Shown here: piece by piece, positions 1 through 64,000 of the stretch | How positions within the stretch are numbered: the first letter of the stretch is position 1 | Layout of the letters: each line of letters starts with the position of its first letter | NCBI GenBank assembly: GCA_964388035.1 | Contig: CAYLZE010000004.1 | Location: 1 to 64,000 of the forward strand | Direction of reading: 5' to 3' | From: an uncultured archaeon | GTDB lineage: Archaea; Asgardarchaeota; Lokiarchaeia; Sigyniarchaeales; SOKP01 | DNA length: 64,000 bases | Notes under the pieces: generated by a model | Seen by the model: the letters and a program-made list of their open reading frames with translations, nothing else | What the model was told of the DNA's origin: nothing | Databases searched by the model: none | Position numbers and translations under genes: made by a program

Positions 1-56
1 TATACAAGCTATAAATTTTCTAACAGAATTGTTTATTCTTCTAATCGATCTTGAAT

Positions 57-102
57 ATATTGAAGGAATCTTCTATTTAATATTGAAAGAATCTTCTATT
101 TT
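57..102. repeat. Two tandem 23-bp imperfect direct repeats (ATATTGAARGAATCTTCTATTTW)
   Basis: 57-79 atattgaaggaatcttctattta vs 80-102 atattgaaagaatcttctatttt, 21/23 identical. Confidence 0.7.
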
Positions 103-139
103 AAATGTTGTAAATCAATTTCTAATATCATTGATATTA

Positions 140-160
140 ATTTCTAATACTATTAGAAAT
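140..160. promoter_or_regulatory. Perfect 10-bp inverted repeat with 1-nt spacer (possible operator)
   Basis: atttctaata-c-tattagaaat; AT-rich, so a chance match is possible. Confidence 0.3.
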
Positions 161-306
161 ATTAAATGCTAATCCCGTTAACTAATGGATGTTATCTTCC
201 ATTATTGCATAAATAATGAACGATATTAAAATTAAGTAGGAAGTAGGAGTTAGAATCAGCTTTTAGATTGATAGGAAACTAATCATGAGAAAAATTTATA
301 GCGCTA

Positions 307-513
307 CTATAATTTATCAATAAAATCATTGACCTCTTCCATGCGTTTTTCGTAATATTCCTTGAGATCTTTCTCGGAGACAAAAGAGGGGATTACTTTT
401 TCGGTGAACACATCAAAAATAGTCCTAAGCTTTGCTCTATGTCTGATTGTCTCGATAACTTCCTTCCCAATTCCTTCTACTTGGTCTAAGAGATCTTTAA
501 TCCTTTCTGAAAT
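307..513 (-). CDS. Small helical hypothetical protein (68 aa), probable ATT start, coupled to the activase gene
   Basis: SD GGAGGTG (527-521) lies 7 nt before ATT at 513, just after the activase stop; amphipathic protein-like sequence ISERIKDLLDQVEGIGKEVIETIRHRAKLRTIFDVF...; the ORF-track start at 558 would overlap the upstream gene. Confidence 0.65.
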   Translation of the reverse strand: MSERIKDLLDQVEGIGKEVIETIRHRAKLRTIFDVFTEKVIPSFVSEKDLKEYYEKRMEEVNDFIDKL

Positions 514-514
514 G

Positions 515-1540
515 TTAAAACACCTCCCACTTGCCGCATCTTGAACCCCAGCGGGCAATCACATTATCATCTTCTTCGGCTAATTTGACTTGCACGATTT
601 CACAATTATTAGGGCAATCTCCGCAATAAAAAGTCGATGTTTTAAAATTTAATTGGGAAACATCTAACCCCCTAAAACTCGTTTCCGTTTGTTTTTCTAA
701 ATATTGATCTCTGACTAAAATAGCTATGCCTAAGGCACCCATTAATACATTATGTTTGGGTACCAATACTTTGAGACCTAATTGCTTTTCAAATGCTTTG
801 ACTATCCCTTTATTAAAGGAAACACCACCTTGGAAAACCACCGGCTCTATTAATTCTTTTCCCTTTGCTAAATTATTCAGGTAGTTGCGTACAAGCGAAT
901 CACATAATCCCGCTATAATATCTTCACGCGAATGACCTGAATTTTGTTTATGGATCATGTCCGATTCTGCAAAGACCGTGCATCTCCCGGCGATGGATAC
1001 GGGATTTTTTGATTTTATTGCATAATCACCAAAATCTTCAATAGGGATGCCTAAACGAGAAGCTTGATGATCTAAAAAGGAACCCGTTCCTGCTGCACAT
1101 ACGGAATTCATGGCAAAATCCACGATGATTCCATCCCGTAAGATGATAATTTTAGAATCCTGTCCTCCAATCTCCAGTATCACTCTAACATCAGGGAATT
1201 CATGTTGGGTAGCTACAGCGTGAGCTATTATTTCTGTCTTGGCTAGATCTCCTCCCACCACGGCTTTTGTCAAATATCTTGCGGAACCCGTCGTGCCACA
1301 CGCTTTAATATCATAATCTTGCAAGGTTTCTTCATCAGCTATTTTCTTTTTTAATTGCGCCATGCCATCTTTTACTGATTCAATAGGAGAACCCTTGTTT
1401 CTTAAAAAAACACTGGTTAATACATTCCCTTCGACATCAATCAAAACAAACTTTATCGAGACAGAACCAACGTCTATACCTAAAAATGCTTCTTTTTTTA
1501 CTTCTTTAACGTTTGAGTCTTCATCTGCCGATTCAACCAT
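515..1540 (-). CDS. CoA-substrate-specific enzyme activase (BcrAD/BadFG/HgdC ASKHA ATPase, Fe-S) with C-terminal Cys cluster; PlsA/Ger activation-domain-like
   Basis: GIDVGSVSIK, GTTGSAR, EIGGQDSK, MNSVCAAGTGSFLD, GRCTVFAESD, FQGGVSFN; C-terminal CGDCPNNC...SRCGKW. Confidence 0.9.
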   Translation of the reverse strand: MVESADEDSNVKEVKKEAFLGIDVGSVSIKFVLIDVEGNVLTSVFLRNKGSPIESVKDGMAQLKKKIADEETLQDYDIKACGTTGSARYLTKAVVGGDLAKTEIIAHAVATQHEFPDVRVILEIGGQDSKIIILRDGIIVDFAMNSVCAAGTGSFLDHQASRLGIPIEDFGDYAIKSKNPVSIAGRCTVFAESDMIHKQNSGHSREDIIAGLCDSLVRNYLNNLAKGKELIEPVVFQGGVSFNKGIVKAFEKQLGLKVLVPKHNVLMGALGIAILVRDQYLEKQTETSFRGLDVSQLNFKTSTFYCGDCPNNCEIVQVKLAEEDDNVIARWGSRCGKWEVF

Positions 1541-1556
1541 CTTTTTTATTCACCTC

Positions 1557-2747
1557 TTATTTCGCATATATTAATTGTGCACATTCTTTATAAAACTGGT
1601 TTCCAATCTCTATTTCAGATGGAACTTTTGAAATTTCTTCTTTCCCGCTCTTTTTTATATGAGTTCTTCTTGAGTCCATGAGGTCAACAAATGCTTCTAA
1701 GCGGGTCCGAAAACCTTCCATTCCAGAATGTTCGTCAAAAGAGAAGAAAATTACGGGGAGATCGTAAATTCCTTTAAGCTTATTGGTGATGATCGTTCGT
1801 GCCGTTACCTCTGGCATGCAAGTGAAGGGATATACATGTACAAATCCATCAAACCCGCTTCTTGCTCTGTCGATATATTCCCCAATAACCCAGACCGCCT
1901 CTCCACCAATATCCATTGGAATATAAGGATGGGATAAATGTTCTAACCACTTTCTGTGAAAATTTAAATGAAATTTATGAGAAACCCAGTCCCACAAACT
2001 CAAATTTTGATGAATTTCGCACCCTAATTCGCCCAATTTTTTCCTAATATCCAAATTTACATAAGTCTCCAAGCTAATATGGATTTCACCTGTGAGGGCA
2101 ACTTTAAAAGGTTTTTTAGTTTTATCAACATCAAGCTGATTGAAGTCGTCTTTAATAATAGTTTTAAAAGTACGTAAATCTTTCAAGTTATTGGTCTGAT
2201 CGAGTTTTATCAATAAATCTTTCACTACCTTTGTTGTATCTCCTTGATTTCGCTCGTATGCTCGAAAAATCCCTTCTGCTGTCTGGATATCGCTTAACAA
2301 TTTCGCTTTTTTCAGGAAAAAAATAACTGCTCTCAGCATGTTTGAGTAAAGAGCTAACGTGTTTTTTGGGGGAGATAATTCATAGAGCGTTTTTACCCAA
2401 TGAAATTCTAATAAGTCCGCTTGATCAAGGGGAATGATTCTAATATCTTTGTATCCGATATCCTTCAGAATTCTTTCTTGGGTTGCTTGATAAAATCCAA
2501 AACGGCATGGTCCGCAGTCAATCGCCATTACCAAGGTATCGGCCCCTTTTTTAATTGCATTTACGAAGTCCCCTAAGGTTGCTTTAAAAGGAAAACATAC
2601 AAATTCAGGGCTATGTTTAACGCCAATTCTAATTGCTTCGCGGTTTGTCGGATCGGGTAAAATAACTTCGATATTGGGGTCTAATGCTGTGAATAGCGTT
2701 TTGAAAGCGACCCAATTGGGGCCCATATTAGGAAAAGACAGTTTCAT
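1557..2747 (-). CDS. 2-hydroxyacyl-CoA dehydratase/reductase-related Fe-S subunit (PlsR-like)
   Basis: SPEFVCFPFKATLG, CGPCRFGFY, PFTCMPE, DEHSGMEGFRTRLEAFVDL; likely start at ATG 2747 (MKLSFPNMG) behind AGAGG. Confidence 0.85.
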   Translation of the reverse strand: MKLSFPNMGPNWVAFKTLFTALDPNIEVILPDPTNREAIRIGVKHSPEFVCFPFKATLGDFVNAIKKGADTLVMAIDCGPCRFGFYQATQERILKDIGYKDIRIIPLDQADLLEFHWVKTLYELSPPKNTLALYSNMLRAVIFFLKKAKLLSDIQTAEGIFRAYERNQGDTTKVVKDLLIKLDQTNNLKDLRTFKTIIKDDFNQLDVDKTKKPFKVALTGEIHISLETYVNLDIRKKLGELGCEIHQNLSLWDWVSHKFHLNFHRKWLEHLSHPYIPMDIGGEAVWVIGEYIDRARSGFDGFVHVYPFTCMPEVTARTIITNKLKGIYDLPVIFFSFDEHSGMEGFRTRLEAFVDLMDSRRTHIKKSGKEEISKVPSEIEIGNQFYKECAQLIYAK

Positions 2748-2926
2748 GCGTTCGAGTTCCTCTTTTTTCCACAAATTAGCTAATTATTTTACTATAGTTG
2801 CAAATGAATCAATCATTAAAATTTTGATTAGATGATTCATTTCACCAATAATAAAAATTGTTAATATAAAAAATTACCTAACTAAAACCGATGATTATTG
2901 ATATGGTTAGGAGAAGTAATTTTAAT

Positions 2927-3895
2927 TTATATTAAATCTTTAATGACGTCCTTGTAAAACTCTAATTGAGGATTCAGCTCAAAAGCGTTCGGAAAATACA
3001 TGAAAAAATTAGAAAATCCTAAATTTATAAATTCTTCCATAATTTGCCTTAAATTTTCACTGGTTCCAATTAAGAATTTATCTCGATAATGAGATAAGGT
3101 ACAATTTGGAGCAAGTGTTCTTTTCAAGTGATCATCGATTTTCTTTTTTTCCCAATTTATTATAACAGGACATAATAAGGTCTTTTCAATATTTTCATCA
3201 TCTCTATCACACTCCTTCGAGTATTCTTTTAAAGTAGCGAGTTTTTTCTTGAGATACTGAATGCCCTTGATGGCGTTAAAATTTGACTTGTCTGCATGCT
3301 TCGCAACTATTTTTAAGGTCAATTTTTCTCCTCCCCCTCCTATCAAAATTTTCGGCGGATTTTGAATGGGTTTGGGATAATTTAAAGCACCTTGTATTTG
3401 ATAATATTTTCCCATATAACTTGTTTCCTCCTCGGTCCACATTTTTTTAACAATTTCCACTGCTTCTTCTAACATTTCCAGTCTGATGGAATTCTTCAAA
3501 TAGGTATAACCAAATGAAGAGTATTCCCTTTCATGCCATCCCGCCCCGATTCCAAATTCCATTCTTCCATTAGATATAACATCTAAGACAGAGGAAATTT
3601 TCGCTAGATATGCAGGATTGCGGTAGGAATTACATGACACTAACTGTCCTAATCGAATTTTAGAGGTTATGGCTGCTAATGCTGTTAACGTGGTAAAGCA
3701 TTCAAACACGCTTTCTTTCATTTCTATGGGATAAGAATGAAAATGATCATATAATACCGCAGAATCATAGCCTAATTTTTCAACTTGCTGAGTGATTTTT
3801 GCTATTAATTTCCATTGATCATGGCTTTTCAATCCATCGGGCAAATCAAGACGCCATCCTTGAGGAACGATCATTCCGAACTTTAATTTCGTCAT
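2927..3895 (-). CDS. LLM-class (probably F420-dependent) oxidoreductase
   Basis: KFGMIVPQGWRLDL, YDHFH, RNPAYLAK, GIGAGWHEREY, IGGGGEKLTLKIVAKHAD. Confidence 0.9.
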   Translation of the reverse strand: MTKLKFGMIVPQGWRLDLPDGLKSHDQWKLIAKITQQVEKLGYDSAVLYDHFHSYPIEMKESVFECFTTLTALAAITSKIRLGQLVSCNSYRNPAYLAKISSVLDVISNGRMEFGIGAGWHEREYSSFGYTYLKNSIRLEMLEEAVEIVKKMWTEEETSYMGKYYQIQGALNYPKPIQNPPKILIGGGGEKLTLKIVAKHADKSNFNAIKGIQYLKKKLATLKEYSKECDRDDENIEKTLLCPVIINWEKKKIDDHLKRTLAPNCTLSHYRDKFLIGTSENLRQIMEEFINLGFSNFFMYFPNAFELNPQLEFYKDVIKDLI

Positions 3896-3952
3896 CTTCT
3901 AAAATCTACCTTCTCTAAACCTATAAAAAAGAGTAAAATGGTATAGTTGATA

Positions 3953-4792
3953 TTAATTCCATTGAAATTCTTTATTAAGATCTGCGGCCAGAGAGTTAAA
4001 CAATTCTTCATGAGCAGGTAAAAGTTCTTTTTTCCATCTCAGATCTAATTTAATTTCTAAAGGATGATCCACATAATATTGTCTCTGATGACCATTTAAT
4101 TGTAAATAAGTTAAATTTTGATTAACCTTGGTGATTAAGGATTGCGTACCCGTGTTACCTCCTAAAGGATGGTGCGTGAATCGATAATATTCCTCTAAAT
4201 TTGATTTGTAATTAATCTCAAGAAAATTACAAGTTTCCTTCGCTAACTTGGCGGGATTTGTGGCAAGTTCCTCATAGTGAATTTTCATTTTCTTACCATT
4301 AGACTCATTGAATAATTTATTTGTTAATTCTATTTGATTTTTCCAATCCTTGATTAATTGGATAACGTCCATGTCAGGATATTTTCTTATTCTTGAATTA
4401 ATTACTGCCCTTCCATCTCTTTGAATATAGATAAGGTATATTTCAGTTGAGTTTTTTTTAAGAATATCAATTTTTTCAGTTATCCATCTCGTATTTTTGG
4501 TTGAATCGATGATAATGGGTTTATTAGTAAGCCTTGAAAGTTGTTCATATAAATCGATTGAACCTTTTGGATCTACTCTGCTCCAAATAGGACAAGATGG
4601 TCCACATAACTTACATATTCCCGATTTCTTTCCATCGCTTGGTTTATTAATGAAGCGTGATTTATTTGCTTCCCCCGCATAAAAACAAGAAGAATGACTT
4701 CCTAAAATTAACCCTAATAGCGTGGATCCTGAATGACCTGCTCCACAAATGAAACATGTTTTCTCATTTGATCTTTCGGGTTTTTTAGTCAT
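3953..4792 (-). CDS. Sulfotransferase family protein
   Basis: 5'-PSB loop CGAGHSGSTLL, IIDSTK, RDGRAVINS 3'-PB motif, HYEELATNP. Confidence 0.85.
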   Translation of the reverse strand: MTKKPERSNEKTCFICGAGHSGSTLLGLILGSHSSCFYAGEANKSRFINKPSDGKKSGICKLCGPSCPIWSRVDPKGSIDLYEQLSRLTNKPIIIDSTKNTRWITEKIDILKKNSTEIYLIYIQRDGRAVINSRIRKYPDMDVIQLIKDWKNQIELTNKLFNESNGKKMKIHYEELATNPAKLAKETCNFLEINYKSNLEEYYRFTHHPLGGNTGTQSLITKVNQNLTYLQLNGHQRQYYVDHPLEIKLDLRWKKELLPAHEELFNSLAADLNKEFQWN

Positions 4793-4815
4793 GGCAAACT
4801 AATAATAGATATTGG

Positions 4816-6201
4816 TTATAATAATTCCGCCAATTCCTCCTTCAATTTAACATCAGGAAAAGGCTCGTGGATTATTTTCAGGTTTAAAAAAGTGCAAAGC
4901 TTTTCCCATCCATCTCCTGCACAGATATCCATAATTAATAAAGAATTGGAGCGATCCTTGAAATATTCCAGCACATTTGCCAGATGAAGATCATAAACAT
5001 ATGATAAACGCTCTTCATTGAAAACATATGTGCCATACACGGCAGCTCTTAGAAATCTGCGCATTTTAAGATGGATGTCATTTTGTTTTGGATCCTCAAA
5101 AGGAGGTCTTTCTTCCCAATGTTTTTTAAGAGATTGGAGCCACGATGATTTTTCTCGAATAGTCAGAATGAATTTACTATTAGGATAATGCTTATCTAAC
5201 TGAACATAAAATGGTGATACCGTTATATCCGAAATTCCATCATAGTCGTTCAATATGGATAAATCATACTTCCCAGTTGTGAGTTCTTCGAATGTTATTT
5301 TGTCATCGGGATAATGAGAAATATTATATCCTAACATGTCTAAGGCAAGGGTAAGACTCTTAGTACTTGTTCTACTAAGACCGATACAAAAAATTTTCTC
5401 TTTTTTATTTTCAAATTGCCCCGTTATGTTAATGGCTGCCTTTAAATCCAAGACTTCCTGAAGTTTTAATACTTTTTTTTCTTTTAACCCCATTTTATCA
5501 AGTTCCGATTTCGCGATGGCCGGAAGTGTCTGGATATAATCCGCAACCACTTTGGGAGTGGCATCCAAGGGTACATTATTCTTCGCATGATTTATTGCTT
5601 TTCTTGCAACTAAAAAATCGGTATCATCATATTTCCAATTCTCAACACAGATCTGAAGTTTAAATTTTTGATATGCATTTCGACTTCTTAGCTCTCTAAT
5701 GGCATATTTAAGGTAAACTTGGTGATAATATTGACAAAAATCATGCAATATTTTGAATTTTTTAAAGGTCTTTCCTTCCTTAAGTTTTTCCAGTGCAAGA
5801 TTTCGCCTTCGAGATTCAGGTCTGAGGATATACTTCAAATCATCTTCTGGCATATTTATCTGCTTCATGGTTTGAACTACATCCATCCGCGTAACATGCA
5901 CCCCCATGTGGACAAATCCTCTGAATTTATCCAAAACAAAGCAATCCACGTACGGTAAAGTATTCTTATTCAAAAATGGTCTCATATCTTCGAAAATGAA
6001 GCAATCAGCGTCCATGAACACCACGTAATCAGTATCATCATTGTACTGAATTTTCATGATTTCTTCCATGGTTCGGGAAAAAGGAGTGATATTTTCAATC
6101 AAATGCACTTTATCAGGGCTGATATTTTTTAACGCAAAATCTAAAGCAATATTTCTGGTACGTTCACCATTCGACCTAAAAACTAATTCAATTTTTTTCA
6201 T
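4816..6201 (-). CDS. Fusion: N-terminal GT-A glycosyltransferase-like domain + C-terminal sulfotransferase-like domain
   Basis: N-term YVVFMDADC (DxD); C-term IFCIGLSRTSTKSL, YPNSKFILTIRE..SWLQS, GDGWEKLCTFL...PFP. Confidence 0.75.
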   Translation of the reverse strand: MKKIELVFRSNGERTRNIALDFALKNISPDKVHLIENITPFSRTMEEIMKIQYNDDTDYVVFMDADCFIFEDMRPFLNKNTLPYVDCFVLDKFRGFVHMGVHVTRMDVVQTMKQINMPEDDLKYILRPESRRRNLALEKLKEGKTFKKFKILHDFCQYYHQVYLKYAIRELRSRNAYQKFKLQICVENWKYDDTDFLVARKAINHAKNNVPLDATPKVVADYIQTLPAIAKSELDKMGLKEKKVLKLQEVLDLKAAINITGQFENKKEKIFCIGLSRTSTKSLTLALDMLGYNISHYPDDKITFEELTTGKYDLSILNDYDGISDITVSPFYVQLDKHYPNSKFILTIREKSSWLQSLKKHWEERPPFEDPKQNDIHLKMRRFLRAAVYGTYVFNEERLSYVYDLHLANVLEYFKDRSNSLLIMDICAGDGWEKLCTFLNLKIIHEPFPDVKLKEELAELL

Positions 6202-6681
6202 TAAACTATTTTCCGATCTTTTTTCTTCTCTAATTTTAAAATTAATTAAAAAAATTCTTTCTTTTCGTCAATAAAAAATATTTTCGTGAGAATTCCTAAG
6301 ATCCCGAACTAGATTTTTTATAATTCAATAATTTATTCTTAATCTTTTCTGATACTTAAGTTTGGTTTATTTCCTATAGAATTTCAATTGGTTCTTAATT
6401 GAACTCAGTTTTTTTTAACTTATGAAAAAATGGAAATTATACTATCTAAAACGTTATGACTTTTTAAATTTTTTCACTAATTCCCTATTATCAAAAAACG
6501 TGTTATTCAGATGTAAATCTTTGGAAGGATTGGTCTTTTTTAATTTTTATAATTATTCCAAAAAATAAATTATCCTCTAAAAGATATAAAAGATCTTTTG
6601 TAAGTATAAGAATTGGTCTCCTTCTTATTTAATTTATAAAAAAGATATATTCGTCTATAAACATCTTTTTAGTGGGACAAG

Positions 6682-7626
6682 ATGGAATTAGCAATTGAAA
6701 CAGTTAAGTTAAAAAAAAATTTCAAGGAAATTCATGCTGTGAATGAAATAGACTTGCAAGTACCGAAAGGAAAATTGTTTGGTTTCCTCGGTCCTAACGG
6801 TGCGGGTAAAACAACAACCTTATCAATGTTAAGCACCATCCTTCCTCCTACCAGCGGAAAAGCCACTATTTTAGGATACGATTTAAAGAAAGATGCAAAG
6901 AAAATTAAAGAACTTATTGGTGTATGCCCTCAAGATAATGTCCTTTATAAAAGACTCACTGCAAGAGAAAATATTCAACTTATCGCCCAAATGCATGGTT
7001 TAAGTAAAAAAGATTACAAAGAAAGATTGGATGATTTACTGGGTAAAATGAACCTCTTGGATCGAGCAGATGATTTGGTTAAGAAGTATTCTGGAGGAAT
7101 GCAAAGAAGGGTAAATGTGTTGATGGCAGTTATTCACGATCCCGAAGTCATCTTTTTTGATGAACCCAGTGCAGGCTTGGATCCTCAATCGCGTAGGGCG
7201 GTGTGGGACTTTATTAAAGATTTTCAAAAAAAGAATAGTACTATAATGTTAACGACGCATAGTATGGAAGAAGCGGACGATCTATCGGATGAATTAGTAA
7301 TCATCGATCAAGGCAAGATCATTGCACAAGGAACACCTGATGAGTTGAAACGACGATTAGGCGAGGGAGATGTTATTGAATTCAAGGTGGAGGAAAAAGA
7401 TCAAGAAAAACGTGGGGAGATTGTTACCAGATTAAAGCAATTGAAATTCATCAAATGGGCAAAAGAAGTTGGAAAAGGAAGAATAATTTTGAACGGTTTA
7501 GATAGTTTGAGAAGAATTTCAGAAGTTATTGATGCGGTTCAAGTGAAAATGCTTGATATTTCAATACGGAAAAATACATTAGAAGATGTTTTTCTTGATT
7601 TAACGGGGAGGAGGTTGAGAGAATAA
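6682..7626 (+). CDS. ABC-2 exporter ATP-binding subunit (DrrA-like)
   Basis: GPNGAGKTT, YSGGMQRR, FFDEPSAGLDP, TTHSMEEAD, TLEDVFLDLTG. Confidence 0.95.
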   Translation: MELAIETVKLKKNFKEIHAVNEIDLQVPKGKLFGFLGPNGAGKTTTLSMLSTILPPTSGKATILGYDLKKDAKKIKELIGVCPQDNVLYKRLTARENIQLIAQMHGLSKKDYKERLDDLLGKMNLLDRADDLVKKYSGGMQRRVNVLMAVIHDPEVIFFDEPSAGLDPQSRRAVWDFIKDFQKKNSTIMLTTHSMEEADDLSDELVIIDQGKIIAQGTPDELKRRLGEGDVIEFKVEEKDQEKRGEIVTRLKQLKFIKWAKEVGKGRIILNGLDSLRRISEVIDAVQVKMLDISIRKNTLEDVFLDLTGRRLRE

Positions 7627-8771
7627 TGAGTTCTTATAAAAGGACACATGGAAAAAAGAATATTAGATTATGGGCGTTAGTTGTAAAAAATTTAAAAATA
7701 ATGTTTCGGGATAGAGCCCAATTAGTTTGGTTAATTGGATATCCGTTAATTTTTATTGTCATCTTTTCTTTGGCATTTAATCAGACGGAATCACGTTCCG
7801 CGTATGATGTAATCATTATTAATCATGATCCCGAAACGGGTACGACGGCCTATTCCCGAAAAATGATTAACATCATTAAGGACGAAGTGAACGATTACGT
7901 GCATTTAGTAGGAACGGAGAATAATTATACTTACGAAGCCGCTGAGATAGAATTAAAATATGAGAGGATCGATGCGATAATTGTAATCCCTTCAAATTTT
8001 TCAGAAAACATCAATAAACAAAAACAACCGTATGTTTTCATCAAGACAATTCCTGATGAAGTGACGGAAGGGGTAATTACTTCAATTGTTACACAGATTG
8101 TAGACTATATGATTGTTGTCCGAAATGGCGGGAAACCGGTGAAGATCTCGACAACTCAACTTGAAAACACGATAAAAATTACCACGTTTGATTACCTTGC
8201 TCCAGGGTTTGTAATTGCGGGAGTTCTTGTATGCATTAGTCAAATGGCAATACTTTTTGCGGAAGAAAAGGAAACCCAAACCTTAAAGCGATTATGCACT
8301 ACTCCCGTGCCGAGAAGAGATATTTTATTCTCCGGCATGCTTTCTCAATTGGTAGTGGCTACGATTCAAACGATTTTGCTCTTATTTTTATTATATCTAT
8401 TTGGAGCCTATTTCGTTGAAGGAGTTAATATTTTCCTTTTAATCTTAATTCCCGTGTTATTTGCGTTTACTTGTTTAGGATTAGGACTTTGCTTAGCATC
8501 GATCACCAAAACGCAATCTTCCGCAGGAGAATTATCCTGGTTCATCATTCTTCCCCTCCAATTTTTAGGTGGATTATTCTTTTATTTTGATAGTCCCATC
8601 ACTCAATTCATGCCGACATCTTATGCCGCCCATGCCATGCGATTAGTAATGATAGCGGGAGCAACCTCATGGAATGCGATAGGATTAGATATAGTAGTAA
8701 TTTTAGGAGTAGGAATTGTTTCAACGATCATTGGCATCCTTTTATTCCAACATAAAACTGCAATCCTTTAA
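7626..8771 (+). CDS. ABC-2 exporter permease
   Basis: TAATG overlap with the ATPase gene; one N-terminal TM, extracellular domain, five C-terminal TMs; EEKETQTLKRLCTTP. Confidence 0.92.
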   Translation: MSSYKRTHGKKNIRLWALVVKNLKIMFRDRAQLVWLIGYPLIFIVIFSLAFNQTESRSAYDVIIINHDPETGTTAYSRKMINIIKDEVNDYVHLVGTENNYTYEAAEIELKYERIDAIIVIPSNFSENINKQKQPYVFIKTIPDEVTEGVITSIVTQIVDYMIVVRNGGKPVKISTTQLENTIKITTFDYLAPGFVIAGVLVCISQMAILFAEEKETQTLKRLCTTPVPRRDILFSGMLSQLVVATIQTILLLFLLYLFGAYFVEGVNIFLLILIPVLFAFTCLGLGLCLASITKTQSSAGELSWFIILPLQFLGGLFFYFDSPITQFMPTSYAAHAMRLVMIAGATSWNAIGLDIVVILGVGIVSTIIGILLFQHKTAIL

Positions 8772-8831
8772 ATGAGAAAATAGATGGTCATAAATTTATA
8801 CTAATTCTAATTTTATCCTCGATTTATGAGG

Positions 8832-8849
8832 TTTTTTTTTTTTTTTTTT
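8832..8849 (+). terminator. Oligo-T (T18) archaeal-type terminator after the ABC operon
   Basis: 18 consecutive T about 60 nt downstream of the stop codon. Confidence 0.55.
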
Positions 8850-9356
8850 CCATAAATTTATAATTAGTTCATGGATTCTCCCGGGTGTTTGAAGATGAGG
8901 AGGTTCTTGAAAAAAGTAGAAGAATATTTAATAATGCCGTTATCCATGCAAGAGAACGAGTCTGCTTGCCTTTCTTGTCTGAAATTTGAAGACTTAAAAG
9001 ATATGACATTATAAGGATTTTTGAATTTAGCTCTCAACTAGATGCTAAAATCTATTGGAAATCTATTAATATATTCAATATAGAAGATAAGAAGAAAGAA
9101 ATAGGATTTAATCTTATTGTCAATTAAATAATCGATTTTACAAGTGGAGCTTTTTTAATGATTTTAAATACAACTTTTGATAGATTTAAAAAAGAATGAT
9201 AAAGATACGATGATAAAGATAATATATTTCGTTTAAAGATAAAAAAAAATTAAAGTTCTTCTTCATTTCTTTCTTTCCACCTGACCCATTTAATATTAAT
9301 TATCATTATTTTTATCTAATAGTATTAAAATTACGTGGAATATTGTTATTATTATC

Positions 9357-10286
9357 ATGACTGATATCATCACAATTGGAGAATTATTAATAGACTTGAT
9401 TGGTCAAGAAGGGAAAAGTCTCAAAGAAACAGAGATATTTAAACGATTTCCTGGAGGTGCCCCTGCGAATGTTGCTGTGGGGATAGCCCGACTGGGTGGG
9501 AATGTTGGCATAATTACCAAGGTTGGAAATGACTTCTTTGGAGATTTTTTACTAAGTAAATTAAAAAATGAAGGAGTTGATACTAGTCAAATTTCAGTTG
9601 ATCCACTTTTAAAAACAGGGCTTGCCTGGGTGGGATTGGATGAAGAGAAAAAACCCACATTTGCATTTCACAGGACTCCCTGTGCCGATTTAAATTTACA
9701 AATGAGAGATATAAATACGGAATATATCAAAAGAGCAAAAATTCTCCATTATGGTACCGTATCTTTAACCAACGAGCCATCAAGATCGGCTATTTTTCAT
9801 GCTGTCAACCTTGCTAATGAACAAGGACTTACTATATCCTGTGATCCTAACTTTAGAAAGGATTTATGGAAAGATGAAAATCCTTATCCATTACTTCTAA
9901 AACTTATATCAAAAACTCAAATTTTAAAGATTTCTCGAGAGGATGCCATAGGATTAACCGGAGACGCATCAGATGAAGCCTTTCATGAACTACTTAATAA
10001 AGGACTTGAAATTATCCTCGTAACGATGGGAAATAAAGGAACACGTGCTATAACTAAGGATAAAGAATATAATGCTCCTGCGTTCAAGGTTAATGTTGTT
10101 GATACTACTGGAGCGGGAGATGCTTTCATGGCTGGTTTCCTTTACATGTATCATAAAACAAAAGAAATACACAATAGCTTAATAATGGGAAATAAGGTTG
10201 CTTGTTTATCCCTCACAAAAATGGGTGCCACGAGCGCCCTCCCTAACTTAAAAGAAGTCAATGGATATAATTTTATCCCTAATTGA
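9357..10286 (+). CDS. PfkB-family carbohydrate kinase (fructokinase-like)
   Basis: GGAPANVAVGIARLG, DPNFRKDLW, VDTTGAGDAFMAG. Confidence 0.93.
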   Translation: MTDIITIGELLIDLIGQEGKSLKETEIFKRFPGGAPANVAVGIARLGGNVGIITKVGNDFFGDFLLSKLKNEGVDTSQISVDPLLKTGLAWVGLDEEKKPTFAFHRTPCADLNLQMRDINTEYIKRAKILHYGTVSLTNEPSRSAIFHAVNLANEQGLTISCDPNFRKDLWKDENPYPLLLKLISKTQILKISREDAIGLTGDASDEAFHELLNKGLEIILVTMGNKGTRAITKDKEYNAPAFKVNVVDTTGAGDAFMAGFLYMYHKTKEIHNSLIMGNKVACLSLTKMGATSALPNLKEVNGYNFIPN

Positions 10287-10409
10287 TGATTATCCTTAAA
10301 AATGATAGCTTTTGAATATGCGGGTACTACCTTACCTTAAATTAAAAAAAAAAAGTTAAAAAAAACTAATAAAGATAAAATTTGCTCATTAATTTAATAG
10401 TAAAAAAAA

Positions 10410-10745
10410 TTAAGGTTGTTCTTCTTGTTGTTCATCTTTTCGCTTATCAAGAGCATTATCGAGTGAATATCCAATCCCATACAATTTCTTCCGCTCCGTT
10501 GTAATTTCTTTCTCTCCGCTTGGCCATTTAATATTAATTATCATGCCAAGGACGATTAACACGATCAAGAGAACAATATAAAGTGCTAAATTTCCGTAAG
10601 GTAATACGCTTGCTATAGCATTTAGAATTGTGGATAAAAAAGTGCCAAGTGGTAGTAAGAACGGAGAAAAAAATCGCACTATATCTCTAACGCCTTCTGC
10701 AAAGTTTTTTAAAAATTCTCCGTACAATAAAATGTAAAATATCAT
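10410..10745 (-). CDS. Small membrane protein
   Basis: Hydrophobic helices and charged tail; SD GAGGTGA upstream; last gene of a tightly spaced 3-gene operon. Confidence 0.7.
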   Translation of the reverse strand: MIFYILLYGEFLKNFAEGVRDIVRFFSPFLLPLGTFLSTILNAIASVLPYGNLALYIVLLIVLIVLGMIINIKWPSGEKEITTERKKLYGIGYSLDNALDKRKDEQQEEQP

Positions 10746-10771
10746 TTTGATTTTTCACCTCAGATTAATCT

Positions 10772-11233
10772 CTATTGCTTATAAAACGTGTAATTTAATA
10801 AATTTAATACATGAACGATTATCGAAAGAAAATAGATTCCCATAAAAAACATGAATAGGTTAGTGAGATCGACGGTAAATATGATGACATCCATGATAAC
10901 AATATTAATCAGCGTTACGTTTGATATAGCATAAATCCAAATGTAGAGACAATTAAAAAATACCAACACGACTTTAAAAGCACCCCTTCTAACTGATTTC
11001 TTTGGGGAAGAATGTGCCAAGAATGCCAAGCCACAAATAAGAAATCCAAGAGCAAAGATCCAAAAAGTAATTTGTTCATATTTCTCTTGTGTCAACCCTA
11101 AATATACATAATCTTGTACGCTCGATGTTAAACTATAAATGTACGTAAAAATAGTATAAGGAATAATAATCGTGCCGACTACATATAAACCAAGCCATAT
11201 AAATCCTTTAACCATATTTGTAGTTGCTCCCAT
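10772..11233 (-). CDS. Four-TM membrane protein
   Basis: Four hydrophobic segments; SD AGAGGT upstream. Confidence 0.75.
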   Translation of the reverse strand: MGATTNMVKGFIWLGLYVVGTIIIPYTIFTYIYSLTSSVQDYVYLGLTQEKYEQITFWIFALGFLICGLAFLAHSSPKKSVRRGAFKVVLVFFNCLYIWIYAISNVTLINIVIMDVIIFTVDLTNLFMFFMGIYFLSIIVHVLNLLNYTFYKQ

Positions 11234-11243
11234 AAAATTACCT

Positions 11244-11762
11244 CTAAAAGACTAATTGCGTTTGAATACTAATCCCTACAAAACTGAGGGAATAACGTCC
11301 TCCAACAAGTATATCCATTCGGAATTCGATTGGCCCAGGATTTCGAAAAGTTTGATGTAATATTTCAATGACGTTTTCTTGTAAAAAATCATTAGGTCCC
11401 ACCTTATATTCTGATTTCAATGTTTGTCCTGCCGATATATTTCCAAAGCTCTTATACTTACTAAAGATTAATTTAGCTTGATTGCCATAAATAGCAGTGA
11501 GATTGATATAGATATAGATATCTTGAATATTATAGAAACCTTTATTGGTAATTGAAAACGGAAGAGTAAAATGCAAATGGTTCCAGTCAAAAACATTAAA
11601 GTTGTAGGTAATATTACCGTCAGGCACCTTGATATTATCTTCGGGATCAGAAACGATTAAATACACGGAATAAATGCTAAAAGCTGAATGAAGGATTAAT
11701 AAAACACTAAGAAAGATAACAAATATTCTTGTTGCATGTTTCAAAATGCTAAAAATGTTCAT
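11244..11762 (-). CDS. Membrane-anchored protein with LEA-2/Ig-like beta domain
   Basis: N-terminal TM, then LPFSITNKGFYNIQDIYIYINL, a pattern typical of LEA_2-like folds. Confidence 0.65.
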   Translation of the reverse strand: MNIFSILKHATRIFVIFLSVLLILHSAFSIYSVYLIVSDPEDNIKVPDGNITYNFNVFDWNHLHFTLPFSITNKGFYNIQDIYIYINLTAIYGNQAKLIFSKYKSFGNISAGQTLKSEYKVGPNDFLQENVIEILHQTFRNPGPIEFRMDILVGGRYSLSFVGISIQTQLVF

Positions 11763-12098
11763 TGCTCGTTTTTCAACTTTTTTTTTAGATTTAGTAAATA
11801 ATATAATTATGCATTTAAATTTCTTTATGAAATTTTATATTTTGAACCTTAAAGATAGTCTTAAATTATAAAACCAAAGAATAAATACATGGAAAAATGA
11901 GAGGTTCCTCTCCGAGGTAATTAAGTATCTTTTTCTCAAATATAATAATTTAGAGAGTAATTACACCTAAAAGCAAAACTTAAAGACGAGAAACATGAAA
12001 AATTGCTTTTACATTATAATTTATTTTTAAATGGATTAAAAAATATCTGTTTCTGAGATGTGTATATGAATGCTATCTTATTTAAACAATATCTCTCA

Positions 12099-13136
12099 TT
12101 AAAAGGCGCTAATTTCCTTTTTCCGGGGTTTTACATTGAAATACTTTTTTTTCCGGCGTACCATTTCCACGAACGATTGGACTCTTGTTAATAGACCTGC
12201 CTCGCCGCTATGTTCATCCATTATGATTTCCAGAAAAGGTATTCCTACTACTTTCATATCTCGCATGATTAATTCTGATATGAGACTATCCGGACCACAA
12301 GCAAAACTGATTAAAAAGATGACCCCATCTATTTCTTTTTTTCCTTTAGTTAAGAAATAGCGTATGGCTTGCATTATTTCTTCTTCATGAGTCCAATAAT
12401 TCCTGAGCTTTTTATTTACTATAACAGGGACCTTAAAAATAGATGAGGGCAAGTTTTCTATGGTAATAGAATCGGCTCCCTCCTCTCTTAATTTTCGCTG
12501 GAAATTCAAATTAATGTAAGTGTCAAATAAATTATAAGAATGTCCTAATAGTAGAAATTTTAAATCCAATTCACTTTTCTTTTTAGGTACAGTAAAGGGG
12601 ATATTTCTTTCAGCAAGTATTAGAGCATGAAGTACGGGGGCTCCTGCCCTTAAAATGGCGTGGTATTCCTCGAAGTAATTTCTTGCGGTTTTATATGCTT
12701 CCAAGGCTTTAGTTTCACTTTTATTTAGCTCTTTAGCCAATTGAATAACGGATGAGATTATAGGAAATTCTTTCACATTCACTTCAAAATTCAATATTTT
12801 CGGAACATTTGGGAGAATTTTAATCACATCTGGTAAGGAGAGAAATTTTGGACAGAAATATGATTCTTTTACTTCGGAAACATACCGAGGAACAAAAAGG
12901 TAATCCAAATCGGGATGATCGTGGAGTAATCTCATGACATGGCCATAATAGAGCTTAACGGGAATGCATAATTCTCCAAATCCGTGTTGTACACCCTGTT
13001 CAACAATACTTTTATTTGTAGGGGGACTTAAAATTATCTCTGCTCCTAATTCCTCCAATAGTTTTTTCCAAAAAGGGAAATATCTATAAAAATGCAGCGC
13101 TCTTGGAATCCCTACTTTAGGTTTTGCGATAGACAT
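12099..13136 (-). CDS. DUF2229-type acyl-CoA dehydratase activase-related Fe-S subunit (PlsA reductase-domain-like)
   Basis: KVGIPRALHFY..PFW, ELCIPVKLYYGH, YFCPKF, LLGHSYN, SFACGPDS, DEHSGEAGLLTRVQSFVEM; probable start MSIAK at 13136. Confidence 0.88.
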   Translation of the reverse strand: MSIAKPKVGIPRALHFYRYFPFWKKLLEELGAEIILSPPTNKSIVEQGVQHGFGELCIPVKLYYGHVMRLLHDHPDLDYLFVPRYVSEVKESYFCPKFLSLPDVIKILPNVPKILNFEVNVKEFPIISSVIQLAKELNKSETKALEAYKTARNYFEEYHAILRAGAPVLHALILAERNIPFTVPKKKSELDLKFLLLGHSYNLFDTYINLNFQRKLREEGADSITIENLPSSIFKVPVIVNKKLRNYWTHEEEIMQAIRYFLTKGKKEIDGVIFLISFACGPDSLISELIMRDMKVVGIPFLEIIMDEHSGEAGLLTRVQSFVEMVRRKKKYFNVKPRKKEISAF

Positions 13137-13437
13137 GGTTGTATTTTTTATAATGTCCACTTTAGAGTTATCTAATAAATATCTTTTGTTTAGAAAATAC
13201 TTTACGATAAAATTGAATAATTATAACCACATTCACTTTCATTGGGACCATTAAAAGTATAAAAACTTTTTAATTCTAATAGAGCATTAAAAAAATTCAC
13301 ATATGTTTTATCATTTTTTTTATAATTTTCACAAGAAATAAATCCAAATAGCTTTTTCTCACGAATACTAGATTGCATCGAATTATATCTAAAAATTAGT
13401 AAAAAAAGTATAGAAAATGTAAATAAAAATCCTGATT

Positions 13438-15129
13438 TCAAGCTTCGGGTGTATCATACATGAGTAAGTTTTTTATTTGACTCATCATGGATTCCGTTAA
13501 TCGCTTTAACTCGTCATAATCCGGAACTTCAGTATATTTCAAATGTTCCGTGAATGCGGGACCCGCTTTCATGATGACACCTCTGCCAAAATTCAACATC
13601 TTTGCGTGTTTTGGATATACTTCCTCCGTACCCGTTATTCCAACTAAATAAATAGGAACTTGCGCCTCAATCGCCAGACGTACTGGTCCTGTATGCCCTT
13701 CTAATAATTCTCCTCCGCCAGAATTAGTCGTTCCTTCGGGATAAATAATTACCCATTTGTTATTTTTTAACAACTCCAGCGCATAATTATAAGAACCCAT
13801 ATCACTTTCTCCTCTCGTTAGCGGAAATGCCCAACACGATCGTACCCACGCGTTTACAATAGGAATTCTAAATAAGGACTCCTTGGATTGTTGATAGACT
13901 ACTTGTCCTCGTTGTTGAAAGGAAGTTGCTAAGATGATGACATCCCATTCGGAATTATGGTTGGAACATATAATGGCTCCCGAATCCTGTTGAATTGGAA
14001 TATATTTATCATAATCGACTCTTTTATAAGGACTCATTATATCACTAAAAGCATCCACGACATTCCCCGAAAGATGATAAACAAACTTTTGAAAATGTTC
14101 ATTAGCATCAAATACTTGCAATGCTCTAATTAAAGCGTACCAGGAATCATCCCATAACCATAGAAAATCATTTGTCAGTTTCTTTATTATTCCTTTTGGA
14201 CTTAATGAACTAGACTTTTTCTCTATTTCTTTAGGACTCCCGATTGATAATTCTTGAGCTTTTTTCTTGTCGGGTTCTGTGTTATAATCGAGCAAATCCT
14301 GAACTTGCTGACGCAAATCATTGCTTAAATTAATGAGATCCTGTGGCGAAACTGTATTGATATCATACTCATTGTAATACACCGGTTTTCCCACCCTCAC
14401 TTTCACGTTCGCGGGCTTCATGACCAATTTACCTTTAGGCAAGGCATTTTCAGAACCTATTACTGCCATTGGAACAATGGGACAGTGAGTTTCGATAGCT
14501 AATCGAACTGCTCCTGTTTTAAATTCCCCAAGAGATCCATCCTTCGAGCGGGTAGCTTCTGGAAATATGCCTACCCATTGACCGCCTTCTATAATCTCTT
14601 TGGCAATATCTAAAGCTTCTTGAACATCCTCCTTGTTTCCTCTCTCTCCTAATGAAAATGCACCCAAGTTTTTAAAGAGAGTACGCACTAAAGGAGTTTT
14701 AAAATTCTCATCTTTGCTCATCCATTGAATTCTTTGTTGCATGGCGCCGCCATAAAAGAAAGGATCTAAATGTGATTTGTGATTTCCAATGAGAATTCCC
14801 CCCCCATATTCTGGAAATAACGTTTTATAAACATTTTCCACTTTATAATTCCAGAGGGTCCTCATCGTGAACTTAACATAAATGTAAGCCGCCCACCATT
14901 GTAATTCTCCTTCTTCTTTACTCCAATGCATCTTTTCTACAAACCAGCGCCAGAGGTCATTTATTGGATCGATAGGATTATATTTTGAAATCTTATAGGT
15001 TAAAGATTGATGAGTTTTTGTGTAAATTAACTCTCCCTTTTCATCAACTTGGACGCCCTCGTATTTAGGTTTTACGATATCCATCGAATTTTCTTCATAC
15101 TCCTTCTCTTTTTGCTCAGAAAATTCCAT
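13438..15129 (-). CDS. plsC: Tandem two-domain PlsC-family (lysophospholipid/glycerol-phosphate) acyltransferase
   Basis: Domain 1 NHKSHLD...FPEATRS...FKTGAVRLA; domain 2 NHNSEWD...YPEGTT...HTGPVRLA; both keep the catalytic HxxxxD. Confidence 0.9.
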   Translation of the reverse strand: MEFSEQKEKEYEENSMDIVKPKYEGVQVDEKGELIYTKTHQSLTYKISKYNPIDPINDLWRWFVEKMHWSKEEGELQWWAAYIYVKFTMRTLWNYKVENVYKTLFPEYGGGILIGNHKSHLDPFFYGGAMQQRIQWMSKDENFKTPLVRTLFKNLGAFSLGERGNKEDVQEALDIAKEIIEGGQWVGIFPEATRSKDGSLGEFKTGAVRLAIETHCPIVPMAVIGSENALPKGKLVMKPANVKVRVGKPVYYNEYDINTVSPQDLINLSNDLRQQVQDLLDYNTEPDKKKAQELSIGSPKEIEKKSSSLSPKGIIKKLTNDFLWLWDDSWYALIRALQVFDANEHFQKFVYHLSGNVVDAFSDIMSPYKRVDYDKYIPIQQDSGAIICSNHNSEWDVIILATSFQQRGQVVYQQSKESLFRIPIVNAWVRSCWAFPLTRGESDMGSYNYALELLKNNKWVIIYPEGTTNSGGGELLEGHTGPVRLAIEAQVPIYLVGITGTEEVYPKHAKMLNFGRGVIMKAGPAFTEHLKYTEVPDYDELKRLTESMMSQIKNLLMYDTPEA

Positions 15130-15188
15130 TTTATCAACTCCTCGGTCTTGTTATTTTTTTTAATTAATTTTATTATTTTTTCTTAAAT

Positions 15189-15935
15189 TTAATTTCTTTT
15201 ATTATTAATTAGTTCTAATAACTCATGAAAAGAATGTATTAAAATATCTGGGTGATACTGAGCTAAAACCTCTTCATTGCTTACTCCACTTGCCAATCCA
15301 ATCGTCCAGAATCCTGCTTCTCTTCCAGCTTCGATATCAGATGGCATATCACCAATCATGACAAACTCTCGAGCTTGACACTTTTCATAAAGATCAAATA
15401 CCGGCTGAAATGCCTTTGGGCTGGGCTTTAATTCGACTAATTTATCCATTCCAAAGATTCCTTTAAAATACTTCTCCAATTCCTCTTTTTGCAAATGTTC
15501 CATAATCGATCTTGTCTGATTGTGAGAAACAATATAGAGATCATAATGCTTGGATAAATATTCCAGCATCTCTTTAGATCCCGGCAAAATAGAGGCATCT
15601 TTTGAATAATCTAAATATCGTGTAAATAATTTTATCGCAATTCTCAATTTTTTTAAAAAGGTCTGTTTTTCAAGGGATGAGATCCCCTTGAAAATGTCAT
15701 AAGATTGTAAAAGAATTTTAGGAATAGGATGTCCTTGAATGGATTCTAAAACAGTACCGATTTCTTGAATGGTTTGCTCCTTTTCCAGATGAAGATTATA
15801 ATATTCAAACACTTCTACAACGGAATCTTCAAGTGCCTTTTTGATATCGAGCAATGTGCCATCAAAATCAAAAATAATTCCACGTAATGACTTTTTCTTA
15901 AAGCTTTCGACCAGTTGTTCCTTACTCATCGTCAT
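15189..15935 (-). CDS. HAD-superfamily phosphatase
   Basis: IFDFDGTLLD (motif I), VSHN, KPSP, IGDMPSD (motif IV). Confidence 0.9.
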   Translation of the reverse strand: MTMSKEQLVESFKKKSLRGIIFDFDGTLLDIKKALEDSVVEVFEYYNLHLEKEQTIQEIGTVLESIQGHPIPKILLQSYDIFKGISSLEKQTFLKKLRIAIKLFTRYLDYSKDASILPGSKEMLEYLSKHYDLYIVSHNQTRSIMEHLQKEELEKYFKGIFGMDKLVELKPSPKAFQPVFDLYEKCQAREFVMIGDMPSDIEAGREAGFWTIGLASGVSNEEVLAQYHPDILIHSFHELLELINNKRN

Positions 15936-16453
15936 GATTTTTATAAAAGAATGTTAGTGTGTAAATTATAAATCCTTTAAATTTCTTTAAAGCTTTAACT
16001 GTTTTGCTGATGTAATAGTTTTATATAAATCACCTCTTATATAAAGATTATTGAAATATTAACGAATTTGATTAATATGATCTCAGAAGTTGATTTTCCT
16101 CCATTAACTATTAGGAAAGGAAGTTTAGATGTAAAGGTGCATCAAAAATTCAAAATACTTTATTAAATTTTTATATAAATCAGAATCTAATACTTTTTTT
16201 AGGAATCTATTAGTATTAAAAAAGGAAAGGCAATATCACTTAAAGGTATAATTTAAGGATTTTAAAAGCTACAATGTTGCATATACTTATAATCCATGAC
16301 CTAATGTAAAAGAAAGCATTTTCCAACATTTTTCGATAAAATGCCTTGCTATCCTTGCAATATTGTATTTAATATAAAATTCAAGGAAAAAGAGGAAACG
16401 TATTTAAAATATGAATGCGATGGATAATTAACCATTAATTTAAATGATCAAAA

Positions 16454-17803
16454 ATGAAGAGTGAAAATGGTCTTATTGAACGAAAGAAAAGTAAAACAAG
16501 TAAATTCATCATTTTTGCGACGCCCTTTTATTCTACATCTCTCTTAATGGGCTTTGCAGACATTTCCTTGGCTACACTATACATCTTGGCATATCAAGTG
16601 CCCCCATTTTTCGTAGGCATTGCTTTAGGTATGGGAAAAATCACTATTGCTTTTTCAGAATTTTTCTTTGGATGGTTAAGTGACTCGAAATATACGCGGT
16701 GGGGAAGAAGAAAACCATATATAATTATTTTAAGTCCCATTCTTGGACTATCCTTCATATTACTCTTGCTACCCAGCCTCATAATTGATATCAACAATAT
16801 TGGTGCTGTTTTTATTTGGTTATTGGTCACATATCAACTTTTTAACTTGAGTTATGGAATTTCATCGCCATTTAATGCCTGGATGGTGGAACAATTTAGC
16901 ATAGATGAGCGTCCAAAAGCAGCCCAGTTTCAAACAATCTTTGATCTTTTCGGAGTGGGAACCATGTCCGTATTTTCCCTAATTATAATGACAGGTTTTA
17001 TTGCTAAAATTAAGGAGACTCCAGGATATGTTCCTCCGGATTTTTCCTATTCTGTTCTTGTATTTGGCATAATTTCGGTAATAATTTTCTATCTTGCTGC
17101 TATTTTAATGCCAACGGAACCCCATTTTAAAATTGAATCAACCATGTTCCAGTATTTAAAAATAGTACTCAAAAATAAAAATTTTTTAATAGTTACTTTA
17201 ATGATAGGGATTGCAAGTTTGGCTTGGGTGCAAGTTTCTTCCTTAATATTATTGTTTATTGAGGTAGTCTTAACTTTCGAGTCTACAACATACATTATTG
17301 CCGCCGTGATTTTTCTTTCAGGAATAATCGCTTTTTTGAGCTTATGGAGGAAGTTAATAGAAAAGTTTGGAAAAAAGAGAAGTCTTATATATGATATAAT
17401 CGCCGCTATTCTGTTTCTCCCATTAACGTTATTTGCTTTAATCCCCATGCAGTCCACCGTTATTTACGGAATCCTGTTTATATTAGGAATTTCAGGAATT
17501 ATCTCAGGGTGGCAGATTTTTCAATATATCATGATTCCGGACATTTCTGAAGATGATGAAAAGAAAACGGGTGAACTGAAAGCAGGTACTTTCAAGGGCT
17601 TTCCAAGCATACCCTTGAACTTCTTTCAAGCCATAGGGTTGATCATAATGGGAAGTGTATTGGAATTGCCAAGTATTACCGTAGGTACTTCTGCCTTTTC
17701 TATTGGTTATATCTTATGGGGACCAGTATGTTCTCTAATATTAATTGTTGCCCTAATTTATACCAAAAAATATGTTAAAATAGATTTCGAATGGGAAAAA
17801 TAA
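16454..17803 (+). CDS. MFS sugar transporter, GPH/MelB-like (paralogue 1)
   Basis: GWLSDSKYTRWGRRKPY, about 12 TMs, PDISEDDEKKTG. Confidence 0.9.
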   Translation: MKSENGLIERKKSKTSKFIIFATPFYSTSLLMGFADISLATLYILAYQVPPFFVGIALGMGKITIAFSEFFFGWLSDSKYTRWGRRKPYIIILSPILGLSFILLLLPSLIIDINNIGAVFIWLLVTYQLFNLSYGISSPFNAWMVEQFSIDERPKAAQFQTIFDLFGVGTMSVFSLIIMTGFIAKIKETPGYVPPDFSYSVLVFGIISVIIFYLAAILMPTEPHFKIESTMFQYLKIVLKNKNFLIVTLMIGIASLAWVQVSSLILLFIEVVLTFESTTYIIAAVIFLSGIIAFLSLWRKLIEKFGKKRSLIYDIIAAILFLPLTLFALIPMQSTVIYGILFILGISGIISGWQIFQYIMIPDISEDDEKKTGELKAGTFKGFPSIPLNFFQAIGLIIMGSVLELPSITVGTSAFSIGYILWGPVCSLILIVALIYTKKYVKIDFEWEK

Positions 17804-17958
17804 ATGAATAATTTAATGAAAAATTATTACTAAATCTACTTTTTTTATAACTCCCTTTTTTTAATCATATCTAATGCGATTTTTATGTACATTGAATAAT
17901 TTAAAAAATTAAAAGAAATCATCTGTAATGAAATTTAAAAGGAGATTTCATGGTATTA

Positions 17959-17991
17959 AATAAGAATTGAAAAAGAATTGAATAAGAATTG
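17959..17991. repeat. Three tandem 11-bp repeats AA(T/A)AAGAATTG
   Basis: aataagaattg aaaaagaattg aataagaattg, intergenic, upstream of an MFS gene. Confidence 0.7.
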
Positions 17992-18211
17992 AATTTCTTA
18001 TATTTGAAATAATTAAATTATTATTGTGGATAAATGATGTTAAATAATTTCAATAAATTAATGGAGTCCTAATTTTTCTTATTAATTCCTGTAACATACC
18101 TCGCTTTATATCCATTTATTAAGATTATTGTCAAAGTAAAGGCTTTCCATAAAGTTTAACTTGCGTCCTCCATTTATATTCTCATCTATTGGGGTTTACT
18201 GTTAATACATT

Positions 18212-19405
18212 ATGAGAGGATTAAACTATAGAATCCTACCCATCTTTATTTTAGCTTTCCTACGGGTTTTTTTGGCGGTTTCCATAGGATTAGCCATTCC
18301 GCTTTATTATTCTTCCATTAATTTAAATCCGGAAATAATTGGACTTATCTTATCCGCCAATGCCCTGTCTTATTTATTTTCACCATTTCTTTTTAAAAAA
18401 ATCCCTGATAGAATTGGGCATAAACACTGTTTGATTATATCTGCAGGGGGATTTCTAATAATCTACTTGATCTTTCAGTTCTTGCTTACCCCATTTTGGA
18501 GTTTTTTATTATTATTTATCGATGGAATCTTACTGGCCTTCTTTTGGCCCGTGCTAGCGGGTGCATTATCCACTATCTCTAACTATGATGAAATCCACGA
18601 AAATGATTCCATCAAAAATAAACTTCTCAAAAATTATTCCTTTTCATGGAACGTTGGTGGTCTCTTTGCTTTTCTTTTTGGAACAATCTTATTGCTCATG
18701 ATTTCGGATTTACTTATCATATTTAATATAGCATTTTTCTTTGCCCTATCTTCTTTCATTATAGTATTCTTTTTTGAAGAACCGATGAAAAGAAAAGAAA
18801 CTCCTCTTGATAATACTGAAAGTTCTCATTTAAGCTCTAATTTTTCTATTAAGAAAGCAGAATTTCCCTTGTATATTCCTTTATTTTTAATTGTACTTTA
18901 TTCTCTATGCGTTGGCGCAATTGGATTAATTTTTCCTTTAAAATCCAATTTCTTAGAATATGCATTTTATACGACGTATCTTTTTTTTTTCCTAAGACTA
19001 GTAGCTCAAACACTTACGATCACCTTTTCAATATCACTCTCTTTAAAAACTCTCAAAAAATTCATTCCTTTCTTGGCGCTATCCGTTAGTACGTGCTTTT
19101 TTTTAATGGGAATCAATGAAAATTTAATCCTTTTTGGATTTCTGTTCATCCTGTTTGGAGTATCAATTTCTGTTTTTTATGGTTTTTCTTTTAAACTAAT
19201 CGTATATCTTAACACCACTAGAAACACCTCGAAATATAGCTTCTATTTTGAGACTATAGTGGGATTGGGTTTTTGGCTTGCTCCCATCATCAATGGATTT
19301 TTGGCGGCTATTAATATCAATCTCGCTTTTTTCTTCATGGCTTTTCTAATGTTAGGGGGATTAGGAGGATTTCTCATCTTAAGAAACAAGTTAAAAATAG
19401 TATAG
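18212..19405 (+). CDS. MFS transporter (paralogue of 25616-26854)
   Basis: About 12 TMs, motif-A-like KKIPDRIGHK. Confidence 0.85.
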   Translation: MRGLNYRILPIFILAFLRVFLAVSIGLAIPLYYSSINLNPEIIGLILSANALSYLFSPFLFKKIPDRIGHKHCLIISAGGFLIIYLIFQFLLTPFWSFLLLFIDGILLAFFWPVLAGALSTISNYDEIHENDSIKNKLLKNYSFSWNVGGLFAFLFGTILLLMISDLLIIFNIAFFFALSSFIIVFFFEEPMKRKETPLDNTESSHLSSNFSIKKAEFPLYIPLFLIVLYSLCVGAIGLIFPLKSNFLEYAFYTTYLFFFLRLVAQTLTITFSISLSLKTLKKFIPFLALSVSTCFFLMGINENLILFGFLFILFGVSISVFYGFSFKLIVYLNTTRNTSKYSFYFETIVGLGFWLAPIINGFLAAININLAFFFMAFLMLGGLGGFLILRNKLKIV

Positions 19406-19591
19406 CTGATTTTGTAGTTAACCAAAAATCTCGTAATTTAGACAATTATGAGAATATTCTTCCGTGAAATTTAGAAGAAAGGTTTTATCGCCCAATAAGG
19501 TAGTTAAGTTAAGAATTTTCCATGATAAAAAAGTAACTTCTTAAAAAAACGAAGATAAAGGAGAATTAAAGAAATATAAAAATGATATCAA

Positions 19592-20578
19592 ATGAAGGAT
19601 GAAAGTAATATTATTCAACGACCTGCGAGTAAACCCAGCAAATTTGCACTTTTTGGGATGGTGGAGCAATTTCGAGTAGAGGAGCTGCCAAAAGCCGCGC
19701 AATTTCAAACCATTTTTGATCTTTTTGGAATTGGGACAATGAGCGTGTTCTCCCTAATTGTAATGACAGGTTTTATTTCAAATCTTATGATAAATCCCGG
19801 ATATGTTCCTCCGGATTTTTTCTATTCAGTGATTGTATTTGGCATTGTGTCAATAGTAGTTTTCTATATAGTCAGTTTTCTAATGCCAACGGAACCCCAT
19901 TTTAAAATTGAATCGACCATATTCCAATATTTGAAAGTCGTGCTTAAAAACAAGAATTTCATATCCGTCACGCTAATGGTAGGCATTGCAAGCTTAGGTT
20001 AGGCTCAAGTCTCTTCCTTAATCCTGTTATTCATTGAGGTCGTTTTAGATTTCGAATCAACAACCTATATCATTGCCGCTGTTATTTTTCTTTCAGGGAT
20101 AATCGCTTTTTTAAGCCTGTGGAGAGTTTTAATAAAAAATTTCGGGAAAAAAAGAAGTCTTTTATATGATCTGATTGCCGCGATACTATTTTTGCCTTTG
20201 ACATTATTGGCGCTGATTCCCATGCAGTCTACCCTTATTTACGGAATCTTTTTTATTCTCGGAATTGCCGGAATATACTCGGGATGGCAAATTCTCCAGT
20301 ACATAATGATACCCGATATATCTGAAGATGATGAAAAGAGAACGGGCGAATTGAAAGCAGATACTTTTAGAGGCATTCCCAGCATTCCGTTAAACATTTT
20401 TCAAGCGTGGGGATTGATTATGATGGGAGCTATATTAGAACTTCCAAGTATTAGTGTAGGTCCATCTGCCTTTTCGATTGGATATATTTTATGGAGTCCA
20501 ATTTGTTCCGTGATACTAATCGTAACGCTTCTTTATGCCAGAAAATATATAAAATTAGATTTTGAATGGGAAGAATAA
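19592..20578 (+). pseudogene. GPH/MelB-like MFS pseudogene (paralogue 2)
   Basis: In-frame deletion of 121 codons relative to 21029-22381 (KFALFG|MVEQF) and TGG>TAG nonsense at 20000-20002; the frame continues to 20578. Confidence 0.9.
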
Positions 20579-20704
20579 GGTTATACTTCGATAAAATAAA
20601 TTTTCAATAACTCTCTTTTTTTTATTTTAAAGCTCCTAGAATTCTTACTTATCACCTTAAGATAAAGATCATATTTAATGACTAATAACACAAAAAAAAG
20701 TTGC

Positions 20705-20738
20705 AGTTTGATTACAAATAAAGAGTTGTAATCAAACT
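20705..20738. promoter_or_regulatory. Perfect 13-bp inverted repeat (hairpin/operator)
   Basis: agtttgattacaa-8nt-ttgtaatcaaact. Confidence 0.55.
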
Positions 20739-21028
20739 ATTTAATTTTTATTAACTCAAGAAGATGAAATTGATTCATTCTAATATTTCACCATAGAAAT
20801 CCAATAACACGTTTAAATATTAGTTCTTATTCCCCATATTTAAAAAAACCGAAGTTAAGCCATAATCACATAACTATTAATAATTATGAGAATATTCCTT
20901 CGTAAATAGTAAAAGAAAAATTCTATTTTTAAAAAATTATTTAAAGTAAGAAATTTCTATGATTAAAAAATAACTTCTTAAAAAAGCGAAAATAAAGGAG
21001 AATTAAACAAGTATAAAAATGATATCAA

Positions 21029-22381
21029 ATGATAGATGAAAATAATAGGATCGTACGTGAAAAAAGTAAACCCAGTAAGTTTTTACTTTTTGGATTACCC
21101 TTTTATTCGAGTTCACTTGTAATGAGTTTCGCAGATGTCTCTTTAGCTACACTTTACATCTTGGCATATAATGTTCCGCCCTTACTTGTGGGATTTGCAT
21201 TAGGTATGGGCAAGTTAACTATTGCCCTCTCTCAATTTTTCTTTGGATGGATCAGCGATGCAAAATACACTCGTTGGGGAAGGAGAAAACCATATTTTAT
21301 TATAATGAGCCCCATTCTTGGAATATCATTCATATTGCTCTTATTACCCAGCTTAATGATTGATATTAGCGACCTCGGAGCGGTTTTCATTTGGTTATTA
21401 GTCACATATCAAATTTTTAACATTAGCTACGCGGTAACTAGCCCATTATATGCCTGGATGGCTGAACAATTTCGAGTAGAGGAGCGGCCAAAAGCCGCGC
21501 AATTTCAAACCATTTTTGATCTATTCGGATCGGCTACCATTTCCGTATTTTCTTTGATTGTAATGACAAGTTTTATTTCCAGTCTCAATGTAAATCCCGG
21601 ATACATTCCCTCGTCATTTTCGTATCCTGTGGTTGTATTTGGCATTGTGTCAATAGTAGTTTTCTATATAGTCAGTTTTCTAATGCCAACGGAACCCCAT
21701 TTTAAAATTGAATCAAGCATATTCCAATATTTGAAAGTCGTGCTTAAAAACAAGAACTTTATAATTGTCACGTTAATGGTTGGTATTGCAAGTTTAGGTT
21801 GGGTTCAAGTATCTTCCTTGATCTTGTTATTCATTGAGGTGGTATTAGTCTTCGACTCAACAACCTATATTCTTGCCGCTGTGCTTTTTCTTGCAGGAAT
21901 TATCGGGTTTTTGGCATTGTGGAGGAAAATGATACAAAAGTTTGGGAAAAAAAGAAGTGTTATATATGATCTGATTGCCGCAATTCTATTTCTGCCATTT
22001 ACATTATTTGCGCTGATTCCCATGCAGTCTACCCTTATTTACGGAATCATTTTTATTATCGGAATTGCAGGAATTTACGCGGGATGGCAAATTTTTCAAT
22101 ATATCGTGTATCCAGATATATCGGAAGATGATGAAAAAAAAACGGGTGAATTGAAAGCAGGTACTTTTAGAGGCATTCCCAGCATTCCTTTAAATATTTT
22201 TCAAGCTTTGGGATTGATCATGATGGGCGCTATATTGACACTTCCACCTGTTAACGTAGGCACTTCTTCCTTTTCTTGGGGTTATATCATATGGGGTCCA
22301 ATTTGCTCCATAATACTAATAGCGACGCTCCTTTTTACCAAAAAGTATATTCAAATTGATTTTGAATGGGAGAAAAAGTGA
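21029..22381 (+). CDS. MFS sugar transporter, GPH/MelB-like (paralogue 3)
   Basis: GWISDAKYTRWGRRKPY; high similarity to 16454-17803. Confidence 0.9.
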   Translation: MIDENNRIVREKSKPSKFLLFGLPFYSSSLVMSFADVSLATLYILAYNVPPLLVGFALGMGKLTIALSQFFFGWISDAKYTRWGRRKPYFIIMSPILGISFILLLLPSLMIDISDLGAVFIWLLVTYQIFNISYAVTSPLYAWMAEQFRVEERPKAAQFQTIFDLFGSATISVFSLIVMTSFISSLNVNPGYIPSSFSYPVVVFGIVSIVVFYIVSFLMPTEPHFKIESSIFQYLKVVLKNKNFIIVTLMVGIASLGWVQVSSLILLFIEVVLVFDSTTYILAAVLFLAGIIGFLALWRKMIQKFGKKRSVIYDLIAAILFLPFTLFALIPMQSTLIYGIIFIIGIAGIYAGWQIFQYIVYPDISEDDEKKTGELKAGTFRGIPSIPLNIFQALGLIMMGAILTLPPVNVGTSSFSWGYIIWGPICSIILIATLLFTKKYIQIDFEWEKK

Positions 22382-22578
22382 TTTATTTCAATAGAAATAA
22401 TCATTCTCCCCTCTTATATTTTTAATTCTACTTTTTTGAAATATCTACTTGTCGTTTTAACATTAATGGGTTGATTTTAAGAGTTGCCCTTAATCGTATT
22501 AAATAAATAATTAAAGAATAAACATGGAACTTTAAATTTGAATAGAAAGTTAATGTTTATTATCATACTATATCAAAA

Positions 22579-23820
22579 TTGAAAAAAATGGTATTAAAAA
22601 AAGATCCAAAAATAATTTTTAAAGAATCAAAGATACCTCAGTATAGTTTACCGGATCCGTTAGTGGATTTAGAAGGCAATCTGGCATCTAATAAAGAAGA
22701 TTGGTGGAATATAAGGAGACCTGAAATTTTAAATTTATATTTTGAAAATATATATGGTAAAATGCCGGGAAAACCAAAACGATTCGATTTTAAAGTCAAA
22801 AAGGTTAAAAAAGGAGCTCTTAATGGTAAGGCCATTATGAAAGAAATAGCCATTAAGTTAGAAAATAATGATAAAAAACTTGAATTAAATCTTCTTCTCT
22901 TTTTACCCAATTCAAATAAAGAGCCTTATAAAACATTTTTAGGATTGAATTTCTATGGAAATCATACAATCCACCATGATCCCGATATTACCATGACAAA
23001 ACAGTGGATACCGAATGAATATGGAATCAGAGAAAATAAAGCAACGGAATCAACTAGAGGGATGCGTGCTGCAAGATGGTCCGTTGAATATTGCATTAAA
23101 AATGATTATGCCGTTGCGACCCTTTACAATGGAGATATCGATCCTGATTATGATGATCACTTTCAGAATGGAGCTCATCCGTTATTTTATAAAGAAGGTC
23201 AACACAAACCTGCTAATGACGAATGGGGGACAATAGGAGCTTGGGCATGGGGTTTAAGTAGAGTGCTCGATTATTTTGAACTCGATAAAGATATAGATCA
23301 CGAAAAGGTAATCGTGTTCGGGCATTCACGATTAGGAAAAACAGCATTATGGGCGGGAGCAACCGATCCCCGATTCGCCATTGTAATATCAAATAATTCT
23401 GGAGCTGGGGGTGCTGCTTTGTTTCGCCGCAAATTTGGAGAAACTATTTATTATTTGAATAAGGTTTATCCTCATTGGTTTTGTCAGAATTTTAAGAAGT
23501 TTGATGAACGGGAAAACGAGCTCCCAATTGATCAACACATGTTAATTTCCCTTATCGCTCCAAGACCTGTATATATAGCAAGTGCTCAAGAAGATTTCTG
23601 GTCAGATCCTTTTGGAGAATTTTTATCGGCAAAATATGCCTCGCCAGTCTATAAGTTATTGGAAACGGATTGTTTGAAAGCCACAAGCATGCCTGAACTA
23701 AGCCAACCCATTTTTTCCTCAATAGGATATCACATTCGTCCTGGCGAGCATGACTTGATGCGTTATGATTTAGAACAATTTATAAAGTTCGCCGATTATC
23801 ACTTATCGTCTAAAATCTAA
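22579..23820 (+). CDS. CE15 glucuronoyl esterase-like hydrolase (no signal peptide)
   Basis: WGTIGAWAWGLSRVLDY, GHSRLGKTALWAGA, NNSGAGG, LPIDQHMLISLIAPRP, YHIRPGEH. Confidence 0.88.
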   Translation: MKKMVLKKDPKIIFKESKIPQYSLPDPLVDLEGNLASNKEDWWNIRRPEILNLYFENIYGKMPGKPKRFDFKVKKVKKGALNGKAIMKEIAIKLENNDKKLELNLLLFLPNSNKEPYKTFLGLNFYGNHTIHHDPDITMTKQWIPNEYGIRENKATESTRGMRAARWSVEYCIKNDYAVATLYNGDIDPDYDDHFQNGAHPLFYKEGQHKPANDEWGTIGAWAWGLSRVLDYFELDKDIDHEKVIVFGHSRLGKTALWAGATDPRFAIVISNNSGAGGAALFRRKFGETIYYLNKVYPHWFCQNFKKFDERENELPIDQHMLISLIAPRPVYIASAQEDFWSDPFGEFLSAKYASPVYKLLETDCLKATSMPELSQPIFSSIGYHIRPGEHDLMRYDLEQFIKFADYHLSSKI

Positions 23821-23862
23821 GATCTTCCCTATTTTTTGGCATTTAGATTAATTTTCTTAAAA

Positions 23863-25083
23863 TTAAGGAAAATTTGGATTGTCTTCTTCAACATAATCCA
23901 AGTAATTATTGATAAATTTAGAAAGTTGCATGAAGTCTGGAGAGATTCCCGTTCGAACGAATATAGCTGTTAATGCATTCCCAAAAAGCAATGATTCCGG
24001 ACCACTCAAATCACATGCTAAACCCGCGACCAAACCTGAATTAAAATGATCTCCTGCTCCTGTCATGAACTTGGGATGAGATGTGAATCCTTCGGTAACC
24101 CACTTAATATGATTTTGGGATACCATGATGGCAAAATGAGGAGAATGCGTGACAAGATAAGAAATATTTAATTTTTCATTAATTAACCTTGTTTTCTCGA
24201 TAAACTCATTTCGATCCATTTGATCTCGATTTATGCATTCCACATTATACAATGATTTATAGATGTCCAAGCATTCTTGATCATTCAATGAAAGTAATAC
24301 TGGCACTTCTTCATTAATTTTCTTCAACACGTTGAGCATTTCTAAGATATCTTCTTTAGTACGTTTCTTTATATCCGCTAAATCTGCAAAAAAGAGCTTT
24401 TCTTTTAAATTTGAGAGAGAAGGAAAGATCTCTTCATGTAACTTAATCCATGTATTAGTTAATTCTGGTATTAACGACCAATGCCCAAATCCCATTACAT
24501 TTGCGTTATTAAGGTTTTGAATAAGGCTTTCTAATGATATTCTTGCTTTAATCAAATCCCAATTAATTTTAAGAATATTGCCAAAATCCTGCATCATGAT
24601 CTTTCCATCATCAAATTCTAAAGCGATGGTATCTCCCGGATTAGTAAAGGAATGGATATCTATGGTTTTTTTAGAAGCTAAGGGTGAAAAAACGCCATGT
24701 AGTTGGGGATATCCACACGCCCCCATTAAGCATATTCTTATGCCGAGGGCGTTCATGGCCCCACAAGTATTAGGTGCAAATCCCCCATATGTTCTGCTTT
24801 TTAATACTCGCTCAACACTGGTCGAACTCCCTGCTGCTTCTATCACTTGCTTTCCATAGGTTTTCATCGATTCCATTTTAATCCATTCTGAAACACTTTT
24901 CCTTGTCGCCACCATTGTATAAAGCGAATCCACGTATCCGTCAAAACCTAAAAAGGTCTTTTTCTTCGCTATAATCTCTGGGAAAGAAGGTAATTTACTT
25001 TTAATTGAGTCCAGAGTTTCTAATGTCTCATCATAATCATTTCTTTTTTCGTACATTTTGACATATATCATGCTTGTATTCAT
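23863..25083 (-). CDS. PfkB/ribokinase-fold carbohydrate kinase-like protein
   Basis: GFDGYVD, GGFAPN, ALEFDDGKIM, TGAGDHFNSG. Confidence 0.8.
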   Translation of the reverse strand: MNTSMIYVKMYEKRNDYDETLETLDSIKSKLPSFPEIIAKKKTFLGFDGYVDSLYTMVATRKSVSEWIKMESMKTYGKQVIEAAGSSTSVERVLKSRTYGGFAPNTCGAMNALGIRICLMGACGYPQLHGVFSPLASKKTIDIHSFTNPGDTIALEFDDGKIMMQDFGNILKINWDLIKARISLESLIQNLNNANVMGFGHWSLIPELTNTWIKLHEEIFPSLSNLKEKLFFADLADIKKRTKEDILEMLNVLKKINEEVPVLLSLNDQECLDIYKSLYNVECINRDQMDRNEFIEKTRLINEKLNISYLVTHSPHFAIMVSQNHIKWVTEGFTSHPKFMTGAGDHFNSGLVAGLACDLSGPESLLFGNALTAIFVRTGISPDFMQLSKFINNYLDYVEEDNPNFP

Positions 25084-25615
25084 TTATTATTTAATACTCA
25101 TATAAAGCTAAGAATTAAAATGTGATCTAAATGTGCACTTATATTAAATGTAAGTTCAATAAGAAGCTTACTAATAGAATTGCTCATTTTTTTCATTATA
25201 CTTTAATACAAGAAAATTTAGATAACTTAAAATGTGTCTAAATCATGGAGTAAATTTTTCTTAAAGAAATGATAATGCCTGCAAAAAAAAAATTTCATTC
25301 TCATAAATTACTTGATTAATTTCTGAGAATCATTAATGAAGTTGAGATTGTCATTGATCTTAAAAATTTAATTATCTTATCTTAATTTTAAACATCAAAT
25401 TGAAAACGGGCTTATTCCTTTTTGATTCTCTTTTTGAAATAAAAAAAAAATATCGTAAAATGAAGCTCTTTATCAGCTTTATTCAGATCCCTATCGCCTA
25501 TTTTGCAAATTGATTGATTTAGTACGATAGATTCCCATCGATAAATTTATTTTAGATCAATTTCTTAATATAGTGTAAATTAGGAATTATTAGGGAATTT
25601 ATTGGGATTTATATC

Positions 25616-26854
25616 ATGCTAGTAGGTAATAGGTTAGATTATAGACTTTTTCCGATCTTTATCCTCACGTTCTTACGTGTATCTGTTGCAAATGCCAGTG
25701 AATTTGCCATTTTACTATATTATTCTTCAATTAGCATTAATCCCGAATTGATTGCAATTATTATCTCGATGAGATCATTCGCTTATTTATTTTCTCCTTT
25801 TCTATTTAATAAATTCTCTCAGAAGATTGGTTATAAAAAAAGTCTCATTATATCTTCGAGTGGGTTTCTCTTTATTTATCTATTCCTCCAAATATTTTTA
25901 AGTCCTTTCTGGAGCTTGATCTTATTTTTTATTGATGGTATTTTAGCCGGGTTGTTTTGGCCGGTTTTGATTAGCTCCCTTTCAGCTATTTCAACCTTAC
26001 CAAGAATTCGCCATGATGATTCCTTGAAAAATAAGATATTTAAAAATTATGGGCTCTCCCAAAATATTGGTAGCATTCTTACCTTCTTGCTTGGCTCCGT
26101 ATTTTCATTTATCACATCAAACACCTTTTTCATCCTTAACGCATGCTTCTTCCTTTCTATAATTTGTATATTTATTGTAATAACGTTCCAAGAGCCTAAG
26201 AAAAGTGCCATGTTTAATTCCCAACATCAACAACAATTTAAAACTTCTCAAGAGGCACGCATAACTATGAAAATTCCTCTTTATATTCCATTATTTCTCA
26301 TTATCATATATACTTTTGCTATGGGGGCATTAGGGTTTCTCTATCCCTTAAAATCCAATGCTCTACACTTTGCCATGTATACGGCCTATTTTATTTCATT
26401 CTTGAGAATTTCTGTTCAAACCTTATCTTTCTCTATTTTAATGTCTTTATCTCTGAAAACCCTTAAAAAACTCATTCCTTTTTCAGCAATTGTGGTAAGT
26501 TTAAGTTTCCTATTTATGGGATACAATACGAACTTCTTAGTATTTATTTTTCTAATTTTTATGTTCGGAATTTCCATTTCTATATTTTATGTTTTCTCTT
26601 TTAAGCTAATTGTTTTTTTAAATGTCTCTAGACGAACTTCCAAATTTTCCGTGTATTATGAAACAATTTATGGATTAGGTTTTTGGATATCTCCGGTATT
26701 AGCAGGCTTTTTAGCAACCATTAATATTAATTTTGCATTTTATATCATGGCTTTCCTCATTTTGATTAATTTATCCATTTATCTTGTAATAAAAGGGAAA
26801 ATAATTTTCATTCCATATCTTATATCTAAAAATGAAATGGCAGTTACAGCATAA
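25616..26854 (+). CDS. MFS transporter (paralogue of 18212-19405)
   Basis: About 12 TMs; shares YLFSPFLF, FIDGIL..LFWP and YETI.GLGFW with 18212. Confidence 0.85.
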   Translation: MLVGNRLDYRLFPIFILTFLRVSVANASEFAILLYYSSISINPELIAIIISMRSFAYLFSPFLFNKFSQKIGYKKSLIISSSGFLFIYLFLQIFLSPFWSLILFFIDGILAGLFWPVLISSLSAISTLPRIRHDDSLKNKIFKNYGLSQNIGSILTFLLGSVFSFITSNTFFILNACFFLSIICIFIVITFQEPKKSAMFNSQHQQQFKTSQEARITMKIPLYIPLFLIIIYTFAMGALGFLYPLKSNALHFAMYTAYFISFLRISVQTLSFSILMSLSLKTLKKLIPFSAIVVSLSFLFMGYNTNFLVFIFLIFMFGISISIFYVFSFKLIVFLNVSRRTSKFSVYYETIYGLGFWISPVLAGFLATININFAFYIMAFLILINLSIYLVIKGKIIFIPYLISKNEMAVTA

Positions 26855-27023
26855 ATACGTCTGTGTAAAGGCGAATATCATTTACCATTACATGATTTAA
26901 TAATTAAAGTCGTAACTTATAAATGAAGCAAAAAATTAAGATATGATTTCTCCTTATTTTCAAAATAGTTAATGCAAGAAAGGGCATAAAAACAAATTTC
27001 TCAATTTAAACAAAAAAAAACAA

Positions 27024-28205
27024 TTAGATTGACAATTTTATGCTAAGCAAAACCATCGCCTCAATAACATTTACAGTCTTTATAATATCAACAACATTTG
27101 GCCATCTGTCATCAAGGTAATGAAATTTTGGATTGGTACCAATTATAGAAAAATAGCGATGCCCGAGTTCATGGATGTTCCTTGCTCCCCTTCGAGGTGG
27201 AGAACCGGGAGGAATTATTAAGTCTGGATAAACTTCCGTCAATTCCATCAATTTAACCCCTAAATTTTCCATGTCTTTATCTGATGCTTGAGTGATTATC
27301 ATGGCTGGTTTTTTTCTTTTTTTCTTTTTTTCTCCTGTCGCTGCAAAATTTGCGCCGAGATGAAGCCAAATTGTTCCTTTTTTCAAGATCGAAGAATAAT
27401 TGGAAAGAAAGAAATCTAAACCTAAATGTCCGAGTTCATGTCCTTTATTGAATGTAAAAAGTACGGTTCTCTCGGGAGTCGTGGTCGATAGTTTTTCCAT
27501 TATTTCTAAAACGCATGCTATCCCCCCACCACGTTCTGAAGCACAGTTCCACCATCCACTGTGAGGGGTCATGATTATTAATGGGGGCAAACTTTCATTT
27601 CTCCCTTTCATTATAGCCCCAACATTAGAGACTCCTACCCGTGTAAGCTCTACCTTTATGGTTAAAGTTGCTTGCGAGTGCAATTTAATCTCTTTTAGTA
27701 TCCAAGGCCAATCTTGACCCGAAAGTTGTAAGACTGGAGGTGAAACGGGATTTTTGTAATTTTCAGCATTTATTGGGGCAATACCGGATGTTAGTTCTTT
27801 TGGGGTTATTATTAGCCCTTGATGTTTCCCATTTTCTCTAAATTTCATTAAAGGTGAATATTGAGAAATTCGAACAGCTCTAAGAGGAGCATCTTCCCTT
27901 CGTCCTAATCTTCCGATGATGATCTCTTCTTCCTTTATGATACTGTCATAAAGTGGAATTCCCTCTACTCTACGATCTCAAATGATAATAGAAGCTTCTT
28001 TAATCGAAATTCTTTTAAAATTAAAAGTGTCAAAATTAGGGTTTAAACCTAAAGCTTTAATGTGGTCTGCCAACCATTGGGCATTCTTGGAATCTCCTTC
28101 AGTACCCGTCCGATGAATGCCTTGCGAGTCATATTCTTCAATTAATTTTTTAATTCTTTCCTCTGAGGCTTTTTTCTCCTCGGGAGTAAATCGCTCAATT
28201 TTCAT
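27024..28205 (-). pseudogene. M28-like Zn peptidase gene interrupted by one in-frame TGA (27978-27980)
   Basis: ORFs 27978-28205 and 27024-27848 are in the same frame with open sequence between them (III*DRRVEGIPLYD); HRTGT, TPHSGWWNCASERGGG, GHELGH, LHLGAN motifs. Confidence 0.8.
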
Positions 28206-28293
28206 GGTTTACCTTAGAACATTTTAAATTAAAAAAAAAATTAATTATGTGTAGTTCTATAAAAGATCAAAAAAATATAATGATTAAAAAAAA

Positions 28294-29391
28294 ATGAATG
28301 CTAGCGTCTATCATGAAAAGGATGGAGATCTCTCCTTACTAAAAGGGAAAACCATTGGAATAATAGGATATGGGAACCAAGCGAAGGCCCAGGCTTTAAA
28401 CATGAGAGATTCCGGCTTAAATGTTATTATTGGGACTGATGATGATAAATTTAAAGAAAGAGCTCGGAATGATAATTTTCCGGTACATGATATTGCGACT
28501 CTTTTTGTTAAGACTGATATCTATTTTTTATTAGTTTCCGACCAACAGATTGGGAAGATATTTGAAGAGAAAATTAAACCATACCTGAAAGAAAATGACA
28601 CGATAGTTTTTTATAGTGGTTACACCATTACTTTCCATGAAATATCCCTTCCGAAAAATGTTGATATACTCTTGATTTCTCCGAGAGTAACGGGAGAAGC
28701 ATTGAGAGAAAATTATTTGAATAAAAAAGGAGTATTTAGCTTTATTCATGTCCATCAAGATGCCACAGGAGGAGCTAAGGAAAACTTATTAGCATTAAGT
28801 AGAGCAACAGGAGCTCTTTCGAGAAGTGGTTTAGATATAACTTTCAGACAACAAGCTATTTTAAACTTATTTTTTGAACATACTTTTATTCATGGTTTTC
28901 TTCAGATCATGATGCGATCAATCCTCACGTTAATTGAGAAAGGGTATCCCCCCGAAGCGATATTCGTAGAACTTTTTCTGTCTGGAGAAGGTGGATATAC
29001 CCTTGATAAGGTCATTGACGTGGGCATGATAAAGCAAATGAACTTCCATTCCAAGACCTCCCAATATGGGCAAATGAGTCGCGGGATCAAATTTAGAAAT
29101 GTGGCCGGCGAAATTGGAGAAATTCAAAAGGAGATTTTTCACCAAATTGAAAATGGAGAATTTGTTAAGGAATGGGACCATGAGCTCAGTAAATTGAAAC
29201 TTCAAATTATGAAGTATTTTGCATCTAAAGTCAAGTTTGCTAAAATTGAAAGTCAGGTACGTGAAAATCTGGGATTTGAAAAAGAGGATTTTTCAAAAGA
29301 GGTTAAGTTTCCTGAGAAAGATAAATTAAACGCACATCCCGAATTAAATGATTTCGTTGAAAATGTAAAAGCATATTATAGAGATTTATAA
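28294..29391 (+). CDS. ilvC: Ketol-acid reductoisomerase-like protein A (lacks the D190 equivalent; keeps E226/E230)
   Basis: GIIGYGNQAKAQALNMRDSG; knot domain LNLFFEH, VELFLSGE, HSKTSQYG. Confidence 0.8.
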   Translation: MNASVYHEKDGDLSLLKGKTIGIIGYGNQAKAQALNMRDSGLNVIIGTDDDKFKERARNDNFPVHDIATLFVKTDIYFLLVSDQQIGKIFEEKIKPYLKENDTIVFYSGYTITFHEISLPKNVDILLISPRVTGEALRENYLNKKGVFSFIHVHQDATGGAKENLLALSRATGALSRSGLDITFRQQAILNLFFEHTFIHGFLQIMMRSILTLIEKGYPPEAIFVELFLSGEGGYTLDKVIDVGMIKQMNFHSKTSQYGQMSRGIKFRNVAGEIGEIQKEIFHQIENGEFVKEWDHELSKLKLQIMKYFASKVKFAKIESQVRENLGFEKEDFSKEVKFPEKDKLNAHPELNDFVENVKAYYRDL

Positions 29392-29407
29392 CAAAGGTGA
29401 TTAAAAA

Positions 29408-30499
29408 TTGACAACTATTTATAGAGAAAAGGATGGAGATTTATCTCTTTTGAAGAATGTGACTATTGGAATGATTGGATATGGAAATCAATCAAGAAGT
29501 CAAGCCCTTAACTTGCGAGATCAAGGTGCCACAGTTATTGTTGGCAATAAAGAGGATGATTATAAAAAAAGGGCAGAGGAAGATGGATTTATCACCTCTA
29601 CTATTTCTGAAGTAGTAATGAAAGCTCAAGTACTGTTCTTCTTAATTCCGGATGAAATAATGGGTGAAGTATTCGAAAAGCAAATAAGACCATATCTAAA
29701 ACAAAACGATGCTATCATCTTTGCAAGTGGATATAATATCGCTTTCGGTTTAATCTCTCCTCCTGAATTTATCGATGTTCTATTAGTTGCCCCTCGCATG
29801 ATTGGAATTGGAGTGCGGGAGACTTTCTTGAATAAGGAAGGATATTTTTCCTTCATTGGAGTACATCAAGATGCATCAGGACATGCTAAAGAAAAACTAT
29901 TGACCTTAAGCAAGGGTGTTGGTGGCCTGGCAAAAGCAGGAATTGAAGTCTCTTTTAAAGAAGAAGCAGTATTAGATCTTTTTTCGGAACAAGGATTTGG
30001 TCCTGCGTTCAGCCAAATAATGATGAAACCAATAAGCATCTTGTTAAATGCGGGGTATCCGGAAGAAGCAGTCCTTATTGAAATGGTCCTCTCGGGAAAA
30101 ATGAAACGCGCCTTTAAAAGCATCAAAGATCACGGTATTATCAATCAAATTCATTTCATGTCCAAAAGAGCTCAGTATGGGGCAATGATAAAGGGTTTAC
30201 AGCTTAGGAACACGATTGATAAAATTGTAAGCATTCAAAAGACCGTGATTGAGAACATCGAGAATGGGGGTTTTGCGAAAGAATGGGAAAAGGTTACATC
30301 GAAAATCAAGTTTAAATTTATAAAATTCATGGCTTCGAAAGTAGGATTTGCAAAGCTAGAAAAAAGGGTACGAACCAGCCTTGGAATGCCCGAAGTTGAT
30401 CTATGGAAAGAAGTTCCCTATCCTAGTGAAAAAGAATTAAAACAATCTCAAATTTTAAAGAAAGAAATGCAGGAGTTTCGAAATTTTCCCGAATTTTAA
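29408..30499 (+). CDS. ilvC: Ketol-acid reductoisomerase-like protein B (keeps D190/E194; E230 equivalent is Lys)
   Basis: GMIGYGNQSRSQALNLRDQG, LIPDE, VAPRMIG, LDLFSEQ, IEMVLSGK; TTG start behind AAGGTGA. Confidence 0.82.
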   Translation: MTTIYREKDGDLSLLKNVTIGMIGYGNQSRSQALNLRDQGATVIVGNKEDDYKKRAEEDGFITSTISEVVMKAQVLFFLIPDEIMGEVFEKQIRPYLKQNDAIIFASGYNIAFGLISPPEFIDVLLVAPRMIGIGVRETFLNKEGYFSFIGVHQDASGHAKEKLLTLSKGVGGLAKAGIEVSFKEEAVLDLFSEQGFGPAFSQIMMKPISILLNAGYPEEAVLIEMVLSGKMKRAFKSIKDHGIINQIHFMSKRAQYGAMIKGLQLRNTIDKIVSIQKTVIENIENGGFAKEWEKVTSKIKFKFIKFMASKVGFAKLEKRVRTSLGMPEVDLWKEVPYPSEKELKQSQILKKEMQEFRNFPEF

Positions 30500-30726
30500 T
30501 ACAGATTGGTGAAAAAAATCGAATTAAAAATAGAGAATTTTTTCTATTTCTATATCATATAAAAATAGAATCTTTTGGGTAATCGAGCAATATTTTGTGG
30601 TTCAATAAGTTTAATCATTTAAAAAGTTTGGTTTAAAAACAGAGCTTGTTCTCCTCGTTACAGAATATAATTTTTGCACTATCTTTTTTTTACTGAGGTT
30701 TTTTATTTTTTTTAGGTTGATGTAAT

Positions 30727-31842
30727 ATGGAAAGTGAAACTGACTCTAAAAATTTAAAGTTCTTTGCGGCAATGAAATTGTTTTTTAAGGAATTAAAAAA
30801 GAATATCGTACTAACTTATATATTAGTTGTGACGCTTCTTCTTATATTATTCTATTCAACGGTTTTAATTGTTTTAGGACCAGTAGATGCTTTGCCTGCT
30901 CCAGGAGAAATACCTGATCTTCGAGGAATTACTTTTTTATTAATGATTTCATATAATTTCTTTTTGTTAATCATTTTTATATTATCATTTATCAAAAAGT
31001 TCTATGAAAATCTGAAAAGAAGCCATTCTCTTCTTAAGCTTCTAGTCATTCATGGCATCTCTTTCATTTTAGCCTTATTTGTTCCAATCTTTATATTTAT
31101 TGGAGCATACATCGTTTCCTATTTTTTATGGTATTCTATAAGCGTTATTTTTCTTCTGTTATTTGCTCGTAAAATTTCTGTCAGGGCAATCGGAAATCAA
31201 ATTTTGAAGAGCAAGAAATTAAGCATTATTAGCTATTTGGCATTTTGGCTAATCGGTTTAATCTTATTCGGAGTGTTATATGCCTCCTTCGATTGGACAT
31301 TATTCTCTTTTAATCAACTTATAATTTTAATGGCCTTCCCGATATTAATCCTGATTGTACCTATTTTAGGGCTAGTTATTAAACCCAAAAGTGGAAACCA
31401 AGCACCTCTGACTCTTTTTGCTCTTATTATCTTCTTCCTTAGCTTTTATAATTGGATTCGTTATCTTAATTGGGATCATAATTCTTCCTCCATGACAATA
31501 ATTGACATGATCATTGATATGACCGTCATTTTATATTCTTTTTTCTCCTTATTTAAAAACGCACAAATCTTTTCCAAAATGGTAAAACAAAAAATACAAA
31601 TTGACCAATTTTTAATGTTATTTATTTGGACCAAAATTTCTTCTACAATCCTATTATTAACAAGCGTGGATTATCAAATTTATGGAATTTCCGCGTCTGA
31701 AGGTACATTTTTAGCTACTATTCTTTTATTATTCTTGCTAAGTATAGTTTTAGCAATTCTTTGGGAGAAAAAAGGACTAACGAAAGAGGAAATGCAAACT
31801 AAAATAACGTTACCCGATATTGCTGCAGATCAGATCAATTAA
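30727..31842 (+). CDS. Polytopic membrane protein of unknown function
   Basis: 371-aa ORF with about 10 hydrophobic segments. Confidence 0.75.
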   Translation: MESETDSKNLKFFAAMKLFFKELKKNIVLTYILVVTLLLILFYSTVLIVLGPVDALPAPGEIPDLRGITFLLMISYNFFLLIIFILSFIKKFYENLKRSHSLLKLLVIHGISFILALFVPIFIFIGAYIVSYFLWYSISVIFLLLFARKISVRAIGNQILKSKKLSIISYLAFWLIGLILFGVLYASFDWTLFSFNQLIILMAFPILILIVPILGLVIKPKSGNQAPLTLFALIIFFLSFYNWIRYLNWDHNSSSMTIIDMIIDMTVILYSFFSLFKNAQIFSKMVKQKIQIDQFLMLFIWTKISSTILLLTSVDYQIYGISASEGTFLATILLLFLLSIVLAILWEKKGLTKEEMQTKITLPDIAADQIN

Positions 31843-32266
31843 TATTATTGAAAAGAACAAATCAAATACCTTTTTTTATATCCTATCATTTAAAACTTAA
31901 TTTGTGGTAATTCCTGTTTTAAATTGATATTTTAATTGTTCTCTTAATTCTTTTTTAGGTGTTCTATTTTCATCCTAAATGTATATCGATTAATCAAATT
32001 GCTTCTTAAAAATGGAGTAAATAACATAATGTTCTAAAAAGTATTTCTTGTTATTATTTGGTCTTAAGTGAAAAAGAACTCCTAATGAGAACCCAATAAT
32101 CTATTATTTATTGATTCTCTTTGTTTTTTACATAACTTTATTTAAAATTGAATGAAAAGAAGTTAATTTTGATCTATTAATCAAAAATCTTTAAATAATC
32201 TAAAACCTAAATTTGAATTTAGTTGTAATTTAATCAATATTTCTGAAATAAAATAAGGTTATAAAC

Positions 32267-33720
32267 ATGTTGGTTACTGATAAGGAATATAATGAAATTG
32301 AAGATATTCCCGAACCTTTTAAGATAAAAAAATGGAAAGATGTGTTTAAATTTCTCTTAGTCCTGGAATCATTGCCATGGGTTTAGGTCTCGGTACTGGA
32401 GAAATTGTATCAGGTCCTTTTTTAATTGTAAAAAATGGACCTTCCATTTTATGGATTGCTTTGCTTTCCATTCTGCTTCAGACCGTAACCTCCATTAGTG
32501 CTTCAAAATACACCATTCTTACCGGCGAACCATTTCAAATCGGAATTAATCGTTTATGGTTAAGTAATAAAGCTTGGACCGTCATTTGGATCTTGCTTGG
32601 AGGCGTGTCCGTGATGTTCCCTTATTACATGGCTCTGCTAGGAATGACCTTTGTGGCAATTATTATTCAAGGTGTACCTGGACTTGCACAGCAATCTCTT
32701 TGGGTTGTTTTTTCCTTAATATCCATAGGGATTACGATATTACCGTTATTTCTGGGAAAGAAAGTTATGAAAACGTTAGGATTAATGTTCTTTTTACTGC
32801 ATTTTCTTATTATTATCCCTCTTTTGATCATTCTTACCATAATTTTTGTGCCATCAAATGTGATTTGGGAAGTATTTTCGGGTTATTTTAGGTTTGGTTA
32901 TTTACCTGAAAATGCAGATTGGTTAGCCATGGGTGCTGTAGCTGGATTTGCAGGATTAGCTGCTTCTGCGGGAATGTCAATTTCTAACTATTACAGAGAT
33001 TCGGGATGGGGGATGTCTGAAAAGCTCGGTTATATCCCGGGCATGGTGGGTGGCAAGAAGGTAAAATTCGAAGTAAAAGGATACATGCCAAAAGTAAATG
33101 CAGAAAATAAAAAACGAGCCAAAAAGTGGTATAGGTACATTTTACTTGAACTCATTCCAATTTTTTTCGTTAGAAGTTTGGCAACGATGGTATTTCCTTG
33201 TGCATTATATTACTATTTTGTTCCGCAAGAAGCTGCAACAGAAGAAACTTTTGGATTTACCGCAGTTTTAGCCCAGAACATGACGGTCGTGTTGCCCTTT
33301 GCGTTTTGGATAATCATTTTCATGCTTTTTGTGATTTTTTGGGTTGATGGTACGGGTGTGGTTGATGGCGTGGTGCGCCAATTTGCCAACATTTTATGGA
33401 ACAGTTTTCCTAAATTGAGCGTTCGATTCAAAGGTGATATTAGAAAGTTATACTATGGTCTACTTTGTCTCTTTACAAGTATTTGGGTGCTTTTGATTCT
33501 AACGGGCACGCCCCCGGTGACCATGGTATTATATGCAGGATCCTTAGCAAATATAGGAGGGGTCATCTTTGCAATTGGTTTGCTGGCCGTAAATTATAAG
33601 TTTTTACCCAAAGAATATCGATTTTCCATGATAGAAGTAATTGTAACAATCGTTTCTATTCTATTTTTTGGATTTTTTTTAGTAAATGCACTATTAGCCA
33701 CGGTTGGAATAGTCTTTTAA
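32267..33720 (+). pseudogene. Nramp-like divalent metal transporter with a 1-nt frameshift near 32360
   Basis: The ATG 32267 frame (MLVTDKE...KDVFKFLL) joins PGIIAMGLGLGTGE only if one base is added (tta g[g]t cct gga restores LGPG); may be an assembly error. Confidence 0.75.
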
Positions 33721-33889
33721 ATTTATTCTCTTTTTTTTTATTCTATTGATTCTACCTATATTTTTATCGAAAATTGTTTTTAAGGTATAAAAGTATTAAG
33801 TCTGGCGTAATAATTTATTATTTTTATTAAAACATAGATTTAAATGAATTTATCATTATTTTAAGCTTAAAATAAAAGAGGCGATTATC

Positions 33890-34762
33890 ATACAAGAAAC
33901 AATCTTAATTACGGGAGCTACAGGTAACGTTGGAGGTGAAGTGTTTCGCGAATTAGAAGATAGAGGAGCAAATGTTAGAGGTGCCGTGAGAAATTTTGAT
34001 AAGGCAGATAAATTGAAATTGAACAGGGATCATTTAGTATACTTTGATTATTCAAAACCCGAAACCTTCGAGGAAGCTTTCAGAGATATAAGTAGGGTAC
34101 TATTTATTGCACCACCTGGAGATCCGAATGCATATTCGCTCATTGTACCTGCAATAGATCATGCTATTAATGCAAAAGTAGATCAAATAGTAGTATTATC
34201 TGTATATGGTGCAGATAGAAGCGATGAAATTCCTCTAAGAAAGATAGAAAAACACGTGGAAACTTCAAGGATCCCCTACACCTTTATTCGACCGAACTTC
34301 TTTATGCAAAATTTTACTACAGGATTTCTTGCGGAGTTCCTAAAAACAGGTTCGATAATTCTTCCCGCAGGAGATGGTAAAACAAGTTTTATTGATGTGA
34401 GGGATATTGGAGAAGTCATCACAACAGTATTGACTGAAAAAGGGCACGAAAATAAAATATATAACATAACAGGTCCAGAAGCTTTAGACCACTATGAAGT
34501 TGCTTCACTTCTATCTGAATATTTGGACAAAGATATCAAATATAACCCTATTTCTGAAGATGCCATGAGAAAGGCTCTAAAAGCGCGAGGAACTCCTGAT
34601 GCCAGCATTGATTTTATGATTGGCTTGTACATACCCGTAAAAAATGGAAAGGACAAAAAGATTACGAAAGATGTTAAAAGAGTAATTGGAAGGAAACCGC
34701 GAAATTTTGAACAATTTTTAGAGGATTATACGAAAGATAAAATTCCTGCTATTGCTGCATGA
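33890..34762 (+). CDS. NmrA-like/atypical SDR NAD(P)-binding protein, probable ATA start
   Basis: Rossmann motif ILITGATGNVG lies upstream of the ORF-track GTG; there is no ATG/GTG/TTG between the in-frame TGA at 33845 and 33941; RPNFFMQN, IDVRDIG. Confidence 0.88.
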   Translation: MQETILITGATGNVGGEVFRELEDRGANVRGAVRNFDKADKLKLNRDHLVYFDYSKPETFEEAFRDISRVLFIAPPGDPNAYSLIVPAIDHAINAKVDQIVVLSVYGADRSDEIPLRKIEKHVETSRIPYTFIRPNFFMQNFTTGFLAEFLKTGSIILPAGDGKTSFIDVRDIGEVITTVLTEKGHENKIYNITGPEALDHYEVASLLSEYLDKDIKYNPISEDAMRKALKARGTPDASIDFMIGLYIPVKNGKDKKITKDVKRVIGRKPRNFEQFLEDYTKDKIPAIAA

Positions 34763-35120
34763 TCCGACAAGATCCTTCAATTTCTTTTCTTTTTTTTTTT
34801 AATTTTGTAGGCGTGAATAGTAATACTACTTTTTACATTTGCTTTAAAAGTAATTAGAATTTAATTAATACATTAGTTAGGATCCCTAATGTTTCTAACT
34901 GGTTTTTTTACGAATTCCAAAGATGAGAATGGTTCCCCCTGAGGGCATTTTTCTAAAGGAAAATTGAAGTTTATTTCAATTCAAATTGAGATACTTCAAT
35001 AATAAGAGTTCCAAACTACATATTATTTTTTTTATTAATGAAATCAAAACTTAGCCATTTAAAATTAGGTTTTTCCCAATTTTTTTATTGCTTTCCATGT
35101 TTCAAGATTTTGTATGCATT

Positions 35121-36530
35121 ATGTCTGAATCTTCTATGAAAAGTGGAATGTTAAACGTATTTAAATCCTATTTTCCAATTTATTTGTTATCTGGATTATT
35201 TTCTCTCGCATTTAGTGGTATCTATATAATAGTTGTCCCCCTTTCCGACTTATTTTGGCCTGGTGAGCCCTACCATGCCCTAGAAATGGGCATCCTCATT
35301 ACCACCATGTTTTGGATCATTTCCTTTGCAGGAATCTTCTTCGGACGGTTAATTGACCAATATAGTCGCACGAATATCTTATTTCTCATTTCAGTAATGC
35401 GGGGGAGTAGTTTCATAATGCTAAGCTTTACTGAAGTGGGACTTGGAATGGAATCTTGGTGGTATTTTTTCGTATTTGTTCTTATCATAGGTTTTTCAGC
35501 AGGAGGGAATTTTCCTACAGTCGTATCTCTTTCTCATGATTTAGTTCCTGAAAATCAAAGATCTCTATTTTTTGGAATTCATAAAATTGCGAGAACTTCC
35601 TTCCAATTGCTAGGATTTCTCTTAACAGGATTGTTAATTTTCTTAAATTTATGGCGTCTTTTTTTTAGTGGAATTGGAATCATGATTCTCATATCTGGTC
35701 TTTTGATGAAATTAAGCATAAAAGAACCAAAAAGGGGAGCCCAAAGGGAAGAATTATCGCCAGTATTAGAACAAAGTGCAGTTACTTACGATTATCAATT
35801 GGATAAGAAAATGATGATAAAAACCATGTTTACCAAAACAAATTTGGTAGCTCTCATTGAAGGAATTTTTACAAGTGTCTATATGGGAAGCTTGACCATT
35901 CTTTTTCTCCCCTACATTCAAACAGATCCCCATAATATTTCCCCTTTAGCCACGGGAATTTTCCTTGCACTCTTTGGCTTAACGGGAGGGGTGTTTATTG
36001 AATTATTTCTAGCTAGGTTATCGGATAAAGTTGCAGAGAAAAAAAGAGAAAGTCGACTATATTTGATAATTCTTTCTTTAGCCGGAGGAGCAGGCACATT
36101 TATTCTTTTGTTTTTTATTCCTCTCCCCTCCTTATCCATAGAACAAGGTAATGATGTTTTATATGTGTTTTCCTTTCCGGTGATTTGGTTAATGGGAACT
36201 GTGTACGTGTTAACATCTTCGGTATCAGCTTTATATGATATTAACCAACCGCCCATACTACAAGAGATAAATTTACCAGAAGCTCAAGGGCAAATCGTGG
36301 CATTAAATCGACTATTAGAAAGTATAGGATTTGGTTCTGGCCCTTTAATCGCAGGATTATTGATTTTACTCACGGGAGAAAATTATCAATTTGTTGCATT
36401 AATGATAGGGTTATTCTCCATTCCAGGAACTATATTGTGGATCTTAGGTTTCAAATGGTACCACAAGGATCGAAATTCTATAAATAGAATTCTCATGGAA
36501 AGAGCAGAAACGCTTGAAAAGGAAAAATAA
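35121..36530 (+). CDS. MFS transporter
   Basis: GRLIDQYSR motif A, about 12 TMs, EPKRGAQ, EINLPEAQG; start uncertain (35088-35137). Confidence 0.85.
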   Translation: MSESSMKSGMLNVFKSYFPIYLLSGLFSLAFSGIYIIVVPLSDLFWPGEPYHALEMGILITTMFWIISFAGIFFGRLIDQYSRTNILFLISVMRGSSFIMLSFTEVGLGMESWWYFFVFVLIIGFSAGGNFPTVVSLSHDLVPENQRSLFFGIHKIARTSFQLLGFLLTGLLIFLNLWRLFFSGIGIMILISGLLMKLSIKEPKRGAQREELSPVLEQSAVTYDYQLDKKMMIKTMFTKTNLVALIEGIFTSVYMGSLTILFLPYIQTDPHNISPLATGIFLALFGLTGGVFIELFLARLSDKVAEKKRESRLYLIILSLAGGAGTFILLFFIPLPSLSIEQGNDVLYVFSFPVIWLMGTVYVLTSSVSALYDINQPPILQEINLPEAQGQIVALNRLLESIGFGSGPLIAGLLILLTGENYQFVALMIGLFSIPGTILWILGFKWYHKDRNSINRILMERAETLEKEK

Positions 36531-36550
36531 AATTAGAAATAAATTCGTAT

Positions 36551-37696
36551 TTAACTATTATAAGATCCGACGATTTTAGATATCATTTCAACCTTCTGAA
36601 TATCTCCATTAGGACTTAATTCATCTGAAATTCCTAAAATCAAGTTGGGAGAAAATAAATCCAATACTTTTCGAGCAAATTTAGCCACGTATTCATAACT
36701 ATATTCGGGCAAAAATAAAATAGAGGGGATACCGTCTAATAACACTTTATCTCCTATTGCTTCTTTTATTTCTTCTAAAGAAACATCCCCTTGAGGTTCT
36801 GGTGTCAGAGCTTCATATCCATCAAATTGTAAATCTGAAAGAAAGGATAATAATTTCTTGCATGATCCATCGATATGAATATGGCAATATTTTCCTGCCT
36901 TTTTTAATTGATTAATCCTTTTTTCATAATAGGGAATTAGATATTTTTTAAAATATGGAGGACTACTCAAGTTTGCATCAATATTTTCCCCAAAATTAAC
37001 AATCTGAAGCGGAGATTTCGTGACTGCTTCATACATGGCATCATCCTTGTTTTCTAGATACTGCATAAATTCTAACGTCTCTTGCGGATAACGTTTGAGG
37101 AAAAGAATGGTTCTTGTAAAACCCATATATTCCAGAACCAATTTTTGATAAGGAGAATGTGATAGATAGGTACTCACAACTCCTAGATTTCCAAATAACT
37201 TTTCTGCTTCTAGAAAATTATTCTCTACGAAGCTAATTTTAGTATTTTCCAAGATATATTTCATTATTTTCATATCATCTATTGACTTGATAGGATATTC
37301 TGTGGGATGCGCTCCCAAACCTCCTCCAATTGAATTAGTTTCGGTTAAAATTCCTAATGGTGTAATATATTTCTTAGTGTATTCATCTTTTTTTTTCCCT
37401 TTCATTGATTTGATTTCAATCTTTGAATCAGGGTCTATTTTTCTTTCTAACAAGTCAAAATAGACCGTTTCTTCACTATATCGTGGGCTGCAATTTAAAA
37501 GACGGTATATTTCTATTTGTGACTTTTTAAAATATTTTTCCGGAATATTCTTATTATTCCTTCGATTGTATTTTTTGTATAGTCGATTTCCCAAATACCA
37601 ATAATAAATTCGTGGGCTGAATGGGATTCGCCCTTTTAATTTTCCAGAAAATGTGTTTAAAATATCGCTTTTAAAATCTAGGTTAGCGATTTTCAA
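36551..37696 (-). CDS. Uroporphyrinogen decarboxylase / MtaA-CmuA methyltransferase family protein
   Basis: NFGENID, SPPYFKKYLIPYY, HIHIDG, ALTPEPQGDVSLEE, LILGISDE. Confidence 0.82.
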   Translation of the reverse strand: MKIANLDFKSDILNTFSGKLKGRIPFSPRIYYWYLGNRLYKKYNRRNNKNIPEKYFKKSQIEIYRLLNCSPRYSEETVYFDLLERKIDPDSKIEIKSMKGKKKDEYTKKYITPLGILTETNSIGGGLGAHPTEYPIKSIDDMKIMKYILENTKISFVENNFLEAEKLFGNLGVVSTYLSHSPYQKLVLEYMGFTRTILFLKRYPQETLEFMQYLENKDDAMYEAVTKSPLQIVNFGENIDANLSSPPYFKKYLIPYYEKRINQLKKAGKYCHIHIDGSCKKLLSFLSDLQFDGYEALTPEPQGDVSLEEIKEAIGDKVLLDGIPSILFLPEYSYEYVAKFARKVLDLFSPNLILGISDELSPNGDIQKVEMISKIVGSYNS

Positions 37697-38916
37697 TCAC
37701 CCCAATTTTTTATTAAATAAATAATTAAAGCAATTCCTAACAAGTTTAACACGAATACTAAGATGTAAAGAACCAGAATTCCAATAAGGACGTAAAAGAT
37801 GCCCACCATCGCATATCCGAAAAATCTTAGACTATTAATGATCGCAGAATTTGTTCCACTGGCTTCTTGACTGATGTCCATGGCTTGTTTAAATAAAGCG
37901 GGCCAAATGAAACTAGACCCAACATATATGATTCCAGATAATAATATATAATGATAAAGGGATGTTCCATACGGCAAGAATAGAATAGATAGCATCATTA
38001 CAAATCCCACGATCATAATTTTCAAGGGAGCGACTCTTTTCAATAAATTTCCAATGATAGGAGATAAAACTATGGAGATAAACCCATTTACCATTAAGAT
38101 AAGTGTGACGGAACTAATAACTTCCTGAACGGTGAGTGCCGGAATTGAGATTGCAATTTGTTCTGTTATGGTGTTGGTTAAGGAAATGATGCTAAAAAAA
38201 GTAAAAAAACCTGCAAGACCTAAAATAAGGATATTCTTATTAAGATTGTCGCTTAATTGACGCATCGATGCACGAAATGCGTGTAATATTTTATTTTCAT
38301 TACCGGATTTTTTTTCAGAAAGAATGGGAGTGCAAATATTAAACTCACACTCTTTTGTCGCGATTAAAAAGAAAATTAACGCCACTACCGTTACAATAGG
38401 ATTAAAAATGAAAATTAATCTCCACTCTCCGATGAGATTTGCGAAAAAACCAGAAAGTAGGGCACCAAAACTTACTCCAATTCCCGCTGATGAATTATAT
38501 AACCCCATTATGAATCCCTTCTTCGGTTCAGGGGTAATGATATTAAGTATTGCTAAAACCGTTGGATTAATCATGGCGAAGCCAATTCCTTGAAGTAAAA
38601 ATCCAATTATAAACAATGAGAAGTTAGTAATATATACTGCGCTTAAAGATAACAATAGACCAATTAGAAAGCAAATAAATCCCGTGTTCACTACTTTCTT
38701 TTTATTAATGATATCTGAAATCGTTCCCGCAAATAATTGTAATATGGCAAAAGGAATGATGTAAAAAGTAATAACAAGTGCCACGAGGGACACTTCGCTA
38801 AGAAGAAAATTAGCTTTGAGCACATCAAAAATAGGCACCAGTGCATTGGTAGTTAAAGGACCCAAAATGGTGGAAAATAATATAAGATAATACTTCCTTT
38901 CGAATTCTTCTGCCAT
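37693..38916 (-). CDS. MFS transporter
   Basis: GTISDIINKK, about 12 TMs; ATGA overlap with the downstream gene. Confidence 0.87.
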   Translation of the reverse strand: MAEEFERKYYLILFSTILGPLTTNALVPIFDVLKANFLLSEVSLVALVITFYIIPFAILQLFAGTISDIINKKKVVNTGFICFLIGLLLSLSAVYITNFSLFIIGFLLQGIGFAMINPTVLAILNIITPEPKKGFIMGLYNSSAGIGVSFGALLSGFFANLIGEWRLIFIFNPIVTVVALIFFLIATKECEFNICTPILSEKKSGNENKILHAFRASMRQLSDNLNKNILILGLAGFFTFFSIISLTNTITEQIAISIPALTVQEVISSVTLILMVNGFISIVLSPIIGNLLKRVAPLKIMIVGFVMMLSILFLPYGTSLYHYILLSGIIYVGSSFIWPALFKQAMDISQEASGTNSAIINSLRFFGYAMVGIFYVLIGILVLYILVFVLNLLGIALIIYLIKNWGD

Positions 38917-39062
38917 AGATTATATGAGGACAGATTCTACTTAATTTTTATTATCATGAATTATTCGTGTTCTAAAACGATGGTAAACCTACGCATGGAG
39001 GAAAAGTTAGTTTACCTTTTTATGAACAATAAAGAAAGGAAAGGAATATTTAAAAAAATCTT

Positions 39063-39368
39063 TTAAATTTTCAAGGTTCTTAGTTTTCGAGAAAGATCTT
39101 TACGTTTCATTATCTTGAGAAAATCATCTTCCATGTGCTCTAATTTATGGAGATATGCATCTAATTTATCAAAATTATTGAAAAATCTATTTTCTCCATT
39201 TGCTACAATTAATACGCCTTTTTTATCCGGTGTATTATTAATAATGGCGTAAATTCCTCCGATTCCCGAACTATGTTTCATGTAAACTTTTTGTGAATTT
39301 GGGTCTTTTTCATTCCCTTTTTTTGCCCAAAAATTATTCTTCAATAAATAACTCCTGTACATGCTCAT
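39063..39368 (-). CDS. Hypothetical protein (101 aa)
   Basis: ORF with normal composition; no family recognised. Confidence 0.55.
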   Translation of the reverse strand: MSMYRSYLLKNNFWAKKGNEKDPNSQKVYMKHSSGIGGIYAIINNTPDKKGVLIVANGENRFFNNFDKLDAYLHKLEHMEDDFLKIMKRKDLSRKLRTLKI

Positions 39369-39408
39369 TTTCCAACACGACCATTTTTTAATTCAAATGT
39401 ATTTTGCT

Positions 39409-39695
39409 CGGGGTACCATGGTATAGCTTTTATGTACCCCGTAATAAGATCTATGTAATATGATCAATTGTTCCGTTATAGAACCATGTAATACTTGGAT
39501 CATATCATGCTCCCATGATATTCGATCCTTTATAGCATGTCTCTAACTATTTGATAACAAACGACCTTATCAAGATCATATATCTTCAAGGTCCTTTATA
39601 AATAACCAAGTAAAATCAATTGTACTATCTACTTTAATGGCAATTGCTGGGGTCAATTTCGATTGCAATTTTTTCCTTTCTCCCAGGGGGAAAAA
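39409..39695. ncRNA. Candidate structured RNA / regulatory leader (several hairpins)
   Basis: Hairpins at 39409-39441, 39497-39528, 39563-39593 and 39670-39695; long-range TACTTGG/CCAAGTA pair; no family identified. Confidence 0.35.
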
Positions 39696-39840
39696 TATCT
39701 TCAAAAACCTCCTTTATTTTAAATATCTTTAATAAATGAAATTAATTTTAAGAATAATAACTAAAAAAGGTTTGAATTTATCAATAAACTTTAAATATTT
39801 AATATCTTGAGTAAAAAGGATTAAGAAAATAACTAATTAA

Positions 39841-40362
39841 TCAAAATTCTTTAGCAAAATCCCATACATCATCTTTTGAAATGGTATGTAAATTTTTAAT
39901 TACTTTACCTGAATCCATTTCTTGCATTTTTTTTGCGTCATAAATAGCTCTCCCTACTGCTAACGGTCTCCTGTGTTCAATATCGACAATTTGTACAATA
40001 TCCCCTTCTTTAATAGCGGGATCAATCTCGACGATTCCCGGTCTCATAATGTCTGCTTTATTTAAAGTCACGAATTTTACTGCTCCCATATCTACAACCA
40101 CGGTCTTTAATGCAATTCTCTTATCTAACAATAATGTAAGAACGGGAATGTATCCTTGAGTCGATTTCCATAGTACCAATTCTTCATTAACCGCATAGAG
40201 CGTGTCCCCCGCTTCAGTAAGAATAAGTTCTATTTTTGCTTTTCTCGGAAAGACACTAGCTAAAAATTGCTCATTATACTGCTTCAGAACGTCTTGCTTA
40301 AGCTGTTTGATCTCTGATTTAGATATGAAGTGTCTTTGCTTAATATTATTTTTAATATCCAT
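39841..40362 (-). CDS. PUA-domain RNA-binding protein (DUF1947+PUA, MCT-1/Tma20-like)
   Basis: QRHFISKSEIK, VVVDMGAVKFV..ADIMRPGI, PLAVGRA, GKVIKNLH..DDVW. Confidence 0.9.
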   Translation of the reverse strand: MDIKNNIKQRHFISKSEIKQLKQDVLKQYNEQFLASVFPRKAKIELILTEAGDTLYAVNEELVLWKSTQGYIPVLTLLLDKRIALKTVVVDMGAVKFVTLNKADIMRPGIVEIDPAIKEGDIVQIVDIEHRRPLAVGRAIYDAKKMQEMDSGKVIKNLHTISKDDVWDFAKEF

Positions 40363-40467
40363 AAAAATCCTTCAATAATAGATAGAATGGAGATCATTTA
40401 AAAACCTTACTCCCATGGAAAAGAAGAATTAAGAATTAGATTTTTTTGAAAAATTATGTGAATTTTT

Positions 40468-40677
40468 TTATTGAGATAAATACAAATTTAACTGGGACAA
40501 TTCCTTATTCATTTGTTCTTTAATCGAGGTAAGGTCATAATTTGTGATTACAATATTAACAGAATTAGCTTGAATGGAACTAACATTATCTGAAACATTC
40601 CTTATAATATCCAAAAACTCATAATAATCCATGCTTTTTTTTTCTGCTTTACTCATGTTTTTTACCATCTCCTTCAA
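40468..40677 (-). CDS. Small hypothetical protein
   Basis: Short ORF; GGAGATGG SD-like motif before an internal ATG (MSKAEKK). Confidence 0.45.
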   Translation of the reverse strand: MKEMVKNMSKAEKKSMDYYEFLDIIRNVSDNVSSIQANSVNIVITNYDLTSIKEQMNKELSQLNLYLSQ

Positions 40678-40967
40678 GATAATTTTTTATTCTCTATTAT
40701 TAAACCAAACTAAATCCTAATTAAAATATCTGGGAACCAATTTTTATAAAATTTCTATTAAATCAAAATAAATTTTTGTTATTGCTTAGCATGAAGAAAG
40801 AGGTATCAATACCTCTAATGTTAATTTAATTAAAAGATTTGATTAAGGATTTGATTTTAAGAAAGTTGAATTATCTATAATGAATAGATTCATTAACCAA
40901 AAGAACATTCCCAATATCAAGCGCATTCAAGAAAAAATATAAAAAAAAAGGAATTTCCTCGTACTTT

Positions 40968-41892
40968 TTATAAAGTCGAGAAAATTCCAACTATAATTAA
41001 AATATCTGTCCCAGCATGAAAAAGTATGGCACCAATGAGACTATCTGTTTTTTGTATGAAAATGCCATATAAAAGCCCCCAATAAAAATGTGATTATTAG
41101 AAATAAAACGTCTTCTGATGTATACTCTACTCCAAAATGCATCAAGGAATAAATTAAAGCCGTTAGTAATATGGAACCATATATTCCAACATGAGTCTTA
41201 AATTCCTTGAAATAAAGACCTCTGTATAAAATCTCTTCTAGTAAACCGTTAGAAAGAACAAACATCAAAATCCAAGGAAGCCATAATAAAACCTTTTCCC
41301 AAGTTAATTTTGTTCCATAAAATAAGAGCTCAGCACCAATTATAGAAAAGAGAAAGAAACAAATGAAACCTGTTAATCCGATAAGTAAGCCTAGTTTTAA
41401 ATTTCCTTTTTTTAGGTAAATTGATTCCAAATTTCTCCCTGATACTAAGATTAAAATGATAATAGGGACAACCATAATAAGAGACTCTAATAATTTACTA
41501 AGTGCAAAGCCCTCAATTGTGGTTGGTAAAGAGAAGAAACGAAAAGCTAACCAAACTAGGAAAAAAGAGAATGATCCAATGAAAAACGTGAACATGACCC
41601 TCCAGTATTTATTGTATCGTTCATGGTGATACAACAATGCAGTAATTATTAGAAAAACGAAGGGAATACTTATTTTATATATCACCTTACTGGTTTCGGG
41701 AAGTTTAATATCGCCCCATTGAAAAGGTCCTACAGCTATTAGGCCACAAATTAAAAAGATAATTGATAATCCAACGAGAGAAATCGGTACCTTATGGATT
41801 GGCTCTTCAGTCGCGCCTTCACTATGATATTGGCTTAGAAGTGCCGATTCATTGCTTTCTTCTTCTTTATTATTTTTTTTATTCATGATCAT
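40968..41892 (-). pseudogene. CPBP (CAAX/Rce1/Abi) intramembrane metalloprotease with a +1 frameshift in a G5 run (41076-41080)
   Basis: EEILYRG, YSLMH; removing one G restores LLGLLYGIFIQKTDSLIGAILFHAGTD (motif 4 His) ending in TAA at 40968. Confidence 0.8.
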
Positions 41893-42426
41893 AGCCTCTT
41901 CGATTTTACTAAATAAATACTAAGATTAAGTATTTTTTTATGGGAAATATAATTTGCGAATCATGGTTTTTTTCAATCATGAGGTATTAAAATATGCTTA
42001 TTGAATTATCTTGGCTTTAAATTATTGTTTTTGTGATTTTTAAGTCATAACTTTCCATTTTCTAATCCATACATTCTCCTAAAAAAATATTTTTTGAAAA
42101 AAACTACAAGCTGGAATATCATTTGTTTTTTTAACAGTATAATATATAGATAAATATCGCTGCACGCGAAATGAGTATTTCACGTCCTATTTTTCATTTT
42201 CCCATAAAAATGATTCTTAAAAAGTGAATTAGCAAGGTACTCTCTCTTCATCTTTTAATTGTCTGTAATCAAAAAAGTATAATAATAACTCTATATTGTT
42301 AATAATCGTTACTTATTTTCACTATAATCCTTATAAGTCACATCATTTCCCAAATATATCTCAATAAATTAGGTGATCCTAATATTTAAATGTAATCAAG
42401 AATATACATTGATTGATCATATTTAT

Positions 42427-42458
42427 ATGATTAATATGAATTACATGAAAAAAATGAA
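42427..42458 (+). promoter_or_regulatory. ATGA 9-bp-period repeat array, candidate AbrB-family operator (copy 1)
   Basis: ATGA at 42427, 42436, 42445 and 42454, directly before the AbrB gene; 28/32 identical to 44306-44337. Confidence 0.6.
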
Positions 42459-42463
42459 GATAT

Positions 42464-42760
42464 ATGAATAACAATAATTTCAATGAAAAAATAAAAAAAA
42501 AGAGTTCCAAGAAGCCTCCTAAAGGAAAGTATTTTTTCGGGTCGGTAAAAGTAGGAGAAAGGGGACAAATTGTAATTCCTATTAGAGCACGGAAGATATT
42601 TGAAATTAATCCGGGCGATCAGCTTCTGGTTCTTGGAGAAAAAAGAAAAGGATTAGGATTAATCAAAGCATCACGCTTAACGAGATGGTTGAGCAAGATG
42701 ATGCCGGATTTTGATTTGGAAGAAAATGATTCAGAATCTGATTTAAAAGAGGTGTCTTAA
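42464..42760 (+). CDS. AbrB/MazE/SpoVT-family DNA-binding protein
   Basis: FGSVKVGERGQIVIPIRARKIFEINPGDQLLV. Confidence 0.92.
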   Translation: MNNNNFNEKIKKKSSKKPPKGKYFFGSVKVGERGQIVIPIRARKIFEINPGDQLLVLGEKRKGLGLIKASRLTRWLSKMMPDFDLEENDSESDLKEVS

Positions 42761-42764
42761 AGAA

Positions 42765-43316
42765 ATGGAAGAAAAAAATAAAAGTAAAGAAATAGGAAAA
42801 TCTAATCTCGATTTTAAAATGATGTCGTTCATGTTTAAAATAAGGGATTTTTTCAAATCCCCAATAGGAAAGATTGAAAAAGCGGGGATTAAATCTGGAG
42901 ATATAGTTCTAGATTATGGTTGTGGGCCGGGAAGCTATTCAATTGCTGCTGCAGAACGTGTGGGGGTATTGGGCAAAGTATATGCTGCAGATATTCATCC
43001 GCTTGCCATAAAAGAAGTAGAAGAAAAAGCTAAGAAAAAGAAGCTTACCAATATTGAAACGATTAGAACCGATTGTAACACTAATATAGCAGCCAATTCT
43101 GTTGACATAGTTACTTGCTTCGATGTAATGCATGGATTGAGTAATTCAAGTGATGTCCTGAAAGAGTTTCATAGAGTATTGAAACCCGGGGCAAGATTAT
43201 CGCTTGACGACCATCATTACACGGAATCGGAAATCATTTCAAAGGTTACTCAGAATGGATGGTTCAAGGTGGGAACTGCTCAAGATGGATTTATTAATTT
43301 CATAAAAATAGAATAA
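42765..43316 (+). CDS. Class I SAM-dependent methyltransferase
   Basis: VLDYGCGPG, YAADIH, EFHRVLKPGA. Confidence 0.92.
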   Translation: MEEKNKSKEIGKSNLDFKMMSFMFKIRDFFKSPIGKIEKAGIKSGDIVLDYGCGPGSYSIAAAERVGVLGKVYAADIHPLAIKEVEEKAKKKKLTNIETIRTDCNTNIAANSVDIVTCFDVMHGLSNSSDVLKEFHRVLKPGARLSLDDHHYTESEIISKVTQNGWFKVGTAQDGFINFIKIE

Positions 43317-43357
43317 AAAATTTTTAATTACAAAAAAGAATAATTGAGGGGAAATTT

Positions 43358-44122
43358 ATGGAAGAAAAGCCTAAATATGGTTGGTATGTCAAGAGTCTTA
43401 TCGTGACATTCATTCCAATTGGACTGGTAGGTCTTCTGTTATTAATTTTTGGCATTATCATTAGAGCAATCATTGGATTACTTTTAATCATTGGGGGAGC
43501 AGCTCTTATCGTATTCTTTTTATGGCCTGGTCTTGGAATGATGGCTTTAAATCTGAGTCTTAAGGAAGCTTTTGACATGACTTCAAGAATGCCTGCATTA
43601 CGTGAAATTAAATCTCCGGAGATATTGGATGTAGGATGTGGTACGGGACGTACCGCCCTTAAAATTGCTAAGTCCTTAAAGAATGGAGGACATTTATATG
43701 GAATCGATATCTATGAAAAGATGGCTATATCAGGAAATGCATTAGATACCATCTTAAAAAATGCCGAGTTAGAAGGAGTACAAGAAAAAACCACCTTTCA
43801 ATTTGGTTCAGCCACCGAAATTCCATTTGAAGATTCAAGATTTGATATTGTTAATCTATCTTCTGTCCTTCATGAAGTCCATAATGATGAAGAAAAAATT
43901 AAGGCATTAAAGGAAATCTATAGGGTTTTAAAACCTGAAGGATATTTATATATAGGTGAATGGAATAGAATTGCTTGGCAGACATTCATATTCACGGGCA
44001 TCTTCATGCTTGTTTTTAAAAGTAATCGATATTGGCGAGATTTATTTGCAAATCAAGGTTTTAAAATTCTAAGTTATAACAATGTGAACGGTTATGGAAT
44101 ATTCGAGATGAAAAAAGTCTAA
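43358..44122 (+). CDS. Membrane-anchored class I SAM-dependent methyltransferase
   Basis: Two N-terminal TMs; ILDVGCGTG, IPFEDSRFD, EIYRVLKPEG. Confidence 0.9.
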   Translation: MEEKPKYGWYVKSLIVTFIPIGLVGLLLLIFGIIIRAIIGLLLIIGGAALIVFFLWPGLGMMALNLSLKEAFDMTSRMPALREIKSPEILDVGCGTGRTALKIAKSLKNGGHLYGIDIYEKMAISGNALDTILKNAELEGVQEKTTFQFGSATEIPFEDSRFDIVNLSSVLHEVHNDEEKIKALKEIYRVLKPEGYLYIGEWNRIAWQTFIFTGIFMLVFKSNRYWRDLFANQGFKILSYNNVNGYGIFEMKKV

Positions 44123-44305
44123 TATAATACAAGATTTTTTTAATTGTAATTTAACTCTTAATTTTTTGTTTCTTTGCATCATGATTACTTGTTTGAACAT
44201 GCTCTCTTTAAGTAATCACTAGTTTGTTAGAATACTCTCACTATTCCGAAAAATAAAAATTAAAAGTATAAGGATTTATGCTAATTAATGAATTATATCT
44301 TTAAA

Positions 44306-44337
44306 ATGATTTTTATGAATTACATAACAAAAATGAA
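44306..44337 (+). promoter_or_regulatory. Second copy of the 9-bp-period ATGA array (candidate operator)
   Basis: atgatttttatgaattacataacaaaaatgaa. Confidence 0.55.
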
Positions 44338-44609
44338 AAAGTGCAGCTAATAAACCATTTATTAAATTTCTAATCAAGAGCTTATTGTTCTCCTCTGGAC
44401 AAGCATACATGAAAAAGATAAGTTTTAATATAAATGATGACTATTAATTATATTAATACAATGTTTAAAATATTCTATTTCTTAAACATAAAATCTTAGT
44501 ATCAATATTCTATTAAAAAATAGAGAACGTCTATTACTTATTATTTTTGTATAGAAAAAATATGATAATTTCCCAAATATAGATTAATATTAGGGTAAAG
44601 GTATTAAAT

Positions 44610-45545
44610 ATGGAAAAAATATTTCAACAAAATTTAGAATCCGGTAATGAAACTCCAAATGATGAGAACAAAATAAGTCTAATCCAAATCCCCCAAATGG
44701 AAGTAATGGAGGAACCCTTGTCGGTAATTGAAGCTACTATCTTGTCTTATGAAAAGGAAAAGCATTTATTTTACAATTTACCGAAATACTACGATATGGC
44801 CTTTGATAGAGATTTTGATAGTGATATTGAATTTTTCGAAAGATGCTTTCGGGAGTATTCAGAAGTGGAAGTCCATCGAATATTAGAAGCGGCATGTGGA
44901 ACGGGAATGTTCATGGAAAATTTACCAAGATATGGCTATCAAGCAGTAGGTTATGACCTTAGTGATGCAATGGTGGAATATTCTAAATTAAGATTACAAA
45001 AGGTCGGTCTGAATACGAAACAAGCGGATGCGGTTTTAGGAAACATGAAAAACAAGCTATTTGATGAAAAATTCGATGCAGCTCTTGTATGTATTAATAG
45101 TTTAGGATATCTTACCAAAGAAAACGATATAATCTCCCATTTTGAGGTCATGGCTCGAAATGTCAAAAAAGGCGGGCTATACATCGTTGAAATCAGTTGC
45201 ATGTGTAATGATCTTGCAAATGAAAAAAGAGCTGATGAGCGATGGCTCATTGAAAAAGAGGGAATAAAATTAGAATTGTCATGGAACCCTTGCTCTTATG
45301 ATGTTCCCAACCGCATTCGACACGTGGAGTTTCAAATGCTAATTAATGATCATGGAAACATGATGGAAGTAAAAGAGGACCATGAGTTGCGATTATGGCT
45401 GTATGATGAGTTTAAGCAATTCCTATCTCATGGTGGATTTGAAATAATGGCTATCTATAATCAAAAGTATGAAAATATACCCCTTGATGCACCCATCACG
45501 GGAGAATTGGGCGTTCTTTTTTACGTGTTAAAAGAAACGAAATAA
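44610..45545 (+). CDS. Class I SAM-dependent methyltransferase
   Basis: YYDMAF, ILEAACGTG, GYDLSDAM, KKGGLYIVE. Confidence 0.9.
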   Translation: MEKIFQQNLESGNETPNDENKISLIQIPQMEVMEEPLSVIEATILSYEKEKHLFYNLPKYYDMAFDRDFDSDIEFFERCFREYSEVEVHRILEAACGTGMFMENLPRYGYQAVGYDLSDAMVEYSKLRLQKVGLNTKQADAVLGNMKNKLFDEKFDAALVCINSLGYLTKENDIISHFEVMARNVKKGGLYIVEISCMCNDLANEKRADERWLIEKEGIKLELSWNPCSYDVPNRIRHVEFQMLINDHGNMMEVKEDHELRLWLYDEFKQFLSHGGFEIMAIYNQKYENIPLDAPITGELGVLFYVLKETK

Positions 45546-45711
45546 TAAAGGAGATTTTAGTTTTCTTTCGTTTAATTTTAACATCTTATTATATAAAAGT
45601 TAATATTGCATTTTTATTTCAAGATTTTTACGATCTACTTTTATATATCTTTAGATCAATGTAAAATATATTGAAAATCTTAATAAAAAGAAATGAATTG
45701 AATTGCATGCA

Positions 45712-46656
45712 ATGAACAATGAAGTAAAATTGAAATCAAATTATCAAAAAGAACTTTCCTTGGCAATTAAAATTGTTAAAAATTCTGCCAGAATCACAGA
45801 ATGGTTCCGATTGCGTGGTTATAATTCTTTTACTAAGAAAGATAATTCTCCCGTTACTCTTGCAGACTTTGCGGTTCAAATTTATGTCATTTCCTTACTT
45901 AAAGAGAATTTCGGGGGAGATCAGGTCATTGCAGAAGAAAATGGAACATTCCTAAAAGAAACGGATGAAAATGCATTGGAGGAGTGCTTTTCAGAATTAG
46001 ATATTTCTCTCTCATCAAATTATAGAGATCTCTTGAATTATCGCGGAAAAACGTCTAACCGCACGTGGACCATTGATCCCATAGATGGGACGAAAGGGTT
46101 CATGGAAAATCTTTATTATGCCATTGGCATGTGTTTTTTAATTAATGATCAACCTCAAATTAGTGCCATCTCTATTCCTGATTACGATTCGGCGGGATTA
46201 GCAATATTTATAGCAGAAAAAAATTTGGGAACGAAAATGTCGCAGGACGGAAAAGAATTTAAATCCGTCCACGTGAGTACTCAAAGTGTTCTTGAAAATG
46301 CATCCTTGATTCATTCTTTACATTTTGATAAACCCTGGGTCATTCACTTTGCAGACGCTGCACGAGTGAAAAAAAGAACTCAAGCAGATTCCATGATGAA
46401 GTTTTGCTTGGTGGCTGATGGGAGCTATGATCTCTACCTTAAACCCGTGGATGATCATCATTGTTCCATTTGGGATTATGCTCCCGGCTATTTGACCATT
46501 ATGGAAGCAGGAGGTAAAATGACGGATCTTAATGGAGACCCTATCACCTTTCATGACACGAAATTAATAAGCGGCACGCATGGTTTTTTAGTATCAAATT
46601 CGATATTGCACGATAAGGCTCTTGAAATTTTTAAAAAAAATCAATTTAATATCTAA
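45712..46656 (+). CDS. Inositol monophosphatase family, HAL2/CysQ-like 3'(2'),5'-bisphosphate nucleotidase
   Basis: KKDNSPVTLADFAVQ, IAEE, WTIDPIDGTKGF, IWDYAPG..EAGG. Confidence 0.85.
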   Translation: MNNEVKLKSNYQKELSLAIKIVKNSARITEWFRLRGYNSFTKKDNSPVTLADFAVQIYVISLLKENFGGDQVIAEENGTFLKETDENALEECFSELDISLSSNYRDLLNYRGKTSNRTWTIDPIDGTKGFMENLYYAIGMCFLINDQPQISAISIPDYDSAGLAIFIAEKNLGTKMSQDGKEFKSVHVSTQSVLENASLIHSLHFDKPWVIHFADAARVKKRTQADSMMKFCLVADGSYDLYLKPVDDHHCSIWDYAPGYLTIMEAGGKMTDLNGDPITFHDTKLISGTHGFLVSNSILHDKALEIFKKNQFNI

Positions 46657-46659
46657 TCA

Positions 46660-47532
46660 TTATCGACCCTTAAATTCATATTGCTTATCTTGCTTTTTTC
46701 CCTTAAAAATCATCCACTTCAAGATTTCCAAACCTTCTCTCTTATTTCCGATCCCATTAATCTCTAAATATTTCTTTAAATTTCCTCGAATTTTTTTCTT
46801 CAAATTCTGATAATTTGAATATATCCTTTCGAAGGCATCAATAGTCTGGGCCTTCTCCACCTCCAGAATCGCATCAGAGAGTCTTTTGACAATTTCATTT
46901 AACATCTGCTCGCCTTTTTCAGCAGTCGAATGAGTTTTCGGGTCTATACCCCATACTCCATGCCTTATAGTCCTCTCGGGATAACTCAATCCATCGGGAA
47001 GATAATCTAAATTCACTTGATTTTTATTGATGGCCATCATCATGGAGGTCTCCCAGTAGGCAGCATGATCTCCAAAATAGTCCCGGTCGGGAATTAATTT
47101 CTGTTCCGGAATCCCTAACGCAAAACAATCAGCATGCTTTCTAGAAATCATCTTAGCTGCTCTCATGACCTGGTTGATTTGGCTGTCAGGGTAATGACCT
47201 GTTAATAGAATTATTATCCGAAAACCCATTTTATACAACTGTTTTACAAGTTTCTTGGTGTTTCTTATTAACGCGCGTTTCGGGAAATGAAAGGTGAAGG
47301 GAAAATTCATCGTATCGAATGCACAATAATTAACACAAGGAAATAATACCCCTCCCGTGATTTCTGCAGATCTTCTGCAAATCTCCTCTGCTTTTATGCT
47401 ATCCACACCTAACACCATGTGGTCTCCATGCCATTCCAGAGCACCAAATGGGATGTATGCAATGGCATGTTCTTCAAGGATCGCTTCAATCTCGCTCGGA
47501 AATGACTCCATGTACTTTATATACTTTTTCAT
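46660..47532 (-). CDS. Creatininase family amidohydrolase
   Basis: GALEWHGDHMVLGVD, LTGHY, GDHAAYWETS. Confidence 0.88.
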   Translation of the reverse strand: MKKYIKYMESFPSEIEAILEEHAIAYIPFGALEWHGDHMVLGVDSIKAEEICRRSAEITGGVLFPCVNYCAFDTMNFPFTFHFPKRALIRNTKKLVKQLYKMGFRIIILLTGHYPDSQINQVMRAAKMISRKHADCFALGIPEQKLIPDRDYFGDHAAYWETSMMMAINKNQVNLDYLPDGLSYPERTIRHGVWGIDPKTHSTAEKGEQMLNEIVKRLSDAILEVEKAQTIDAFERIYSNYQNLKKKIRGNLKKYLEINGIGNKREGLEILKWMIFKGKKQDKQYEFKGR

Positions 47533-47674
47533 GGCAAAATCGATTTTTTAAAGTTAATTACCATCTTATTTATATATAATATGTTCACCTTTAGTCCTAT
47601 AAATCTTTATATTTGCCAAAGTTCTAATGAAAAACTATTTGTATTATTAAAAAACCTAAGTTAAAGCGGATCTA

Positions 47675-48220
47675 ATGAAAAAAACGCACACATCAGCAAT
47701 AGTCATTATCCCACCAAAAGATAAATGGACTCAGATTCAGAAAATTAGAAAAGAATATGACTCCCAATTCAATCGATGGATGCCCCACATCAATCTTATC
47801 TATCCTTTTATCTTTTATAATGATTTTCTAAAGTTGCGTGAAACTTTTATAACTCTCGGTACTAAAATGAAAGATTTTGATATTTCTTTAAACGATTTGA
47901 AATATTTTAACCACGGACATCAAAAATTTATCCTATGGCTTGATCCAGAACCTGAAGAGCCAATTATCGAGTTGCAGCGAAAACTTCTGACAATCATTCC
48001 AGAATGCAATGATTTAAATCGATTTAAAGGAGGCTATCAACCGCATTTGAGTGTTGGACAAGTGAAAAATAACGAGAATTTAAAGAGAGTACTTGAAACC
48101 CTCCAATCTAATTGGCAACCGATTAAATTTAGTATCGAAAGTATCTTTATTATTGAACGAGATCAAGAAAGTACCGCTTCCTTTAAGATCAAGGACGAAA
48201 TTACTTTTAGAGAATCATGA
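47675..48220 (+). CDS. 2H phosphoesterase (2'-5' RNA ligase family)
   Basis: RWMPHINLIYPF and YQPHLSVGQ, two Hx(T/S)-like motifs. Confidence 0.85.
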   Translation: MKKTHTSAIVIIPPKDKWTQIQKIRKEYDSQFNRWMPHINLIYPFIFYNDFLKLRETFITLGTKMKDFDISLNDLKYFNHGHQKFILWLDPEPEEPIIELQRKLLTIIPECNDLNRFKGGYQPHLSVGQVKNNENLKRVLETLQSNWQPIKFSIESIFIIERDQESTASFKIKDEITFRES

Positions 48221-48244
48221 CTAAAAAAGCAATTTTTCATGTGG

Positions 48245-49255
48245 CTAAAAAGAATTTGCTAACTCAAAAAGGTCCGAATAAATTTTAAGACAATCTCTCT
48301 TGTATCGCTTGGCTGCTAAACGACTCTTATTTCTCCAAATATTAATAGGAATGTATTTTTGATGCTCGTATAATAAATAAAATAAATCGCGAATTTTTGA
48401 GTTTAAGGTGTTTTCTCTAGGTATTCCATATCCTTCCCAGAAGGATGGTTGCGACATTCCGCAATAATCTAAAACAGCAAATTCTATTTCTGGATCTCCC
48501 CACAATGCACGATCCCAATCTAAAATACCTGTTATTCCTGCCTTCTTATTTACTAAAATATTTTGTACCCATATATCCATGTGCAATAAGCACGAAGGTA
48601 TTTCCTCCCTTTCCAAAAAACAAACTTCAGCTTTTCTTAAAACTTCCTTGAACTTTATGCATTCTTCTTCAGAGTAGATACCACAAGCAAGCACATCATC
48701 AATCATTTTATTCCACATTATTGTAAATGCGTCATACCATGTACTTTGTGGTTCCATCGGATGGTGCTCTCCTAAATATCCATATTGCGATGCTTGAATT
48801 CCGTGCACTTGCTTCAGATACTTCCCCAACGTCTTTAATATGTTCCGCCTCATGTTACTATTTAACCAAGAAGCATCACTCATTGCAATTCCCGGGAGCT
48901 TTTCCATTATCAAATAATCTCGATTAATTAACGTTCTGCTATTATCATAAACATAAATCTTGGGTACAGGAACAGAGGTGCGCTCAAGCACAACATTGTG
49001 AATGCTGGGCTCTTGAGCCATCATTCTCTTCTCATAAAAAAGAAGCCCCGTATCTTCCGGTGGAGCAATGCGTATGATCATTTCTTGTCTATCAATGGGA
49101 ATGGAATTTACCTCATCGATATTATGAGGAAATTTCACTATAAATGTATCATTAAAAAGACCCGTAGTAATCTTTACTAATCCTCCGCATTCCATTCCAG
49201 TAAATCTTAATATAACTTTTTCAATTTGCTCTATTAATTCAGGATCTTCTGTCAT
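48245..49255 (-). CDS. Aminoglycoside phosphotransferase (APH/choline kinase-like) family protein
   Basis: GLFNDTF, VPVPKI, LLHMDIWVQNILV, ILDWDRALWGDP. Confidence 0.88.
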   Translation of the reverse strand: MTEDPELIEQIEKVILRFTGMECGGLVKITTGLFNDTFIVKFPHNIDEVNSIPIDRQEMIIRIAPPEDTGLLFYEKRMMAQEPSIHNVVLERTSVPVPKIYVYDNSRTLINRDYLIMEKLPGIAMSDASWLNSNMRRNILKTLGKYLKQVHGIQASQYGYLGEHHPMEPQSTWYDAFTIMWNKMIDDVLACGIYSEEECIKFKEVLRKAEVCFLEREEIPSCLLHMDIWVQNILVNKKAGITGILDWDRALWGDPEIEFAVLDYCGMSQPSFWEGYGIPRENTLNSKIRDLFYLLYEHQKYIPINIWRNKSRLAAKRYKRDCLKIYSDLFELANSF

Positions 49256-49534
49256 CTCCCATTTTCCCCCAAAAAGCCTAATTTACTATTTTAAAAACAA
49301 AGTAAACCCATTATATAATATTAAAAAAAAGTCTAAAATTAATAGGAGATATAAGATTTGACACGTTATATTTCCTATTATAGATAAGCTAACATGTTAA
49401 TTTCCTAATTTTTTTTCGAAAATTATTTATAACTAATCTCTCTTATAATTGATAAGAATTATCATAAATCGGTAAAAATTTATAACTATAATTAAATACA
49501 ATCTATTTATTAAGTAATTATCAGTTGATTCATA

Positions 49535-50101
49535 ATGAGTAAGAACGAGAAGGACATCGTTTTTCAAGCCAAAACAGAAAATATTTTTAAAGTATTGGTG
49601 CTGGGAGACCCATCTGTAGGCAAGACCAGCTTATTAACTAAATTTACCACTAATAAATTTACATCGCAATACATTGCTACTGTTGGAACTAATATCGTTA
49701 AGGAAGTTGTCGATATCAATATAAAAGGGAGAGATGTGCGCGTTAATTTGATGATTTGGGACATTGCAGGGCAACCTCAGTTCTACATGCTCCATAAGCC
49801 CTACTTCAATGGAGCTGATGCCATGCTTTTGGTTTTTGATATCACCCGCACATCTACGTTTAGTAATATAAACAACTGGTACAATACGGCCGTAAAAAAC
49901 GGATTGAGCGGCATACCCCGAATTCTTGTTGGAAATAAGATTGATTTAGAAGAAGAAAGAAAAATAAAACAACCGCATTCTCAACATCTTTCAGAAAAAT
50001 TAAACGCGGATTATTTTGAAACTTCTGCTAAAACCGGTACGAATGTGAAACCCATGTTTGAAAAAATGGCAAAGCTGTTGTTTTTGAAGTTTAATAAATA
50101 A
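49535..50101 (+). CDS. Rab/Ras-like small GTPase (eukaryotic signature protein)
   Basis: G1 GDPSVGKTS, G2 YIATVG, G3 WDIAGQ, G4 GNKID, G5 ETSAK; no C-terminal Cys. Confidence 0.95.
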   Translation: MSKNEKDIVFQAKTENIFKVLVLGDPSVGKTSLLTKFTTNKFTSQYIATVGTNIVKEVVDINIKGRDVRVNLMIWDIAGQPQFYMLHKPYFNGADAMLLVFDITRTSTFSNINNWYNTAVKNGLSGIPRILVGNKIDLEEERKIKQPHSQHLSEKLNADYFETSAKTGTNVKPMFEKMAKLLFLKFNK

Positions 50102-50163
50102 TAAGAATTTTAATAGGTAAAGATAATTATCTATATCCTCTCAAAATTATCAATATACATGAG

Positions 50164-50763
50164 TTATAATAATTTACTTCTCCAAGCATCAATTTTTTCT
50201 TGAAGATTTTTTATGAACTCTTCCGATAATTTTTCTTCTGATTTGAGCTCTTGAATTACCTTATTGATTTCATAGAGCATTTTATGCCCTCCGGTATATT
50301 CAAAAATCTTTTCTTTTAAATTTTCTAATCTACTCTTCAATTCTTCGGCTGATAAATTGTTCAATTCCAATCTTATTTCATGGAATTGATTTAAAATGGG
50401 TCCTTTTGCTCCTATTTCCGAGACTTTCTGGTCTAATTGTTCATTTCGATTTTTCTGCATGGTTGGGGAAAAAGTAGATTTTTGAATGAGAGTTTTCATG
50501 AGATCAAGTTCTGATTCAATATATTTTTGATTTTCGATGATATTATTTAATTGAGGGGCCAACCCTTTTATTTGAATAGTGGCCTTATTCAACTCATCAA
50601 TTTTATCCGTGAGCATGTGGAGTTTCGAATTCTGTTGTCCGATTTTGGTGATTAAATCTAACCCGAATTTTTCAAGAATGGAAGAAAAGCTCTCCATCTT
50701 GTTCGTTAATGAAGTTATTTCATCTTGAAGGGTTTTCTTATCCATTTGATTTTTCTCTGGCAT
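50164..50763 (-). CDS. Coiled-coil/helical-bundle protein of unknown function
   Basis: Long heptad-rich N-terminal half, linker, C-terminal helical bundle (FEYTGGHKMLYEI); start uncertain. Confidence 0.75.
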   Translation of the reverse strand: MPEKNQMDKKTLQDEITSLTNKMESFSSILEKFGLDLITKIGQQNSKLHMLTDKIDELNKATIQIKGLAPQLNNIIENQKYIESELDLMKTLIQKSTFSPTMQKNRNEQLDQKVSEIGAKGPILNQFHEIRLELNNLSAEELKSRLENLKEKIFEYTGGHKMLYEINKVIQELKSEEKLSEEFIKNLQEKIDAWRSKLL

Positions 50764-50945
50764 GCTATATCTTCCATTCAATGAAGATGGTACTTTAGAA
50801 TAAATTTATTAAGAAAATTCGATGATAAAAAGTTATATTAATAATAAATATATTAATAAATTAATATTTGCAAGATAAAAATAATTGCATCTGAGAAAAG
50901 CTAATATTATTTAGTTGAAAAATCTCCTAGTCATTTTGAAAAGAG

Positions 50946-51848
50946 GTGGTTAAATTCATAGAATATATCAATATTCTCACTAAAGATGGAAAATCGTTAT
51001 TATTCCGGAATTATGGGGATACTGAAATCGATAGAGATTTACTGGCAGGCTTTTTAAGTGCTTTTTCAGGATTCATGAAAGAAATCAGTCAATCCGATAT
51101 TAAATCTACAAATACAGAAGATTTTAAATATTTTTATACCATTATCAAAAGCATTATCATCGTGGTTTGTACGGATTTGACCGATGAGGATGATCAGGTA
51201 AATTCAAAAATAAACATGATCAAAGGTAAATTCATGGAACAATATGGAAAAATCATAGAGGATGGCAGCTGGTCGGGAAATAGGTCAATGTTCACGGACT
51301 TTCAGAGGGAATTGGATAATATTATTCTTGGTCAGATAAAAATCTCAATTATTGGATTTGGAGGAGTAGGCAAGACCACTCTTCTTCACTTGATATGCGG
51401 AAAAGATATTAATTTAGAATACGTGCCCACTATCACGGCAGACATCACTTCTTATGAAGGAGATGAGTTGGCAAATCAAGCTGTGGTCTTCTGGGACTTT
51501 GCTGGCCAAGCAAACTTCAGGAGTTTATGGGAAAGCTTATTAGATGGAACGGATATTGCGCTATTGGTATTGGATTCGACGTATGAAAATTTGAATTCTT
51601 CAAAAGATATTTTAATTGAAATATTAGATAAATATTATAAAAATACCTTAGTTATTGGCATTGCAAATAAACAAGATTTACCAAATAGATTAACTCCCGA
51701 ATTTTGTGAAAAAATTTTATCTTCCACGGACAGGTATCCACCGATCTCCGTCTTTGGGATGATTGCCATTAATCCCAATTATCGGGAAAAAATATTAAGC
51801 CTTTTAAGAGAAGCTATAAAACAAATCAAAATCAAGAACTTGTCGTAA
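50946..51848 (+). CDS. Longin domain-small GTPase fusion protein
   Basis: N-term YINILTKDGKSLLFRNY...DLLAGFLSAFSGFMKEI (longin-like); GFGGVGKTT, YVPTI, WDFAGQ, ANKQD; real start may be ATA at 50958. Confidence 0.9.
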   Translation: MVKFIEYINILTKDGKSLLFRNYGDTEIDRDLLAGFLSAFSGFMKEISQSDIKSTNTEDFKYFYTIIKSIIIVVCTDLTDEDDQVNSKINMIKGKFMEQYGKIIEDGSWSGNRSMFTDFQRELDNIILGQIKISIIGFGGVGKTTLLHLICGKDINLEYVPTITADITSYEGDELANQAVVFWDFAGQANFRSLWESLLDGTDIALLVLDSTYENLNSSKDILIEILDKYYKNTLVIGIANKQDLPNRLTPEFCEKILSSTDRYPPISVFGMIAINPNYREKILSLLREAIKQIKIKNLS

Positions 51849-51984
51849 ATATAGAACCTTGATTTTTTCACCCTTGCTTCTAAGTAGAATGAAAATTCTT
51901 TATTTAGATTAATAGTTTTGAATAAGAAACTTTTTTTAATTTAAGACATATATCTTATTAGCTTAATATTTTGAGGTAGAATGA

Positions 51985-53754
51985 TTGCTGAACATTGAAT
52001 TTATTGAAGAAAAGCTTAATATCGAAGAAGAATCAGAAGATCAACGGGTAATTCATTTACCAGAATTGACTGAAGAAGAGAAAAGAATAATAGATCCAAT
52101 TGTCGCTCCTACGAGCGGGTTACGTATTCAAATTTATGATATTGAACAAGGGAACGAGAACAAGAAGGATAGATACACGTTAACGAATCGCAAATTATTT
52201 CTTTTTTTACGGGTCTTTAAAGCTATTAGCGAGAAATTTAAAGATTTAAATGGAGAGAATCTAAAAGTACTTATTGTAACTGACAATAGGTCCAGTAAAA
52301 ACACGCTATTGAAATTAGCTTCCGAAATCTTTACTTGGGATGGGTATCAAGTGTTTTATCAACAAGATGAGGAAGGAGAATCTAGGGTGTCCTCCCCATA
52401 TGGAGCTGCCTCCGTGGCATTAATTAAGGATATCAAGCTTGTTATTGTGCTGACCGCGAGTCATAATGATCTCTCTTGGAATGGTATTAAATTCTACATT
52501 GAATATCCCATTCCCATATCAGGGGATTTATTCAAAGAAGTTTCGGAAAGGGCGCTGAATGTTAATAGGATTCCCCTAAAGCGTTGTAAGCCCCAATTAA
52601 TTGACGCCATTTCAAAAAATAATGAATACATTCAAAATTTATTGGCCAACATCATCGATATAAAGAGTATTCGAAACCAAAATATTGTTATTTGGCCTTA
52701 TTTGGGAAAAGCAAAAGGAATAGTGGATCTTTTCACGAGTTATGGAGCGAATGTGATTACCATTGATGAAGAGATTAATCCTCCCAATCCTATAAAGGTC
52801 GTTAAAGAATCTAAGTTGCAAGCCACCATGGAGCAGTCCAACTCTAAAGTTGCCCTCTTATTAGATGCTGATAGAGATAGAATCGCTTTATATGTAAAGC
52901 AAGAAAATGATTATTTTTATTTCATTCCAAATGAAATCTATTCGGCAATGCATAACATTCTTGCAAAGAATTTTAATACGAATATAATTAATGTGAGAAC
53001 GATTCCTAGCGATCCGAGAGGAGATAATGCCAGTATTATCAACGTATTTACGGGAGTCGGATACAAACATTTAGGCGTGATCTTATATTTCCTTTTTGAT
53101 ATTCCTGTCGATCAATCAAAAATAGATACTGCTATCTTATATTTTCAAGATACAGAAAAAAAATTGGTTAAAATTAAAGAAGCCGGTCCATTAAAAAGTC
53201 AAATTTTAGCTTTAATGAAAAAACAGGGATTATCCCAACAAAAATTCATGATTGTAATGTGGGAGGAATCTGGAGGGCATACTATCAATATTTTAAATGT
53301 AACCAAGAATTCACAAAACAACGAGTATTCTTTTACCACGGAATTACCGCTCATAGCTGATAAATATCCCGTACCTGCTTTAGTCTTAATTACGGAGCTA
53401 ATTTATAGAGGATATTCTATAAATCAATCTATTGATTGGAATGTAAAAGGGATTAATCAAACCATAGAAGCTAATGACGAGGAAAAAATAAAAATCATGC
53501 AAAAATTTGAAAAGAATGATAATTCCGATATTAATATAGGAGGTAAATCGTATCAGATTCACGCGTTATCAGATAACTTGGGGGATATTGATATCTATCA
53601 GTTAAAAAGCAAAAACTCGACTCTTTATTTTAGGCCCTCAGGCACGGGACCTGAAGTACGCTTCTACATCTTTGGAAAGAGAGAAACGCACTTGGATGAG
53701 ATTAATCGCGTTCAAGACTTTGTCAAACAAAATTATTTAGAGAATGAAAAATAA
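51985..53754 (+). CDS. Alpha-D-phosphohexomutase (PGM/PMM-like)
   Basis: LTASHN phospho-Ser loop, DADRDR metal loop, WEESGG, RPSGTGPEVRFY. Confidence 0.88.
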   Translation: MLNIEFIEEKLNIEEESEDQRVIHLPELTEEEKRIIDPIVAPTSGLRIQIYDIEQGNENKKDRYTLTNRKLFLFLRVFKAISEKFKDLNGENLKVLIVTDNRSSKNTLLKLASEIFTWDGYQVFYQQDEEGESRVSSPYGAASVALIKDIKLVIVLTASHNDLSWNGIKFYIEYPIPISGDLFKEVSERALNVNRIPLKRCKPQLIDAISKNNEYIQNLLANIIDIKSIRNQNIVIWPYLGKAKGIVDLFTSYGANVITIDEEINPPNPIKVVKESKLQATMEQSNSKVALLLDADRDRIALYVKQENDYFYFIPNEIYSAMHNILAKNFNTNIINVRTIPSDPRGDNASIINVFTGVGYKHLGVILYFLFDIPVDQSKIDTAILYFQDTEKKLVKIKEAGPLKSQILALMKKQGLSQQKFMIVMWEESGGHTINILNVTKNSQNNEYSFTTELPLIADKYPVPALVLITELIYRGYSINQSIDWNVKGINQTIEANDEEKIKIMQKFEKNDNSDINIGGKSYQIHALSDNLGDIDIYQLKSKNSTLYFRPSGTGPEVRFYIFGKRETHLDEINRVQDFVKQNYLENEK

Positions 53755-53915
53755 AGAACAAATTTTCAATATTAGACCTTGTTCTATTATAATTTACCCC
53801 TTATAATTTGAATTTTAATTTCATGATATTACCTCTATAAATAAGAATATAAGAGATTAGAAAAACGATAATTTCAATGTATAAAAAAGCCTAAGGGGGG
53901 ACGCGTGCACTTCTA

Positions 53916-55118
53916 TTATTCTTCGTCAATTTCGTTTGATTTCGGGGGGAGTGATTTCGGTTTGGGTTTATTCTTAGCTTCGATTTCTTTAAGTTTTTCT
54001 TGAGTTTTCTCTTCAAATTCTTCGTCATTTATGGGTTCTGCTTCTACTAATCCCCTGGGTTGAGATTGAGTATCGCTCAGCGCTTCTTTTTGAGCGACTT
54101 TTTCCGCTAATAATGTCTTGGAACGCTCTAAATACTTTTTTCTTGCTTCTTCTTTTTCTTTTTCATCCTGTACCTTAACTTTAATCAAATCATTCCAAAC
54201 TTTTCTTTCTTCAACAGAACCAAAACTATCGACTCTCATGGTGTCATTTTCAAGTCTTATAATGCTTTTTTGAGCTAAATTTTCGATGACTTTATCCGCA
54301 TGTTCCTTTTTCCATTCTGTTTTCTTTAATAAATTCTCTCGAGTTAAATACGCCTCATCATATAATAAACTAATGATTACCTTATCGGAAACAGATAAAT
54401 CCCAATCTAAGGTTTCATTCAGCACAATTAGTTGAAAAGTAGGATCTATTTCTACAATATCATGAATAATGTTTGTTTCCTTCATGATTTTTAAAATGGA
54501 TAAAACGTCCTTATCTTTTATGTTTTTAATTTCTTGAAATGCATGATATTTAAGCTGTTGAATCGGGATGAAATCATAATTGATTAATTGATTATCCTGC
54601 AAGATCTTTTGAAAACGTCTCGTCATCTTATCTAAGAACATCCCCATGCCAAGATCGTGGCGCTTTGGAATGGATTTATAAAATTCCTCATCAAATGATT
54701 CTAAAATTGAAATCGCTGACTGTAAATCTTCTAAATCTTTTTTCCGTTGTTCTTCCGATACGGGTTCGGCCGTTTTTAATTTGGACATGAAGGTATTGTA
54801 GTCTATAGAACCTTGTCGGATCAAGTTTAATTCATGATCTCCTATATTAAATTTGGACTGCAATTCTTTGATTTTCTTTTGTACTTTATGTTCTACTTCT
54901 TCTTCTGTTTCGGCAATGATTTCCGTAATTTTTGTATATTTTTCAATGAAATACTGTTTTTTCTCAATAGTCACGTACTTATCAAGCAACTTATCTAATG
55001 ATTTTTGTTTTTCACTCCTGTCTGACCGAATTTTATCAAATAAGTCTTTAACCTTGCGAATAAAGGAAAAGAAAAATACGGGAATTAAGAAAAGTATCAT
55101 GAATTCTATAACTGACAT
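53916..55118 (-). CDS. Membrane-anchored protein with EAP30/Vps22-Vps36-like tandem winged-helix region
   Basis: N-terminal hydrophobic helix, coiled coil, then DLSVSDKVIISLLYDEAYLTRENLLKKTEWKKEHADKVIENLAQKSIIRLE resembling Vps22/36 WH2; acidic/Pro-rich tail. Confidence 0.6.
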   Translation of the reverse strand: MSVIEFMILFLIPVFFFSFIRKVKDLFDKIRSDRSEKQKSLDKLLDKYVTIEKKQYFIEKYTKITEIIAETEEEVEHKVQKKIKELQSKFNIGDHELNLIRQGSIDYNTFMSKLKTAEPVSEEQRKKDLEDLQSAISILESFDEEFYKSIPKRHDLGMGMFLDKMTRRFQKILQDNQLINYDFIPIQQLKYHAFQEIKNIKDKDVLSILKIMKETNIIHDIVEIDPTFQLIVLNETLDWDLSVSDKVIISLLYDEAYLTRENLLKKTEWKKEHADKVIENLAQKSIIRLENDTMRVDSFGSVEERKVWNDLIKVKVQDEKEKEEARKKYLERSKTLLAEKVAQKEALSDTQSQPRGLVEAEPINDEEFEEKTQEKLKEIEAKNKPKPKSLPPKSNEIDEE

Positions 55119-55509
55119 ATCTTGCCTTCTTATTATTAGTTTTTTTATTGTATCAATTTCATTTTAAACATAGAAAATAAAATAACCTTATAATATAAAT
55201 AGCAACTCACGTTTTAAAACTTCTATGCATTCATGTAAAGATTTAGTGAGTTTGTAAAGAAGTTAATAATTCTTGGTTTTAAATCTTTTGGCATGGAATT
55301 TAAAATTATAAGGAAATTATTCATATCTAAGATAAAAAATAAGAGGAAATCAGAAGGTGGATAAGCATGAAACACCCCTTAATTAATGAGTTTAAACCGT
55401 TTTACGTTAGATCCTCCAAAAAATTCAAACTTTAAGTGTAATTCGAAATTATCAAAATTAATAATTACATGATCAAAATTAAAACCGTAGTAAAAGAGGA
55501 AAATGAAAA

Positions 55510-56797
55510 ATGCAAGAAAAAATAATTGATGATAATATTCACGAGAGAATGTCCTTAGAAAACGTGTTCAAGATATTCAATGATAATATCTTTCCAATGC
55601 TTAATGAAGAAGAGCGCGGGTATTGCAATGAACTTCAACAATTTTGCTTGGAACTGCAGCCACGGATTGATAAATCAAAAGACGTGTATGAATTATTTCC
55701 GGATTTAGGAAAAAATGGTTATATGCAGAGAATCAATTTATGGCAAGATTTCACTCCTTATGGCATGAAGAAAGAAATCCTCCTAGGAACGCACTTGTCT
55801 CTTTTAGATCCTCAGTTGGAATTAGCACGCTTGGCGAGTGGTATTCTTTGTGGCAATCCTACATTCCATTATTATCGACACGGTGGTACCGGAGATACGA
55901 TTCAGAAAGTTCAAGATGAGTTAATGTCTGGTGCAAAAATAGGGTGCATAGGAATAACTGAACCGAAAAGAGGGTCTGACGCTGTAAATATGACAACTAC
56001 ATGTATAAAGTCAGATGATGGAATAATTTATAACGGAGAGAAGGTCTATACAACTAATGGGCCTAAAGCGGATTATTTCTGTACTTATGCCGTATACGAT
56101 ACTGAACATCCTCGAGAAACCATGGTTCAAGCCATGATTAAGCGAGAATTCGGAGTGAGAACAGAAAGACTTAAAATAAATTCCGTTCCCCGAGTGCATA
56201 TTGCTCATACAATTATAAAAGATGTTAGGATTCCTCAAGAATATATTCTAGCTGATAATGGTGATGGCTATGTTCGTTTATTTGAAGGGTTGGTTCCTGA
56301 ACGGTTAGGTATAAGTGCTTAGTGGTCTCCACTCACTACCAAATATGGGTTCAGGAATTGGAATTGCATGGGCAGGATTGATTTATGGTATTATTTATAC
56401 GAATTTAAGGAGACAATTTGGCCAAGAAGTAATAAAATATGAAGGCGTGGGATTTGGACTGGCAGAATTGCTCTCAAAATGTACCGCAGCAACTTCCCTA
56501 GCACTGCAAGCCGCTACGATTTACGATGAGAAAGTATTATTCTCAGAGCGTCCTAATAAAGAAGCAGAAAAATGGGTTGCGGCAGTATCATCCCAAGGTA
56601 AGTATTATGTTTCAAAACTTACTCACGATGTATGCTATGAAGTTCAGCAGCACATGGGTGGAGTATCCGTCACGGATAATACTCCCGTAGATGAACTCAT
56701 GGATACGAGCAAGATCGAAGAAGTAATTGGCGGAGCTCGTAACATCCAATTGTTTATAATACAAAACCTCTTGCGTAGGTATAAGAATATTTTATAA
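55510..56797 (+). CDS. Acyl-CoA dehydrogenase, split into two frames by a 31-nt insert
   Basis: GCIGITEPKRGSDA, NGEKVYTTNG, ERLGI|MGSGIGIA, RRQFGQ, QQHMGG, EVIGGARNIQ; removing 31 nt gives a single ORF. Confidence 0.88.
56313..56343 (+). other. Candidate bulge-helix-bulge (EndA-type) mRNA intron, 31 nt
   Basis: Insert aagtgcttagtggtctccactcactaccaaa forms a hairpin; flanking exon sequences TTCCTGAAC/GTTCAGGAA pair perfectly; excision restores the frame. Confidence 0.5.
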
Positions 56798-57131
56798 TCT
56801 TTTTTATTTTTTTCTTTTTCAACCATTTCTCTTTACTCATCTGCATCTCCTCTTTATAGCTTTCTTTAAAATAAAGGAGATTTACGTTCTCATTAGCTTC
56901 TAAAATACTTATCTTTCAGAGTAATTCTTTTTCGGCATAAAAAACATTTAAAGATTTGGTTCTAAATGAAAACCCCCCCCTTTTAGACAAAAAAACCTCT
57001 CTCTCTCTCCTAAATAAAATGAATAGAAATTGGACTCTGATTCTTTTTTAATAATGGTTTGATTTTTTATAATTAGAATTATGATTTTAATTCATAATAA
57101 TAAAATAAATAAAAAAAAATAACAAATAATC

Positions 57132-57896
57132 ATGATAGGTGAGAAATTAGTGTCTAATGAAATAGTAAATAAAAATTGGCATGATTTTGGTTCAAAAATG
57201 CATGTTATCGCCATTTTAACGATTCTTACTTTTGTGCTTCCCTTCGCTGGCATCATTCAGTTAATCTTCATTTTTCTCGCATTGGCAGACATAAGAAAGA
57301 TAATGTATCAATCACCTGATGCGGATCTTAGTGAATTTCGTACCAAATATATTGCTGGGTTCTTAGTGAAGCTCATCGGATTTATTCTAATTTATAGTGC
57401 TATCGTTTCCATGATACCTTTTGCCTACTTTCACTTTTACTTTCCCATTATTGGGTTTGCTATGGCAATAGTTTTTGGAGGTGTTATTTTATTAGTCAGC
57501 GCGATTATAGAATATAAAGCATGGAGCTGCCTTGAAACTTTCTTTGAGAACTATCAAAGCAATTTTCCTGATGCAATTGCAAGAGATACTTTAAAAGGCA
57601 TTAAAAACATCAAAACTGCAGTGATTTTCAGAATTACGATTGTTCTTAGCTTTGTTTCCGTGATTTTGGAGATTATAGGCTATTTCCGAATCGGTTCTCT
57701 AAAGAATTTACCCATTCAACGAGCACAAGTAGTTCCACAACAACCCATTCAAAGACCTCCTGCTCAACCACAATATGAACCAGCGCCAGTTGCACCCATA
57801 AAGCAAAAAACACCCTCAGAATTTTGTCCTCACTGCGGAGCAAAGTCTTCTTCCTCGGGTGTCTATTGTAGCGAATGTGGAGCTAGTTTAAGCTAA
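57132..57896 (+). CDS. Membrane protein with PQ-rich linker and C-terminal zinc ribbon
   Basis: Several TMs; PQQPIQRPPAQPQY; CPHCG...YCSECG; probable start GTG at 57150 after AGGTGA. Confidence 0.82.
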   Translation: MIGEKLVSNEIVNKNWHDFGSKMHVIAILTILTFVLPFAGIIQLIFIFLALADIRKIMYQSPDADLSEFRTKYIAGFLVKLIGFILIYSAIVSMIPFAYFHFYFPIIGFAMAIVFGGVILLVSAIIEYKAWSCLETFFENYQSNFPDAIARDTLKGIKNIKTAVIFRITIVLSFVSVILEIIGYFRIGSLKNLPIQRAQVVPQQPIQRPPAQPQYEPAPVAPIKQKTPSEFCPHCGAKSSSSGVYCSECGASLS

Positions 57897-57973
57897 ATAT
57901 AATTTTTTTCCTTTATTCTTTATTTTTTTAAACCTTTTTTTATCTATATTTTTGTAAATCTTATCTAAAGATT

Positions 57974-58711
57974 CTATTCCATGTCATCAATTTTTTTTTG
58001 CGGATCAGAAGAATCTCCAAAAAGGATTTTCTTATTCTTCACGACATATTTCCAGCCAAAGCCAGCAATCTTTTCTAAAGGTCCGTTTATTCCTTTTGGT
58101 TTTCCGGTTTTAGTATAGACAATGTTTGTATTCTTAATGGCTTTAATCACGTTATAAGGGGTTTTAAAAATCTCAATGAGTGATTTTGCTTTAGAGGGTC
58201 CCGTATCTATTAATCCCTCGAGGATGAAAGCTCGCCGTTCTTCATCATTCATTCCTTTAGGGGCTTTTCGAGATAAAATGGGCACGCCGTCTTTAACTTG
58301 TTCTCGATAAGCAATTCTTTCAATCACTATGGCAGTATCTTCCATGTTTCTTGTAGGAATGATAGATATGCCCAATTTATAAGAAATGAAAGCCAGAGAA
58401 CCGTATATTGAGCTAATATTCATGCCCGTTGTTTCAAAAACCTCATCGTTTAATCCTTCTAAAATAAGAATCTGTGTTGGATATGTCTCTTTCAAACGTA
58501 GAAGTTGCTCAAAGAGGCGATTATCCATTAGAGAGGTGACATAATCAAAACCTTCTTTCCTCTCACATGCTACATCCTTGCTAATGACTATATCCGCAAT
58601 ATCTAATTGTTGCGATTCAAAAGAAATGGTTTCCTTCTTTTTACTCATAATTTCCATTAACTTTCGTTCTCGAGAATCAATTATTATATGAGGAATTTTT
58701 CGTTCGTTCAT
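57974..58711 (-). CDS. xpf: Short XPF/ERCC4-type structure-specific endonuclease
   Basis: IIDSRE, DIADIV, CERKEGFDY, RLFEQLLRL, ILEG, followed by HhH motifs. Confidence 0.88.
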   Translation of the reverse strand: MNERKIPHIIIDSRERKLMEIMSKKKETISFESQQLDIADIVISKDVACERKEGFDYVTSLMDNRLFEQLLRLKETYPTQILILEGLNDEVFETTGMNISSIYGSLAFISYKLGISIIPTRNMEDTAIVIERIAYREQVKDGVPILSRKAPKGMNDEERRAFILEGLIDTGPSKAKSLIEIFKTPYNVIKAIKNTNIVYTKTGKPKGINGPLEKIAGFGWKYVVKNKKILFGDSSDPQKKIDDME

Positions 58712-58872
58712 TTTTATTAAGAAACCAATATTGTTATTAATGAAGTAAATATGTCCTATACTTATTTAAATGAAAAAGAAATTTTTTATAAATCATTTAG
58801 ATCCTTTTTCTCTATTTACTTATTTGTTATTATAAATTTATGCTTAATATCCTCATTTTTCGTTCTAAAATA

Positions 58873-59418
58873 TCAAGTTTCTAGAAATACTTCTTTGTTT
58901 GATTTTGCAATATTTTTTGTATCGTTTGGAATGGGTCCATTTTTGAGATAATTCCAGATTTTAGGGATGCTATATAATTTATTGTAGACTAAAATAAAAA
59001 GTAGCATAATGATTCCGATGATTTCTGTAATTACTAATAAAGGATTGGTATAAGATTGGAGCCAGCTTTCATAGGGATAATCGACAAAGGAAATATCATA
59101 ATTAATAAATGGATAAAATAAGGGAATTGCGGGAAGATCTAATATTAAATGAAATGTTATTCCTAATAAATAAGAAAGGGAAAGGGATGGTTTATTTCTA
59201 GTGAAAAGGAATAAAATTATAAAAGAACCTAAAGCAAATAGGAGCGTATGAGCAAACCCTCTTCCATTTTCCAATTGCAACATCATTAATGGTTTATCAA
59301 TTAAATCAGGAAGTAGAGATCCAATGACTAAAATCAATCTATTTACATTGAATTTATTTTTTAAATAGGGAATTTCAAAAAGAATCAAAGGCAATGCTAC
59401 GTGAAATATGAGAAGCAT
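58873..59418 (-). CDS. Membrane-bound metal-dependent hydrolase (YdjM-like), paralogue 1
   Basis: GSLLPDLIDK, RGFAHTL, FHLILD. Confidence 0.85.
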   Translation of the reverse strand: MLLIFHVALPLILFEIPYLKNKFNVNRLILVIGSLLPDLIDKPLMMLQLENGRGFAHTLLFALGSFIILFLFTRNKPSLSLSYLLGITFHLILDLPAIPLFYPFINYDISFVDYPYESWLQSYTNPLLVITEIIGIIMLLFILVYNKLYSIPKIWNYLKNGPIPNDTKNIAKSNKEVFLET

Positions 59419-59511
59419 GATTTTTTTTTTTAACTTGAATGAATGGTTTGATCAATACATTATCCTTTCTAAAGTTAATCCTTTATAGTTTCCTTTATCA
59501 TCCAACTCGTG

Positions 59512-60060
59512 TCATTTTCTCACATCTACATGTTCCATTCTTTTCGTAACTGTTTGATCCTCATCCATGCGCATTTTTGGAATTAAATATTCCTTTAATC
59601 TGTCATAATGATATAATTTATTTTTTAAAATGAGGAATAATAGCACGATTCCAGAAATTAATTCTGTAGTTATAATGAATAAATTATTGAAATATTTGGA
59701 AACGTAATATTCCACGGGTTGATCTATTACCGTGTAATTGTAAGAAATGAAAGGAGAAAAGATGGGAATAGAAGGCATGTCTAGACCTAAATGAATCATC
59801 GCCCCGATTAAGAAGGGAATCGAAATTTGTTTTTTACCCTTTGCTATTAAATGAACCCCCAAGAATGATAGGAATACAAACAAAAAATTATGGCAATACA
59901 TGATTCCGGTGACTTTAGTAATTAAGTGAATGGATTTATCTATTATATCAGGATACAAGCTTCCTATGATTAATGCGAGCCGATTGACGTTGAACCGTTC
60001 CTTTATTCTTGGTATTTCGAATAACAATAAAGGAACAGCTAAATGGCATAATGGATATAT
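59512..60060 (-). CDS. Membrane-bound metal-dependent hydrolase (YdjM-like), paralogue 2, probable ATA start
   Basis: GSLYPDIIDK, CHN, IHLGLD; ATA at 60060 aligns with Met1 of paralogue 1 and sits 5 nt after GGTGA. Confidence 0.82.
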   Translation of the reverse strand: MYPLCHLAVPLLLFEIPRIKERFNVNRLALIIGSLYPDIIDKSIHLITKVTGIMYCHNFLFVFLSFLGVHLIAKGKKQISIPFLIGAMIHLGLDMPSIPIFSPFISYNYTVIDQPVEYYVSKYFNNLFIITTELISGIVLLFLILKNKLYHYDRLKEYLIPKMRMDEDQTVTKRMEHVDVRK

Positions 60061-60086
60061 TTCTATCACCAAGAATGTTTAAATTA

Positions 60087-61412
60087 TTAAACTTGAAATA
60101 TCGCTAAGATAAATCGGAAGTAAAAAATGAAAATTAATAACAGAATTATTATCAATGTGAACTTTAAAGATACTTTCATTAAATACGTATAACTTAATTT
60201 TTTCTCTTGATATAGACCTAAAGAATCATATAATCGAATCATGTCTGTAGTACCCCAACCCTGAGAGTTTTTATCATATCCTAAATCTTGGCACGCATTC
60301 TTGAGACATTCTAAGACCCCTTCAGAGGATAAATTTTCATTATACTCCAACAAAGTTGCAATGATTCCCGTGGCGATAGCTGCTGCAGCACAGGTGCCTG
60401 AAAAGGTGATAAATTTATTTTTCGATAATGGGATACTTATTTTTGATCCTAAAAAGCAAATATCTGGTTTATTTCTTCCATCTAACGTGGGTCCTCGACT
60501 ACTATAATACGCCACTTTTTTAGATTTCGTGAGAGCCCCAATTGCGATTACCTTTTTAGCCGCGGCAGGACTCCCGATCGTTTGAAATTCGGGACCTGAA
60601 TTACCTGCGGGACAAATTATCTGAATGCGATATTCTTCTACAAGTTTATCGCATGCTAAACATAAAATATCCGCTCCATCTGAGGCTTGAAAAGTGGAAA
60701 ATGATATTAAAAGGATATTAACTCTTTTTTGTTCGCTCACTAAAATATCGAATAATTTTAGAAGATCTGAAATTAAATATCGTCCATTTTGATTGCGTGG
60801 GGGTAAGTCCACGATTTTAGCTTTTGGAGCCACCCCCATCAAATAACCTTTCATTGAATGGTGCGTAGTGATTATGCCCGTCATGAGAGAACCATGTGTA
60901 ATATTTTCAACATGATCTTTCTCAAGGTGCTTCTTTCGGAAAGGATTTAATTCTTCATTTTTATACTCTAAAGACCGGGATATGAATTTTAAATTCACGT
61001 TTATTCCCTCATCGATAATACCAATCAGTATTTTATAGCCCGTGTATACCATTGAGGAACTTCTATACTCTGCGAGTTTTAACTGATCGAAAGAATCATC
61101 CATAGCAAGATAAAGGTCCAGATCTTCTTCTATACTTTTGATTAATTTTACTTTTTCGAATTGCTTGATCTGTAGTTCCGTTAAGTTTATTCTAATCGAA
61201 GGAATGATCTGGAATTTTTCTAAAATAGTTAGGTCTCTATTTTTTTTAATAAATTCTTCTCGATCTTCTTCTTTCTCAAAACTAATTAACACTTGATAGA
61301 TTTTCTGGTTATACCCATAAAGAATATCTTTTGGGACATTATCGCGATTTACTTTTAAATGGTGTTCAAGTTTCTTTAAAAGTAAGGGATGGATTTTACC
61401 GTGATACATCAT
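60087..61412 (-). CDS. S8 subtilisin-like protease with I9-like prodomain, C-terminal TM and Ser>Cys at the nucleophile
   Basis: IGIIDEG, THGSLMTG, PAGNSG, YSSRGPTLDGRNKPD, FSGTCAA, QGWG. Confidence 0.85.
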   Translation of the reverse strand: MMYHGKIHPLLLKKLEHHLKVNRDNVPKDILYGYNQKIYQVLISFEKEEDREEFIKKNRDLTILEKFQIIPSIRINLTELQIKQFEKVKLIKSIEEDLDLYLAMDDSFDQLKLAEYRSSSMVYTGYKILIGIIDEGINVNLKFISRSLEYKNEELNPFRKKHLEKDHVENITHGSLMTGIITTHHSMKGYLMGVAPKAKIVDLPPRNQNGRYLISDLLKLFDILVSEQKRVNILLISFSTFQASDGADILCLACDKLVEEYRIQIICPAGNSGPEFQTIGSPAAAKKVIAIGALTKSKKVAYYSSRGPTLDGRNKPDICFLGSKISIPLSKNKFITFSGTCAAAAIATGIIATLLEYNENLSSEGVLECLKNACQDLGYDKNSQGWGTTDMIRLYDSLGLYQEKKLSYTYLMKVSLKFTLIIILLLIFIFYFRFILAIFQV

Positions 61413-61449
61413 TTTTTTTATTTTTGTTATGAAATCCTTATCTTTTCAA

Positions 61450-62247
61450 TTATGATTCAAGGATCTTCAATGCTTCTTCCACGCTATAATTTTCATGAAT
61501 GAGTTTTGATAACGCTTTAACTAAATTTATTGGATTTTCAGATTGAAATACATTTCTTCCGAACGCAACTCCGGCACCTCCAGCTTGTAAGGAGTCGTAT
61601 ACCATTTGTAATAATTCTCTATTTGTATCCATTCGGGGACCACCTGCTATAATCACCGGGACGTGAACGCTCTTTACAATATATTTGAAGGAGTCTATAT
61701 CTCCCGTATAGTTGGTCTTTACAATATCCGCACCTAATTCTGCTCCAGCTCTCACGGCAATATTAACTACCGCGGGAGCATTCTCATCTTCAATTTTCTT
61801 ACCTCGAGGATATACCATTGCTAAGAGAGGCATGCCCCATTCTCTACTGCCTTCCACCACCGTCTGCATATCTTGGAGCATCTCTGGCTCATCATCAGCT
61901 CCGATATTAATATGAATGGAAACACCATCCGCACCCATTTTAAGAGCTCGCTCCACGCTACACACGAGTACCTTTCGATTAGGATCGGGGGCTAGATTAG
62001 TAGCTCCAGAAAGATGAATGATTAAACCTATATCCCTTCCATATTGCCGGTGTCCAGCTCCAACCATTCCAGAATGCTCTAAAACCGCATTAGCTCCTCC
62101 CATTGCAACCTTATCAACCATGTCCGCTAAATTTTCCAGCCCTTTTATTGTCCCTAATGTAAGTCCATGGTCCATGGGTATAATTATCGTTCTTTTACTC
62201 TTTCTATCGATAATACGTTCCAAGCGAATTTTTTTACCTATGTCCAT
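61450..62247 (-). CDS. aroA': 2-amino-3,7-dideoxy-D-threo-hept-6-ulosonate synthase / DhnA-type class I aldolase
   Basis: [57 protein letters not shown]. Confidence 0.85.
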
Positions 62248-62340
62248 TTAAATCACTTGAATTACTTGAATTAATCATGCTATAAAATATGCATGTATTA
62301 ATATAAGGTTATGGATAGTGGTATTTAGAGTTTTTTTAAT

Positions 62341-63912
62341 TTACCATGGTCTTCTAATAATAGAAGGTCGGGGCTTTTCCACTTTATCGGGATGATCTAT
62401 ATTAAAATGTGCTCCACGACTTTCCTTCCTAGACATCGCACACCTAATTATAATTTCTGCAACCATGGAGATGTTTCTTAATTCGATGAGATCTTTTGTA
62501 ATTTGGAAATTCCAATAATAATAATCAATTTCATCATAGAAAAGATTCATCCGTTTGAGAGCTCTCTTTAGCCGATTATCTGAGCGCATTATTCCAACCA
62601 AATTCATCATGCTCATTCTAATTTCATCCCAATTTTGAGTGATCATGACCCCTTCAGAGGAAGGTACAGCCACACCTGGCTCCCATTCCTTAAATTCCTT
62701 CAGCTTTAAAGAGGGTAAATTCTTAAAGATATCTAATGCACAATTATGAGCCATCACTATCCCTTCTAATAAAGAATTGCTTGCTAAACGATTTGCACCA
62801 TGTAGCCCACTGCAAGCGCTCTCTCCAATAACGTATAATCGTTTAACATCAGTATAACCTTTCACATCCGCTTTTACACCACCACAGCAATAATGAGCGG
62901 CAGGTACCACGGGAATTGGTTCATTTGTTATATCTATATTGAATTCCAAGCCCTTCTTATAAATTCCTGGAAAATGCTGTTTGATAAAAGAAGGCTCCCT
63001 ATAAGAAGCGATATCTAAATACACGAAATCGTCTCCTGATTTCTTTAATTCTGCATCAATAGCTCGCGAAACGATATCTCTCGGTGCTAGATCTTTGAGA
63101 GGATGATATTTTTTCATGAATGCATTTCCTTCTAAATCTTTTAAAATAGCTCCTTCGCCCCTCATGGCTTCAGTAATCAAAAAAGACTTTGCATAGGGAT
63201 GATACAGGCAAGTGGGATGGAATTGATAAAACTCCATGTTCATGATCGTGGCTCCTGCTCTATAAGCCATGGCAATTCCATCTCCTGATGCAGTATCTGG
63301 ATTACTTGTATATAAATATACTTTTCCCGCCCCTCCTGTAGCTAACACTGTTACTTTCGCGGCAATATTATAAATCTCCCCTTTAGAAGCATTCAACACG
63401 TATACGCCGTAACATTTTAAATTTTTTGCGTATAAATTTATCGCGCACCAATGTTCATGAATTTCAATATTGGGAAATTCCCGCAACTTAAGGAGTAATT
63501 TTTTCTCAATTTCTCTACCTGTTAAATCATTTGCGTGCAATACCCTCCGTTCTGAATGACCCCCTTCCTTCCCCAATTCATAGTTTCCTTCTTCATTTTT
63601 AGTAAATTGAACACCCCATTGAATTAAATCTTTAATCCGGTCTGGACCTTGGGTCACTATCGTTCTCACAACTTCTTCATCGCATAAATCATCTCCCGCA
63701 ATTAATGTATCTTTTACATGTTTATTAAAATCATCATTTTCATCCCATACGCTTGCGATTCCTCCTTGAGCGAAATAAGTGTTACAATCTTTCAGCTGTT
63801 CTTTCACTATTATCATTATATTAATATTCTCATCGAGCATGGCTAACTTAATAGCTAATGCTGCTCCTGATATACCAGCACCTATAATTAATACATCCGT
63901 TTTTAGTTTCAA
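62341..63912 (-). CDS. nadB: L-aspartate oxidase
   Basis: IIGAGISG, AQGGIA, EGGHSERRVLH, QFHPT, LITEAMRGEG, LAPRDIVSRAI, AHYCCGG, GLHGANRLASNSLLE, ESRGAH. Confidence 0.95.
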   Translation of the reverse strand: MKLKTDVLIIGAGISGAALAIKLAMLDENINIMIIVKEQLKDCNTYFAQGGIASVWDENDDFNKHVKDTLIAGDDLCDEEVVRTIVTQGPDRIKDLIQWGVQFTKNEEGNYELGKEGGHSERRVLHANDLTGREIEKKLLLKLREFPNIEIHEHWCAINLYAKNLKCYGVYVLNASKGEIYNIAAKVTVLATGGAGKVYLYTSNPDTASGDGIAMAYRAGATIMNMEFYQFHPTCLYHPYAKSFLITEAMRGEGAILKDLEGNAFMKKYHPLKDLAPRDIVSRAIDAELKKSGDDFVYLDIASYREPSFIKQHFPGIYKKGLEFNIDITNEPIPVVPAAHYCCGGVKADVKGYTDVKRLYVIGESACSGLHGANRLASNSLLEGIVMAHNCALDIFKNLPSLKLKEFKEWEPGVAVPSSEGVMITQNWDEIRMSMMNLVGIMRSDNRLKRALKRMNLFYDEIDYYYWNFQITKDLIELRNISMVAEIIIRCAMSRKESRGAHFNIDHPDKVEKPRPSIIRRPW

Positions 63913-64000
63913 GGGAATTACCTCAACTGTTTTTGAGTATTCATTAAATAATAGAATCTAAGATCAATGATTCATTTAAAACCTTTTTAATTTAAGAAAT

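Follow-up and report, generated by a model that had tools for sequence, protein, structure and literature searches.

An interrupted archaeal operon joins PlsC-type acyltransferases to a predicted three-component, ATP-driven [4Fe-4S] radical enzyme of a putative sister family of PlsA/Ger

The described systems closest to the locus analyzed here are the anaerobic plasmalogen synthase PlsA/PlsR, which is CPE1194/1195 in Clostridium perfringens and a single-gene PlsA in Enterococcus, Lactococcus, and Bifidobacterium, and the glycerol ester reductase Ger, represented by Tmari_0479 of Thermotoga maritima and SHJ90043 of Desulfatibacillum alkenivorans. PlsA/PlsR is composed of the parts Act1, Act2, Red1, and Red2 (PMC12838417), and the published architecture of Ger is BBDHDDH (PMC13159169). 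The BBD fusion, with two N-terminal BcrAD_BadFG domains on the reductase, is conserved in all tested ether producers (PMC13159169). Ger homologs have already been reported in Heimdallarchaeota and in Lokiarchaeota, the cultured strain included (PMC13159169). These archaeal matches had to cover at least 30% of a protein of ~1400 aa (a length estimated from the fused forms in our comparison) and must, therefore, be fused forms of 980–1500 aa. No such form is encoded in the genome that carries our locus.

The locus lies in a window of 64,000 nucleotides, the whole stretch of DNA analyzed, from an organism that protein similarity identifies as an Asgard archaeon. Its RedB subunit is 73–86% identical to proteins of MAGs labeled Promethearchaeota, Thor-, Hermod- or Lokiarchaeota, which bears out the Asgard-like host proposed in an initial annotation. 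All of the genes listed in that annotation are present where it placed them, on the minus strand (Table 1). They are an interrupted copy of a conserved archaeal operon in which glycerolipid-type acyltransferases are coupled with a predicted [4Fe-4S] radical enzyme that is ATP-driven and has three components (RedA, RedB, and an activase), and the two separated halves belong to one set. The 5.47-Mb genome (96.7% complete) has one BcrAD/BadFG activase gene, two DUF2229 genes, and three PlsC-type genes, all of them members of the set. The sole BcrAD_BadFG gene and both DUF2229 genes sit inside the window. The three PF01553 matches are the two halves of the tandem acyltransferase PlsC2 and one ortholog of the operon's third PlsC, a 5'-cut copy at the extreme tip of contig C28; this contig probably adjoins the start of the window. 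The genome has no other genes of these families, and the three parts of the reductase make up a single functional set with the acyltransferases, as had been proposed.

Table 1. Features of the interrupted operon and the evidence for each.
Feature	Coordinates	Strand	Evidence
HAD-IA phosphatase, first gene of the operon	15189..15935	-	PF13419, 1.7e-26
PlsC2, tandem two-domain PlsC-type acyltransferase, 563 aa	13438..15129	-	PF01553 matched in two stretches, 8.1e-55 in total
AT-rich spacer separating PlsC2 from RedB, ~300 bp	13137..13437		Sequence read
RedB, DUF2229 iron-sulfur subunit (Red1-like)	12099..13136	-	PF09989, 6.9e-47, positions 1-216 of 218; C-terminal HGD-D tail
Insert splitting the operon, ~9.3 kb	2927..11762		Pfam
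RedA, second iron-sulfur subunit (Red2-like)	1557..2747	-	Weak DUF2229 (PF09989), 1.9e-08; HGD-D tail
BcrAD/BadFG-type ATP-dependent activase, 341 aa	515..1540	-	PF01869, 7.7e-45
s83, small conserved ORF after the activase, 68-83 aa	307..558	-	83 aa from TTG start

Gene order was read in more than 70 loci with RedB-type sets. In relatives, the genes for the HAD phosphatase, the tandem PlsC, RedB, RedA, the activase, the small ORF, and the third PlsC follow one another contiguously, an order that is unbroken in six loci and that answers the question, raised in the initial annotation, of whether these genes are contiguous elsewhere. Three closed genomes of a neighboring family have a shorter contiguous run (PlsC genes, RedB, RedA, and activase), and PlsC2 corresponds to two separate genes in this family. 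The linkage to plsC is conserved: in each of the 26 sampled genomes with both a RedB ortholog and a PlsC2 match, PlsC2 lies immediately upstream of RedB. Across the phylum sample, moreover, the two groups of genes have matching distributions, each being present in 24 of 25 genomes of one family and in 2 of 2 of another. On a contig from Woesearchaeota, the order is PlsC, RedB, activase, and RedA, with overlapping stops and starts.

At our locus, RedA and the activase are adjacent and only the insert parts RedB from both. The insert encodes a luciferase-like monooxygenase, two sulfotransferases, an ABC-2 transporter pair, a PfkB kinase, and three small ORFs without a family. Relatives lack it: their RedB and RedA genes either adjoin each other or lie 1–5 kb apart with other inserts. 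The gap between PlsC2 and RedB is ~6–110 bp in relatives versus ~300 bp here, and a 79-aa ORF in this spacer (13202-13441), which had no match in a family search, is probably spurious and not a gene. The ORF after the activase is present but longer than the 68 aa first assigned to it. Equivalent positions in five of the six unbroken loci hold an ORF with 47–63% identity to s83, which had no match in a family search and was not found in the bacterial three-gene sets. Several relatives also carry a PlsA/PlsR-like fused pair adjoining the operon in the same cluster; our genome, whose single activase is the stand-alone one, has none, the pair having been lost or never present. Genes for a thiolase, a 3-hydroxyacyl-CoA dehydrogenase, and a 4HBT thioesterase also lie near the operon in relatives.

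The HAD-IA phosphatase has the intact FDFDGT (nucleophile) and GDMPSD (C-terminal acidic) motifs, the former in agreement with the DxDxT signature, and in most loci of the same family an ortholog (49–57% identity) immediately precedes the tandem PlsC. PlsC2 scores 160.5 bits against TIGR00530 (1.6e-47; cut-off 103). Like the PlsC/LPAAT enzymes (PF01553, TIGR00530), it keeps both catalytic motifs, HxxxxD and (F/Y)PExT, and does so in each half (NHKSHLD/FPEATR and NHNSEWD/YPEGTT). It differs from them in the fusion of two domains in one protein and in its occurrence in an archaeon that also encodes GGGP synthase.

An alignment of 103 family members revealed invariant Cys57, Cys95, Cys280, D307, and R318 residues in RedB, which is 65–79% identical to its same-family orthologs and fits the profile of the stand-alone sets (~330–350 aa, three invariant Cys, and RedA-type and activase genes). 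RedA, in which Cys51, Cys81, and Cys310 are invariant, shares 21% identity with RedB over 358 aligned positions (E 4e-14), supporting the earlier description of the two subunits as paralogs. The same description located the motif DEHSGxxGxxTR at the end of both; the motif is present in each (MDEHSGEAGLLTR and FDEHSGMEGFRTR) but near the C-terminus. In most of the bacterial and archaeal sets that we saw, a RedA-type gene either adjoins RedB or is separated from it by the activase alone. The activase belongs to the electron-injecting BcrAD/HgdC type: it scores 186.5 bits against TIGR00241 (5.8e-55; cut-off 125.4) and has the cluster-bridging cysteines of BcrAD/BadFG and HgdC activases, in the motifs CAAGTG and GRCTVF. 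Its C-terminal four-Cys tail (CxxCxxxC...C) aligns with the Act2-Red1 linker of a fused Asgard protein.

Structural modeling predicts that RedA and RedB form a heterodimer with the cysteines at the interface. The model reached an ipSAE of 0.77 versus 0.00 for the best control. Among solved complexes, 58 of 80 attained that mark, as did 2 of 110 mismatched pairs; the runs had at least 95% of contacts in common (partner pLDDT of 86). A solved complex of this kind exists (HadBC), so the pass may partly mirror that likeness. Indeed, the 2-hydroxyacyl-CoA dehydratases HadBC/HadI and HgdAB/HgdC also combine an ATP-driven activase with a heterodimer of two related three-Cys [4Fe-4S] subunits, as modeled here. 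The match to these proteins is, however, limited to ~60 C-terminal residues, covering only positions 282-341 of the 342 in the HGD-D profile (PF06050); the PDB match 3o3m_B (4.6e-05) spans 62 residues, and NF052456 HadC is matched at 6e-04. With so short a match to HadC, the subunits do not group with the 2-hydroxyacyl-CoA dehydratases; this result and the conserved plsC linkage both go against the outcome that the initial annotation named as its refutation. Unlike in those systems, the body of the protein is DUF2229, and genes for a CoA-transferase or a dehydrogenase are missing from the operon.

The likeness to PlsA/PlsR holds part for part, with a BcrAD/BadFG activase module and two reductase/dehydratase-like modules: a DUF2229 domain in RedB and then a second module, RedA, each with an HGD-D tail. 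The domain types of Ger (B, D, and H) are likewise found here, arranged as B + D..H + D..H. Neither the three-gene family nor the fused PlsA/Ger-type proteins vary at the three Cys, D307, or R318, and the Act2-Red1 linker of the fused forms has the same motif as the activase tail. In contrast to the two fused activase domains of PlsA/PlsR, our locus has three genes and a stand-alone activase with a single PF01869 domain, the only one in the genome; the BB fusion of Ger is similarly absent. RedB is only ~24–30% identical to the fused Red1 domains, and the set here, whose function is putative, shares its operon with PlsC acyltransferases.

The initial annotation had proposed a split PlsA/PlsR/Ger. 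We rejected this orthology because RedB of the three-gene sets separates from the fused PlsA/Ger-type Red1 domains with an SH-aLRT of 99 and because RedB-profile HMM scores are bimodal (339–458 bits for three-gene sets versus 105–175 bits for fused forms). In this comparison, the characterized PlsA/PlsR/Ger were represented by fused proteins from Clostridial and Asgard genomes. Residues R12, H199, and E308 of the RedB family also differ systematically from the fused forms. The sequences thus place the three-gene enzyme in a distinct stand-alone family that is sister to PlsA/Ger and outside it. In the tree, all RedB sequences from archaeal sets fall into a single clade (SH-aLRT of 97). This clade includes an FAD-fusion paralog group without PlsC, and sister to it are two sequences from bacteria, of which one comes from an Omnitrophota genome. 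RedB identity is only 42–48% across the archaeal families that have kept the PlsC adjacency.

The family is widespread in anaerobic bacteria, with 423 clusters (50% identity) reaching E <1e-30 against RedB. Sets of RedB, RedA, and activase in Bacillota, Actinomycetota, Omnitrophota, Nitrospirota, Chloroflexota, Atribacterota, and Armatimonadota are true members, with 33–42% identity to RedB and, in most, the same gene order. They differ from the archaeal operon in having no PlsC neighbor (0 among the 79 genes upstream of 42 of 43 bacterial sets) and in their varied contexts, with sporulation genes, GerA/SpoVA, ApbE, and aldolase upstream. An LPG-synthase transmembrane protein was a neighbor of bacterial sets twice. 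Sets in another Asgard family adjoin aminotransferase, ornithine cyclodeaminase-like, and GNAT genes, a context that would suit a 2-hydroxyacyl-type dehydratase. As lipid neighbors are absent from the bacterial triads examined and from those of this other Asgard family, the substrate of the family cannot be assumed; to our knowledge, no member has a known substrate. Because three-gene sets and fused forms occur together in Clostridial genomes, redundancy between them is improbable.

We tentatively regard as a serious possibility that the operon acylates and then reduces, converting esters to ethers, with the enzyme acting as a sister family of PlsA/Ger. The PlsC domains would attach fatty acyl chains by ester bonds to an acceptor (glycerol phosphate or a lyso-lipid), and the HAD enzyme would remove phosphate. 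The activase would spend ATP to deliver a low-potential electron to the RedA/RedB clusters, which would reduce the new ester carbonyl by a ketyl-radical route to an alk-1-enyl or alkyl ether. The ester reduction is modeled on what PlsA/PlsR and Ger do in bacteria, and it is by this analogy that we infer ether formation here. The reading is plausible but unproven, since the reductase is not orthologous to PlsA/PlsR/Ger and the sets of bacteria and of the other Asgard family are in non-lipid contexts. We also count against it that only archaeal lipids were reported in the first cultured Lokiarchaeote, by a method that may have missed others (PMC13400652). We give a low probability to the broader proposal that glycerol ether lipids, either non-isoprenoid or hybrid, are made in this way by Lokiarchaeial Asgard archaea (probably also the cultured ones) and by at least one archaeon of the DPANN group, with RedA, RedB, and the activase reducing the ester; the acyl acceptor would be glycerol phosphate or a mono-ether such as GGGP. 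On this proposal, given the PlsA/PlsR-like pair kept beside the operon in relatives, the three-gene set could be the missing reductase of the second (sn-2) ester and yield dialkyl ethers.

The enzyme could instead act on the acyl donor, as a 2-hydroxyacyl-CoA-dehydratase-like or other CoA-thioester radical enzyme producing an unusual acyl-CoA (enoyl or modified chain) for transfer by PlsC. The only solved relatives are dehydratase beta subunits, the sets of the other Asgard family have a context of amino-acid-derived 2-hydroxy acids, and the thiolase, dehydrogenase, and thioesterase genes near the operon of relatives fit as well. We nonetheless consider this unlikely because the dehydratase match is confined to the C-terminal tail of a protein whose body is the PlsA/Ger domain, the operon has neither a CoA-transferase nor a 2-hydroxyacid dehydrogenase, and the linked phosphatase and three acyltransferase domains point to lipid assembly. 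It also seems improbable that the enzyme serves in lipid remodeling, working on a lipid-bound acyl chain by in-chain dehydration or reduction or by radical chemistry on the head group. The conserved PlsC link is compatible with such a role, the deviations at R12, H199, and E308 may mark another substrate or reaction, and the separate PlsA/PlsR-like pair in relatives suggests non-redundant roles; however, the family has its cluster ligands and DEHSG...TR motif in common with the ester reductases, and positive evidence for any specific alternative chemistry is lacking. Mere co-inheritance of neighbors with no shared pathway, as the insert and spacer here and the lack of fixed neighbors in bacterial sets might suggest, is very improbable given the co-distribution, the close same-strand adjacency kept across divergent archaeal families, and the PlsC link in a DPANN archaeon whose gene order differs.

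The lipids of eukaryotes are of the bacterial, fatty-acyl type, whereas their archaeal relatives are believed to produce isoprenoid ethers only, and how the switch came about is an old question. According to a March 2026 review, Asgard lipids are still largely unknown (PMC12993045). PlsC/PlsY genes and Ger homologs in Asgard genomes have been reported before, but separately, and the operon link was not found in the literature searched. Added here is a defined, conserved operon in which a PlsA/Ger-like radical enzyme is physically joined to every acyltransferase gene that these genomes have; the analysis also flags a large uncharacterized family of RedB-type enzymes in anaerobic bacteria. Three closed genomes have the operon as well, in the family to which loci titled Promethearchaeum belong, which makes the question accessible to expression and lipidomics.

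The window encodes all of the genes named in the initial annotation, each on the minus strand, as recovered by ORF listing and Pfam/NCBIfam scans: a HAD phosphatase, a tandem acyltransferase (PlsC2), two paralogous iron-sulfur subunits (the DUF2229 protein RedB and its relative RedA), a BcrAD/BadFG activase and a small ORF. RedA and RedB both carry the motif DEHSGxxGxxTR close to the C-terminus. The description of the host as "Asgard-like" was also right, because the closest relatives of RedB (73–86% identity) belong to MAGs labelled Promethearchaeota, Loki-, Thor- or Hermodarchaeota. Between PlsC2 and RedB, the AT-rich spacer of 300 bp contains a 79-aa ORF that had no Pfam/NCBIfam match and no relatives and is probably not a gene. 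Divergent from the HAD gene lies an MFS_2 transporter (16454–17803). MFS genes also occur near the operon in two related loci (L005 and L007), and a role for the transporter in the pathway is possible.

Genes of the divided operon and the FAD-RedB fusion found in related loci
Feature	Position	Strand	Evidence or remarks
HAD-IA phosphatase	15189-15935	minus	Pfam/NCBIfam scan; motifs DFDGT and GDMPSD intact
PlsC2, two PlsC domains, 563 aa	13438-15129	minus	HxxxxD and (F/Y)PExT, each in both domains
RedB	12099-13136	minus	PF09989 (DUF2229), 6.9e-47; HGD-D tail
RedA, weaker DUF2229 paralogue	1557-2747	minus	21% identical to RedB
BcrAD/BadFG activase	515-1540	minus	Pfam/NCBIfam scan
Small ORF (s83)	307-558	minus	ORF listing
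FAD-RedB fusion	L009:6128-8641	minus	also in L050, L052, L053, L054, L030

The link between acyltransferase and reductase, proposed from adjacency in this one contig, is strongly upheld by synteny, the comparison that the initial annotation had itself put forward: PlsC, RedB, RedA and the activase are contiguous in relatives. Five loci of the same GTDB family (L011, L021, L023, L040 and L043) have the unbroken order HAD, PlsC-PlsC, RedB, RedA, activase, small ORF and a third PlsC, and a sixth (L017) keeps it up to the activase. The neighbouring family, which is part of the same taxonomic order and to which the loci titled Promethearchaeum sp. belong, has the same gene arrangement with the tandem PlsC as two genes, and PlsC, PlsC, RedB, RedA and activase are still contiguous. 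This layout is present in three closed genomes (L109–L111; 4.36, 6.04 and 4.32 Mb) and also in L012, L047, L048 and L051. Two phylum-wide searches covered 151 genomes, and their coordinates place PlsC directly upstream of RedB, in the same orientation, in each of the 26 genomes that have both an orthologue of RedB and a match to PlsC2. In the own family, 24 of 25 genomes carry both genes, as do 2 of 2 in the neighbouring family. Many MAG contigs break off shortly before RedA or within a few hundred bases past RedB (e.g., G071:C116, G065:C127, G049:C59 and G008:C82); the paralogous DUF2229 and activase copies may confuse assemblers at these clusters.

In the window, a 9.3-kb insert divides the operon. 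Besides two sulfotransferases, it encodes a luciferase-like monooxygenase, a PfkB kinase, an ABC-2 transporter pair and three small ORFs. At this position, other relatives have inserts of their own, 1–5 kb long and different from this one. The three ORFs (172, 153 and 111 aa; 10410–11762, minus strand), consecutive and downstream of RedB, had no Pfam/NCBIfam match and no homologues in the related loci. The sulfotransferases (3953–6201) have homologues 51–60% identical in two other Asgard MAGs (L050:467–2737 and L052:14–781), a few kb upstream of an FAD-RedB fusion set, and thus recur near DUF2229 sets.

The separated halves (HAD, PlsC2 and RedB; RedA, activase and small ORF) are one set. The assembly (5.47 Mb, 96.7% complete) contains a single BcrAD_BadFG gene and just two DUF2229 genes, all inside the window; the DUF2229 profile search also returned matches in the control genomes of Thermotoga maritima and Lactococcus lactis. 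Two of its three PF01553 genes are the halves of PlsC2. The remaining one, 5'-truncated, lies at the extreme end of contig C28 (last 600 bases, L116:5208–5801) and shares 60–68% identity with the third PlsC located after the small ORF in relatives. Its strand is that expected if the C28 end joined the window start, which is base 1 of its own contig and leaves 306 bp (1–306) beyond the small ORF. Therefore, judging from these sequences, the two contigs probably abut; the C28 end and the window start share no overlap, so a short gap remains. Furthermore, a RedA-RedB model from family alignments gave an ipSAE of 0.77 (best control, 0.00), passing a mark attained by 58 of 80 solved complexes, compared with 2 of 110 mismatched pairs. 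At least 95% of contacts were common to the runs, partner pLDDT was 86, and the modelled interface holds the cysteine-bearing loops of both chains. Because a similar complex, HadBC, has been solved, the pass indicates likeness and is not proof of binding.

The initial annotation took the set for a candidate split reductase resembling the plasmalogen synthase PlsA/PlsR or the glycerol ester reductase Ger; that it is a split orthologue of these was not borne out. Single-gene PlsA has the architecture Act1-Act2-Red1-Red2 (PMC12838417), and Ger has BBDHDDH, with 'BBD' kept in all ether producers (PMC13159169). The window has like kinds of parts, but spread over three genes and with a single activase domain, whose C-terminal CxxCxxxC...C aligns with the Act2-Red1 linker of a fused Asgard protein. 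An exhaustive HMMER search with RedB returned 423 clusters at E below 1e-30; the nearest non-Asgard relatives are stand-alone proteins of ~330 aa (33–42% identical), and the bacterial RedB-like proteins head RedB, RedA and activase sets in phyla that include Bacillota, Actinomycetota, Omnitrophota, Nitrospirota, Chloroflexota, Atribacterota and Armatimonadota. With fused Clostridial and Asgard proteins standing in for characterised PlsA, PlsR and Ger, RedB-profile scores are bimodal (339–458 bits for three-gene-set members versus 105–175 for fused forms) and a maximum-likelihood tree of 103 domains splits the two groups at SH-aLRT 99. The fused group comprises Clostridial forms and Asgard proteins with open frames of ~980–1430 aa, the two longest cut by locus ends. 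The archaeal three-gene-set sequences all group in a single clade (SH-aLRT 97), whose sisters are two bacterial sequences, one from an Omnitrophota genome. Both families keep Cys57, Cys95, Cys280, D307 and R318 without variation but differ systematically from each other at R12, H199 and E308. The clade split, the score gap and the common residues therefore identify the set, at the level of sequence, as a sister family of PlsA/Ger with a common catalytic scaffold. We found no solved structure of a PlsA-type enzyme; PDB matches were to the C-terminal tails of HadC-like subunits only.

Clostridial genomes hold both the three-gene set and a fused form; thus the two families coexist and are probably not redundant. 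Many genomes of the own family have extra genes inside the same cluster. Some form a PlsA/PlsR-like pair, an Act-Act-Red1 protein (865–985 aa, annotated or read) followed by a protein of ~465 aa. Others form a second paralogous set, in which an N-terminal VAO/PCMH-type domain (FAD_binding_4) is fused to a RedB-like DUF2229 subunit (~800–840 aa in all), with its own activase and RedA paralogue downstream. The own genome has neither. Such a fusion could conceivably couple an FAD-dependent reduction to the iron-sulfur enzyme. We rejected alkyl-DHAP synthase as the identity of the FAD domain, as its best PDB matches were cytokinin dehydrogenases (9e-20), with AGPS at 5e-04.

Outside the PlsC-linked clade, the sets have other neighbours. 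No PlsC was found among 79 genes upstream of 42 of 43 bacterial sets, where the commonest families were GerA, ApbE, class-II aldolase and SpoVA, and an LPG-synthase transmembrane protein occurred twice. Bacillota sets (among bacterial loci L055–L096) often come directly after the sporulation or germination genes gerA (7 of the 79 upstream genes) and spoVA (3 of the 79). In one locus titled Thermoleophilia and one titled Actinomycetes, the set follows polysaccharide deacetylase and LPG-synthase transmembrane genes; a third Thermoleophilia contig (L014) has a glycosyltransferase gene at that place as well. Another Asgard family (L112–L115) has RedB/RedA pairs flanked by aminotransferase and ornithine cyclodeaminase/mu-crystallin genes and by a GNAT acetyltransferase, with no PlsC present. 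This context fits amino-acid-derived substrates better, and the pairs probably represent paralogous systems that act on another substrate. The substrate of the three-gene family is therefore not fixed, and the lipid reading comes from the archaeal PlsC-linked clade alone. The small ORF, clear in the own family only, was not found in the bacterial sets.

A PlsC-linked set also occurs in a Woesearchaeota (DPANN) genome of ~1.3 Mb, where PlsC, RedB, activase and RedA follow one another with overlapping stops and starts (CAYWEY010000002.1, 7072–11370; L049/L015). Its RedB falls inside the Asgard clade, beside the FAD-fusion group, which suggests transfer between archaea. The set also suggests that lipids are remodelled in this archaeon, which, in common with other DPANN members, probably lacks de novo lipid synthesis.

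The best-supported account of the PlsC-linked operon, to which we give somewhat less than an even chance, is acylation followed by reduction, in four steps drawn from knowledge of the families. The PlsC domains would attach acyl chains by ester bonds to an acceptor, either a glycerol-phosphate or a lyso-lipid, and the HAD enzyme would take the phosphate off an intermediate. The activase homodimer would use ATP to pass a low-potential electron on to the RedA/RedB heterodimer, whose three-Cys clusters would convert the ester carbonyl via a ketyl radical into an alkenyl or alkyl ether. It is unlikely that the enzyme acts instead on the acyl-CoA donor, and equally so that it performs a different lipid-bound chemistry. 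That the acyltransferases and the iron-sulfur enzyme share no pathway is the least probable reading, and we regard it as improbable.

Besides a PlsY homologue, the own genome encodes a GGGP synthase (188 bits), and thus canonical archaeal ether lipid synthesis appears to be present alongside the PlsC-linked operon; searches for G1P dehydrogenase and GpsA gave weak generic matches only. PlsC and PlsY in Loki- and Thorarchaeota (PMC6737245; PMC6431249) and Ger homologues in Lokiarchaeota and Heimdallarchaeota (PMC13159169) were already published. We found no description of the operon link or of the three-gene family in the literature searched on DUF2229 and on Asgard archaea with PlsC, plasmalogen or Ger. 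With this operon, a question of long standing becomes open to a defined experiment, and close relatives of the organisms concerned are likely to be in culture.

Follow-up and report, generated by a model that had tools for sequence, protein, structure and literature searches.

Tandem class I ketol-acid reductoisomerase paralogues with complementary active-site losses in Asgard archaea: a predicted obligate heterodimer

Architecture of known ketol-acid reductoisomerases

Ketol-acid reductoisomerase (KARI) has for decades been studied as a target for drugs, herbicides and biofuel engineering. To our knowledge, the enzyme has hitherto always been studied either as a homo-oligomer, in class I, or as an internally duplicated chain, in class II, the second being the class of E. 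coli IlvC (PDB 1yrl/3ulk) and the plant enzymes. The class I active site is assembled from one subunit's N- and C-terminal domains together with the C-terminal domain of a second, and in class II an internal duplication takes the place of that second subunit (PMC13753588). The ligands of Mg(I) are D191 and E195, of which D191 bridges both metals (PMC5940873). The ribose of the nicotinamide is held in MtKARI by Asp83 and Gly134 (PMC8615647). In class II, the knot domain is present as two diverged copies that build a single site between them, the first contributing the D/E ligands and the second the E/E ligands and a serine (PMC13753588, PMC5940873). The KARI of Saccharolobus solfataricus is a cofactor-bispecific, dodecameric enzyme (PMC8615647). 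Class I KARIs of the Sulfolobus type form a Ser/Arg subfamily, which is marked by the motifs FASGY and APRM and in which serine and arginine stand in place of the H107 and K130 of most KARIs.

Elsewhere, the trypanosomatid deoxyhypusine synthase DHSc/DHSp and AdoMetDC/prozyme are heteromers of an enzyme with a half-dead paralogue, and the heterodimeric ABC exporters combine a consensus ATP site with a degenerate one. The window analysed here is a stretch of 64,000 nucleotides from an uncultured archaeon of the Lokiarchaeia (contig CAYLZE010000004.1), and it contains two adjacent KARI-like genes, here called A and B, which may represent a comparable arrangement within the KARI family. Full-text literature searches, in which subscription journals are thinly covered, returned no description of a heteromeric KARI or of a KARI pair in Asgard archaea.

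Throughout, "cis" refers to the Rossmann domain together with E186, D190 and E194, and "trans" to E226 and E230 together with the S-x-T helix, the positions E186, D190, E194, E226 and E230 being those of SaKARI. The sequence-only reading of the locus had started from an intertwined class I dimer in which the ligands are split between chains in this manner, and that premise agrees with the solved structures (PMC5940873, PMC13753588).

The gene pair and its family assignment

The two genes lie in tandem on the forward strand, and both reading frames and the exact gap between them are found as that reading had described them:

28294-29391, + strand: gene A, 365 aa, ATG start; class I KARI paralogue, predicted to be cis-defective and trans-competent
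29392-29407, + strand: spacer between A and B, 16 nt, with a Shine-Dalgarno-like GGTGAT at 29396-29401, 6 nt before the TTG of B
29408-30499, + strand: gene B, 363 aa, TTG start; class I KARI paralogue, predicted to be cis-competent and trans-defective

The layout of the spacer would fit co-transcription of the two genes. The two proteins are 48% identical over 343 residues without a gap, and each consists of one KARI_N Rossmann domain and a single KARI_C knot domain, which is the class I architecture (class I chains are of about 330-365 aa). Against PF07991 the scores of A and B are 152.8 and 170.3 bits, and against PF01450 they are 55.7 and 59.1 bits (cut-off 29.1). Both proteins fall under the cut-offs of the curated NCBIfam ilvC equivalogs, A scoring 196.5 and B 197.5 bits with TIGR00465 (cut-off 226 bits), and 215.8 and 230.4 bits, respectively, with NF004017 (cut-off 336 bits). 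The class II model NF003557 gives 79 bits for A and 72 for B against a cut-off of 713, and the class II architecture is absent from both. Automated annotation names both genes either "ketol-acid reductoisomerase" or "NAD(P)-binding protein". The host assembly, of 5.47 Mb and 96.7% complete, has no KARI_N or KARI_C genes other than A and B. Database relatives carry names that put this genome in the Asgard archaea (Promethearchaeota/Lokiarchaeia).

For both proteins the best solved match is the S. solfataricus KARI 6jcv (E = 3e-53 for A and 5e-61 for B), with which they share the fold and a two-residue insertion between E226 and the E230 equivalent; the HSxTSQYG helix is likewise shared. Membership of the Ser/Arg subfamily is evident in both: B has FASGY and APRM with a degenerate helix, and A has FYSGY and SPRV with the helix retained as HSKTSQYG. 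The Sulfolobus enzyme is, however, a homo-oligomer in which every chain carries all of the ligands, whereas A and B carry one half each.

The single-copy Asgard KARIs (for example L013/L016 of genomes G256/G263, L011 and L020-L035) share 50-61% identity with A and B, match them in length and in the C-terminal tail, and similarly lack ilv neighbours. They differ from A and B in that their nine diagnostic positions are intact and that they have no A-type partner.

Division of the active-site residues between A and B

All of the motifs on which the initial proposal of complementary losses was built are present, namely GTDDD, LVSDQ, NLFFEH, VELFLSGE and HSKTSQYG in A, and GNKEDD, LIPDE, VAPRMIG, DLFSEQ, EMVLSGK and MSKRAQYG in B. 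The individual positions, all on the + strand, are as follows:

28852-28854, + strand: A Q187, at the E186 position, lost
28864-28866, + strand: A N191, at the D190 position, lost
A E195, + strand: at the E194 position, kept
28969-28971, + strand: A E226, at the E226 position, kept
28987-28989, + strand: A E232, the E230 equivalent, kept
29047-29061, + strand: A H252-S253-K-T255-S256, the H-S-x-T-S helix, kept
29963-29965, + strand: B E186, at the E186 position, kept
29975-29977, + strand: B D190, at the D190 position, kept
29987-29989, + strand: B E194, at the E194 position, kept
B E225, + strand: at the E226 position, kept
30098-30100, + strand: B K231, at the E230 position, lost
30158-30172, + strand: B M251-S-K-R254-A255, the H-S-x-T-S helix, degenerate

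The full set of ligands (E186, D190, E194, E226, E230 and S-x-T) is thus absent from A and from B taken singly, and is complete only when the two chains are taken together. The trans features of A are all in place, as had been proposed. The cis losses of A had been read from two motif changes, DLFxEQ to NLFFEH and LIPDE to LVSDQ, both of which need qualification. In the first, the D190 position has indeed changed, to N191, but the E194 position is retained as E195, and the change from Q to H is seen in the active Sulfolobus enzyme as well (DLMSEH). A further loss in A, that of E186 to Q187, was overlooked in the first reading. In the second, the proline and the glutamate have changed but the ribose-binding aspartate, the equivalent of Asp83 of MtKARI, is retained. 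The case for LVSDQ as a catalytic loss is weakened by this, with just the P and E altered. Elsewhere in the Rossmann domain, the cofactor loop of A is not conserved from T48 onwards and the APRMIG strand is degenerate.

In B, the cis features are retained, from GYGNQ, the loop GN47..D50, P81-D82-E83 and A128-P-R130-M-I-G to E186, D190 and E194. The acidic cofactor loops had been taken to hint at NADH use, a preference that is at most conjectural: the loop of B (GNxxD[DE]) is common to the singletons, whereas the loop of A is unconserved. The trans losses proposed for B hold for lysine (K231) in place of E230 and for arginine (R254) in place of the helix threonine, but not for the first serine of S-x-T, which is kept as S252.

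Conservation of the pair among Asgard archaea

A profile scan of 400 Asgard genomes returned a KARI match in 156, mostly as one copy. In 11 of the 400, an A-type gene is followed downstream, on the same strand, by a further KARI gene, and the two are tightly linked in 9. The gap between A and B is 1-50 nt in 8 genomes other than the one described here, and 2.7 kb in G151. None of the pair genomes has a third KARI. Because the profile scores did not separate the A-type cleanly from other KARIs into two modes, the two were sorted by the residues of the retrieved genes, and for this classification KARI genes were also retrieved from a further set of about 80 genomes.

The prediction that the reciprocal substitutions would be conserved in orthologous pairs was borne out, the same pattern being present in all 11 pair genomes and in two metagenome pairs. 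All 44 A-type proteins keep E226, the E230 equivalent and HSxTS; in this type the D190 position is occupied by N, S, K, Q, E, G or A, and the E186 position by Q or A. A-type proteins also have replacements of their own: in 38 of 44 the E186 position is taken by Q, and in 37 of 44 an S precedes P-R. Conversely, the 12 paired B proteins all keep E186, D190 and E194, as well as LIPDE and APRMIG, and have K, N, Q, T, W or A at the E230 position and R, Q or K at that of the helix threonine. The E226 equivalent of B (E225) is kept in 12 of 12 although its fellow trans ligands have gone.

In 82 of the 82 complete reading frames examined, the nine diagnostic positions of the single-copy Asgard KARIs carry the residues EDEEEHSTS, and all deviations are found in pairs. 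Neither a lone A-type gene nor a lone degenerate B-type gene was found among the Asgard genomes examined. Four further A-types from metagenomes each adjoin a second KARI gene, once in the order B then A, and reciprocal loss as in the genome pairs is seen in the two metagenome contigs for which DNA was available. No fused A-B protein was found among the longer proteins searched, where the single match was an unrelated fungal fusion.

Distribution of losses and selection

The pattern extends beyond the metal ligands. Of 99 reference columns, each at least 90% conserved in the singletons and the outgroup, 68 are kept by both clades. The A clade has lost cis and trans columns in a ratio of 19:3, and the B clade in a ratio of 3:9 (Fisher p = 6e-4), and the reciprocal pattern therefore exceeds chance. 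The losses of the A clade include the third glycine of GxGxxG, N48 and D51 of the cofactor loop, the P and E of LIPDE, the A-x-x-M-I of APRMIG, E186, D190, E194 and a proline, all of which precede residue ~200. Those of the B clade bunch at 231-256, where they comprise the E230 equivalent, K239 and the H, S, T and S of the helix. Many different residues occupy the lost positions, as is expected for released constraint.

Divergence follows the same division. Over ten matched genomes, identity in the N domain is 49% among the A proteins versus 65% among the B proteins, whereas in the trans segment, 223-262, it is 76% among the A proteins, where it is the best-conserved part, versus 49% among the B proteins, where it is the worst. 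B evolves more slowly than A, and where dS is unsaturated, A has a dN/dS of 0.13-0.19 and B one of 0.07-0.08, so that both are under purifying selection.

These values bear on the idea that A and B are redundant duplicates in decay towards pseudogenes. One pair would fit such a fate, that of G163, in which stop codons interrupt both genes, but in 10 genomes, drawn from at least four Asgard families, both frames are open, the complementary residues show strict conservation, and the genomes have no other KARI. Set against these and the low dN/dS, pseudogene decay is highly improbable as an account of the pair.

It might also be supposed that a B homodimer works alone, either as a reductoisomerase or as a plain 2-keto-acid reductase that tolerates the loss of E230 and S-x-T, and that A serves as a regulator or non-catalytic partner, or has its role elsewhere. 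The entire cofactor site of B, its E186, D190, E194 and E225, and its slower evolution are all in keeping with this. Yet it leaves unexplained why A should hold its trans ligands invariant with its cis ligands gone, as in an A2 dimer these ligands would face a dead half-site. The E230 and threonine positions of B, moreover, drift freely among the residues given above (K/N/Q/T/W and R/Q/K), as would be expected of residues that are no longer used. Activity of B by itself is, on this balance, quite unlikely.

Phylogeny and a suggested order of decay

A tree of 126 sequences was obtained with a quick IQ-TREE search and SH-aLRT support. One clade (SH-aLRT 100) comprises the 44 A-type proteins and another (96) the 12 paired B proteins; the intact singletons of G256 and G263 are sister to the latter (88). 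The A-type proteins, the paired B proteins and the G256/G263 singletons together form a clade (90) that is nested among the singleton Asgard KARIs. As the A-type and the paired B proteins each constitute one clade, they trace to one old duplication, and no second origin of the reciprocal pattern was found in the 126-sequence tree. The 13 pairs therefore do not count as separate origins of the pattern, and what carries weight is the identity of the retained and the lost sites rather than the number of pairs.

The topology suggests an order of events. From a single duplication of an intact Asgard KARI, A would have lost its cis half first, and the trans half of B, which from then on would have served just the dead site, would have decayed later. 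A is cis-defective in all parts of its clade, whereas decay of the trans half of B is confined to the lineage in which A was kept. In the lineage of the G256/G263 singletons, A was apparently lost at a time when B remained whole.

A composite site in a predicted heterodimer

From the sequences, their conservation pattern, synteny, phylogeny and purifying selection, we infer that A and B probably form an obligate intertwined class I heterodimer with one live and one dead site, derived from one duplication; we place the probability of this reading at roughly 0.75. The argument turns on A. Its trans ligands do not vary in any of the 44 proteins, despite its own cis half being dead, and hence they must serve a site that has the cis half of another chain; the partner is taken to be B because B is the sole candidate in the pair genomes.

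In the live site, the Rossmann domain of B would bind NAD(P)H, and E186, D190 and E194 of B would provide the ligands of metal I and the bridging aspartate. E226, E232 and the H-S-x-T-S helix of A would hold metal II and the carboxylate of the substrate. The mirror site, made up of the Rossmann domain and Q187/N191 of A with K231 and M-S-K-R-A of B, is predicted to be unable to bind the bridging pair of metals, and in an A2 or a B2 homodimer both sites would be defective.

A model of the complex is compatible with this arrangement. Folded together, A and B score 0.90 in three runs, against 0.00 for the best control, but many KARI homodimers have been solved, and a score of this kind may reflect likeness to them alone and does not rank AB against AA or BB. 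In the benchmark, a score of 0.90 is attained in 58 of 80 cases among solved complexes and in 2 of 110 among mismatched pairs, counts that hold only roughly here because each chain was supplied as its own clade alignment. The runs share at least 94% of their contacts, with a partner pLDDT of at least 88. The modelled contacts, in which residues 81-83, 107-109 and 130-135 of B touch chain A and their mirror counterparts in A touch chain B, have class I geometry.

The second site may not be wholly inert, given that E225 of B is invariant and that A retains GYGNQ and the ribose-binding aspartate. With these, the conserved replacements of A (Q at the E186 position and S before P-R) offer hints of a regulatory pocket for a nucleotide, a metal or an end product, although we regard the retention of the non-catalytic site for such a role as a tentative and rather doubtful proposal. 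Were it true, a central-metabolism enzyme of Asgard archaea would offer a natural instance of the conversion of a catalytic site into an allosteric one.

The putative A:B enzyme resembles class II KARI in that a duplication was followed by a division of labour. In class II, however, the duplication lies inside a chain of ~490 aa with a single Rossmann domain, whereas A and B are two genes, each with a Rossmann domain of its own. With DHSc/DHSp, the prozyme and the ABC exporters the pair would share the duplication of a homodimer with composite sites, the heteromeric association of the paralogues and the degeneration of one site, but the folds and the chemistry are unrelated.

Pathway context and substrate

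The host genome encodes IlvD in three paralogues that reach or approach the ilvD cut-off, together with six acetolactate synthase (ALS)-like ThDP enzymes, all under the ALS cut-off (the best at 430 versus 538 bits), as well as aminotransferase-IV-like and LeuB-like genes that are both under their cut-offs. An ALS small subunit was not found in this 96.7% complete assembly. IlvD and an ALS-like gene lie within about 7 kb of each other in the host genome (G000, on C107) and in G067, G132 and G162. No ilv operon surrounds the pair described here, the other pair loci or the singletons. The recurrent neighbours of the pairs are an Nramp-like transporter, NIPA/EamA-like transporters and an aldehyde:ferredoxin oxidoreductase, and since intact singletons have like neighbours, and also lack an ilv operon, the context fails to single out the pair.

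Since A and B are the only KARI in the genome, and ALS-like and IlvD enzymes are encoded elsewhere in it, the A:B dimer most likely carries out the ordinary KARI step between these two, in which acetolactate or acetohydroxybutyrate is converted into the dihydroxy acids. It had been suggested from the sequence that the changes of H107 to S and K130 to R point to a non-standard substrate. This suggestion falls, as both changes are found in 6jcv and in all of the intact singletons; they are features of the whole Ser/Arg subfamily and are uninformative on substrate. The motifs FASGY and APRM are likewise shared by 6jcv, all intact Asgard singletons and related KARIs of bacteria.

A departure of the pair, as a heterodimer or otherwise, from branched-chain synthesis towards another hydroxy- or keto-acid reaction could be argued from the lack of ilv or leu neighbours and the recurrence of the transporters and the aldehyde:ferredoxin oxidoreductase, from the scores under the ilvC equivalog cut-offs and from the lack of a canonical ALS among the genes found. 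The intact singleton KARIs of Asgard archaea, however, have similar surroundings and no ilv operons, and the composite site restores the full set of ligands of the Ser/Arg subfamily, which includes the characterised Sulfolobus KARI. The pair genomes, furthermore, have no other KARI, yet have IlvD beside ALS-like genes. A different reaction is accordingly unlikely, and the ordinary KARI step remains the favoured role for A:B.

Significance

If the heterodimer reading is true, a natural two-gene enzyme with one composite site would represent a third KARI arrangement, and would be a living intermediate for the route of duplication and division that produced class II. It would also furnish a clean example of paralogues locked into mutual dependence through reciprocal loss. 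For the Asgard archaea themselves, metabolic reconstructions may misjudge the synthesis of valine, isoleucine and pantothenate when one gene of the pair alone is binned.

Residue conservation and unusual pair loci

In the B protein, E225, which is equivalent to the trans ligand E226 (window 30080-30082), is invariant in 12 of 12 paired-B sequences, the remaining trans ligands having decayed. A simple dead-site model does not account for this invariance; E225 may play a structural role or reflect some function left in the second site.

In the Asgard genome G151 (L041:3171-5945), A and B are separated by 2.7 kb and two other ORFs, and despite this separation both keep the reciprocal loss pattern.

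ORFs between A and B in G151
L041:3571-4497, minus strand
L041:4786-5727, plus strand

On the contig that carries protein P0018, B precedes A. Both genes of the G163 pair (L039:651-2575) are interrupted by stop codons (one TGA and two TAA), and this pair is either decaying or affected by assembly errors in a genome that is 86% complete.

Neighboring genes and branched-chain enzymes

The genome of the window (G000) encodes three full IlvD paralogues and one fragment, together with six ALS-like ThDP enzymes, none of which reaches the ALS cut-off; an ALS small subunit was not found in G000. In G067 and G132, IlvD is a neighbor of the best ALS-like gene.

IlvD and ALS-like loci in G000
L050-L053, contigs C1, C3, C107, C54: IlvD genes and fragment
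L054-L059, contigs C107, C73, C55, C27, C116, C30: ALS-like ThDP enzymes

Aldehyde:ferredoxin oxidoreductase genes beside KARI genes
L036:205-2316, beside the G132 pair
L013:2-1366, beside an intact singleton sister to the paired-B clade
L016:2917-4092, beside a second such singleton

The window also contains a transporter-like gene, 1.9 kb downstream of B.

Nramp-like gene
32273-33720, plus strand: Nramp-family transporter-like gene

It shares 70% identity with the gene that immediately precedes the A-B pair in G067, G072, G132, and locus L128, and the G067 orthologue scores 123 bits with profile NF037982. In the window, the first ~29 residues match in 32273-32359, in a different reading frame from the remainder (32341-33693). 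This change of frame points to a frameshift, an error in the assembly, or an atypical start.

NIPA/EamA-like transporter genes adjoin Asgard KARI genes in several lineages, pairs and singletons alike.

NIPA/EamA-like transporter genes beside KARI genes
L046:3998-4816
L127:5274-6970
L011:620-1486
L021:2585-3562

Counting both the NIPA/EamA-like and Nramp-like genes, linkage between KARI and transporters is recurrent, and might relate to Mg2+ supply or to the export of an amino or keto acid.

What the first reader, a model, noticed from the sequence alone, without database searches (positions are those of the whole stretch)
56294..56357. Candidate bulge-helix-bulge intron inside a protein-coding (acyl-CoA dehydrogenase) gene
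Seen: the gene is split by a 31-nt insert that carries the stop codon. Removing it gives ...GAA CGG TTA GGT AT|T ATG GGT TCA GGA ATT GGA ATT GCA = ERLGIMGSGIGIA, matching the ACAD helix spacing xRxxIAAQALGIA. No other lesion is visible. The insert is a hairpin (AGTG/CACT, AGTGG-tct-CCACT), and the two exon flanks pair perfectly over 9 bp (TTCCTGAAC 56294-56302 / GTTCAGGAA 56349-56357). Between them are two 3-nt bulges around a central helix. Register A (AGGT/ACCA, one A.A mismatch; bulges ATA and AAT) cut after the second bulge base releases exactly 31 nt and restores the frame. The stricter register B (GGTA/TACC; bulges TAA and AAA) would release 29 nt and not restore it, which is a real caveat or a possible regulatory switch. 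Established: archaeal EndA cuts BHB motifs, and mRNA introns of this type are known mainly from crenarchaeal cbf5. One in an Asgard metabolic gene would be notable. Alternative: an inactivating hairpin insertion with a TAT duplication (34 nt).
Basis: partly seen in the sequence, partly recalled or inferred. Interest (0 to 1): 0.86.

Follow-up and report, generated by a model that had tools for sequence, protein, structure and literature searches.

The report
tRNA-type mini-intron in Asgard ACAD gene
A 31-base hairpin that breaks an acyl-CoA dehydrogenase gene of an Asgard (Loki-type) archaeon is very probably a true intron that the tRNA-splicing enzymes cut out of the messenger RNA, a kind of splicing that the papers I could search confirm inside an archaeal coding sequence only for one gene (cbf5).

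Summary
The ACAD gene (55510-56797, +) is split into 270-aa and 150-aa reading frames by an insert that occurs once in the 5.47-Mb genome. Removing 56313-56343 (31 nt) restores ...ERLGIMGSG..., the sequence of all 11 intact orthologues I read.

Six other alleles from independent metagenomes and MAGs carry an insert at the same codon. These inserts are 33 nt, in frame, and carry a TAA or TGA stop.

- The structure has 98% of cells paired and 5 compensatory pairs.
- The exon bases that pair are 94-100% identical in intron-bearing alleles, against about 75-80% in neighbouring exon sequence and in intron-less alleles.
- Both exons are under strong purifying selection.
- The genome encodes two EndA paralogues and RtcB.
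- A motif-independent census found two more 30-nt BHB inserts, in an E2 gene and in an FGGY kinase gene.

No RNA data were available, so splicing is inferred. In this allele the central helix has an A.A mismatch, and register B (29 nt, out of frame) is about as stable as register A.

Earlier notes of this scan report the same kind of intron in this genome and in other Asgard genomes. The papers I could search confirm it only for cbf5.

The parts
55510..56312 (+). Exon 1 of the acyl-CoA dehydrogenase gene: 267 codons plus the first two bases of the Ile codon.
   Evidence: ORF and Pfam Acyl-CoA_dh_M match. It is 87% identical to residues 1-268 of intact 418-aa orthologues.
56313..56343 (+). 31-nt BHB mini-intron. 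It carries the in-frame TAG at 56320-22 and shifts the frame by +1.
   Evidence: Removing it restores ERLGIMGSG, as in 11 intact orthologues. It occurs once in the genome. The same site is occupied in six other alleles.
56344..56797 (+). Exon 2: the last base of the Ile codon, 150 codons and the TAA stop.
   Evidence: ORF and Pfam Acyl-CoA_dh_1 match. It is 89% identical to the C-terminal part of the orthologue.
56294..56302 (+). 5' strand of the 9-bp exon-exon helix (outer part of h).
   Evidence: It pairs 9 of 9 with 56349-57. Intron-bearing alleles pair 8-9 of 9; intron-less orthologues pair 3-8 of 9.
56349..56357 (+). 3' strand of the exon-exon helix.
   Evidence: Same evidence as the 5' strand. 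The 14-nt 3' exon core is 100% identical in all 7 intron-bearing alleles.
56307..56310 (+). Central helix H, 5' strand (AGGT, exonic).
   Evidence: It pairs with 56338-41 as A.A, G-C, G-C, U-A. The other alleles pair 4 of 4, counting G.U.
56311..56313 (+). 5' bulge AUA. The predicted cut is after 56312.
   Evidence: The register is fixed by the Ile codon and by the T/A/G variation of the third bulge base across alleles.
56314..56337 (+). Intron hairpin: h' is AGUG 56314-17 with CACU 56334-37; the apical stem is 56321-25 with 56329-33; the loop is 56326-28.
   Evidence: Fold. Three compensatory pairs in h' and two in the apical stem.
56338..56341 (+). Central helix H, 3' strand (ACCA, intronic).
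56342..56344 (+). 3' bulge AAU. The predicted cut is after 56343.
   Evidence: The first exon-2 base is T or A in all alleles, which completes ATT or ATA (Ile).

Best explanation
The insert is a bulge-helix-bulge (tRNA-type) intron in the pre-mRNA of an acyl-CoA dehydrogenase.

Proposed mechanism:
- In the transcript the two exon ends pair through the 9-bp helix 56294-302 with 56349-357, and the intron folds into a hairpin.
- This presents a 4-position central helix (56307-10 with 56338-41) flanked by two 3-nt bulges on opposite strands.
- The heteromeric splicing endonuclease EndA cuts after the second base of each bulge, that is after 56312 and after 56343.
- RtcB joins the exons to read GGU AU|U AUG. 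The 31-nt intron is released, probably as a circle.
- The spliced mRNA encodes a 418-aa enzyme. Ribosomes on unspliced RNA would stop at UAG 56320-22.

Shown: the sequence anatomy, the conservation of the site and structure across alleles, selection on both exons, and the presence of the enzymes.

Inferred: the cleavage and ligation themselves, the exact cut positions in this allele, and circularisation.
For: 1. Only removal of 31 nt at 56313-43, or the equivalent 56314-44, restores the ERLGIMGSG of all 11 intact orthologues and the 418-aa length.
2. Seven distinct alleles from independent assemblies are interrupted at the same codon. The window allele has 31 nt out of frame with TAG; five alleles have 33 nt in frame with TAA; one has 33 nt in frame with TGA. 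So neither frameshifting nor readthrough explains all of them, while one BHB register gives Gly-Ile-Met in all.
3. On the 7-allele alignment 98% of cells are paired and 5 pairs change on both sides, which 0 of 500 shuffles reach. With the partners slid, only 28-54% are paired.
4. The exon bases next to the intron are 94% (20-nt 5' core) and 100% (14-nt 3' core) identical among intron-bearing alleles. The adjoining 60 nt are 75-80% identical, and intron-less alleles are 75-79% identical everywhere.
5. Third-codon identity between the lineages is 45-55%, which is saturated, yet the introns are 79-97% identical. dN/dS is 0.01-0.05 in both exons where it can be computed, so these are not pseudogenes.
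6. Machinery: two EndA-domain ORFs (205 and 207 aa), which fits an alpha-beta enzyme, and one RtcB. Published work assigns Asgard archaea the (alpha-beta)2 type with the L1 loop linked to broad specificity (PMC5829648). tRNA genes in this genome are heavily interrupted: aragorn of 22 with an intron, many of 23-36 nt.
7. A census that did not use the motif (split ORF pairs that match one paralogue continuously) found two more 30-nt stop-bearing inserts in this genome. One splits a UQ_con domain and one splits an FGGY_N domain. Each has H 4/4 and a 9-bp h' at the frame-restoring register.
8. ACAD genes of relatives carry BHB inserts at other positions: the G010 orthologue (30 nt) and a G017 paralogue (36 nt).
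Against: - There is no RNA evidence. No spliced-form protein identical to an intron-bearing allele was found in the protein collection.
- In the window allele the central helix has only 3 standard pairs plus an A.A mismatch.
- The helix next to the 3' bulge is one U-A pair followed by a 3x3 internal loop before the 9-bp helix, so the motif is relaxed rather than canonical.
- Register B has 4 of 4 Watson-Crick pairs, is about as stable, and would give a 29-nt out-of-frame product.
- The window allele itself is seen in one assembly only.
- Exon 2 begins with a conserved ATG, so a two-polypeptide enzyme cannot be excluded.
- My motif-only genome scan showed no excess over a mirror-image decoy.
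- Relaxed BHB motifs are common by chance (bioRxiv 10.64898/2026.10.13.758758).
Confidence: 0.84

Rival explanations
1. Split gene. The insert is a fixed intergenic spacer, and the enzyme is made as two polypeptides (270 aa and 150 aa, the second starting at the conserved Met) that assemble without splicing.
For: Every allele has a stop inside the insert and an ATG directly after it. Both halves are under purifying selection.
Against: A spacer would not need a conserved BHB geometry, compensatory pairs, or synonymous-site constraint on the adjoining exon bases. The break lies inside a conserved helix motif, two residues after ER, and not between domains. The ATG is simply the Met of the intact protein. 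I saw no Shine-Dalgarno-like motif in the insert by eye.
Confidence: 0.07
2. Pseudogene. A hairpin-forming insertion, possibly with a TAT target duplication, inactivated the gene, and the BHB likeness is chance.
For: In the window allele TAT flanks the 31 nt on both sides. The motif here is relaxed, and relaxed motifs are frequent by chance (bioRxiv 10.64898/2026.10.13.758758).
Against: There is no other lesion in either exon of any of the 7 alleles. dN/dS is 0.01-0.05 with saturated dS. The insert is conserved far above synonymous sites. The other alleles have no TAT duplication. The insert has no second copy in the genome.
Confidence: 0.04
3. Translational recoding: ribosomal bypassing (hopping) or frameshifting across the hairpin, without RNA cleavage.
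For: A stable hairpin and a nearby stop recall T4 gene 60 (my own knowledge).
Against: There are no matching take-off and landing codons: ATA or ATT against AAT or AAA (reading). The inserts are 31 nt out of frame in one allele and 33 nt in frame in six, so no single frameshift rule fits. Readthrough would add 11 residues inside a conserved helix.
Confidence: 0.03
4. Assembly or sequencing artefact in this MAG.
For: The window allele comes from a single assembly. The MAG has an estimated contamination of 7%.
Against: Inserts at the same site occur in many independent assemblies from ENA, JGI and NCBI. A structured 31-nt insertion is not a typical assembly error.
Confidence: 0.02

Closest known systems
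BHB intron in the cbf5 (pseudouridine synthase) pre-mRNA of Desulfurococcales and Sulfolobales (Watanabe 2002; Yoshinari 2006; Yokobori 2009, PMC2738675)
   Same: Both are short EndA-type introns inside a protein-coding sequence. Both often have a relaxed cleavage motif. In both, the host has a hetero-oligomeric EndA. Both have a patchy distribution that implies gain and loss, and both must be removed for a functional protein.
   Different: The gene differs (a metabolic acyl-CoA dehydrogenase), and so does the phylum (Asgard/Promethearchaeota). Here splicing is inferred, not shown. The same genome and its relatives carry several such introns in unrelated genes, whereas cbf5 is an isolated case.
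Non-canonical tRNA introns of Asgard archaea and Thermoproteales (PMC11291895; bioRxiv 10.64898/2026.10.13.758758)
   Same: The motif is the same (two 3-nt bulges around a 4-bp helix). The size is about the same (roughly 20-40 nt). The presumed enzymes are the same (EndA alpha-beta, RtcB). Gain and loss are similarly frequent.
   Different: The host RNA is an mRNA. The exon half of the motif must be built from codons, which shows up as synonymous-site constraint. Mis-cutting by one base destroys the reading frame.
BHB-dependent processing of archaeal rRNA precursors and a Haloferax 5' UTR (PMC7714728)
   Same: EndA acts on a BHB outside tRNA.
   Different: Those sites do not interrupt a coding sequence.

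Membership tests
Archaeal bulge-helix-bulge (EndA-type) intron | [quoted passage not shown] | tested here: met
   The geometry is met in all 7 alleles. The central helix has 4 of 4 pairs (counting G.U) in six alleles, and 3 pairs plus an A.A mismatch in the window allele, which makes that one relaxed.
Archaeal bulge-helix-bulge (EndA-type) intron | At least one flanking helix (h or h') of 2 or more contiguous pairs next to a bulge. | tested here: met
   h' has 4 bp in the window allele (AGUG/CACU) and 3-5 bp in the others. h is non-canonical: one U-A pair, a 3x3 internal loop, then 9 bp.
Archaeal bulge-helix-bulge (EndA-type) intron | Cuts after the second base of each bulge give the exact mature junction. 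| tested here: met
   These cuts give Gly-Ile-Met, as in 11 intact orthologues, in all 7 alleles. The third bulge base varies T/A/G. This was tested by comparison, not on RNA.
Archaeal bulge-helix-bulge (EndA-type) intron | The host encodes the splicing endonuclease and the RtcB ligase. | tested here: met
   Two PF01974 ORFs (100.7 and 69.8 bits) and one PF01139 ORF (552.7 bits) in the window's own genome.
Archaeal bulge-helix-bulge (EndA-type) intron | Excision and exon ligation observed, in vivo or in vitro. | not testable with these tools
   No RNA reads were available. No spliced-form protein was found in the collection.
cbf5 pre-mRNA intron family | Located in the cbf5 gene of Crenarchaeota. 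| tested here: not met
   The host gene is an acyl-CoA dehydrogenase. The relatives are Promethearchaeota/Lokiarchaeia. It works like the cbf5 intron but is not a member of that family.
Miniature transposable element or insertion with target duplication | Several copies in the genome, and a target-site duplication shared by all carriers. | tested here: not met
   The genome has a single copy. The TAT repeat occurs only in the window allele.
Group I or group II intron, or another known RNA family | Match to a known ribozyme or RNA family. | tested here: not met
   Rfam gives no match at E <= 1 in 56100-56550. A 31-nt insert is far too short for a ribozyme intron.
Programmed translational bypass (T4 gene 60 type) | Matching take-off and landing codons that flank the gap. 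| tested here: not met
   The codon pairs are ATA/AAT in the window allele and ATT/AAA in the L013 allele (reading).

The most novel reading that the evidence does not exclude
This intron may be one visible member of a lineage-wide population of EndA-spliced mini-introns in Asgard mRNAs. These would be repeatedly gained, lost or moved between alleles.

Five lineages share an almost invariant 33-nt sequence although their synonymous sites are saturated. That points to a role beyond merely being removable. Candidates are a functional circular RNA, a protein-binding site, splicing-controlled dosage of the enzyme (including a productive register A against a non-productive register B), or intron mobility by short-tract gene conversion.
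Probability: 0.3. Interest if true: 0.88.

Novelty: new member of a known kind. Interest (0 to 1): 0.68.

Why it matters
Endonuclease-spliced introns inside archaeal coding sequences are experimentally confirmed in print for one gene only, cbf5 of Crenarchaeota. The 2009 paper says that others were merely predicted (PMC2738675).

Here an ordinary metabolic gene of an Asgard archaeon, the closest prokaryotic relatives of eukaryotes, carries such an intron. The evidence for function is comparative: site conservation, covariation, and codon-level constraint on the exon half of the motif. Further examples occur in the same genome and in relatives.

If RNA data confirm it:
- Gene callers systematically mis-annotate these genes as split or broken.
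- Asgard cells must coordinate mRNA splicing with translation without a nucleus.
- The patchy presence among alleles that are about 95% identical offers a tractable system for studying intron gain and loss.

Tried and rejected
1. Motif-only genome scan. I searched for a BHB whose removal merges two long ORFs, at five stringencies, against a mirror-image decoy with the same number of pairs. There was no enrichment (for example 84 against 67, 11 against 11; the first attempt timed out). Junctions between adjacent genes swamp the signal, so this scan says nothing either way. I replaced it with the paralogue-continuity census.
2. Search for a spliced product. I looked for full-length proteins identical to the intron-bearing alleles among the hits and cluster members. 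The nearest intact proteins are 95-97% identical, so they come from other strains.
3. Dispersed-repeat or MITE reading. Rejected, because the insert has a single copy.
4. The 34-nt excision (cuts one base earlier on the 5' side and two later on the 3' side). It restores the frame but deletes the invariant Ile, so I rejected it (reasoning).
5. Truncated relatives P0041 and P0068 as possible further intron positions. P0041 is cut off by a neighbouring DHH gene, and no DNA was available for P0068.
6. Rfam search gave nothing.
7. Most of the 28 census candidates are single in-frame stops (TGA or TAG), frameshifts or adjacent genes, not inserts.

Full report
**Observation.** An acyl-CoA dehydrogenase gene on the + strand is broken. 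ORF1 (55510-56322, 270 aa) matches the ACAD middle domain. ORF2 (ATG 56345 to 56797, 150 aa) matches the ACAD C-terminal domain and lies in the +1 frame.

Between the two ORFs lies a hairpin with the stems AGTG/CACT and AGTGG-tct-CCACT. TTCCTGAAC (56294-302) pairs perfectly with GTTCAGGAA (56349-357). The predicted minimum-energy and centroid folds contain this outer helix, the GGU/ACC core, a 3-nt AUA bulge and the hairpin. The z-score against shuffles is only -1.74.

The genome is 5.47 Mb, 33% G+C, in 211 contigs. The 31-nt and 46-nt inserts have no second copy in it, so the dispersed-repeat refutation fails.

**What the intact gene looks like.** All 40 relatives searched have this gene. The best matches are 418-435-aa open frames. 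The 11 orthologous loci I read all encode FEGLVPERL(G/S)IMGSG. Named relatives are Promethearchaeota/Lokiarchaeia MAGs.

In the window, only removal of 31 nt (56313-43, or the equivalent 56314-44) gives ...ERLGIMGSG... and a 418-aa product. A 34-nt removal would also restore the frame but would delete the invariant Ile.

**The same site is occupied elsewhere.** The protein search returned other 270-aa forms. Their contigs, and a degenerate-pattern scan of metagenome and genome collections, gave six more distinct alleles with an insert at exactly this codon: L013, L019, L024, L025/L027, L026 and L028-34. They come from ENA, JGI and NCBI assemblies with different gene neighbourhoods.

Their inserts are 33 nt, in frame, and carry TAA (five alleles) or TGA (L019). 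The window's insert is 31 nt, out of frame, and carries TAG. No frameshift or readthrough rule covers all of them. Excision does.

**Register.** A BHB has a 4-bp helix with a 3-nt bulge on its 3' side on each strand, cut after the second bulge base. This is my own knowledge, and it agrees with the description in bioRxiv 10.64898/2026.10.13.758758.

- Window allele: H is AGGU/ACCA, with bulges AUA and AAU.
- L013 type: H is AGGU/GCUU, with bulges AUU (also AUA, AUG) and AAA.
- L019: H is AGGC/GCUU, with bulges AUU and AAU.

The third base of the 5' bulge is T, A or G in different alleles. If the cut fell one base later, L028 would encode Met in place of the invariant Ile. This fixes the 5' cut after GG(U/C)AU. 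The first base of exon 2 is then U or A, which completes AUU or AUA.

**Is the structure more than chance?** A recent preprint warns that relaxed BHB motifs arise by chance at most boundaries, so I tested three things.

- *Shuffling.* I shuffled the insert while keeping the exons, and allowed both frame-restoring registers. Only 0.6% (window) and 0.3% (L013) of shuffles reached the observed central helix plus a 4-bp h'.
- *Covariation.* On the 7-allele alignment, 98% of pair cells are standard pairs and 5 pairs change on both sides, which 0 of 500 shuffles reach. Sliding the partners by 1-3 columns drops pairing to 28-54%. The sample is small and the structure was derived from these sequences, so this is support, not proof.
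- *Exon constraint.* The exon half of the motif is constrained only where an intron is present. The 20-nt and 14-nt exon cores are 94% and 100% identical among intron-bearing alleles. The adjoining 60 nt are 75-80% identical, and intron-less alleles are 75-79% identical throughout. The 9-bp exon-exon helix has 8-9 pairs in intron-bearing alleles and 3-8 in intron-less ones. The coding sequence (Pro-Glu ... Ser-Gly) already provides partial complementarity, which may have predisposed the site.

**Not a pseudogene.** Third-codon identity between the intron-bearing lineages is 45-55%, which is saturated, yet none of the 7 alleles has any other lesion. dN/dS is 0.01-0.05 for both exons where dS can be computed. 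The introns themselves are 79-97% identical.

On a tree of 145 orthologues, the 8 intron-bearing rows are scattered within one 76-row clade, next to intron-less proteins that are 95-97% identical. Well-supported branches force at least 4 gains or losses (a FastTree tree, so only indicative). The window's nearest relatives, including the same-genus genome G001, lack the intron.

**Machinery and context.**
- The genome encodes two EndA-domain ORFs of 205 and 207 aa and one RtcB.
- Published work assigns Asgard archaea the (alpha-beta)2 EndA with the L1 loop that is linked to broad substrate range (PMC5829648).
- Published work also reports that most Asgard tRNA genes are interrupted (PMC11291895).
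- Here aragorn finds only 22 tRNA genes, 15 of them with an intron.

**Other introns found here.** I ran a census that ignored the motif. It looked for adjacent same-strand ORFs whose ends match one paralogue continuously. Besides this ACAD, it found two 30-nt stop-bearing inserts in the same genome. One splits a ubiquitin-conjugating (UQ_con) domain on contig C38. The other splits an FGGY_N kinase domain on contig C149. Each has a 4/4 central helix and a 9-bp h' at the frame-restoring register.

In relatives, the G010 orthologue has a 30-nt BHB insert near residue 118. A G017 paralogue has a 36-nt BHB insert.

**Caveats.**
- Splicing is inferred. No RNA data were available, and no spliced-form protein was found.
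- In the window allele H contains an A.A mismatch, and the helix beside the 3' bulge is a single U-A pair followed by a 3x3 internal loop.
- Register B (GGUA/UACC) is as stable as register A, -20.9 against -21.1 kcal/mol, and would give a 29-nt out-of-frame product. Some mis-splicing, or regulation through register choice, is possible.
- My motif-only genome scan showed no excess over a mirror decoy.
- The near-invariance of the 33-nt intron across lineages with saturated synonymous sites is not fully explained. Structural constraint accounts for the stems but not for the invariant loop and internal-bulge bases. Short-tract lateral transfer remains possible.

**Comparison with known systems and verdict.** The closest known system is the cbf5 pre-mRNA intron of Crenarchaeota. 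According to PMC2738675, that was the only confirmed case, and other cases were only predicted. My searches found tRNA-intron papers for Asgard archaea but none on introns in their protein-coding genes.

Earlier notes of this scan describe the same kind of intron in this genome and in other Asgard genomes. I treated them as leads. My census recovered the E2 case without using the BHB motif.

I file the finding as a new member of a known kind, an EndA-type mRNA intron, with confidence 0.84 that the 31 nt are spliced out.

Noticed in passing
window 19586-20575 (+), with TAG at 20000-20002; paralogue at window 16448-17800: An MFS-type transporter gene has a single in-frame TAG and no extra bases. 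Its tandem paralogue, 76-88% identical, has Trp at that position (..IASLAW.. against ..IASLG*..). This is probably a TGG-to-TAG nonsense mutation or a readthrough site.
   Followed up: partly
G000 contig C38, about 34119-34676 (+); intron 34333-34362 (locus L038): A ubiquitin-conjugating enzyme (UQ_con) gene is split by a 30-nt TAG-bearing insert with a canonical BHB: H is CTCC/GGAG, h' is 9 bp, and the bulges are ATT and AAA. The Pfam profile positions 19-62 and 67-139 fall on the two halves.
   Followed up: yes
G000 contig C149, minus strand, plus-strand coordinates about 2465-4054 (locus L039): An FGGY-family carbohydrate kinase gene is split inside FGGY_N (profile 1-81 and 79-245) by a 30-nt TAA-bearing insert. 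H is AACC/GGTT and h' is 9 bp.
   Followed up: yes
L020 (G010:C2:20000-23000, minus strand) and L021 (G017:C4:214500-217500, about 1255-1300): The ACAD orthologue of relative G010 carries a 30-nt BHB insert with TAA near residue 118 (h GGAA/TTCC, H TCCT/AGGA). An ACAD paralogue of G017 carries a 36-nt BHB insert (H GGCT/AGCT, h' 7 bp). A G019 paralogue (L022) also has an in-frame TAA, which I did not examine.
   Followed up: partly
G000 contigs C32 (about 2563), C45 (about 2720), C57 (minus strand) and the far end of C4 (minus strand, outside the window): Four paralogues of a protein of about 680 aa have an in-frame TGA. It lies in the motif FPT-x-DC-x-x-[TGA], at the position where another paralogue has Cys. 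This looks like selenocysteine in HdrA-like proteins.
   Followed up: no
whole genome G000: Aragorn finds only 22 tRNA genes in a genome estimated at 97% complete. Fifteen of them have an intron, mostly of 23-36 nt. This suggests many heavily interrupted tRNA genes that escape detection.
   Followed up: no
L013, L024, L025, L026, L028 (the intron-bearing alleles): The 33-nt intron is 94-97% identical across these lineages, although their third-codon positions are only 45-55% identical. Only the third bulge base and the first loop base vary. This is more conservation than base pairing alone explains.
   Followed up: partly
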